NCBI GenBank assembly: GCA_002269645.1
Contig: NIVC01000434.1
Coordinates: 1-64,000, forward strand
DNA length: 64,000 nt
Origin: Macrostomum lignano
Lineage: Eukaryota
Reading direction: 5' to 3'
Part shown: positions 1-64,000 of the stretch, piece after piece
Numbering within the stretch: the first letter of the stretch is position 1
Layout of the letters: the number at the start of each line of letters is the position of its first letter
Position numbers and translations under genes: made by a program
Notes under the pieces: model-generated
What the model was told of the DNA's origin: nothing
The model's input: the letters and a program-made list of their open reading frames with translations, nothing else
The model's database searches: none

Positions 1-3000
1 AATATTAATGAAAATACTTTTGGACTTGTGCTTTAATAAACCATAGATAGCTAGGGGCCTATAGCATAGCTTATGAAATCATTATTTATAAGTAAAGTAA
101 TAAATTTATTTAAATAATTTTTATACTTGGTATTAAATTAGGTCTAAGTTGAAATTGGTATTTTCTGGAATGGCATATGATATAGTGTTTGACTTTATTC
201 ATAGGTGAAAAAAGCAAATTTAGCTACTTTTTGGCTGTCATGGCTTCAAGCCTAGCCTAGGCTATCATACATTAATCAGAGGCATATTTAGAAATATAAA
301 TTATAAAATGAGTGGGCGAATTTTACCAATAAGACTAAGAGTGGGGGCGTCATTAATATACACGAGAAGGGCGTCATATAAGACCTTATGCGAGAGCCAA
401 CTAGCGAGAGGGATGCCATATAGGCCTACACACACTAGAGAGTCTAGAGGGGGCGCCATGCGGAGCAAACTGAGCAAGCTGAGGACCTTACCCCCTTAAA
501 TACGCTTCTAACATTAATAAGCTAATCTAGTGAATTTAATCAGTGATACTGAAAACTCATGAAATATATCTTATATCTAAAGCTGAGTGGATCGATCGAT
601 TGGGCCGCCCGACCGGGTTTCCGTTTAACGCTTATCTCCTCACTTATTATATAAAGTAAGCAAGATTTAGTTTTAGACTACAGAAAGACTAGGCCTTTAT
701 GATCTGCTGATAATCTGTAAAGTAATGCTGTCGTTATGATCAACGCGAATCATTCAGAACTGGCTTAAGTTAAAAGCCATTGATATTCGTCCAAGAAATT
801 AACAGAAACAACTGGACACAGGGGGAGTTTCCAATAAAATCAGTTGGTGACGAGTAAGTCAAAACCAGGAAAGAACTTAAAAATGAACTAAAACTAACGT
901 TTAGACTATGCTTTGGAATTATTTTCTATTTAAAAATTTTAAATTCTTGCAAAAAATTGTAAGTTCAGTCAAAATCGATAAAATCTGCGCTAAAATTTGT
1001 TAATACAAGAAAATATTCCTGATTTACTTTGAATTCCAGAATAGTTTCCGCGTCGAATATGCATGCTATTTCTTCATTTTTACACGTTCATTAAATTATA
1101 TTTGTAGCGTGGAATAGAAAATTTTGCATTTAAAGTATTTAAATTTTTTGAGAAAGGCAATGCACTGCAGCTGCATGTACACCTAGAAAGGACCGGCCTG
1201 TTTAAACATAGTTGCTAGTTTCCTTATAGTCAGTCGTTATCATATCTCTAGCTCTTTTCTGTGGGGCGAGAGTGATCGACTATAGTGAGCCTTAATCGAG
1301 CGCATTAATTTAATGCAGTCTTTGCGTAGCCTTAGACGTATCTAGGTCTTTAAACACTTCTACAGTGTAGATCAAATAATTTAGAGTACCAATAATGAAA
1401 AAAATATATGATAATCTACACATACGTATATTTTTTCCAATTTTTTTCTACAGAACATGTAACTGGAACATTAGACGAAAGATATTTATAGACGAAAAAT
1501 ATCCAGTTCATTTAAATTTAGGACCTAAAAATTCTCATGAATGAATTAATTTTTATCGCAGTGACGACCACGCTTAGCTATTGATCGAATATATCTGTCG
1601 CATGATACAAATTCTAAAATTCATAATTGCTTCAGACCAGAATTATTCAACACATGCAGTCTTTATATATATAGTCCCTGCAGGTTAGGCATTTATTTTT
1701 CCTTGCATACTATGCAGACGCAGCATGTTTCAGCATGTTTCAGTGATGGTCCACATGAAAACATTCATCATTCATGTTTGACTAAATTATTTTTATACCT
1801 ATAAGTCGATAATGCTGTCAGATTTTATAAAAATCCCAAGGTGAGGCAGTGTCAAGTTTTTATCTGTCAGGCAGCAAAAATCTTTATACAACCACAAGTT
1901 TTAGCTATGTCCTGGCTCATAACATCGAGTATTAAATTTGGTTTTTGTCTCCAGCAGCCTGCAGATCAGGAGATCGACGTCCCGAATCGATCAGCACAGC
2001 ACAGCGCAGTTGGCAGAATTGACGCTCGCATATTAATGGACTCGATAAGGGTGCTTGAGCTGAGGAATCCCGTTCCTTGTAGGACCCAGAAAAATATCGC
2101 TGATGGCCCTATAATGACGTGCATATCATGTACTATATACGTATACTATCAAACTCCTACATGTATTTGTATAAATCTATCGATGAAGAGCGATCGTTCC
2201 AGAACGGCAGAAGTGCGGCAGAATAAGATTTGACTTTGGCTACTCGAGAGACTATCGACTGTGCGGTTGTATATCGGCCTTCGTGACGTTGAAGTATTAA
2301 ACCAATCGCATTGAGGCTCCAGTGGATTGATATGAGTATAGCAAAACTGACGGGCCCGCAATGACCCACCCACTACATACATATACTACACTGAGAGCTC
2401 AGCTCATTATCCACTGATTGATGGCTGTCAGGTTTCTTGGCTAATAAATCACAACTTATAAGCATGCAGAGGGAGGGATAGTTGACCAACAATATTCATA
2501 AGCCCATGAGTTCATGAACGCATTTAAGGCTCTCAAACTATTAAGTTGACTTTCGTAGGATTTGCTCGTTATAAACTCGAGCAGTACGTTGTTGGGAAGT
2601 ATGTGCTCTGAAAAAAATTCTCTTTGTTAATATGCTCTCAAAAGCAATCAGATTCTTGTAGCGTACGGATTTTTTTCGTCTATGACGGAAACTCATTCCT
2701 AAAGTCATTTTTGGATGCTTTCAAGAAAGAGAGTGATTCTAAAGCTCGAAATTTCACCAAGGACCACTGTATATAACAGTGGTGGTATATAACATGCTCG
2801 AAACTTTATATCATAAATGTAGAAAAATCTTGTTCACTAGCTCGCAACTTCGAGTTTATGAAATTTGGAGTTTGTGAAAGTATGAAAGTGATTAGGACTT
2901 ACTGCATATATGTACATGTATATTGGGACCTCTAATTGGGGATCAATACCTGGTCAATGGGGCCTCTAATTAGGGATTAATACCTGGTTGAATGGAACCT

Positions 3001-4025
3001 TTAAGTATTTATTAATAATTGGGTAATGAGACCTCTAATTTGTAGATTGATGCTTACAAGCCAACGAATGAGTTTCAACATTGTACAGACGTACGTACGT
3101 ACATTCGCCTATAGTTTTTTCTCAGGACGCCAAAATATTGCAAATTAAAAGTACTTATTAAAAGTACAGTTCCATTCGATACCCCCTGAAATCCTAGGTG
3201 ACTGATGAATGCCATTTGACCCAGGAGATTTCCACTGTCTATGGCCAAAAAGGGGGTTAGATAGATAGATCATAGATAGATCAGAGATAGATGAAACAGT
3301 GGTCCCCAGTGGGCGCCCCAACCCCTGTCACCCATGTTCAAGACGTGGCAAACGTCGATCTAGGTTGCCCCCTCCTACATCCGCATGTATCACGCAGAAG
3401 CGAATGCCAGTAATTGAAATTCCAGCCTGCAAAATAAAATTTACACGAACACCGGGTGTCGCATCCTGCCAGGCAAAGCAGAGTTAAAGGAAGGAGGATC
3501 TGTCTGACACAAATAATCGAGTAGGTACACAGGAGAATATTGGAGACATTTGGGATACACAGCATCCGATTGCGTGCAGCAGAAGCAGAGAAGCCCCCCA
3601 TCACTGCTAAGATTCAAAGATGTTGGCCAAGACACGCTGCATAGAGTCCTTTCTGCGCCTTCTCTCCCAATCTCTCCCTGCTCTCCTTCACCGCGAGCTT
3701 TCTCCATAACAGTTGGAACTTCAGGGTAAGCGAAGGAAAGTAAAAAAAAACTTACAGGACTCAGGATCTGCGGGGGCTGGGTGGCTTGGAGTGGGCTAAG
3801 TAAAGCAAAGTTGGCACACTTGCAATCAGCGGGAGAAACTCAATTTTCCCGAGACTCGCAGGGCTCTGCGTCATCTAACCTAGAAACTGGCCGCCGCCCG
3901 CCAAAACCACCCTTGTGTGCGAGCTGCACTCTTCCAGCCTCCGTCTGCAACCTTCCTAGCAACTTTCAGTGCTCAAAAAGTCTCAATTTCGACATAACTT
4001 TTGAACAAATTGTCCCTTTCAACAC

Positions 4026-4361
<336 letters not shown>

Positions 4362-5229
4362 TGCACACAGCCACCTAATGAGTTTCCAGTCCGCAGAGTA
4401 CTGAATAGAGAGGAAAGCGAGGACCGAGACGTGCTCAGCTCTTCAAACTGCAGGCAACCGCACCGAGGCGACCCCAGTGCCGAATTACACACGAAGTAAA
4501 ATCCCTACTTCGTAAAAAAGGTTTCACCCAGTAGAATCTGAAGAGCATCAAAGTGTAGATAGAAGGAAGAGATGAAATGAGGATCTGTGAGGCAGGGGCT
4601 CGGGTTCTCATTAAGACCTGGGGATCTCGCAGGAAACTGCTGGACTGTGCAGGCGGGAAATCTTCCCTCTGAGAGTTTTGAATCGGCTCAGGACTGCAAC
4701 GGGACGCTGCTTATTTGCCCTGAGTATGTTTTTCTGCTCAAAGCTTTGAGTGGTTGAAAAAAAAAATAGAATTCCGAATTAACTAGCTAGCTCATTGGGT
4801 ACAGTGGCGGCTCAATACTTGGTAGGGCATCAGTGGCCCCAACAACGGAAGCAGAAGTTTCACCATAGACAATTTGGTGGAGCAAAATTCGATTTCCTGA
4901 GAGAATTAAAAATACACTACATGTAACGAAGCGACAAATACGAGCGAATACACACTTAAACCACGTTAACGTGCCTTTCCAGCTGGTTATTGCGATAGAT
5001 TTTTGCGGGATTTAAAAAGTTTTGCAATTAGAAATCCGCTCCTTCGTTTATCTTTTGTGATGAGTTGAGCGAATTCACTAAATAACTAAATAGTCCTCTG
5101 CTTCTTTATCTGCTCCAGCAAGAAATTCTTCTCCATTAGCAAGAGTGGCATTTCTTTATGCAATCGTGGCGATCCTACATAGTGACAATATGAGCCGCCA
5201 AGCCAACTTCTGGGTTCTCTCAAAATCGA

Positions 5230-5413
5230 TATCACTTATGAACATAAACTATAATCGGATACGGCTTGTAACTTGAATGACTTGTAACTTTTAGACTCAA
5301 AATTGACAGGTTGTTTCTTGAATCGCAATTACTTGTATCTTTTAGCTTGTCACTACTAATCAACTTGTAACTTGTAGCGTTGTTACTTGTAAGATATATC
5401 AGACACACCTCTG
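5230..5413 (-). mobile_element. Possible hAT element end with TTACAAG subterminal repeats
   Basis: Minus strand starts CAGAGGTGTGTC followed by several TTACAAG/ACAAGT repeats; the partner end was not found. Confidence 0.3.
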
Positions 5414-6283
5414 GCAAAAAATCCCCGGGTAAAGGCCATAGACTATAGCTTCTGCATTAGCAGCATTAGCTAGTGTCTGTGGCCCTAGCCTCTGAGACGG
5501 CCGCTAAATACGAGTACATCAGCGAATGCTGGAGTGGCACATTTAGGTAAATATAAAAGCTGCATGTGATCTATACTATCTACAAGCTCCGTGTAGCGGC
5601 GTCCTTCTTTTTCGGCGTCTAACCGCATTTGTCCGTGGATAACTCACTGAAGACTAAGTGGGGTGGCAACGGAGAACCTCTCGTGGACTTCTTACTCCAA
5701 AGGCCAACAAAACTGACAAAATCAAGATCTAAGGAGCTTTAAGTGTATGTCAAGCAAAACAAAAGAAGCAGACACTCTTGGTATTTTAGTAGAAGCATTT
5801 CTGAGCAAGAATCCGTAAGAAGAATTGAATGAAACTTCCCTCGGAGTCAGAAATGTTCTGCAGCTCCGGGTATAGGCAGGGGGCGGCGGAGTTGAACATC
5901 TGGCCTTCTTCATGCGAAACGAACAGGTGTTTTTGTCCCCGGGAGTTTAGTTGACTGCAGGATGAGGGAGGCGAGGCAGTGGACTTCTGTCAGTCTATAC
6001 TGCAAATTCCCATACCTGTTTGAACGGATGAAAGCTTTTGCGCGGCTATGCCATTTTCCCAATTTCTGGGGACAGAAATTGCCAGACACGCTCGTTGAAC
6101 AGCATCTTGCATGATGGAGTAGTTTGAAAGGAAAAATAAAGAGCGGATGCTGGTTCTGGAAATTATTAAGATGCGGCTTTTCCTACGGAGTTATTTGTAC
6201 GAACTTGAGGCTATGACCTAATAGGCCCATAAACACTCGCAAAGTCAGTTTAAGCGCTCTTAAATCAATATATAATCAGCATG

Positions 6284-9200
6284 TAAGACTCAGGAGACTC
6301 AGGAGGGACACTGAGGACTCGGGAGGGACACTGAGGACTCGGGAGGGATACTGAGGACTCGGGAGGGATACTGAGGACTCGGGAGGGACACTGAGGACTC
6401 GGGAGGGATACTGAGGACTCGGGAGGGACACTGAGGACTCGGGAGGGATACTGAGGACTCGGGAGGGACACTGAGGACTCGGGAGGGATACTGAGGACTC
6501 GGGAGGGACACTGAGGACTCGGGAGGGATACTGAGGACTCGGAGGGACACTGAGGACTCGGGAGGGACACTGAGGACTCGGGAGGGATACTGAGGACTCG
6601 GGAGGGACACTGAGGACTCAGGAGGGACACTGAAGACTCGGGGAAGACACTGAGGACTCGGGAGGGACACCGAGGACTCGGGAGGGACACTGAAGACTCG
6701 GGAAGAACACTAAGGACTCGGGGAGGGACACTGAAGACTCGGGGAAGACACTGAGGACTCAGGCAAGACACTGAGGACTCGGGAGGGACACTGAGTACTC
6801 GGCAGGGACACTGAGGACTCGGGAGGGACACTGAGGACTCGGGAGGGACACTGAGGACTCGGGAGGGACACTGAGGACTCGGGAGGGACACTGAGGACTC
6901 AGGAGGGACACTGAAGACTCGAGGAAGACACTGAGGACTCAGGGAAGACACTGAGGACTCGGGAGGGACACTGAGGACTCAGGCAAGACCCTGAGGACCC
7001 GGGGAAGACACTGAGGACTCGGGAAGACACTGAGGACTCGGGAGGGACACTGAAGACTCAGGCAAGACACTGAGGACCCGGGAGGGACACTGAGGACCCG
7101 GGGAAGACACTGAGGACTCGGGAGGGACACTGAGGACTCGGGAGAGACACTGAAGACTCAGGCAAGACACTGAGGACCCAGGGAAGACACTGAGGACTCG
7201 GGAGGGACACCGAGGACTCGGGAGGGACACTGAAGACTCGGAAAGAACACTAAGGACTCGGGGAGGGACACTGAAGACTCGGGGAAGACACTGAGGACTC
7301 AGGGAAGACACTGAGGACTCGGGAGGGACACTGAGGACTCAGGCAAGACCCTGAGGACCCGGGGAAGACACTGAGGACTCGGGAAGACACTGAGGACTCG
7401 GGAGGGACACTGAAGACTCAGGCAAGACACTGAGGACCCGGGAGGGACACTGAGGACCCGGGGAAGACACTGAGGACTCGGGAGGGACACTGAGGACTCG
7501 GGAGAGACACTGAAGACTCAGGCAAGACACTGAGGACCCAGGGAAGACACTGAGGACTCGGGAGGGACACCGAGGACTCGGGAGGGACACTGAAGACTCG
7601 GAAAGAACACTAAGGACTCGGGGAGGGACACTGAAGACTCGGGGAAGACACTGAGGACTCAGGGAAGACACTGAGGACTCGGGAGGGACACTGAGGACTC
7701 AGGCAAGACCCTGAGGACCCAAGAAGACACTGAGGACTCGGGAAGACACTGAGGACTCGGGAGGGACACTGAAGACTCAGGCAAGACACTGAGGACCCGG
7801 GAGGGACACTGAGGACCCGGGGAAGACACTGAGGACTCGGGAGGGACACTGAGGACTCGGGAGAGACACTGAAGACTCAGGCAAGACACTGAGGACCCAG
7901 GGAAGACACTGAGGACTCGGGAGGGACACTGATGACTCGGGAGGGACACTGATGACTCGGGAGGGACACTGAAGACTCAGGCAAGACACTGAGAGTCGGG
8001 AAGACACTGAGACTCGGGGAAGACACTGAGGACTCGGGGAAGACACTGAGGACTCGGGGAAGACACTGAGGACTCGGGGAAGACACTGAGGACTCGGGAG
8101 GGACACTGAAGACTCGGAAAGAACACTAAGGACTCGGGGAGGGACACTGAAGACTCGGGGAAGACACTGAGGACTCAGGCAAGACACTGAGGACTCGGGA
8201 GGGACACTGAGGACTCGGGAGGGACACTGAGGACTCGGGAGGGACACTGAGGACTCGGGAGGGACACTGAGGACTCGGGAGGGACACTGAGGGCTCAGGA
8301 GGGACACTGAGGACTCGGGAGGGACACTGAGGACTCGGGAGGGACACTGAGGACTCGGGAGGGATACTGAGGACTCGGGAGGGATACTGAGGACTCGGGA
8401 GGGATACTGAGGACTCGGGAGGGATACTGAGGACTCGGTAGGGATACTGAGGACTCGGGAGGGACACTGAGGACTCGGGCAAGACACTGAGGACTCGGGA
8501 GGGACACTGAGGAATCGGGAGGGATACTGAGGACTCGGGAGGGATACTGAGGACTCGGGAGGGACACTGAGGACTCGGGCAAGACACTGAGGACTCGGGA
8601 GGGACACTGAGGACTCGGCAGGGATACTGAGGACTCGGGAGGGATACTGAGGACTCGGGAGGGATACTGAGTACTCGGGAGGGATACTGAGGACTCGGGA
8701 GGGACACTGAGGACTCGGGCAAGACAGTGAGGACTCGGGAGGGACACTGAGGACTCGGGAGGGACACTGAAAACTCGGGGAAGACACTGAGGACTCAGGG
8801 AAGACACTGAGGACTCGGGAGGGACACTGAGGACTCGGGCAAGACACTGAGGACTCGGGAGGGACACTGAGGACTCGGCAGGGATACTGAGGACTCGGGA
8901 GGGATACTGAGGACTCGGGAGGGATACTGAGGACTCGGGAGGGATACTGAGGACTCGGGAGGGACACTGAGGACTCGGGAGGGACCCTGAGGACTCGGGA
9001 GGGATACTGAGTACTCGGGAGGGATACTGAGGACTCGGGAGGGACACTGAGGACTCGGGCAAGACAGTGAGGACTCGGGAGGGACACTGAGGACTCGGGA
9101 GGGACACTGAAAACTCGGGGAAGACACTGAGGACTCAGGGAAGACACTGAGGACTCGGGAGGGACACTGAAGACTCAGGCAAGACACTGAGGACCCGGGA

Positions 9201-9960
9201 GGGACACTGAGGACCCGGGGAAGACACTGAGGACTCGGGAGGGACACTGAAGACTCAGGCAAGACACTGAGAGTCGGGAAGACACTGAGGACTCGGGGAA
9301 GACACTGAGGACTCGGGAGGGACACTGAAGACTCAGGCAAGACACTGAGAGTCGGGAAGACACTGAGGACTCGGGGAAGACACTGAGGACTCGGGAGGGA
9401 CACTGAAGACTCAGGCAAGACACTGAGAGTCGGGAAGACACTGAGGACTCGGGGAAGACACTGAGGACCCAGGGAAGACACTGAGGACTCGGGAGGGACA
9501 CTGATGACTCGGGAGGGACACTGATGACTCGGGAGGGACACTGAAGACTCAGGCAAGACACTGAGAGTCGGGAAGACACTGAGGACTCGGGGAAGACACT
9601 GAGGACTCGGGGAAGACACTGAGGACTCGGGGAAGACACTGAGGACCCAGGGAAGACACTGAGGACTCGGGAGGGACACTGATGACTCGGGAGGGACACT
9701 GATGACTCGGGAGGGACACTGATGACTCGGGAGGGACACTGAAGACTCAGGCAAGACACTGAGAGTCGGGAAGACACTGAGGACTCGGGGAAGACACTGA
9801 GGACTCGGGAGGGACACTGATGACTCGGGAGGGACACTGAGAGTCGGGAAGACACTGAGGACTCGGGGAAGACACTGAGGACTCGGGAGGGACACTGAAG
9901 ACTCAGGCAAGACACTGAGAGTCGGGAAGACACTGAGGACTCGGGGAAGACACTGAGGAC
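6284..9960 (+). repeat. 20-bp minisatellite (GAGGACTCGGGAGGGACACT), about 3.7 kb, with a 360-bp higher-order repeat
   Basis: Tandem units with variant forms (GGGGAAGACACT, AGGCAAGACACT). The stretch from about 6925 to 7720 repeats with an exact 360-bp period. Confidence 0.98.
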
Positions 9961-10316
9961 TTGAGAAAGGACGCTGAAGACAAGGATATGCCACTAAAGC
10001 TGTGTATAAGTGGCATTCATTATTCAACAGCAGATCGGCTCCATCCAATTGTCGCAATTTCGTTATTTTTTAGCCAACATTTTAGCATCATAGAATATCA
10101 TTAATTCGCAGTGAAATTACGTGCGTACCATGCTGTTCTATCACATCTCCATAGCAACTAAAAAGCTGATTGATTATTAATCTCATGACCCTGGCCAGTG
10201 CAGCCAGCCGTGATGGTCTCTTAGCTATGCTCTCCGCATCGTCTCAGTTTTCAGGAAGCAAAATTCGTTTCCTGGAAGCATCAGCAACCTCTGGAGAGCT
10301 CTGGAGACAGACATAC

Positions 10317-10348
<32 letters not shown>

Positions 10349-10360
10349 AGAGAGAGAGGG
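10317..10360 (+). repeat. (GA)n microsatellite
   Basis: Direct reading. Confidence 0.9.
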
Positions 10361-11245
10361 AGAAACAGGATACCGGATAAAATGAAGCTGACATTAGATA
10401 TGAAGCATCAACGAGTAGGAGCTGGTTGGTAAAGAAAATAACTGCTCTGCGCATATAATGGAGACTGCGGGTTTTGCAGGATTTTAGGTATTTCTCACGT
10501 AGCAGACGGCGGGGAGGTCAAGGGAGAGGTTGCTCACAGCTTCAAATTTTCCCGATCGCCCCGAGGGTTTGAAGGCCCCGGATCCGTGCTCTTCCCTATT
10601 ATTCCCCCAAGCTGCTAATATGTTGGTCCTGCTCATCTGCAGCGCAGCTTCCCGAGTGACGAAACCGTATTTGTAAGCTTATTTTTCTCCTGCATCTCAT
10701 TCGCAAAACAACGTTGCTGGCCTTGGGGTGAAGGGGGGATCCCCAGGCAGAGGTTGGCTGCTCTGATCCCGAAGAAACGATGCGGCATGATCTGGACGCA
10801 TCCCCATAGGGACTTCCATCCCCACTTCTCCCACCCCCATACCGAAATGTTTCTCAACTTTCGCTTGGCAGCCAGGAGAGATCCCATAAGACGTCCGAAG
10901 TGCATTTTCTTCCTAATGCCCGGCCATCCCACCCCTTAGATCCCAGTTCTCTTCTAGCGAATAATGATATGCCAGTAGCCACTGCTGGGGCTCCTGCGAG
11001 TGAAAGCATAAACAAATTCTGGTATCTCACTGGCTCCCTCGTATGCTCCCTGCGCTGCGGTCGATGCCGTGGTGCAGCCAGCCAATTTTCTCCTCTTGGT
11101 GATTAAGTTTCCTATAGGAGATTATTAACACGCTGGCGGCGCTGCGGGTTCCCAAGGGGGATTTCGCTGGCTTTAATTATAGCCCGTCTTTGAGTGCCGA
11201 CCACTTGCAGTCGCTACAGTGCGGTGCGACTTTGACAGCTGTGTA

Positions 11246-12316
<1,071 letters not shown>

Positions 12317-12849
12317 AAACGCATCCCCCAGTGTCTGGTCCCTCAGTAGTATATTAATCGATCTCGCAAGCAGCTGCCCAGCGGTCGCAGAGGATTAGTG
12401 TAGATGGTTTGCTGTATAAGAAGCTGCCGGCCTTTCTCAGATTGCTAGGCTGAGAGAAGAGCGAGCGGTGGGGTTGGGCGATCATGAAAAAGCTTCTTGG
12501 ATGCGCCGACGATTAAGTGGCCGCCTTCTAATCAAGCGAGCGGTTTGGGGGAAAGAGGAAAAATACTTTGGTTCTGGGCAATTTAGTCCTAAAAAAAGAA
12601 AAACTCGCGCAAAAATTCTGATGATTTTAATAGGAAGGGCAGATTGGGATTATCGTAAATTTTAGAAAGGAATCGGAATCGAAGAAAAAAAATGGAACTA
12701 TGGAAAAATGAATTACTCTCGCAATACTCTAGGGTGAGATGAGTGTGAGGTTTTGGATCATATAGAAAACTAATGGAAGTGAAGTAAAAAGAAAGTAAGA
12801 GAGTGGAAGTGAAATTAAGGCCAATAGCAAGGGGGAGATTGAGGGGGGA

Positions 12850-15360
12850 GAGAGTAGATAAGACAGTGAGAGACAGCAGGGGCGGAGATGAAGGGAGAGA
12901 GTAGGTGAGACAGTGAGAGGCAGCAGGGGGAGATGAAGGGAGAGAGTAGGTGAGATATGAGAGGCAGCAGGGGGGAGATGAAGGGAGAGAGTAGGTGAGA
13001 CAGTAAGAGACAGCAGGGGGAGATGAAGTGAGACAGTAGGTGAGACAGTGAGAGACAGCATGGGATAGATGAAGGGAGAGAGTAGGTGAGACAGTGAGAG
13101 GCAGCAGGGGGAGATGAAGTGAGACAGTGAGAGACAGTAGGGAGAGATGAAGGGAGAGAGTAGGTGAGACAGTGAGAGACAGCAGGGGGAGATGAAAGGA
13201 GAGAGTAGGTGAGACAGTGAGAGACAGCAGGGGACAGATGAAGGGAGAGAGTAGGTGAGACAGTGAGAGACAGCAGGGGGAGATAAAGGAGACAGTAGGT
13301 GAGACAGTGAGAGACAGCAGGGGACAGATGAAGGGAGAGAGTAGGTGAGACAGTGGGAGACAGCACGGGATAGATGAAGTGAGAACAGTAGGTGAGACAG
13401 TGAGAGACAGCAGGGGGAGATGAAGTGTGACCGTAGGTGAGACAGTGAGAGGCAGCAGGGGATAGATGAAGTGAGACAGTAGGTGAGACAGCAGGGGGAG
13501 ATGAAAGGAGAGAGTAGGTGAGACAGTGAGAGACAGCAGGGGGAGATGAAAGGAGAGAGTAGGTGAGACAGTGAGAGACAGCAGGGGACAGATGAAGGAG
13601 AGAGTAGGTGAGACAGTGAGAGACAGCAGGGGGAGATGAAAGGAGAGAGTAGGTGAGACAGTGAGAGACAGCAGGGGGAGATGAAAGGAGAGAGTAGGTG
13701 AGACAGTGAGAGACAGCAGGGGGAGATGAAGTGAGACAGTAGGTGAGACAGTGAGAGGCAGCAGGGGACATATGAAGTGAGACAGTAGGTGAGACAGTGA
13801 GAGGCAGCAGGGGACATATGAAGTGAGACAGTAGTTGAGACAGTGAGAGGCAGCAGGGGATAGATGAAGGAGAGAGTAGGTGAGACAGTGAGAGACAGCA
13901 GGGGATAGATGAAGTGAGAACAGTAGGTGAGACAGTGAGAGACAGCAGGGGAGATGAAGTGAGACAGTAGGTGAGACAGTGAGAGACAGCAGGGGGAGAT
14001 GAAGTGAGACAGTAGGTGAGACAGTGAGAGACAGCAGGGGGAGATAAAGGAGACAGTAGGTGAGACAGTGAGAGACAGCAGGGGGAGATGAAGGGAGACA
14101 GTAGGTGAGACAGTGAGAGACAGCAGGGGGAGATGAAGGGAGACAGTAGGTGAGACAGTGAGAGACAGCAGGGGGAGATGAAGTGAGACAGTAGGTGAGA
14201 CAGTGAGAGACAGCAGGGGACATATGAAGTGAGACAGTAGGTGAGACAGTGAGAGACAGCAGGGGGAGATGAAGGGAGACAGTAGGTGAGACAGTGAGAG
14301 ACAGCAGGGGGAGATGAAGGGAGACAGTAGGTGAGACAGTGAGAGACAGCAGGGGATAGATGAAGGGAGAGAGTAGGTGAGACAGTGAGAGACAGCAGGG
14401 GATAGATGAAGTGAGAACAGTAGGTGAGACAGTGAGAGACAGCAGGGGGAGATGAAGGGAGAGAGTAGGTGAGACAGTGAGAGACAGCAGGGGATAGATG
14501 AAGGGAGAGAGTAGGTGAGACAGTGAGAGACAGCAGGGGATAGATGAAGTGAGAACAGTAGGTGAGACAGTGAGAGACAGCAGGGGGAGATGAAGTGAGA
14601 CAGTAGGTGAGACAGTGAGAGGCAGCAGGGGACATATGAAGTGAGACAGTAGGTGAGACAGTGAGAGGCAGCAGGGGACAGATGAAGTGAGACAGTAGGT
14701 GAGACAGCAGGGGGAGATGAAAGGAGAGAGTAGGTGAGACAGTGAGAGACAGCAGGGGGAGATGAAAGGAGAGAGTAGGTGAGACAGTGAGAGGCAGCAG
14801 GGGACATATGAAGTGAGACAGTAGGTGAGACAGTGAGAGACAGCAGGGGACAGATGAAGGGAGAGAGTAGGTGAGACAGTGAGAGACAGCAGGGGGAGAT
14901 GAAAGGAGAGAGTAGGTGAGACAGTGAGAGGCAGCAGGGGACATATGAAGGGAGACAGTAGGTGAGACAGTGAGAGACAGCAGGGGATAGATGAAGGGAG
15001 AGAGTAGGTGAGACAGTGAGAGACAGCAGGGGATAGATGAAGTGAGAACAGTAGGTGAGACAGTGAGAGACAGCAGGGGGAGATGAAGTGAGACAGTAGG
15101 TGAGACAGTGAGAGACAGCAGGGGGAGATGAAGTGAGACAGTAGGTGAGACAGTGAGAGACAGCAGGGGGAGATAAAGGATACAGTAGGTGAGACAGTGA
15201 GACAGCAGGGGGAGATGAAGTGAGACAGTAGGTGAGACAGTGAGAGACAGCAGGGGGAGATGAAGTGAGACAGTAGGTGAGACAGTGAGAGACAGCAGGG
15301 GGAGATAAAGGAGACAGTAGGTGAGACAGTGAGACAGCAGGGGGAGATGAAGGGAGAGAG
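12850..15360 (+). repeat. 45-bp minisatellite (GTAGGTGAGACAGTGAGAGACAGCAGGGGGAGATGAAGTGAGACA)
   Basis: Period 45 (e.g. 14101 and 14146); about 55 copies; purine-rich on the plus strand. Confidence 0.97.
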
Positions 15361-15890
15361 CAGGATGAGGTCAAAGTCAGGCTGGCTGTACACTACAGAA
15401 TCGGTAAAGAGAGGCACACAAGCAAATGCATGCATAATTTCAGCTGCCTCTGGGGGAGGCGGGAAGCAAATGGAACTCAGCTGAGAGCCAGGCACCCAGA
15501 TGCTAATCGGAACAAAAAATCGATTCAACCCTGCTCCGTTTCCCCTTCCCGAAGTCCCAAATGAAGCACTATTTAGATCCCCAAAATCTCCAGGTTTTTG
15601 GGGTTTGAAAATGGGGGTGTGGGTGGGATTAGGCCTTGCACTTAGCGGGCGTCAGATCTGCATAATCCGTTTGACTTAGGAGCGGCCTTGGTCTCAATTT
15701 TGTGTCTAGATTCCTTCCCCAGTCCGATCCCCTAAGAATAGATGCTCCTTTCGCAAAGCTGCATCCTATCCAGCTGTATAAAGACGTTATACAGCTCGGA
15801 ATCAAGAGTCGGCGGCTTTATTTTTTTCCGAAAATCAAATGCAAGTCAAGTGTCAAGCCGCATCTATTTTAGCATTTTTAGTATGGTGGA

Positions 15891-15925
15891 CTAGCAATCT
15901 GAGCCCCCTGTTGGGGAGGCAACAA
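15891..15925 (-). mobile_element. Helitron-like 3' terminus (hairpin + CTAG|T)
   Basis: Minus strand: gcctcccc-aaca-gggggc tcagattg CTAG|T. Confidence 0.45.
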
Positions 15926-15974
15926 AAAGGAATAGATATTTTTGAATAAATTGCATGTAGCATTTGATTTTGCA

Positions 15975-16169
15975 CAGCCACTATTTATTTATAGTTAGGC
16001 ATGTACACTTCACTGTGCCTTGGCGGGTTGGCCCTAAAGGGCGTTAATTGCACGAACAGAGCCAAGCTGAGATTCCAATTTAACCCAAAATTAATGTAAC
16101 TGCACTTGGAATCGAGCCTGGGCTGTTGGCACATCAGAGCGCCGCGCTTGACCACTGGGCTACGGCCCC
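15975..16169 (-). mobile_element. tRNA-derived SINE, copy C (5' half)
   Basis: Minus strand reads GGGGCCGTAGCCCAGTGGTC (A-box) ... GGCTCGATTCC (B-box), then gcagttacatta.tttggg and gggccaacccgccaaggcacagtgaagtgtacatgcctaa, matching copy A (gggtcaaccaccaaggcacagagagtgtacatgactaa). No acceptor stem, so not a tRNA. Confidence 0.7.
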
Positions 16170-16615
16170 TTGCCGAGATGCCGAGGGTTAACTGAGAGTT
16201 TTTGGTAGCCCAAGCATAGTATAGGGTTAGGGTTAAGCAAATAGATTAATGGGAAGCTTTGATGCCAAGGCTCAGAGTCGTAGTATGAACTAATTTTTAT
16301 GCAGTGGCGGATTTTAAATAGGTAATTATGAGCTTTCAGTATCAAAATGCTATGAGGCCTTGATTTTTTGTTATAATCATTGCCACTCATTTTTAACCTC
16401 TGGGTCTGCGCCAATAAGTACTCATTGCAAAAAACATTTTAAATAACCATCAAAATGGAGTACTTAATTGAGTTGAATTTCACCACCAAACGATTAGACT
16501 GAGTCATAGACGCTTGAAAAAAGTTTGGCCAATGAGTTAACTAAAATGCTCGAGTTAGCCATACTTGTAGTTATCTCTATATAAAACTTTCCCAAAGCTA
16601 GTTCAGAGAGGTCTG

Positions 16616-16617
<2 letters not shown>

Positions 16618-16667
<50 letters not shown>
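16618..16667 (+). repeat. (CT)n microsatellite
   Basis: Direct reading. Confidence 0.92.
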
Positions 16668-16919
16668 AACTGATGTTTTTTTCTATCAGGGGATTAGCAA
16701 ACAAATTGCTACGTTTAGCTATAATTGTGCCTGCATTAATAAGAGTCGACTTAATTGTTAAAACAAATTTGGATAAAATATTATCATTAGACACATCAGC
16801 TGTTAATGTTGCTATAGATTGAAATACACTTTTGCTTGAGTATACAATCGTATGTGTATAATATATTATAGTATTAACATATTTTATACTTTATATTGCT
16901 TTATTAATAGTATATTGGA

Positions 16920-16955
16920 CTAGCAATCTGAGCCCCCTTGAGGGGGGCAATAAGA
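16920..16955 (-). mobile_element. Helitron-like 3' terminus, second copy
   Basis: Minus strand: gccccc-ctcaa-gggggc tcagattg CTAG|T; same terminal sequence as the 15891 copy. Confidence 0.45.
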
Positions 16956-18291
16956 AATAAGATGTTTAAAGCCAGCTATCTACGATATCTAACCTAGCCT
17001 AAGATACCAGCATCCCCTATGAGCTCTGGCACCAAAGCTCAGCTGTAATCTATGGCTTGAACCTACCTCTCCCTTTGATGCTTGGCCTAGCGAAAACTCC
17101 CTTGGCATCTCAGCAACCCCCCTCCCCCAATGAACCAGAAACCAGAACATTTCAGCAATCCCCTCTCATTAGCCTTGACATCTCAGCCATTCCTCCACGA
17201 GCCTTGACACCTCAGCGCGCAATTCCCCCAAGAGCCACAGCATATCAGCAGTTCCCCCATAAATCTTTACATCTCAGGGACTTTGCCCTATTGATAAGTA
17301 TTTATACCTTAATAAATTTGTATGCATTTATACACACATATGCATATACAGCACATGCACCCTGAATGATAAAAAATGAGACCTCAAGCTACTGGCTATT
17401 TTGGATAAATCGCGTATTCTTATTTAATAATGACCAGTATTGCTTGTCAACAATTTTTAAATAATTCCAGATAAGCAAAGCGACAACCAAAATTTTTCAC
17501 ACGCCTTACTCGTATCTTTTCTGCTAATGAAAATTTTCCATTTAGCCAGAGAAGTGCACGCAAACAACTCATGCATTAGGTCGTATATTGCCTGCCAGAC
17601 ATAATAAAATGGTACCGACAGTGAGCTCAAATATTTGATATTTATTACACTGGGTTTACGTCTACAAGAATGGCTTTCTTGTTGGCTCACGTGTGCATGA
17701 AACTGAGATTATGCGAGCTAGCTAATGCACTGTAATTAGACACCATTAATAAAAAAGAGAATACCAAGAAATTATCAATTATAAGGCTTTTCTGTGCCAC
17801 AAAAACTCTTAAAGCTCCGGTTTGTTAATTTATAATGCCTCTGCTTTTTAATAATGGATGCAATCAAAGACATAGGAATGGGAACTTCTGTAATTACATG
17901 TAATTGCCAAAAAAAACAGAAACTGCAAGCGTAGAAAAAGAGGTTTGCGCGTTGTGTTGTGTGTTGCTTTGGGCGAAAAATATGCAATACAAAGACTTTA
18001 CATAGATATCCAAATACAGACATTAGTTTTATTAAGTATATTACGTACATGTGCCGAATCGCTAATGGTTTAGTATACATATACAGCTTCTACAAAACAG
18101 AAAAGTATATTTGGGATGTTCTTGCAGAAACAATCGATTAACTCCTAGAGGTCTAAATTACAAGCACGCATTAGCAGAGAGAAATGTTTAATAGAAAAGT
18201 GATAAAACAATCCTTTTAGACTTTCTCTAGATGGATTTGTGGTCATGGCTGGTTTTATTGGATAATCCATACACTGTATAGATGAATGCTA

Positions 18292-18650
18292 ACTGGTGTT
18301 GAGCCATAGACTATATCATAATCGGCACTGGTGTTGAACCATAGACTATATCATAACCGTCACTGGTGTTGAACCATAGACTATATCATAACCGTCACTG
18401 GTGTTGAACCATAGACTATATCATAACCGGCAACTGGTGTTGAACCATAGACTATATCATTATCGGCAACTAGTCTTGAACCATAGACTATATCATTATC
18501 GGCAACTAGTCTTGAACCATAGACTATATCATTATCGGCAACTAGTCTTGAACCATAGACTATATCATTATCGGCAACTAGTCTTGAACCATAGACTATA
18601 TCATTATCGGCAACTAGTCTTGAACCATAGACTATATCATTATCGGCAGC
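18292..18650 (+). repeat. 35/36-bp minisatellite (CGGCAACTAGTCTTGAACCATAGACTATATCATTAT)
   Basis: About 10 copies; earlier units carry the GGTG variant, later units the AGTC variant. Confidence 0.95.
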
Positions 18651-19151
18651 TTGCCGTGAGCAGTAGACTGTATCCTTGATTAGCAGTTTCAGCTACACGG
18701 TAACATGCTATATATCCATCCTGATTGACAATCGAACCACATATTGTAACTCGGTTTGTGATTGCTTTTGACCCAATGGGCTATATATTTGTTGTTAATA
18801 GATCTTAAGCAATGAAATATGCCATTTAATTGGTACATAACTTACACAGTACTCTAAATAAATTAATGGCACAGATTCTGAGTTTCAAATTAGCTCGTAT
18901 CAGAATCAGAAAATGAGACTAAAAATTATAACAACACAAAGCAAGCAATTCAAATTCTCGCTTAATTAACTGCCAATGAGTTGAGTGCTTCAAGGTAAAA
19001 AACCGGAAGGTGAGTTGATCGCATATTTCAATAGTAGCTATAGGATTGATTTCGCTTTGATTTCGACACATAACTTATACAGTGGCGCAAATTTGATATT
19101 TTCAGTTTTAAATTTGTACAGATACTCGCGTATAAAAAGTAGCCAGTAAGC

Positions 19152-19370
19152 CTGTGGCGGAACTTACAGGAGAGGGTGGGGGTTTGTAGCCCCCGGGGGA
19201 CTAGCGGTACTACCCACAGGGGGCTGATTCCCCAATTATGTTTTTTTCATTGGGTAAGCATAAAGGTGGACTGCGTGGTGGAGGGACAGGGTTTGATCTT
19301 TGAACTTGATTATTGTGATCACCGGAAGGAGGGGGGGGGGGTTACCACTGGAGGTGCTGCGCCGCCACTG
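19152..19370 (+). mobile_element. Possible hAT-like MITE with CAGTGGCGG-type ends
   Basis: Begins CTGTGGCGG and ends CCGCCACTG with G/C-run subterminal blocks; no clear TSD. Confidence 0.35.
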
Positions 19371-19634
19371 CAGATAATGGAGAAAAGCTTTGATTTTGTC
19401 TATAAACTGAGCAGTTCACTGTGACCAAAATACATAAGCACAGTAATTTTACAACTAAATTTAGACAGCAAAATTTTAAAACAGAGGAGAAGATTGTTAC
19501 AGAAAACGCAACAGATTGTTTGACTAAATAACAGTTTCTAATGCTGGCTTCAAATCTATGGTGGCTGCTAACGATTTTTGTACATGTCGGCTTACCTACA
19601 CGGGGATCGGCTGTAAAGCTCGTGAGTCAGCTGC

Positions 19635-21956
19635 TCAAACAGCCGTGCTGTAGCCTTCATCGTCCTGCGCGTTTGGCTTGTGCTGACCTCCGCCGATGCG
19701 TTGCGCCATGGCGACAGCCGCGGCCTGCTGGGCGATGACGACCGGCTGCAGGGGCTGAGGATGCGGCGGCGGAGGCGGCGGTAGATCCACCGAGGCCAGC
19801 GAAACAGTGGCAGTGGCGGCGGAGCTGTTGACAACTGCTCCTTCTGGTATGCAATCGTCAACGTTGGATGCGCGCACGTAGGTCCCGCCTGACGGGCTGC
19901 AGATTGAAGCAGACGATGCCGGAAGTTGCTGCTGATGCTGTTGTTGCTGCTGATGCTGCATGCGCTGACGAAGCAACGCCGGATCGACAGGCGGTGGCGG
20001 TAGCGGAGGATTTCCGGATGTTGCTGCGGAGGTTGACGTTTTAGTGATGGTAGCGTACAGATCACCGTGCAAGGGGCACGGCTTGGCACCTGGCAGCGTG
20101 CCGTGCTGATGCTGGTGCTGGTGCTGCTGGTGCTGCTGCTGCTGCGGTGTGCCCGACCGGGAAGCCTCCTGTCCGTGCACGGGACACGGTGCACCAACGA
20201 ACTGTCTGGAACCGTGCACGGGACACTCTCCACACGGCCCGTGCTGGTGCTGATGCGGCAGAGTGCCACCACAGGCTGGACGGTTCACCGGCGATCGGAT
20301 GGTCACGTAGCCAGGTGGCTCGAATGAGAGCTCCGCCTGGTGTTGCTGCTGCTGCGAGTCTATAATCAGAGGATGCTGCTGTTGCTGCTGCTGGTATTGA
20401 ACTCTCTTCTTGCCGTCAATAGTAGTCGCTCCGCTTGTATAGCCATTCTCGCCCGCGACTTCAACCCCGACGACGCTACTGCCGACGCCGCGACCGCCGC
20501 CTCCGCCTGTGCGACTCTGCAGCTGGCTGTAGCTCGCCTGCTGCGCGTAGGACGGCGGGGCTTTCCTTCCACCGCCGGCCACTCCGACAGCGACCGCACT
20601 GCTACTACCGTTCGACCGCGGGCTATTCCTGGTGTAGTGGTAGAAAAACACGCCGCCAATCATTAGAGCGCAGGTGATCACAATCACAGCACCGATGCTG
20701 ACTACGGTAACTAGGCGCTTATTGAGCATAGCGGACTTTGTAGTATCAACAATCAGGCGGTGCTTGAGACTCGCTGAGCCGCGCTCGTTGTTCACTGCGC
20801 ACATGTAGACACCCTGGTCTTTCACCTGTACGCTGGTGATTGTTAGAGTAGCTTCAAAGTGGACGCTCTCCTTTGACTGCCACGGATGGTAGCCCTTCTG
20901 GTAGGTTATTCGAGTCGAAGGAGTGTTCTCTCCAAACAGCCATACAGTGTCGCCTTTGGGATCGCTGAAGAACTGGCAGCTCATGGTAACATTGCTCCCC
21001 TGCGGCACCTTGTGCTCTGTTTTAGTTCCCGCCGCAAACACCTGCGGCTTGCACTGGAACTGCGTGACTCGAGTTTGCCTATCAAATAGGCGCACGCCGA
21101 CCATGCCCGGGTAGCGAATCTCCGGATCTGGCGACGGGCCGGCGCAAGTTACTATGCCGGAAAATATCTCCTTCTCGCTGACCTTGGTCCTGTACCACTC
21201 CATGATCCAGCGCAGATGACAGTCGCACTCCCATTTATTACCGCCCATGCTTAAATTCCTGAGTGGCATTGCGCTGAGATCTTTTTGCATCAAGCCTGTG
21301 TTTGGCAGCGTCTTTAGATTGCAACTTCGCAGGTCCAGTTCTTTTAACCGGTTAAGGCCGCTGAATGCGCCCTCTTTAATGACCAGATCTGTTGTTCCTT
21401 GCAAGTCGAGAATTTCCAAAGTTTCTTTCTGCGCTTTGAAAAAGCCGTCGTCAAGTACAATTTGAAGGTTGCCCATGCGCAGTTCGCGAAGGTTGGTTAG
21501 CGGTTTAAGAAATAAATTGTTCGTAATGCGCAAATAGTTCTTTGATATTTTTAATTGTTGCAGTTTCTGCAGCGGCTTGAAAGCGCCTTCCGCGATGTCT
21601 TCAATAATGTTTTGCTCTAGATTGAGGAGCTCCAAATGCGGATAGTTAATAAAAGAGTTTTCGTGCAGATTCTTAATGCAGTTCTTCTCTAGTCTTAGCT
21701 CAAACAGCTCGTTGCCTCGAATGTCGGTTGGTACGTCGCTAAGTTCGCTGGAGGCGCAAATTGCTCGGGTGCGCACGCCCGACATGAGCTTCGAGCACAC
21801 GCTGCCCGAATTCGGGGCGCCGACCGTGCCGGAGCAATGAGACTGCTCCTGTCTGGCTGATATTACAGACTGCGCTATCGCTGACGCTTGCAGTGACAGC
21901 AGCAGCAGCAGCCACGCCAGCAGATGTGTCAGCAGGTACCGCTCCGTTGTAGACAT
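19635..21956 (-). CDS. Kekkon-like LRR + Ig single-pass transmembrane receptor (LIG family), 773 aa, intronless CDS
   Basis: Hydrophobic signal peptide (LLAWLLLLLSLQASA); LRRNT (C..CS...CASSELSDVP); 7 LRRs (LFELRLEKN, LELLNLEQN, LQQLKISKN, LRELRMGN, LEILDLQG, LKELDLRSC, LRNLSMGGN); LRRCT (NKWECDCHLRW...VTCAGP); one Ig domain (NVTMSCQ...W...LTITSVQVKDQGVYMCAVNN); TM helix (LVTVVSIGAVIVITCALMIGGVFFY); low-complexity tail ending DDEGYSTAV (class I PDZ-binding motif). The 7-LRR/1-Ig layout and terminal DEGY resemble Drosophila Kekkon proteins; orthology is not tested. Confidence 0.9.
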   Translation of the reverse strand: MSTTERYLLTHLLAWLLLLLSLQASAIAQSVISARQEQSHCSGTVGAPNSGSVCSKLMSGVRTRAICASSELSDVPTDIRGNELFELRLEKNCIKNLHENSFINYPHLELLNLEQNIIEDIAEGAFKPLQKLQQLKISKNYLRITNNLFLKPLTNLRELRMGNLQIVLDDGFFKAQKETLEILDLQGTTDLVIKEGAFSGLNRLKELDLRSCNLKTLPNTGLMQKDLSAMPLRNLSMGGNKWECDCHLRWIMEWYRTKVSEKEIFSGIVTCAGPSPDPEIRYPGMVGVRLFDRQTRVTQFQCKPQVFAAGTKTEHKVPQGSNVTMSCQFFSDPKGDTVWLFGENTPSTRITYQKGYHPWQSKESVHFEATLTITSVQVKDQGVYMCAVNNERGSASLKHRLIVDTTKSAMLNKRLVTVVSIGAVIVITCALMIGGVFFYHYTRNSPRSNGSSSAVAVGVAGGGRKAPPSYAQQASYSQLQSRTGGGGGRGVGSSVVGVEVAGENGYTSGATTIDGKKRVQYQQQQQQHPLIIDSQQQQHQAELSFEPPGYVTIRSPVNRPACGGTLPHQHQHGPCGECPVHGSRQFVGAPCPVHGQEASRSGTPQQQQHQQHQHQHQHGTLPGAKPCPLHGDLYATITKTSTSAATSGNPPLPPPPVDPALLRQRMQHQQQQQHQQQLPASSASICSPSGGTYVRASNVDDCIPEGAVVNSSAATATVSLASVDLPPPPPPHPQPLQPVVIAQQAAAVAMAQRIGGGQHKPNAQDDEGYSTAV

Positions 21957-23464
21957 GATCCTCCTAGCTGCTCTGTTGTCAGCTTCAGCAATTCGGCTGC
22001 GGCGGCAATGTTCTGCTTGTCTGGGTACGCTCGTAGTAGCGGACAGCTAGTAGAGGATGCTAAGTGCGTCGTGTCTGAAACGAAGCGAGAATATAAAGTT
22101 AGAACTTTATTAAGCTCATAGAGAGTTACCATCTCGAATAGGCATCGGAGTTCTCACATCATTATTTCAAGACTCTGAAACTGCTTCGATCTTCTGAAAC
22201 TCTATGCCATGGTCTTCATAAAACTCCTATGGTGATGCGTAATCTCAAGGAGCTGTCTGTATGTTTTCCATAGATTTTAAAAATCACACCCTATTGGGGG
22301 TTGAGTGCGCTAGTTCATATATACTAAAATTCATCTAAACTAAACAAGTGAGAGATAGAATCAGTAAACCTACGTTATGCTCACTATTTTATCAAGAAAT
22401 TAAAATGCTAGTATTTGTTTAGCCCAATAATTATTAGCTAGTTCAACTTAGTAAATGCTACAAAACTGAAGCTCATTAAGTCCGAGAGTAAAATGAACTT
22501 TACGACAACAATGAGAGCGCCTGTGATCTAGAAGATCCAACTGCATGGGTAGCTAAGCTGAGCCGAATGAATCAGCCACACAATAGAGTATACTATAATA
22601 GCACTGCTTGCATCCAGAAAAACCTTCATTCCTTGTTCCACTGTTGACATTTCAATAGGCAGGCTAATACATTTATTCATGGGCTTGGACAGTTAACGCT
22701 GCGTACTCCTAACCACCCACCAGCTAATCCCAAAGCTTATAAATTCTATTAGCTATCGCATTCCAACTATAGCAACCAAAGCCCTTGGATCCCCAGCCCC
22801 AGTAACTAGAATTCACCGTACTATTCAGGTTAAAAAATACCTGTCACGCCAGCTTTCTATCATTTTGCTTCGTAGGCCTGACGCTAGCTTATCCTCGACC
22901 TCTTTACTTTGCAGTCAGTTTCGCCGAAACAGTCACGTCATCGCGCGCGTAGCGATCAAGCGAAACGCACTCGCATTCCCAAGAGAGGGGGGCGAATGAA
23001 TGAACTCAAAACCTTTGCTGGCGCATGTAGCTGAGCAAAATAGCCCAAGACAGGGCTGCATCTCAAGACCAGCGTAGAGAGACGCGGACAGCAGAAAGAT
23101 TCATGGGAATTTCTGGTCTTACACATGCTATTGCTCTCTGCCTCTCTCGCTTACTAACCCTGGTCCTTGTTCAGCTTGTGTGTCAGTATTGCTACTGTCT
23201 TTCTGTCTCTTGCTGACGTGAAAAATCCATCCTTCCGGTGTTGTATAGCCATAGGAGCAGAGTAAATACAGAGATGCAATTCCTTCGTGCATTTATAATT
23301 TGTAGACACGGGTTTTATTATAGACAGGGGTCTGCGAGATTCCTTCAAGCAAAAATTTACTTGCCGAGCTTTCTTGCGTCAAAATTTCCTCATTGTGATT
23401 TTCTGATTTCTCTGCTATTCCGCACCGACTCCTCATAGGGACATACCAGCTGTGATTTTCTCGT

Positions 23465-23790
23465 CGGGGGTATTTCCGGGTCGGAATTTCCCAATCGGGA
23501 TTTTCCCGTCGGATTTACCCCGTCAGGATTTTTTCGTAAGGATTTCTCTGTTAAGAGTTCAACATCGGGACATACATGTAAGTACTTCCAAGAAGAGATT
23601 TCCCAAACGGTATTCCCCCCAATGGATTCCCCAAACTAAATTTTCCCGAAGGGATTTCCCAACCGGGATTTCCCAATCGGGATTTCCCAATTGGGATTTC
23701 TCGAAGAGGTTTCCCGAAGGGATTTCCCAATCGGGATTTCTCGAAGGGATTTCCTAATCGGGATTTCTCGAAGGGATTTCCGGGAATTCA
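23465..23790 (+). repeat. Cluster of GGGATTT(C/T)CC-type short repeats
   Basis: Four exact GGGATTTCCC plus roughly eight variants at about 13-14 bp spacing. Confidence 0.8.
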
Positions 23791-25029
23791 CTAACTGCTT
23801 TTCATTCTTGTTCAAGTTTTCCTCGGCAATTTTAACGAAAAAAACTCCCGCTGACAGCCTCGTCCATAAAAACATATTTAGAGTCCCCAAAAGGAAAATA
23901 ACTCGCAATTTAAATAGTTTATTTTCATTGTTATAAGCGACGTTTTCTATTGTGGGAAGAATGGGAAGAGAAATTACAGCAGCTCATTCTTTGTTCTTTA
24001 CAGTAGTTGGAACTATTAAGAGTGTCGTTGCCATCAACACGGAGGGAACAAAGCTGGTGGCTGACAGGTTGGCTTAGTGTTGACTTTGCTGGTGTGAATT
24101 CTTCACTGCAGGGCGCGGATGGCGGGAGAGAGAGGGGAAAAAGTGAGGAACGAAAGGGGATCTCTCGGCATTCTTCCCTCGGAGGGCTACTGCTATAGGA
24201 TTACACTGAGCGTACTAAACTGCGCAAAATGAGAAACTAAGAGACAGATTTAACTTTCCTTTACTGTGCCTACCCTCTTGTACCTGTCTTTCTATCTGTC
24301 CTACTTTGACTACTTTTATAATATCCTATTTCTTTTCGTGCGGCGGTAAATACCCCAGACGTTGCTCTCCCTTCCTTCCTTCCTTCCTTCCGTGGTCTTT
24401 CCGTCCCAAAGTTGCTACCCTCTTTTTAAACGGCCTTTCCCCGGTCCAGGCTAAAATAAAAAGTAAACTCACTTCGCCCTCGTATAGGCCCTCTTGTTTC
24501 TACTTCTACATTTACCAGAGCCCATGTGAGAGCTGGAAACTATAAGAAAACTTTCTTCTGCACACTGAAGACTTTTTCCCTTCACTCTCGTTTTTTGCTG
24601 CTTTTAAAAAAGACTCGCAAATCGTTACTGCTGCCCGTATGCTCCGGCTGCGCTTACTCTACCCTCTAACCCTGCTTCTGTTCTGTGTTGACTTTTCTTC
24701 AGTTTTGCCCGCGGAAGTCGCATAATACCTTTTGGTAGATAGATTTGTTTGGCCTTCTACCGGACTGTCTTCCTCGCGACAGTTTCGCGTCGGGGTATTT
24801 TTTTAAACTAAAAGAGAAAAATCACGGGACCACGGCTGCCAGGGATTTCAGAAACGAATTGTCGGAGCACTTGCGCCAGATAGTGACTGTTGCTGCTTTG
24901 CTTTGCCGATGCTAAGATGCGAAGTTTATCTTACCATTCGCGAGGCCATTTCTATATTTGGTTTGTGCTTCAAAGATGGAGACTACGTTTTTTTCTATTT
25001 TAGTGAATAGAAAAGTTGAAGAAAGACAG

Positions 25030-26858
25030 GAGAGACGAGAGAGGCGAGGAGAGGAGAGGAGAGGAGAGGAGAGGAGGAGAGGAGAGGAGAGGAGAGGAGA
25101 GGAGAGGAGAGGAGGAGAGGAGAGGAGAGGAGAGGAGAGTAGAGGAGAGGAGGGAGAGTAGAGGAGAGGAGAGGAGAGGAGGAGAGGGGAGAGGAGAGGA
25201 GAGGAGAGGAGGAGAGGAGAGGAGAGGAGAGGAGAGGAGGAGAGGAGAGGAGAGGAGAGGAGAGGAGAGGAGGAGAGGAGAGGAGAGGAGAGGAGAGGAG
25301 AGGAGAGGAGAGGAGAGGAGGAGAGGAGAGGAGAGGAGAGGAGAGGAGAGTAGGAGAGTAGGGGAGAGGAGAGGAGAGGAGAGGAGAGGAGGAGAGAGGA
25401 GGAGAGGAGAGGAGAGGAGAGGAGAGGAGAGGAGGAGAGGAAAGGAGAGGAGAGGAGGAGAGGAAAGGAGAGGAGAGGAGGAGAGGAAAGGAGAGGAGAG
25501 GAGAGGAGAGAAGAGGAGAGTAGAAGAGAGGAGGGGAGAGTAGAGGAGAGGAGAGGAGAGTAGAGGAGAGGAGGGGAGAGGAGAGGAGATGAGACGAGGG
25601 AGAGGAGAGGAGAGGAGAGGAGAGGAGGGAGAAGAGAGGAGAGGAGAGGAGAGGAGGGGAGAGGAGAGGAGAGGAGAGGAGAGGAGAGGAGGAGAGGAAA
25701 GGAGAGGAGAGGAGAGGAGGAGAGGAAAGGAGAGGAGAGGAGAGGAGAGGAGAGGAGAGGAAAGGAGAGGAGAGGAGGAGAGAGAGAGGAGAGGAGAGGA
25801 GAGGAGGGGAGAGGAGAGGAGAGGAGAGGAGAGGAGAGGAGAGGAGGGGAGAGGAGAGGAGAGGAGAGGAGAGGAGAGGAGAGGAGGAGAGAAAGGAGAG
25901 GAGAGGAGAGGAGGAGAGGAAAGGAGAGGAGAGGAGAGGAGAGGAGAGGAGAGGAGAGGAAAGGAGAGGAGAGGAGGAGAGGAGAGGAGAGGAGAGGAGA
26001 GGAGAGGAGAGGAGAGGAAAGGAGAGGAGGAGAGAGGAGAGGAGAGGAGAGGAGAGGAGAGGAGAGGAGAGGAGAGGGAGGAGAGGAGGAGAGGAGAGGA
26101 GAGGAGAGGAGAGTAGAGGAGAGGAGGGGAGAGGAGAGGAGAGGAGAGGAGAGGAGGAGAGAGGAGGAGAGGAGAGAGAGAGGAGAGGAGAGGAGAGGAG
26201 GAGAGAGGAGGAGAGGAAAGGAGAGGAGAGGAGGAGAGGAAAGGAGAGGAGAGGAGGAGAGGAAAGGAGAGGAGAGGAGAGGAGAGAAGAGGAGAGTAGA
26301 AGAGAGGAGGGGAGAGTAGAGGAGAGGAGAGGAGAGGAGAGTAGAGGAGAGGAGGGGAGAGGAGAGGAGATGAGACGAGGGGAGAGGAGAGGAGAGGAGA
26401 GGAGAGGAGGGGAGAAGAGAGGAGAGGAGAGGAGAGGAGGGGAGAGGAGAGGAGAGGAGAGGAGAGGAGAGGAGGAGAGGAAAGGAGAGGAGAGGAGAGG
26501 AGGAGAGGAAAGGAGAGGAGAGGAGAGGAGAGGAGAGGAGGAGAGGAAAGGAGAGGAGAGGAGGAGAGGAGAGGAGAGGAGAGGAGAGGAGGGGAGAGGA
26601 GAGGAGAGGAGAGGAGAGGAGAGGAGAGGAGAGGAGGGGAGAGGAGAGAGAGGAGAGGAGAGGAGAGAGAGGAGGAGAGGAAAGGAGAGGAGAGAGAGAG
26701 GAGGAGAGGAAAGGAGAGGAGAGGAGAGGAGAGGAGAGGAGAGGAAAGGAGAGGAGAGGAGGAGAGGAGAGGAGAGGAGAGGAGAGGAGAGGAAAGGAGA
26801 GGAGAGGAGGAGAGGAGAGGAGAGGAGAGGAGAGGAGAGTAGAGTAGAGGAGAGAAGA
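25030..26858 (+). repeat. (GAGAG)n purine-rich satellite, about 1.8 kb
   Basis: Almost pure G/A on the plus strand; degenerate pentamer with a GAG variant. Confidence 0.97.
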
Positions 26859-27492
26859 GTTGATACTGAGTAAAAAATAGAAGACAAAGATGGAACAAGA
26901 GAAGGGCGCAGGAGAAAAAATCGTTGTATAAGAATAAGGACAACGCGACCTAACAATTACAATGGCAAATGCGATTTTTTCAGAAGATGATTCTATTTGA
27001 CTAAATAAACTCTGAGCTAGGCCTACCCGTATGCATTTTTGTTGTACTATTGCTACTCGTTATACTAAATAAAATGACTATGTACAGTATAAGTTGGCGG
27101 ACCCAAACCGAAAAAAATGATTGATGATTGGCGGACTAACTCTCTGAACTCCCCGCCCCATCTACATGTTCCCAGCGCTCTCTCTCTCTCTCTCCCTCTC
27201 TTTCTCTCTCTCCCTCTCTCTCGATTTTAACTTGCAACCCCGTTTGGCAGCAGAATTGGCGGCCTTACATGCATGTTGTTTTCTATGCAGAAGTAGCTGT
27301 TGGCGAGCCACGGATGGATCCGCTGTCAGTCGGGTAAAAACCCACTGAAACCGCCCACCCTGGGATCGACCTATTTCACTCAGTCTGTCACTGAGACTTC
27401 GGTTAGCAACTGAATGAGCTTATATCTAATTATTGCTTTTTAGTGACTTGGCTTTGTTTAGACAATTATATGCTCAATAGTAACATGAGTTC

Positions 27493-28792
27493 ACTAGCTA
27501 TGTAATACACTAGCTCTGTAATACACTAGCTCTGTAATACACTAGCTCTGTAATACACTAGCTCTGTAATACACTAGCTCTGTAATACACTAGCCCTGTA
27601 ATACACTAGCTCTGTAATACACTAGCTCTGTAATACACTAGCTCTGTAATACACTAGCTCTGTAATACACTAGCTCTGTAATACACTAGCTCTGTAATAC
27701 ACTAGCTCTGTAATACACTAGCTCTGTAATACACTAGCTCTGTAATACACTAGCTCTGTAATACACTAGCTCTGTAATACACTAGCTCTGTAATACACTA
27801 GCTCTGTAATACACTAGCTCTGTAATACACTAGCTCTGTAATACACTAGCTCTGTAATACACTAGCTCTGTAATACACTAGCTCTGTAATACACTAGCTC
27901 TGTAATACACTAGCTCTGTAATACACTAGCTCTGTAATACACTAGCTCTGTAATACACTAGCTCTGTAATACACTAGCTCTGTAATACACTAGCTCTGTA
28001 ATACACTAGCTCTGTAATACACTAGCTCTGTAATACACTAGCTCTGTAATACACTAGCTCTGTAATACACTAGCTCTGTAATACACTAGCTCTGTAATAC
28101 ACTAGCTCTGTAATACACTAGCTCTGTAATACACTAGCTCTGTAATACACTAGCTCTGTAATACACTAGCTCTGTAATACACTAGCTCTGTAATACACTA
28201 GCTCTGTAATACACTAGCTCTGTATTACACTAGCTCTGCAATACACTAGCTCTGTAATACACTAGCTCTGTAATACACTAGCTCTGTAATACACTAGCTC
28301 TGTAATACACTAGCTCTGTAATACACTAGCTCTGTAATACACTAGCTCTGTAATACACTAGCTCTGTAATACACTAGCTCTGTAATACACTAGCTCTGTA
28401 ATACACTAGCTCTGTAATACACTAGCTCTGTAATACACTAGCTCTGTAATACACTAGCTCTGTAATACACTAGCTCTGTAATATACTAGCTCTGTAATAT
28501 ACTAGCTCTGTAATACACTAGCTCTGTAATACACTAGCTCTGTAATACACTAGCTCTGTAATACACTAGCTCTGTAATACACTAGCTCTGTAATACACTA
28601 GCTCTGTAATACACTAGCTCTGTAATACACTAGCTCTGTAATACACTAGCTCTGTAATACACTAGCTCTGTAATACACTAGCTCTGTAATACACTAGCTC
28701 TGTAATACACTAGCTCTGTAATACACTAGCTCTGTAATACACTAGCTCTGTAATACACTAGCTCTGTAATACACTAGCTCTGTACTACACTA
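27493..28792 (+). repeat. 16-bp minisatellite (TGTAATACACTAGCTC), about 80 copies
   Basis: Very homogeneous; only a handful of single-base variants. Confidence 0.98.
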
Positions 28793-29499
28793 TATGTAAG
28801 CTCTATAGCATATAGTATTAGTAATCGTAATTCTGTCTTTTACAATTACGGAGGTTATTGAGTAAGTTTTCATTAGCAAAGTATTTACCTCTTTTCATTT
28901 ATTTCTATCACCAGGGAATTTATTAATTCGATTATTTATGAGGCTTCGTGCATTTTATTGATAGCCCTAGAGCCATTACGCAGTGCTTGTTTGTCATATA
29001 TTATTAGTGCTTACAATATTTAATAAATTCCATACTTTACGATGGACGATCGTGCAGACTTTTCGAAATTCGGTTCCCACGGTTTACGCCCAGTCTGTCT
29101 GTCTGCCCCCCCCCGTCTGTCTGTCTTGCCTTCACTGACCCCTCGGTTTGCCTATGAACCTAATCGCCACCCCCTCAAATATGAATGCATTTCGCATAGA
29201 TCTAATAACCCATCCCGCAGGGGTTACTTGATGTAGCTGGAAGATTTACGACATCCCGTTGGGAGTTTTGCTGTATAGCCTAGAGGCGCGTCGGCTACTT
29301 GTATGAACTATTATGATTATTATGATTATTATTATTATTATTATTAGTACCATTGCAATAGTAGGATTGTGGGCGAATTATGCTTATGCTATGCGAATTT
29401 TATAGTAGGAGACACTGTGGGATCAGATTATTTTGTTCGATTTTTCTACAATTCAAGGGAGTATTCGATTAGGACTTATGAGATACGAAAGTGGAAGTG

Positions 29500-30021
<522 letters not shown>

Positions 30022-30769
30022 GCATGAGTAATTTAGAAGTAGGGAGATTAAGGATTACATACACCAGTATAATTAAATCAGATCTAAACTATTTTCGTTT
30101 TTAACTTCAGGAATTTTATTATTAATCCCTAAAAACTATGCACATTGTAATTAATGATGTAAAACAATATAAAGTTACACGTAATCTCTATTTGCATCAT
30201 AATCAGTTGAATGCCTACTAGTATCGAGGACACGAGGATAGAGGTAGGACGCCATTAAAGCCCATCTATTGAAGATGTCGAACAGTGCTAGCGGTTTTAT
30301 ATGTAGCCTCCCCCATCCAAAAAAAGCGTCTGACCGACCGAATATGTAGCGAGTGGAGAGGTAAAGAGCGCGGAAAGGAAAGGAAGTCGAGGCGCTATGA
30401 GTCATTGATTCGGTTCATTCCATAGTTAGTTATTCAAGAGAAGTTATGAAAAGTTACAAACCAAAAATTTCGCAGTTAACAAGAATTTGAAAATCCAGGT
30501 ATGGATACTGACTCACCTCACCGGGGGTTTCTTCTGCTGTCGCCGAAGCAGCAACTGATAGTTGCTAGCGCGCACTCCTTCGAATACTGCTCCAAATTGG
30601 AATTTTCGAATAGAATTAGAAAAAAATCAACTTGCGGTGACAAAAAGATATTACACACCTCACACTTCAGCTTTTTCTGCTTATCAATGCAACGAAACTG
30701 AGTTAGAGAATCGATGCTAAGAGGCCAAGTTTGAAATTGGGAGAAAAATACGGTCTCAGCCTTCCAATA

Positions 30770-30800
<31 letters not shown>

Positions 30801-31435
30801 TCTTGTACGCTGCGTTCGCGTTCGGCTTAAAAATCCTTCTTCCAGGAGCTTCCTCCCCTTGCTGCCATACCCTCCTCCAATCGTCTGTCTCCCCCCATGG
30901 CCTGCCCCAGCCAACCCCAAGCCTCCCCTTCTGCCCTTAGTAGAATCCCCGACCGCGTCTTAGCGTAAAACTGCCAACCTCAGTCAACCCGACTCCCCAG
31001 GCCCCGAAAGCCCGGCAGGGGGCAGAGAGAGAGAACGGATTTTATTATTAGCTAGCGACTTATTTCGCCATGCGTTCGCCTGCGCTCATCTGCCTCCTCT
31101 CTCTCTCTCGCCTGTCCCCTCTCCCCCTCTCCCTTTCCCCTTCCTCCGTTCCCGCATCCCCTTGCATTCCCCCAATTTGAAGAATCCCCCCCCCCTAGTC
31201 ATAATACACTACACTACAACTACAAGTCTTCTCTCGGCTCCTCCTAGTCCTCCTAGCGCGCCCCTACTAGGCCAAGGAGGCCCCAGAACCAAAACCTGCA
31301 TGCAACCTTGCAAGCACCCCACTTTCAGACAACTTTAGGTTGACTTTGCTAAAATATCTGCATCTTTTTTACTGTATTGCTTTTGTCAGTCAAGTTGAGA
31401 ATTGCCACTTGGCAACAGTAGATTTGGTCTTGATC

Positions 31436-31775
31436 ATAGACATAGGTGGAAAACGGCGACCCAGGTTCGGCCACAGACATAGGTAGAAAACGGCGACCCA
31501 GGTTCGGCCATACACATAGGCGAATAAACGGCGACCTAAGTTCGGCCATAGACATAGGCGAATAAACGGCGACCTAAGTTCGGCCATACACATAGGCGAA
31601 TAAACGGCGACCTAAGTTCGGCCATAGACATAGGCGAATAAACGGCGACCTAAGTTCGGCCATAGACATAGGCGAATAAACGGCGACCTAAGTTCGGCCA
31701 TAGACATTGGCGGAAAAACGGCGACCCAAGTTCGGCCATAGACATAGGCGAAAAAACGGCGACCTAAGTTCGGAC
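31436..31775 (+). repeat. 38-bp minisatellite (GACATAGGCGAATAAACGGCGACCTAAGTTCGGCCATA)
   Basis: About 9 copies; period 38. Confidence 0.95.
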
Positions 31776-31814
31776 ATTGGACATCAGCACAAAGAAGGAT
31801 GCCAGCAGCAACAT

Positions 31815-31821
<7 letters not shown>

Positions 31822-31888
<67 letters not shown>

Positions 31889-31912
31889 TCTCTCTCTGTC
31901 TCTCTCTCTCTC
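31822..31912 (+). repeat. (CT)n microsatellite
   Basis: Direct reading. Confidence 0.92.
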
Positions 31913-32604
31913 AGTTTTGAAAACTATTAGTGAATTTGTCCAGTTCATTGAAATCATCAATCGTGCTCAAACCTCGAATTCCATTTTATTCATATTGGCC
32001 AAGTTTTGAAAAAATGGCCAAGTTTAGCTAGGAGTTGTTACTCCCGATATACTGCTTCTAGATCTCCTTGCCTCATCCAACAAGCTCCTCCCATGCTTCT
32101 TTCCCTTCCCACTCTCTCTCCATCCCTCTAAAAAAGTCGCTACCCCGCCGCGCATTGAAATCAAGTCGCTGCAGAAGGAGGCGGTGGCGGAGGGAGGCCC
32201 AGGCCAGCGGATGGCAGCTGTGCAAACGAGGCCCCCCGCGGAGCTGTTAAAGGGGAAATAGACGGGTGACCGGCCGCCTCCCCTCTTCTTTTTTGCCCAC
32301 CTAAGCCTCTGGCTCTACCCACGGAGGCGGAGAAATCCTCCGCAGTGTACAAGAGGACTTCTCTTGTCAACGATGCGTGCGTGCGAGCGAGCTACGTGAA
32401 ATGTTTTGAACATTTTTGCTTCTGTTGTAAAGCAGAGGTGCTGCGGCGATTTTTTTAAATATTTTGTGAAGAGAAAGAGAGAGAGAGACAAAAGCAGATG
32501 GAAGAAAGATGCAGATTTCAAATCAGTTAGCCTGAAGTACATGCGTGTGCTCGCACACAGTCACAGCATCAATCTCATATTCTTGTACTAGTGAGTGTCT
32601 GAAG

Positions 32605-32856
32605 CAGGGGTCCGCAAACTTTTTACCTCAGGGCCCAGATAGAGATGCGGTAAAAGAATAGATGAGAGAGAGGATAGGACAAGAAAGATGAGAGAGGAGA
32701 GATAAGAGGAGAAGAGAGATGTGAGGAGAGGAAAGAACTGAGAAGGGACACAAACCTTAAGTTGGCCGGATTACTATTGTGAAGTTTCAAAGGACCCGAG
32801 GGTCGGATAGAGAGGCTTCGCGGACCGCATGTGGCCCCGCTGGTGTCGGCCCCCTG
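32605..32856 (+). mobile_element. Non-autonomous hAT-like (Charlie-type) MITE
   Basis: Left end CAGGGGTCCGCAAACTTTTT...GGGCCCAGAT; right end GCGGACCGCATGTGGCCCCG...CGGCCCCCTG. These are imperfect TIRs and subterminal motifs typical of hAT MITEs; no intact TSD. Confidence 0.6.
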
Positions 32857-32964
32857 ATGTAAAAATATCCATCACATAATCTTGCCGAGCATTGCAATTC
32901 GTCCGACTTAGTCAAAGTTTTTGAAAACGGATTCGGAGATTGGAAAAAATTGGGGTCGACAAAA

Positions 32965-33652
32965 TTAGACAGAAACTTGATTACCAGATTAGACAGAAAC
33001 TTGATTACCAGATTAGACAGAAACGGTATTACCAGAATACCAGATTAGGCAGAAACTTGATAACCAGATTAGACAGAAACGGTAATTACAAGATTAGACA
33101 GAAACTGTATTACCAGACTAAACAAAAACGGTATTACCAGACTAGACAGAAACGGTATTACCAGATTAGACAGAAATGGTATTACCAGATTAGACAGAAA
33201 CTGTATTACCAGATTAGACAGAAACTGTATTACCAGATTAGACAGAAATGGTATTACCAGATTAGACAGAAACTGTATTACCAGATTAGACAGAAACGGT
33301 ATTACCAGATTAGACAAAAACGGTATTACCAGATTAGACAGAAACGGTATTACCAGATTAGACAGAAATTGTATTACCAGATTAGACAGAAACTGTATTA
33401 CCAGATTAGACAGAAACTTGATTACCAGATTAGACAGAAACTGTATTACCAGATTAGACAGAAACTGTATTACCAGATTAGACAGAAACTGTATTACCAG
33501 ATTAGACAGAAACTTGATTACCAGATTAGACAGAAACTGTATTACCAGATTAGACAGAAACTGTATTACCAGATTAGACAGAAACTGTATTACCAGATTA
33601 GACAGAAACTGTATTACCAGATTAGACAGAAACTGTATTACCAGATTAGACA
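32965..33652 (+). repeat. 24-bp minisatellite (ATTAGACAGAAACTGTATTACCAG)
   Basis: About 29 copies. Confidence 0.96.
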
Positions 33653-34267
33653 GTAACGGGATTACAGGACTGAGTCCACAGCACAGTGTCTTATAGTTGA
33701 TTCAAGAACGGCGAACAAAATGCTCATTTTAGTAACAGCTGCAGCTGCTGCTGGCAGTATGGCTGGCAAGTGACCGGGTGCATGTGAATTATTAAGCTCA
33801 GTATTAATCTCTTCCCATGTGTAAGCAAGTAAGAGACAAGCAATTCCTGTTGATACTCCTTCTTGGTCAATGCAGAGTTACCCAGAACGGCACAGCCAAA
33901 TTCTGAAGAACTGACTGCTTCAAAGTGTTCATTTGAACCAACTTCAAGCTAAGTGAAATGCATTTGCAGAGAATCCAAAATTAATGACTTGAAGAAGGAA
34001 GTACCTTTGCTATTCCCGCTCTCTATCGGTACTTTCCCAAATATCTACGTTGCTGCATCACTTGCGTCAGAATATCTGTGAAACTGAATATTATTATTGC
34101 TTTTCTACAAGATTGACACAAACTTCTGCCGCGAAAAAAAGAAGTTCGTAGTTCAAAAACTGGATCAACTGATGGCGCCTTGATATAGTACAGGGTAACG
34201 CAGATCTGCATGCATCTCTCTGAATTTGGGATATCGCTAAAATCGCTGCATTGAAGGCAGCCATAAG

Positions 34268-35048
<781 letters not shown>

Positions 35049-35566
35049 GCAGTTAGATAGATATGACGTCATGTTTAAAATTGCCGGAAGGCTGTATATA
35101 GCCATAGGACTTCGAATCCTGACGGCTTAAGCCGTTAGCTAAATAATTCAAGGACCAATAATCTTTCAGCTGCAGAGATTACGAGAATCTCCTCGGGCAA
35201 TAATTTACTGGGAGCTGCTTTGGTGCAATCTTCAAATTTTGACGAAATCGCCCGGAGGTTGAGTTTGGCAAAAAATCGACAGCTGATTGACACTGCAAGT
35301 GGGAGCCCGTGAGTGCCTCTGATTGGCGGTATTATGCAACGCCGTGAGACCTTCGCAGCCACTCGGAGGCAGAGCACTGACAAGGAATATTCTGTTGACC
35401 AGAAGAAATAAAAAAGTTTAAAGAGAAGAACGGTGGAATCAATGATGGTTTCCGGGTTTCTTATTGAATCTTGATTAAAGAAAGATTGGACAGGTGGATT
35501 GTAGACATAGGTTAGACGGAAACAGAGAGAGTGAATGTGGACAGAAAGGGTAGATGACGATATCCC

Positions 35567-35915
35567 TAGAGGGAGACAGGGAGGATAGAGGGAGACTGGG
35601 GAGGATAGAGGGAGACAGGGAGGATAGAAGGAGACTGGGGAGGATAGAGGGAGACAGGTAGGTTAGAGGGAGACAGGAAGGGTAGAGGGAGACAGGGAGG
35701 GTAGAGGGAGACGGAGGGTAGAGGGAGACTGGGGAGGGTAGAGCGAGACAGGAAGGGTAGAGGGAGACAGGAAGGATAGAGGGAGAAGGTAGGGTAGAGG
35801 GAGACAGGGAGGACAGAGGGAGACAGGAAGGGTAGATGGAGACTGGGAGGGTAGAAGGAGACTGGGGAGGGTAGAGGGAGACTGGGGAGGGTAGAGGGAG
35901 ACAGGTAGGGTAGAG
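35567..35915 (+). repeat. About 19-bp minisatellite (GGGTAGAGGGAGACAGGAA/GGG)
   Basis: About 18 degenerate copies. Confidence 0.9.
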
Positions 35916-36411
35916 TGAGACAAGCTATAGTCCGACACGGGACTAGCCTTATTAATTATGTAATGTTGGAAAAAGCAATATATTGTATTTGTTGTACTTC
36001 TAGAGGTTTCACCCAGATTTCAAAATCGATTTCATCAATATTTTTTCGAAGTTTTTCTCCTGCCAGTAGAGTTTCCAAAGTAGAGAGTTTTCATCGGCCG
36101 AATAAATTTCCATATTTACTTAAAAATTCCATGTTCCCAGATCTTTTTCTCTCGTTACATCGCTGCGTGTTGTTGCGTCATCTTTCTAAACTCGTGGCGT
36201 GCTGCAAGGGATCGATGAGTCAGTTTCTCCCAACGCACCATGACCGTCCATGAAAGGGGGAGGACAGATGGAGGACACAGCGTCGAGTCGAACGAAGAGG
36301 CTAAGCCACTCTGCGTGCTCACGAAAAGGTGACTAGTAGGTCCGGGCCATGGACCGCTGAAGCCATACCGCATTCTGGACTGGAAAAAGTCTGAATTTTA
36401 CTGTGCTTTTT

Positions 36412-37085
<674 letters not shown>

Positions 37086-38380
37086 ACGAACTTACAGTAT
37101 GAAGCTTTAGTTAGAATAATAAAAACTGAAAAATTCGAACGCAGTCCATGAGATTTCAGAGGTCCCTGGACCGGACGAAGCTGGAGTGGCCTCATCCCCA
37201 GTCTCCAAACACCCCTTCTTCTCCAAGATTTCCGTCTCCCCTTCTCCCCTTTCTTCCTTCCTTTCCCTTTCTCCTGAACTGCAGTCGATAGAAATTTCCC
37301 AGACCCGAACCTGGCCCCGCCTGCCACGGCGGCTATGTTATCGCAGCGGCTGAGGGAGACAACTCGCCACGGTCCTGGAGGGCCAAGGCTCTGAGGGCGC
37401 TAATTAGATTTGCTGTATTATATGCCACAGCAATCAAGCAGATTCTGGCTGATAAAACTGCCGCCCTTGGCCTTCCTTGATGTCCGGCAGTACACAGGAG
37501 TGACGGATGCTGTTTTATGATGGAGCGAAATTTGATAAGCTAAAGTGTGACACGATTATTTTGTTCGGTGGAAATGAACGAAATATATTTTGCTGTGGCG
37601 TAGTAGTAGTAGTAGTAGTAGTGATAGTACTATTTAATGTGTTTGTTATTATTACTATTAAGTGAGTGGCTCGACACTGTCACCTTGTATTGCAACAGAG
37701 CCCAAAGTCCCATATACTTGCTACTAATAGTTGTCTACTACTAGTGTCTAATTTCTTTAATAAATTTTCTCCGAAATACAAACTGCACTACTGGTGTAAC
37801 GGTGTCAGTAGTAGTGTGTATCGATCCTGGCTACATTCGTAATTAGTCGTTTTTATTAAGTGATAGCATGCATATTTTTATGCGCTAACCTCTCAGCCAA
37901 TCACAGACGAGCTCTCCCTCCCTCTCTCTTACCGGGAGCTGCTTATTAAACTGAAAGGAAGCAAATAAGACCGCTAGCTCACTTAAATTCTCACTGTGTT
38001 TGCTAAATTTAACCTCTCCCTAACTTTCTACTTCAGTTCACTCGGTACTCGAATTGGGATTGCTCATTCGAGAGAGTTCTCAGCAACTTTCGCCGAAAAA
38101 GAGAACAAACAACCCCCCCATTGCTGTCGGTCTTCTGGTCATATAATTGTTCTTATAACTTGGCCAAGAAATTAGCGAAAAGAACAGAACAGAGAACAGA
38201 GCAGTGTGGAGTCGGTCGAGTCATCTACTTAGCGACTTGACTTTGTCTGTTAATATTACTTGGCCAGATGTTTGCTTAGGCCATATAGTTATTGCCAACG
38301 CAAGAAAACTTCGGCCATATATTAGACCATAACTGATCCATATTCAACAGTTTTGGAGCATTAACATACCGCTTACAATT

Positions 38381-53029
<14,649 letters not shown>

Positions 53030-54598
53030 CTAATTAAACGCGTATTCGTTTAAACCTATAGAAGTCATTTAAAATGCTGCCTTTTACCCGAATTCTTTGT
53101 GACATTACCATGAAATTGTAAATTGAATTTCTGCTCCGCTGCTTCTTGGCTATCTTCCGATTTGACTCTGCGTTAGTTATTCCACCTTATGTTTATGCAT
53201 GGAACTATTGCAAGACAGCTTTCCAAGGACAACCAGATGAACCAAAAAATGACTGGACGGTTGCTTTCTTAGAAATGTTTTTTTAACTCCCTTACTTCGA
53301 GATTAAGAATAGTTTTAGAAATGGTGATAGTGGTTCAAGATGATCAAATGCTTTCTTTAAACGACAATATCGGCTTAAGACTAGAGCTAAAACTTTAGAT
53401 TTATGAGAAGAATTTATTAGAAAACGGCCCAGTTCGCTTTGGAAGTGCATTAAACGAGAATGGAAATATTTCTATCGTTTTTTATCGCTTCATTGCCAGA
53501 CTTTTCTATCAAACTTGCAAATTCAACGCAAATACATTTTTGTTTTACTTAAGTGAGTGTTAGTATTATAGTAATACTAATATAGTAAATAGTATTAGTA
53601 ATAGTAATAGTAGTAATAGTAATAGTAATAGTAAATATAGTAAATAGTATTTTACGGCTATGATCGCAGGAATGCTACATACTTCTCTACTTGAAGTAGC
53701 TTAACCAGCTAATATTAGTGAAATATTAGAAATTATGCTAATTATCAGCAGTATCTATCCCTAATAGCATTTTATCAATTTCCCAACTACCATTTTCCTA
53801 TAGATATCACTTTTTAGCGTGCACTACCAGTAAAGAAAGCATATTTTCATTAATACATAACACACAGACAGATCTTTTATATCAAAATTCAAAACTTTTT
53901 TTTCAAAAATCTTCAATCTTATAACTTGCTTTAAAACTATAGATGATAGAGGGAGGCCACCACCGGTGCAGATTCTGCGTGAGAAACGCGAGAACACTGG
54001 AGGAGTACGTCAAGCAGTGCGAGCTATCTCTATTAAATGTGTACACACACACACACCCTCTGCCAGCACACTTGTCATTAGGTCTCTATATCGAAGAGAT
54101 ATGCAATTAACTATAGTCCTATAGTGCCTAGAGCAACGGTGTTTTAAGCGACTGAGATGGTTTTTTGAAGGTAGAAATTGCACCTGCACAAATGAGGGAG
54201 CGTAGATGAGAGATAAATAGAGAAGATAGAGAGCTATTAGAGAAAACATTTTTAAGAAGCTAAACTGCCTAAACCACCACCCCACAAGGTCGATCGTATT
54301 TCTTTCTGTCTGTCTGTCTGTCTCAGCCCTCCATTGCTCTACCATTTCAGCCTCCCGTACCCCAGAGCCCGTTTCTGCCTAGTCTCTTACTGAGCAAGTC
54401 AATATGTCTGCCAGCTTCTCAGTTTCTTAAAACCCGAGACGACGGCAAAAGATGGAGAAGAGGCGGAGGAGGCGGAGGAGTACAGAACGAGGCCCAGCCA
54501 GTCCCCAATAAACCAACCAGTTTTAGCCAAACTCAACCCTCTACACCGACGCCAAAAGCTTCTGAACGCGAAAAAAGCCGTACCGTTCTACTCTGTTG

Positions 54599-54613
54599 GT
54601 TGCCCCTAGCGAC
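54599..54613 (+). promoter_or_regulatory. RFX X-box upstream of the FAM166 gene
   Basis: GTTGCC-CCT-AGCGAC matches GTYRYY N1-3 RRHRAC, about 250 bp upstream of the ATG of a ciliary gene. Confidence 0.6.
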
Positions 54614-54863
54614 CGGAACCTTCGTCTTGGAAGCGGCCTGTGTCCCCCCTTGCCCTCTAGCCCGCCGCCTGTTGGAGATGAGGGGGGGGTTGGTGTGTCG
54701 CATTTTAAACTCACCGAAATGCCGGGCTTTGCACCGGTTCAATTTGTTAGGATAAAACACAGAAGACCGTTGAAAGTTAATTAACGGCATAGTTTTTTTT
54801 CCAAAGAAGCGTTTGTTTTCTTCGTCAATAGCCAGCTGCCAGAGAAGCTTAAGCCAGTCCAGC

Positions 54864-56728
54864 ATGACCACGGTGCAGTACGGTGGCGGTCCAACCATCG
54901 AGCAGCGCAGGGCCTTCGTCAATCTCCGCCCTGGCTCCCACATCCCAGGCTACGCTGGCTTCAATCCCCAGTTGAAGTTCAACTCCGGCAAGACCTACGG
55001 CGAGCAGACCGCCGAGCTGTCCAAATCGTTTCCTCACAAGCGCATGGTCGACATCGGGGCCGCTCTGGACGCTCGCAAAGGCGGCGCCTCCGCCGCCTGC
55101 CAGCAAGGCGGAGTAGCCGAAGCTCAGGGACTTCGGCTGCCCAAGTCGACTGGCGACAACAAGTACATCGACGGCATGCTCCCCGGCTACACTGGCTACG
55201 TGCCAACTCTGATTAATCGATTCGGGGGCACCTATCGCAATCTGTGCGACGAGTCCGTGGACGAGTTCGTGCGCAACTACGAGCACCGGGAGGACAAAGC
55301 GACCGATTTGAAGCGCGCCTCTACCGCTTTTCCTCAGCTGGCGTCGCTGCGAGGCGATCCGGCGGTCAGGGACCACCTGAACTTCTGGGCCGATAGGAAG
55401 CCCAGGGCCGATGGAAAACGGCAGAATCTGGAGCCGCCAATTCCAGGATACCAGGTGAAACTGACTACGGACACTTGCTGTGATGCTTTGCGAGTAATGA
55501 TTCGATTCCCGTTTACTCAGATTTATGTCTGTTGAGACACTCTTATCTACGTAGAAGCACTTATCTCTCTACAGCGATTCGCAATCTCTTCAGTGGAAAT
55601 CCAAACGTTAAAAGAGTCATCTCGATCAGTATTCTTACAGACACCAATTAAAATCTTTACGGTGACACTCAGTCTTCACCAGAGACAATCCCATCTTCAC
55701 ACCAGAGACAACCCAATCCTCACCAGAGACACCCAATCTTCACCAGAGACACCTGATATTTACCAGAGACATCCCAATCTTCACCAGAGACAACCCAATC
55801 TTCACACCAGAGACAACCCAATCCTCACCAGAGACACCCAATCCTCACCAGAGACACCTGCTCTTTACCAGAGACATCCTAATCTTCACCAGAGACAACC
55901 CAATCTTCACACCAGAGACAACCCAATCCTCACCAGAGACAACCCAATCTTCACCAGAGACACCTGATCTTTATCAGAGACATCCCAATCTTCACCAGAG
56001 ACACCTGATCTTTACCAGAGACATCCCAATCTTCACCAGAGACACTTGATCTTCACCAGAGACGTCCCAATCTTCACCCAGACATCCTAATCTTCACCAG
56101 ACATCCTAATCTTCACCAGAGACACTCAATCTTCACCAGAAGCACACCAGTTTTTATAGAGACACCCAAACTTTACCAGAGAAACTTCACCAAATCTTCC
56201 ATAATCTACCCACCGCAATCTTCACAGACGCATCAATCTTCATTAGGACACCAATTTCCAAAGGGATACCTAAGTGTTCACCAAAGACACCCCGGCCCTG
56301 TGTTTACAGAGTCGCCCCAATATAAAGGGACTTTTCAAATTTTTAGCACTATAAAAACATCTTATAGTCTTACTGTCGATGCCTCAACCTTACAGGGCTA
56401 CGTTCCCCGAGTGTACACAACCCAAGCCGGCCTGGGCTGCCGCTATCACGAGATGACGCGCAACGGCTTGGAGATGTTCAATTCGGAGACCAAATCCGGG
56501 AGCGCCAGGGTTGCAACAGCCAGGCCGGCGTGCGGCCGCGAGCCGGTCGCCCTCGACGGCAACCGGGTGTACCAGCAGGAGGGCATGAAGCCGGCCTACA
56601 CTGGCTACGTGCCAAGGCGCAGGTTCAACTTCGGTCACACCTACGGCGAAACTACGCGCAACCTGCCAGTGTGTCAGCACTCCTATCCAACCTACGGAAA
56701 CTACGTCAGGTCGTTGACAGCTAATTGA
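54864..56728 (+). CDS. FAM166: FAM166 / CIMIP2 family ciliary microtubule inner protein, 307 aa, 2 exons (54864-55454, 56396-56728)
   Basis: Four PGY-type repeats typical of the family: IPGYAGFNPQLKFNSGKTYGE, LPGYTGYVPTLINRFGGTY, IPGYQ|GYVPRVYTTQAGLGCRY (joined across a phase-0 GT-AG intron) and PAYTGYVPRRRFNFGHTYGETT. The paralog (A/B/C) cannot be assigned. Confidence 0.88.
55672..56170 (+). repeat. About 21-bp repeat (CTTCACCAGAGACACCCAAT) with a 105-bp higher-order unit, FAM166 intron
   Basis: Five-monomer blocks repeat at a 105-bp period. Confidence 0.9.
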
Positions 56729-57244
56729 CGCCGCTGCCGGATGACCTCAGTTGACGGGAAGAGAACAAGTTAAAGAACAAGTCTGAAAATGAAATTGGAT
56801 TGCTTCGCTTTTTCGCCGTTTTCTCTTTCTAAATTTTGTTTTACTGCTCAACAATCTGATCTTCTCGTTTGATTTGCTTTCGTTCAAACTATTTTTCTGG
56901 AAGCTGTATCGATTGACTTTTTCTAGGAACCTTCTGCTTGGAATTTAAAACTATTGAATTTGGGGTTTTCCAACTTTTTTCTTAATTTTGCTGCGAACAA
57001 TAACTTTGATCTGTTGCTTTGCTTCTTAGATTGGATTGTTGCGAAAATTAGAGAAACTTTCCTTACACTCACATAACAGACTGCCGGATTTTCTGCCTAG
57101 TTCTGGAGTCTACTGTAAACAAAATGAAAACGTAATAATATACATAATGTAGAGTGTAATTCCTTTTGCTACTATATAGACAAACTAATGTTGGGTTCTA
57201 GTTCATAATATTGGAAGTCATTAGTGAGAAAGTTTATGAGAACA

Positions 57245-58263
57245 TGAGCTCATGAGTGAGTTTACGGGTGAGTTCATGAGTGAGGTTATGTGTGAGTTCA
57301 AGGGTAGTTTGTGAGTGAGTTCATGAGTGAGTTCATGGGTAAGTTCATGGGTGAGTTCATGAGTGAGTTCATGAGGGAGTTTATGGGTGAGTTCATGGGT
57401 GAGTCCATGGATGAGTTCGAGTTCATGGGTGAGTCCATGAGTGAGTTCAGGGGTGAGTTCATGGGTGAGTTCATGCGTCAGTTCATGGTGAGTTCATGAG
57501 AGAGTTCATAGATGAGTTCATGCGTGAGTTCATGGTGAGGTCAGGGGTGAGTTCATGAGTGAGTTCATGGTGAGGTCAGAGTTGAGTTCATGCGTGAGTT
57601 CAAGGGTAAGTTCATGAGTGAGTTCATGAGTGAGTTCATGAGGGAGTTTATGGGTGAGTTCATGGTGAGGTCAGGGGTGAGTTCATGAGTGAGGTTATGT
57701 GTGAGTTCAAGGGTAGTTTGTGAGTGAGTTCATGAGTGAATTCATGGGTAAGTTCATGGGTGAGTTCATGAGTGAGTTCATGAGGGAGTTTATGGGTGAG
57801 TTCATGGTGAGGTCAGGGGTGAGTTCATGAGTGAGTTCATGGTGAGGTCAGGGGTGAGTTCAAGGGTAAGTTCATGAGTGAGTTCATGAGTGAGTTCATG
57901 AGTGAGTTCATGAGGGAGTTTATGGGTGAGTTCATGGGTGAGTCCATGGATGAGTTCGAGTTCATGGGTGAGTCCATGAGTGAGTTCAGGGGTGAGTTCA
58001 TGGGTGAGTTCGAGTTCATGAGTGAGTTCATGAGTGAGTTCATGGGTGAGTTCATGGGTGAGTTCATGGGTGAGTTCATGGGTGAGTTCATGGGTGAGTT
58101 CATGGGTGAGTTCATGGGTGAGTTCATGGGTGAGTTCATGGGTGAGTTCATGGGTGAGTTCATGGGTGAGTGCAGGGGTGAGTTCATGAGTGAGTGCATG
58201 GGTGAGTTCATGAGTGAGTTCATGGGTGAGTTCGAGTTCATGGGTGAGTTCATGGGTGAGTTC
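57245..58263 (+). repeat. 12-bp repeat (GAGTTCATGGGT/GAGT)
   Basis: About 85 copies with internal block duplications. Confidence 0.96.
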
Positions 58264-58576
58264 ACGCGAGTGCTTTGCTGAACTATTTAAAAGCGGCAGA
58301 AGCTATTGACTCGAAAGCTAAAAGTTTCAATGCCTCCACTAAAGCTTTCACGTAGAATTTACGGAGAATATTTGAATAATGGATGCTTTTAGCTACCGCT
58401 TATAAACTCAAAAATATACAGCGAAATCGATTTTTCATACGCTCTTTCACCCCTGAGGAAAAGCATACGTGTCATTTCTTATATTTATTAAGGACATCAG
58501 TAGTATGATGCGGACATTTGAAATGAAATTCTACCGTGCTTATTGAAAATACCAACGAATAGATGCAAAATGTACT

Positions 58577-61500
58577 TCACTTTGATCTCTTTGTTGATTT
58601 GACGTGTTTCAATTCCTGGTAATATTTTGCACTTCGTTTTCGTTTAGCACTACGGCATGGCTGTTTGAACTCCTCCTGCCCTTGAATTGTGTTGGGCGTT
58701 GGGGGTGAATCCCGGAGATGCTTGGCCAGCGAATCCATTGCTGATCTGATCGACAGCGCGTGAAGCTGCGGCTGAAATCCGTACAAGGGTTGCCGTGTCA
58801 AGTATGCGATACATGTGATTTTATATTTTGTGACGGTGGCGCCCAACTAGTGGTTGTGAGTGGCGCCAAACAAGTGGTGATGGGTGGCGCCAAACAAATG
58901 GTGACGGGTGGCTCCCAACATGTGGTGACGGATGGCGCCCAACTAGTGGTGACGGGTGGCGCCAAACAAGTGGTGATGGGTGGCACAAAACAAATAGTGA
59001 CGGGTGGCGCCCAACAAGTGGCGACGGATGGCGCCCAACTAATGACGACGGATGGCGCCAAACTGTTACTGGGTTCATATTCTGTCTGGTGATTACCAAA
59101 TTTTGAGAAGCACAACCTTGACAATTAACCCCCTCGAGTCTCTCCTATCTGAGAATCAGTTTGAGCTCACCCTGGCTTCAATGAAGTTTACAACAGTTGA
59201 ATTCAGCATGGACTCGGTGATCAAGTCTCGATTCCTGTGCACAGCCTGCACCAGCAGTTGATCATCCTGTCCAGGTCGGTAGTAATGCAGCAGCATCAGC
59301 AGCTCCTGAGGATCTGAATCGCCATCCGCAGCGCTGGCAAACAGATCCGCGGCATTCCAGCGGTTTGAATACTCCAGCTGAATAGCCTTCATCAATGTGT
59401 CGAAGTTCATGTAGTAGCAATCGTCGTAGTTAACCAGGCGAGATGGAAACGCTTCCCGGATGTGGTTTGGCAGGAAGTTGAACACCGGATTGACATCGGT
59501 TTGCTTGAAGCTGAAGCTGAACTTCCACGCGGAGTCAGTCCGCTTCAGCTGCTTCCAGACAAACTGTTCAGCCTCTTCGACAGATGCCGGAGATACTTCT
59601 TCAGATTCTGCTTTCAAGTGGCCAGCAACTTTTCTGCTGACTGTGCTGGTCAACTGAGAAGCGCCCAAACGGTTGCCAACTTTGAGACTGGCCAGAGCCT
59701 TCAAGCACTCTCTGGTTGTCTTCGCGCTGTCAGGAATTCTATCGATGCTGCTCATTAACTGGGCGAGTTGAGTTCTCTTATCGAACTCAGCAAACAGTTG
59801 AACCGATGCTCTGTAAACTAGATCGTCAATTTGGTAGAACTTTATTTTACCAGCAGCAGGAATTTCCTGCTTTTTGGGCATCTGAAGTTCGGGAAGAAAC
59901 AGAAATGGATGAAACTCGATACTGCCAAGCTCAGTTGGGATTAAACCGAGCTCGAACTCCTCTAGCAGACTCGGCAAGTTCTCGATCACTAAGCGAACTT
60001 CCCGAGCTATGGTAGACTTTTCGTCGTGACCTTTGTGCAAATAGATCGCCGCGTCCTGAAGGAAGAAGTGGCGCATGCACTCCATCGAACTTGCCGATGG
60101 TTCGTGGAGCTGTCTGACTAAAATCGATAGCGACTCCTCAACAAGGCTGATGAGGTTCTCCGGCCTCTGCCACTCTTCATCGGGCGTCTTGTCCAGCATG
60201 TAGAACAGCAGGTTCTTGGCGTGGTAGCTCTTTAATCCCTTGACGCGTCGTCCAATGACTTTTTTAATCAGATATTTCAAAACGACAAAGACCTGGCCCT
60301 GCAGACTCGTTAGGCTCTGCATCAGCCTGCGTTCCAACAGATTCGTACTGACCCGCATCTGGTCGCCCGCCAACTCGGGAGGAGCTGCCGCGACCACGTG
60401 GCACCAAGCCAACTGTACTTCGTCTCGGAGAGCTTGCAGCACGCTAGGTCGTATTTGCGACACGTGACTGGTCTGGAGCAGCCAGATGGGTGGATAGGAA
60501 CAGCAGGGATAAGCTTTGACGTGATCCACCGCAGGCTTCAGTATGGTTCCAGCCTCTGGCACGCTGGGACTTGACACTGCAATTTGTACAGGTTTTTTCT
60601 GCATAGAATAAATTCGGTTTCTCATGCATATACATGTATATAGATATGGGGGCAGAGCAGATCAGCGGTAAACGCGTCCAACTCTTGCGTCACGACCCCT
60701 GGTTCGATTCCGTGGGCGGTTACATTAGTTTGGGGCTTGTGTACAAATAGTGATTGGCCTGGGAGGTCTTGCGATTCAAACTCGTGAGGGTCAACCACCA
60801 AGGCACAGAGAGTGTACATGACTAAAGATTAGAAATTCAGGGCCGCTGTACACCCTACGTGAGCTTGTGTATGAATTCGTGCCTGCGTACAGTATTGGCG
60901 AGCTCGTATGTGCTCAGGAGTCATCGGAATGGGCAGAATCGCCTCATCCCTGGTTGATGTCGTTGAAGGCGTTACGCCAAGATGCTTATAAACTTTCTAC
61001 GAACATTTCATTTATTTTATTTATACGACGCAGATACGAGTAGTAGAATGTAGAATATGCTTCGTGAAATTTTAAAGGTTAAGCGGAGTTTGGCTGCGGT
61101 TAGCTGAATGGGCTGCTTGCGTCTGTCTGAATCCGAGGTGCGATGGAAATACAATGAGGCAGTTTCATACAATTTTAACGGGTCAGGCATATTTTTTCTT
61201 CGATCTTTTCTGCTCTCACATGACTGCATCTTCACGGGGTGAATTAATTTGCCATAAAATATGATAAGATCCAAATGTAGCGACTTCTGCTCTCCTTCAG
61301 TACACCATGCACTCTTCGTTGTGTACTCTCTCGTGCAATTCAGTCTAGCCTTCTCTCTCTCACCCTTTCTTCACTCTGATTGGTCCTAACTTCGTCCCTC
61401 TTTAGCCTCTCGTTCCCACTCCAGCCCCTCCATTTCTTTTTTTGAGTTCTTCACCTTTCTCCTCCGAAGGAGGAGTTCCACTCGTTTCTAATAAAAATAA

Positions 61501-64000
61501 ACTGTTGTGGGCTTCGGCCTTCATCACTGACTCTACACTGACCCCTTCTGTTGCTAAAGTATTCTCTCAGCCTCCATGCTAGCTTTATTAATTATTTTTT
61601 TCGACACCAAGTGGAATGTATAACAACCTACCATGCACTTTATAATCGATGTGGCCATCCGAATACTGCACTGGGACACAGTCGGTCTTTGAGCACATTC
61701 CAATCGGTGTGCAGCCAATCAGATGAAACGGCGGCATCGCTTCGATGCACGTGAGGTCAATGTCCGAGCCGACCTCGATTCGTCCGTCCAGCCTTGACAA
61801 GCAGTTGCCCCAACCGTCTGCGTAGCTGCCAACGACAAAGTAGCCGGCCTGGTTCTTGCTTCTGATAATCTTTTGCAGTACCGCAGCGGCGCCGCTTTGC
61901 AGAACGGAGTTCTCCCGACTGAAGCCCGAGAGCAGAAGTGACTGATGCAGCCGGAGGCTGTGTTGGACTGTGCTTTCCAATCTGGAGAATTGTTTGAAAC
62001 TTGATTGCATAAATGTGTCTAAATTTGGCTTGGCTTCCTTTCTATTAAACAGGCCCTTCCTGTTCCGTGTAAATCGTATAAGTATTCGGAGGGCAGCAGA
62101 CACCCTGGCGCAACGCCTACGGTGATATCGTCCTGCAACAAGTGGTGAGGCAATTCTACCCAGTCCGCTGATTCCTGAGCACATACTGTACGCAGGCACG
62201 CACTCATACACACGCTCACACAGGGTGTACAGCAGCCCTTTGAGTTTCTGATTGTCAGGCATGTACAAGTCAGGGTGTGAATCGCAGGACAACTCCATTG
62301 GTCAAATTTCGTGCACACAAGCCGTAAATAAATGTGGCCACACACGGGATCGAACCAGGTGTCTGTGAGCGAGCGTCGGACCAAGGACAACTGTATATAG
62401 CTATATACAGTGGTCCTTGCGTCGGACGCGTTTACCGACTGCTGGTCCCCTCTTTTCCTGGTTCTGAGATTTCGGTAACTCACCGATGAACTGGCGGCAG
62501 GATGCTTCTTTTCATTGCTATAAATCTCTTGAACTCTTCAACGAAAACTTCAGAACCAGTTAGGCCTGACAAGTCGTTTAGGTCGCTTGAGTGCAACAAT
62601 TGCGACTCAGACAGGAAGGCGAGAACCTCAATCTGGCCCCTGTAGCACGCAAAAGCGAAGCACTTCAACTCGTCGAGGAGCATCCTGTTCCAATGTTGAC
62701 GCGTCCTACGGCGTGGATTTCTGCACGATCGAAGATAGTTCAGAACTCGAATGCACCCGTTTTGAGCAGCAAGCCACAGTGGTGACATGCCCACAGGGTC
62801 CAGGACATCAACGTTAACTCCGGCATCCAGCAGTTTGATTGCGGCTTCTTCCTGACGCATGTCGATAGCTAACACAAGCCAGCTGGTACCGGATGCGCTG
62901 ACGCGGTTCAGATCCGATCCGGCTTCAATCAGGGCGCCAATCACGCCAATATTTCCGGACCGCACCGCTATGCCTAGTGGAGTCAGATGGCCTTCGCCGA
63001 CTATGTTGAAATTCGCGCCGGCTTTGAGCAGCTGCAACGCTACCGCCAAGTGACCCTCGCGCGAGGCGATCCACAATGGGCTGCAACCGAAGCAATTGCA
63101 GTCGTCAGTTCGGGCTCCAGCCTTCAGAAGCAACTCGACTACGCGAGTGTGACCACCCTCGGAGGCGAAATAGAGTGCCGAGCAGCCCTCGAACCCAGAC
63201 TGATTCACATTCGCTCCAGACTTTAGCAGCTCACGAACACACTCAGCGTGACCTTCGAGTGAAGCGGATGTCAGTGGACTGTTGCCAATCGTGCTGAGCA
63301 CTTCCACTTTAGCTCTGTACTTCAGCAGCAGACGCGTGACCTTCAGATGTCCATTAGACACTGCAGCGTGTAATGGCGAACTGCCCATGTTATCGCAGCG
63401 ATCAACAGTGGCACCAGCCCTGAGTAGACGCAACACGGTGCTGACGTGTCCGTGATCTGCCGCCGTCCATAGAGGGGAAGCATCGGTGCAGTCTGCAAGT
63501 TCAATGTCCGCCCCAGCTCGAATGAGCTCGTCAACGACCTTGACGTGACCATTCTGGGCGGCGATCCACAGTGACGTGCTGCCGTCATTCATTGGAAGAT
63601 TCAGCAGAGCGACGCTGCACATTTCCGTTGAAAGCAGAAGCCGGACAAAGGACGCGTAACCGTTCTGGGCCGCAATATACAGAGGCGTGTAGCCATCTTC
63701 AGCTTGCTGGCTGATGTCAGCGCCAGCATTGATTAGCAGCGTCGCCACCTTCACGTGACCGTACTGCGCGGCAATGTGCATCGGCGACCAGCCCCTGTTC
63801 TCCGGTAGGTCGCAGTCCGCACCAGCGGCCAGCAACGCGGCTACTGTTGCCGTTCGACGGTTCTGAACCGCCACGTAGAGCGGCGTGGCGCCGAACTCTT
63901 GGCGCGGATTCAGCAGAGCTCCGGCGGAGATCAGCCGCTTGACAACGCGGACGTGACCGCGCCAAGCGGCTGCGCACAGCGGCGTCCAGCCGTTGCGCTG
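58577..64000 (-). CDS. Ankyrin-repeat + cGAS/Mab-21-like nucleotidyltransferase (candidate cGLR); 5' end lies beyond the window
   Basis: Exons on the minus strand: >64000-62484 (open to the window edge; at least 13 ankyrin repeats, e.g. GWTPLCAAAWRGHVRVVKRLISAGA, GYTPLYIAAQNG); 62041-61632 (NTase core VVGSYADGWG...GSDIDLT); 60576-59171 (AVDHVKAYPC, WCHVVA, MRVSTNLLERRL, VLKYL, LKSYHAKNLLFY, W, MRHFFL = Mab-21 C-terminal helical domain); 58771-58577 (basic tail, tentative). Junction phases 2/1/0 are all consistent with GT-AG. Confidence 0.88.
58842..59062 (+). repeat. 24-bp repeat (GGTGACGGGTGGCGCCCAACAAGT) in the last intron of the ANK-NTase gene
   Basis: About 9 degenerate copies. Confidence 0.88.
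60648..61024 (+). mobile_element. tRNA-derived SINE, copy A (fullest copy)
   Basis: GGGGGCAGAGCAGATCAGCGG A-box-like head, B-box GGTTCGATTCC at 60701, body shared with copies B and C (e.g. CCAAGGCACAG..GTGTACATG), T-rich tail tttattttattt. Confidence 0.75.
62095..62450 (-). mobile_element. tRNA-derived SINE, copy B (diverged; interrupted by a 38-bp insertion)
   Basis: Shares cggtaaacgcgtcc, cctggttcgatYccgtg, ggcttgtgt, tgcgattca, gctgtacaccct, gtgcctgcgtacagt, tatgtgctcagga and gcgttRcgcca, in order, with copy A. Confidence 0.72.
62382..62419. mobile_element. 38-bp palindromic micro-element (TIR-TIR) with 8-bp target-site duplication
   Basis: CAAGGACAACTGTATATAG|CTATATACAGTGGTCCTTG (19+19 nt, 1 mismatch), flanked by identical CGTCGGAC at 62374-62381 and 62420-62427. 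Confidence 0.8.

What the first reader, a model, noticed from the sequence alone, without database searches (positions are those of the whole stretch)
58577..64000. Ankyrin-repeat cGAS-like receptor (ANK-cGLR) with an apparently intact catalytic triad
Seen in sequence: three separately listed ORFs splice into one protein with at least 13 ankyrin repeats, an NTase core (GSYADG...SDIDL), a third acidic residue in AVDHVKAYPC, and a Mab-21 helical C-lobe (MRVSTNLLERRL, LKSYHAKNLLFY, MRHFFL). Established: cGAS/cGLR enzymes use a GS motif plus three acidic residues to make cyclic dinucleotides for STING signalling. Inference: this is an active second-messenger synthase with a large ankyrin array as ligand sensor or autoinhibitory cap, i.e. 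a candidate uncharacterised invertebrate pattern-recognition system. Ligand and product are unknown.
Basis: partly seen in the sequence, partly recalled or inferred. Interest (0 to 1): 0.85.

Follow-up and report, generated by a model that had tools for sequence, protein, structure and literature searches.

The report
Flatworm ankyrin-repeat cGAS-like receptor gene
This is a real, intact gene of the flatworm Macrostomum lignano that joins about 14 ankyrin repeats to a cGAS-like nucleotide-signal synthase with all catalytic residues in place, but this kind of fusion, including relatives from the same species, was already catalogued in 2023, so it is an uncharacterised member of a known family rather than a new system.

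Summary
On the minus strand, four exons (64000-62484, 62041-61632, 60576-59171, 58771-58577) join in frame through GT..AG introns. They encode 13 ankyrin repeats, a linker, a Mab-21/cGAS-type nucleotidyltransferase and a conserved ~265-aa C-terminal extension. The window end cuts off the 5' end, about 45 codons and one intron.

The DNA is 98.3% identical to two Macrostomum lignano GenBank contigs whose annotated 1218-aa protein has the same architecture.

Assignment to the cGLR family rests on four results:
- Pfam Mab-21_C scores above its threshold.
- A profile-profile alignment to Mab-21 proteins covers both lobes.
- The AlphaFold2 model (pLDDT 83.7) best matches oyster Cv-cGLR1 and cGAS.
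- GS, D-I-D and the third Asp align with cGAS G198/S199, E211/D213 and D307, and are kept in 43-47 of 48 diverged paralogs.

Li et al. 2023 already list ANK-cGLR fusions, including M. lignano ones. They screened five M. lignano catalytic domains (30-42% identical to this one), and none is flagged as active. Activity, ligand, product and receptor remain unknown. STING in this species was not tested. Moderate interest.

The parts
62484..64000 (-). Exon carrying 13 ankyrin repeats (about 62700-64000) and a ~70-aa linker. The frame is open to the window edge, so the gene continues 5' beyond 64000.
   Evidence: Translation is open from 64000. Pfam Ank_2 E 5.8e-92 and Ank E 2.5e-78. Donor CG|GTGAGT after 62484. 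The upstream exon is seen in the 98.3%-identical copy L001.
62042..62483 (-). Intron 1 (442 nt). An alternative acceptor makes it 61982-62483. It contains an interspersed repeat.
   Evidence: GT..AG ends. The annotated paralogous-copy protein P0001 reads PPVHR|LESTVQ, meaning the acceptor lies before 61981. Inverted repeat shared with intron 2.
61632..62041 (-). Exon with the N-terminal spine helices, strand beta1 with the GS motif, and strand beta2 with D-I-D (NTase N-lobe).
   Evidence: Spliced translation. AF2 secondary structure: H2-17, H22-42, E46-50, then E72-79. Profile alignments.
61825..61830 (-). Codons GGC AGC = G577 S578 of the spliced product (G51/S52 counting from LESTVQHS=1). 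This is the NTase GS motif.
   Evidence: Sequence read. Regex VV-GS-X20-DIDL-X56-VDH. Conserved 47/48. Aligned to cGAS G198/S199.
61756..61764 (-). Codons GAC ATT GAC = D599-I-D601 (D73/D75). These are the first two metal-binding acidic residues.
   Evidence: Sequence read. Conserved 46/48 and 44/48. Aligned to SD.D of Mab-21 proteins and to cGAS E211/D213.
60577..61631 (-). Intron 2 (1055 nt).
   Evidence: Donor ATG|GTAGGT and acceptor TTGCAG|TG in phase 1. Same junction as in P0001.
59171..60576 (-). Exon with the third-Asp strand, the nucleotide-binding RVSTxLLER and KSYHAK motifs, the Mab-21 C-lobe, and most of the family-specific C-terminal extension.
60524..60526 (-). Codon GAT = D660 (D134), the third catalytic Asp, in PAVDHVKA.
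   Evidence: Sequence read. Conserved 43/48, plus one Glu. Aligned with mouse cGAS D307 in ISVDIILAL.
59996..60295 (-). Mab-21_C (PF20266) helical C-lobe.
   Evidence: Pfam 29.3-30.1 bits against a gathering score of 24.1. PDB alignment to Cv-cGLR1 8gjy and cGAS over the same stretch.
58772..59170 (-). Intron 3 (399 nt), mostly a 24-nt minisatellite (58811-59088).
   Evidence: Donor AGG|GTGAGC and acceptor TTTCAG|CC. Repeat family D1. The junction is supported by paralog alignment (..ERPALRQR....AQPNLKHK..) and by P0001.
58577..58771 (-). Last coding exon: end of the C-terminal extension, a basic NLS-like tail, and the TGA stop at 58577-58579.
58484..58489 (-). AATAAA about 90 nt after the stop, a candidate polyadenylation signal.
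   Evidence: Read directly from the sequence. Not otherwise tested.

Best explanation
The window holds one copy of a Macrostomum lignano gene for a cytosolic ankyrin-repeat cGAS-like receptor (ANK-cGLR). It belongs to a large expansion that, in every member whose source could be read, is from this species.

Shown:
- One spliced reading frame encodes about 14 ankyrin repeats, a linker and a bilobed Mab-21/cGAS nucleotidyltransferase.
- GS, D-x-D and the third Asp, and the cGAS-type nucleotide-contacting motifs R-x-S...E and S-Y-H-x-K, are intact and under purifying selection.
- A ~265-aa helical extension appears to pack on the catalytic domain.

Inferred:
- The enzyme rests inactive. On ligand recognition it condenses two NTPs into a cyclic di- or oligonucleotide second messenger that activates a downstream receptor.
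- The core is not basic and carries large protein-interaction modules, so the trigger is more likely a protein or another non-nucleic-acid ligand. It would be read by the ankyrin array and/or the C-terminal extension, rather than dsDNA or dsRNA bound to the NTase spine.
- Product, ligand and receptor (STING or something else) are unknown.
For: Gene structure.
- Canonical in-frame junctions.
- Two of the three junctions and the overall architecture are identical in the GenBank-annotated 1218-aa product of two 98.3%-identical M. lignano contigs.
- The ANK + core architecture recurs in many paralogs.
- pN/pS is 0.38 between copies, with no internal stops.

Family.
- PF20266 scores above its gathering score.
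- Distant hits of the family profile carry PF03281 + PF20266.
- hhalign of the family against those proteins gives probability 100%, E 1.8e-42, over 303 columns of both lobes, with GS, SD.D and D in register.
- hhalign against mouse cGAS gives 93.5% (local) and 94.6% (global). D134 aligns with D307, RVSTNLLER with RLSFSHTEK, KSYHAK with CSYHVK, and GS/DID with GS/EFD.

Structure.
- The AF2 model has pLDDT 83.7 and pTM 0.87, with the NTase strand order.
- The Foldseek PDB top hits are Cv-cGLR1 8gjw (E 2e-7), many cGAS entries and MAB21L1, each over about 350 columns.

Active site.
- Conservation among 48 representatives that are at most 50% identical to each other: G 47, S 47, D 46, D 44, D 43.
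- The motif VVGS-X20-DIDL-X56-VDH fits the spacing of Li et al.'s criterion.

Ligand class. Core pI is 6.3, against above 8.5 for nucleic-acid-sensing cGLRs.
Against: - No biochemical or transcript data for this gene are available here.
- Five paralogous M. lignano catalytic domains were in Li et al.'s 140-protein screen with poly I:C and dsDNA. None is flagged as an active cGLR. Those constructs start shortly before the NTase core, so at least the three whose proteins carry Ank_2 in Table S2 (#89, #90, #93) were screened without their repeats.
- PF03281 does not hit the protein directly, and the residue before GS is Val, not Q/T.
- Other flatworms examined lack both cGAS and STING, so the canonical receptor may be absent.
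- The convergence of the three Asp side chains could not be measured, because model coordinates are not exposed. Only strand positions and alignments support it.
- The N-lobe part of the direct cGAS alignment has low per-column confidence.
Confidence: 0.6

Rival explanations
1. It is a non-catalytic Mab-21 scaffold. Like MAB21L1 or MiD49/51, the protein would keep the fold but act only by binding partners through the ankyrin array and the C-terminal extension, making no nucleotide signal.
For: MAB21L1 is among the Foldseek hits, only slightly weaker than cGAS. The five paralog domains in Li et al.'s screen are not flagged as active. Other flatworms lack STING.
Against: Non-catalytic Mab-21 proteins have lost the GS and Asp residues (Wu et al. 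2014). Here all five are present and kept in 43-47 of 48 diverged paralogs, together with the R-x-S...E and SYHxK nucleotide-contact motifs.
Confidence: 0.15
2. It is an active nucleotidyltransferase with different chemistry. It would make linear 2'-5' or 3'-5' oligonucleotides (OAS-like), or nucleotidylate a protein or RNA held by the ankyrin array, rather than make a cyclic dinucleotide for STING.
For: The active site is intact but the product is unknown. The clade is very divergent: PF03281 is missed, there is a short 56-residue insert between D-x-D and the third Asp, and there are extra conserved Cys/His residues. STING may be absent.
Against: The nearest structures and profiles are cGLR/cGAS. 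No OAS or poly(A)-polymerase/TUTase entry is in the 50 best Foldseek PDB matches listed, and no such family appears in Pfam at E up to 10.
Confidence: 0.15
3. It is a decaying duplicate. This copy would be one of several near-identical copies in a duplicated genome and no longer functional.
For: At least three copies exist at about 98% nucleotide identity. The surroundings are repeat-rich and the introns are filled with repeats.
Against: There is no frameshift or internal stop in 3528 nt. All splice sites are canonical, and pN/pS is 0.38 against the other copies.
Confidence: 0.05
4. It is a gene-model artefact. The ankyrin exon would belong to a separate upstream gene and the NTase would start at its own promoter inside 'intron 1'.
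For: No transcript data were available here. Several database relatives are NTase-only proteins of 560-640 aa (P0002, P0004, P0007, P0009).
Against: The ankyrin frame ends exactly at a consensus donor in the phase needed by the next exon. No Met-initiated frame precedes the NTase exon except repeat-derived sequence. Dozens of paralogs, from two independent annotations, have ANK directly N-terminal to the core. Li et al. Table S2 lists Ank_2 on the same M. lignano proteins.
Confidence: 0.04

Closest known systems
Macrostomum lignano cGLRs catalogued and screened by Li et al. 2023 (PAA57558.1, PAA86972.1, PAA45980.1, PAA93208.1, PAA68676.1; Ank_2-bearing entries in Table S2)
   Same: They come from the same species and clade. 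They are 30-42% identical over about 350-410 aa (E 1e-46 to 1e-82). They share the motifs GS[FY]xxGW[GA], SD[IV]D, RVSTxLLER, GLK[ST]YHAK and CMxHFF, and several have N-terminal ankyrin repeats.
   Different: This is a different paralog. Whether this exact protein is in their Table S1 could not be checked. Their constructs start shortly before the NTase core, so those from the ankyrin-bearing proteins omit the array. No activity, ligand or product is reported for any of them.
Crassostrea virginica Cv-cGLR1 (PDB 8GJW/8GJY) and vertebrate cGAS
   Same: The bilobed NTase + helical C-lobe fold is shared: Foldseek E 2e-7 to 1e-5, TM about 0.5-0.58 normalised by the target. The catalytic residues are aligned, as are the R-x-S...E and SYHxK motifs.
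   Different: Sequence identity is only 12-16%. The window protein has no cGAS Zn-ribbon insert and a shorter N-lobe insert. Its core is slightly acidic rather than basic (pI 6.3). It also has about 14 N-terminal ankyrin repeats and a ~265-aa C-terminal extension, which the catalytic-domain structures of Cv-cGLR1 and cGAS (about 340-360 residues) do not include.
TPR-fused Mab-21 proteins found by the family profile (unnamed ENA/Logan assemblies; TPR-fused cGLRs are also described by Li et al. 2023)
   Same: They are the closest non-Macrostomum relatives found by the family profile (E 1e-16 to 1e-10). They carry PF03281 + PF20266, and some have a repeat-module fusion (TPR, C-terminal).
   Different: The repeat type and position differ (C-terminal TPR against N-terminal ANK). 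They lack the Macrostomum-type C-terminal extension. Their source organisms are not named in the library.
MAB21L1 (PDB 5EOM/5EOG)
   Same: It has the same fold (Foldseek E about 1e-5).
   Different: MAB21L1 lacks the GS and most acidic catalytic residues (Wu et al. 2014). The window protein keeps all of them.

Membership tests
cGLR (criteria of Li et al. 2023) | Active-site motif h[QT]GS-X8-20-[DE]h[DE]h-X50-90-h[DE]h | tested here: met
   The protein has VVGS-X20-DIDL-X56-VDH. GS, both spacings and all three acidic residues fit. There are two minor deviations: Val instead of Q/T before GS, and His as the last 'h'. The five M. lignano proteins that Li et al. accepted show similar deviations from [QT] before GS (M, L, F in three of them).
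cGLR (criteria of Li et al. 2023) | [quoted passage not shown] | tested here: met
   For the C-lobe, PF20266 scores 29-30 bits, above the gathering score of 24.1. For both lobes, hhalign of the 48-sequence family profile against PF03281/PF20266-bearing proteins gives probability 100%, E 1.8e-42, over 303 columns. Against mouse cGAS it gives 93.5-94.6%. Caveat: PF03281 itself does not hit the protein directly.
cGLR (criteria of Li et al. 2023) | AlphaFold2 model structurally homologous to known cGLR/CD-NTase enzymes | tested here: met
   The model has pLDDT 83.7 and pTM 0.87. The Foldseek PDB top hits are Cv-cGLR1, cGAS and MAB21L1 at probability 1.00 over 340-400 columns.
cGLR | The three acidic side chains converge on one two-metal site | tested here: inconclusive
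   D599/D601 lie on model strand E72-79 and D660 on E132-141, as in the NTase fold, and they align to cGAS E211/D213/D307. Coordinates are not exposed, so distances could not be measured.
cGLR | Ligand-dependent synthesis of a nucleotide second messenger | not testable with these tools
   This needs biochemistry. Five paralog catalytic domains in Li et al.'s screen carry no 'active' note.
cGLR-STING pathway | A STING (TMEM173) receptor encoded in the same genome | not tested
   No searchable M. lignano genome or proteome was available for a TMEM173 profile, and the word-indexed protein search would be too insensitive. Schistosoma, Schmidtea and several cestodes lack STING. M. lignano is not in Li et al.'s Table S5.
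Ankyrin-repeat proteins | Tandem ~33-residue ANK repeats recognised by Pfam | tested here: met
   Ank_2 E 5.8e-92, Ank E 2.5e-78 (10 stretches), and Ank_3/4/5. Thirteen repeats can be read in the translation, plus one more in the upstream exon of the near-identical copy.
Poly(A)-polymerase/TUTase (Cid1-type) or OAS nucleotidyltransferases | PAP/NTP_transf_2 + PAP-associated domain, or the OAS1_C domain and fold | tested here: not met
   No such Pfam family appears at E up to 10. None is among the 50 best Foldseek PDB matches listed. The GSxxxG...SDIDL resemblance to TUTases is limited to the generic Pol-beta motif.

The most novel reading that the evidence does not exclude
Macrostomum would run an orphan, STING-independent cGLR signalling system. 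A lineage-specific repertoire of dozens of ANK-cGLRs would use diversified ankyrin arrays, together with a family-specific C-terminal domain of unknown fold, to recognise protein or other non-nucleic-acid ligands. They would signal through an unknown nucleotide product to a non-STING receptor, in a phylum otherwise thought to have lost cGAS-STING immunity.
Probability: 0.15. Interest if true: 0.75.

Novelty: new member of a known kind. Interest (0 to 1): 0.38.

Why it matters
cGLRs are a major family of animal pattern-recognition receptors, yet most are orphans with no known ligand. The parasitic flatworms and planarians examined have lost cGAS and STING. M. lignano, by contrast, carries a very large expansion of ANK-fused cGLRs: 79 clusters at 50% identity score E<=1e-30 against the family profile. 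Their active sites are conserved and their cores are not basic.

If these enzymes are active, they are good candidates for sensing non-nucleic-acid ligands and possibly for a non-STING receptor. RNAi and transgenesis are available in this model animal (from my own knowledge; not checked here).

The practical point for this gene is that the published screen used constructs that begin just before the NTase core. For the ankyrin-bearing paralogs this removed the repeats, so full-length protein has not been tested.

Tried and rejected
- Direct Pfam PF03281 match: none, even at E up to 10. The N-lobe had to be linked through profile-profile alignment instead.
- Single-sequence and 7-sequence profile searches of PDB sequences: only weak C-lobe hits (E 0.007-0.03) plus spurious TRPM2 and Lon hits.
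- Word-indexed homolog search with the profile: only a few more M. lignano proteins.
- C-terminal extension modelled alone: pLDDT 67.8, with no Foldseek PDB match at E<=0.001. There was no Pfam hit either, so its fold and function stay unknown.
- tRNA-derived SINE in introns 1 and 2: I suspected this by eye. ARAGORN and Rfam found nothing, so it is only an unclassified interspersed repeat.
- Tandem paralogs or a STING gene in the window: none. The only tblastn hits are the gene itself, and the neighbours are unrelated.
- Literature on Macrostomum STING or cGLR function: nothing beyond Li et al. 2023.
- Searching for STING with the last word-indexed protein search: considered and not run. A flatworm STING at about 25-30% identity would share almost no exact 5-mers with any query I could supply, so a negative would mean nothing.
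- TUTase/PAP and OAS assignments: rejected.

Full report
**Observation.** The last 5.4 kb of the window holds, on the minus strand, four open stretches that join into one reading frame.
- The ankyrin frame is open from the window edge (64000) down to 62484.
- It ends at a CG|GTGAGT donor in the phase needed by the next exon.
- Joining 64000-62484, 62041-61632, 60576-59171 and 58771-58577 gives 3528 nt: 1175 codons plus TGA. All three introns have GT..AG ends.
- Thirteen ankyrin repeats can be read in the translation. Pfam scores them at E 5.8e-92 (Ank_2) and 2.5e-78 (Ank).

**Source and gene model.**
- The closest database protein, P0001 (1218 aa), has the same architecture.
- It is encoded on two contigs of the Macrostomum lignano assembly GCA_002269645.1.
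- The window is 98.3% identical to both contigs over 5.1 kb including introns. It is therefore M. lignano, as a further copy or haplotype.
- The coding sequence differs at 29 of 3528 positions (13 synonymous, 16 non-synonymous; pN/pS 0.38) and has no internal stop.
For intron 1 it uses an acceptor 60 nt further 3', so the exon starts at 61981 and 20 residues are skipped. Both acceptors are in phase, and only transcript data can decide between them.
- The third junction is also supported by paralog alignment across it.
- In the near-identical copy, an upstream exon (first in-frame Met: MHETNRSSDRK...) and one more intron lie just beyond window position 64000. About 45 codons and one more ankyrin repeat are therefore missing from the window.
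- The same CMI2B-like neighbour lies downstream in the window and in both contigs.

**What the non-ankyrin part is.**
- Pfam finds only Mab-21_C (PF20266, 29-30 bits, gathering score 24.1). PF03281 is not hit.
- PDB sequence searches give only weak C-lobe matches to Cv-cGLR1 and cGAS.
- A profile of seven paralogs, searched against 1.84 billion representatives, found 667 proteins at E<=1e-3 and 79 at E<=1e-30.
- Every close member whose source could be read is from M. lignano. Most are 900-1400 aa, with the match starting near residue 500-600 and ankyrin-like motifs in front.
- Nine of the ten more distant hits scanned carry PF20266 and eight also PF03281, all above gathering score. Some have C-terminal TPRs.
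- A profile-profile alignment of 48 family members against 32 of these Mab-21 proteins gives probability 100% and E 1.8e-42 over 303 columns of both lobes. GS aligns on GS, SDID on SD.D, and the third Asp on Asp.
- Against the mouse cGAS catalytic domain (sequence from Li et al. Table S3), the family profile gives 93.5% locally. D134 aligns on D307, RVSTNLLER on RLSFSHTEK, and KSYHAK on CSYHVK.
- The global alignment gives 94.6%. It also puts G51/S52 on G198/S199 and D73/D75 on E211/D213, though with low column confidence in the N-lobe.

**Structure.**
- AlphaFold2 on the 606-aa non-ankyrin part, with a 13-sequence alignment, gave mean pLDDT 83.7 and pTM 0.87.
- The order of elements is that of an NTase: two long helices, a strand ending in GS, a strand carrying D-I-D, and a later strand carrying the third Asp.
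- Foldseek against the PDB returns Cv-cGLR1 (8gjw, E 2e-7), dozens of cGAS entries and MAB21L1. All have probability 1.00, cover about 340-400 columns, and have TM about 0.5-0.58 normalised by the target.
- Coordinates are not exposed, so I could not measure whether the three carboxylates converge.

**Active-site conservation.** Among 48 cluster representatives that are at most 50% identical to each other, G is kept in 47, S in 47, the first Asp in 46 (plus one Glu), the second in 44, and the third in 43 (plus one Glu). The R, S, E, Y and K of the nucleotide-contact motifs are kept in 44-48. This pattern is not expected for a Mab-21 scaffold that has lost catalysis. [quoted passage not shown] 2014).

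**Other parts.**
- The ~265-aa region after the C-lobe is conserved in the family (IPDxARTxRECLRA, DSAWKF, NFDALxKA). In the representative hits whose match layout was inspected, it is found together with the core.
- It is well modelled only in the context of the catalytic domain: block pLDDT is mostly 80-90 there, against 67.8 when modelled alone.
- It has no Pfam or Foldseek match.
- The catalytic core has pI 6.3 and the extension 6.4.
- Li et al. report that dsDNA- and dsRNA-sensing cGLRs have pI above 8.5, and that acidic ones probably sense non-nucleic-acid ligands.
- Six Cys/His positions in the N-lobe are conserved and could form a metal site. This is untested.

**What is already known.**
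- Li et al. 2023 (PMC9980059; published in Cell) defined cGLRs by three criteria: motif, homology over two lobes, and an AF2 model. This protein meets all three.
- They state that some cGLRs carry TPR or ankyrin modules, and that most platyhelminths have none.
- Their Table S2 lists M. lignano accessions with Ank_2 domains.
- Their Table S3 lists five M. lignano catalytic-domain constructs, numbers 89-93. These are 30-42% identical to the window protein.
- The 'Note' field, which names the characterised enzymes in other rows, is empty for all five, and the species is not mentioned in the main text. The TLC images could not be read.
- Those constructs begin shortly before the NTase core, so those made from the ankyrin-bearing proteins omit the array.
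- Schistosoma, Schmidtea and several cestodes lack both cGAS and STING.
- Whether M. lignano has STING could not be tested here.

**Verdict.** The sequence observation is confirmed, and the identification as an ankyrin-repeat cGLR with an intact catalytic motif is well supported. The claim that it is an active second-messenger synthase is plausible, given strong active-site conservation, but unproven. The role of the ankyrin array is inference only. The architecture and the clade are already in the literature, so this is a new, uncharacterised member of a known kind. What remains interesting is the very large expansion in a flatworm, the non-basic core, the unknown C-terminal domain, and the open question of the receptor.

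Noticed in passing
window 19635-21956 (-): A single 773-aa ORF encodes a leucine-rich-repeat (LRR_8) plus immunoglobulin-domain protein. It has a hydrophobic N-terminal leader, a hydrophobic segment after the Ig domain, and a long Gln/His/Pro-rich tail. It looks like an LRR-Ig cell-surface receptor gene without introns.
   Followed up: partly
window 54813-55535 (+): An exon of a CMI2B-like ciliary microtubule inner protein (PF10629, E 1.7e-15). The same gene lies next to the cGLR gene in both GenBank contigs, so synteny is conserved between the copies.
   Followed up: partly
window 41464-41700 (+) and 50360-50941 (+): A P-loop 'GISGSGKT' exon and a myosin-head C-terminal fragment (PF00063, 32.4 bits, just under the 33.3 gathering score). 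Together they suggest a myosin-like gene spread over about 10 kb and interrupted by satellites.
   Followed up: partly
window about 4000-15500, 25000-27000, 29400-30100, 32900-35100, 41700-48400, 57300-58300: Very dense micro- and minisatellite arrays produce long spurious ORFs on both strands (SIYL, SPQCP, SPLL, GEERR repeats and similar) and strong GC/AT skew blocks.
   Followed up: no
window 58811-59088; 60676-60956 and 62136-62239: Intron 3 of the cGLR gene is mostly a 24-nt minisatellite. Introns 1 and 2 carry inverted copies (75-89% identical) of one interspersed repeat. It looked tRNA-like by eye but has no ARAGORN or Rfam match. The N-terminal part of the listed ORF 61588-62298 is this repeat read in frame, not coding sequence.
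   Followed up: yes
window 61632-61981 and 60400-60576 (-), NTase N-lobe: Six Cys/His positions (H86, C96, H110, C142, C175, H176, counting from LESTVQHS=1) are kept in 38-46 of 48 diverged paralogs. They could form a family-specific zinc site, distinct from the cGAS Zn-ribbon.
   Followed up: partly
window 58577-59890 (-): A ~265-aa C-terminal extension is conserved across the family and has no Pfam or PDB fold match. It ends in a basic tail, RSAKRKRSAKYYQELKHVKSTKRSK (pI 10.4), that resembles a nuclear localisation signal.
   Followed up: partly
protein P0013 (M. lignano, 1346 aa): It contains two complete copies of the cGLR core plus extension in tandem (profile matches at 19-585 and 763-1325). 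This is either a multi-cGLR fusion of the kind Li et al. describe or a merged gene model.
   Followed up: no
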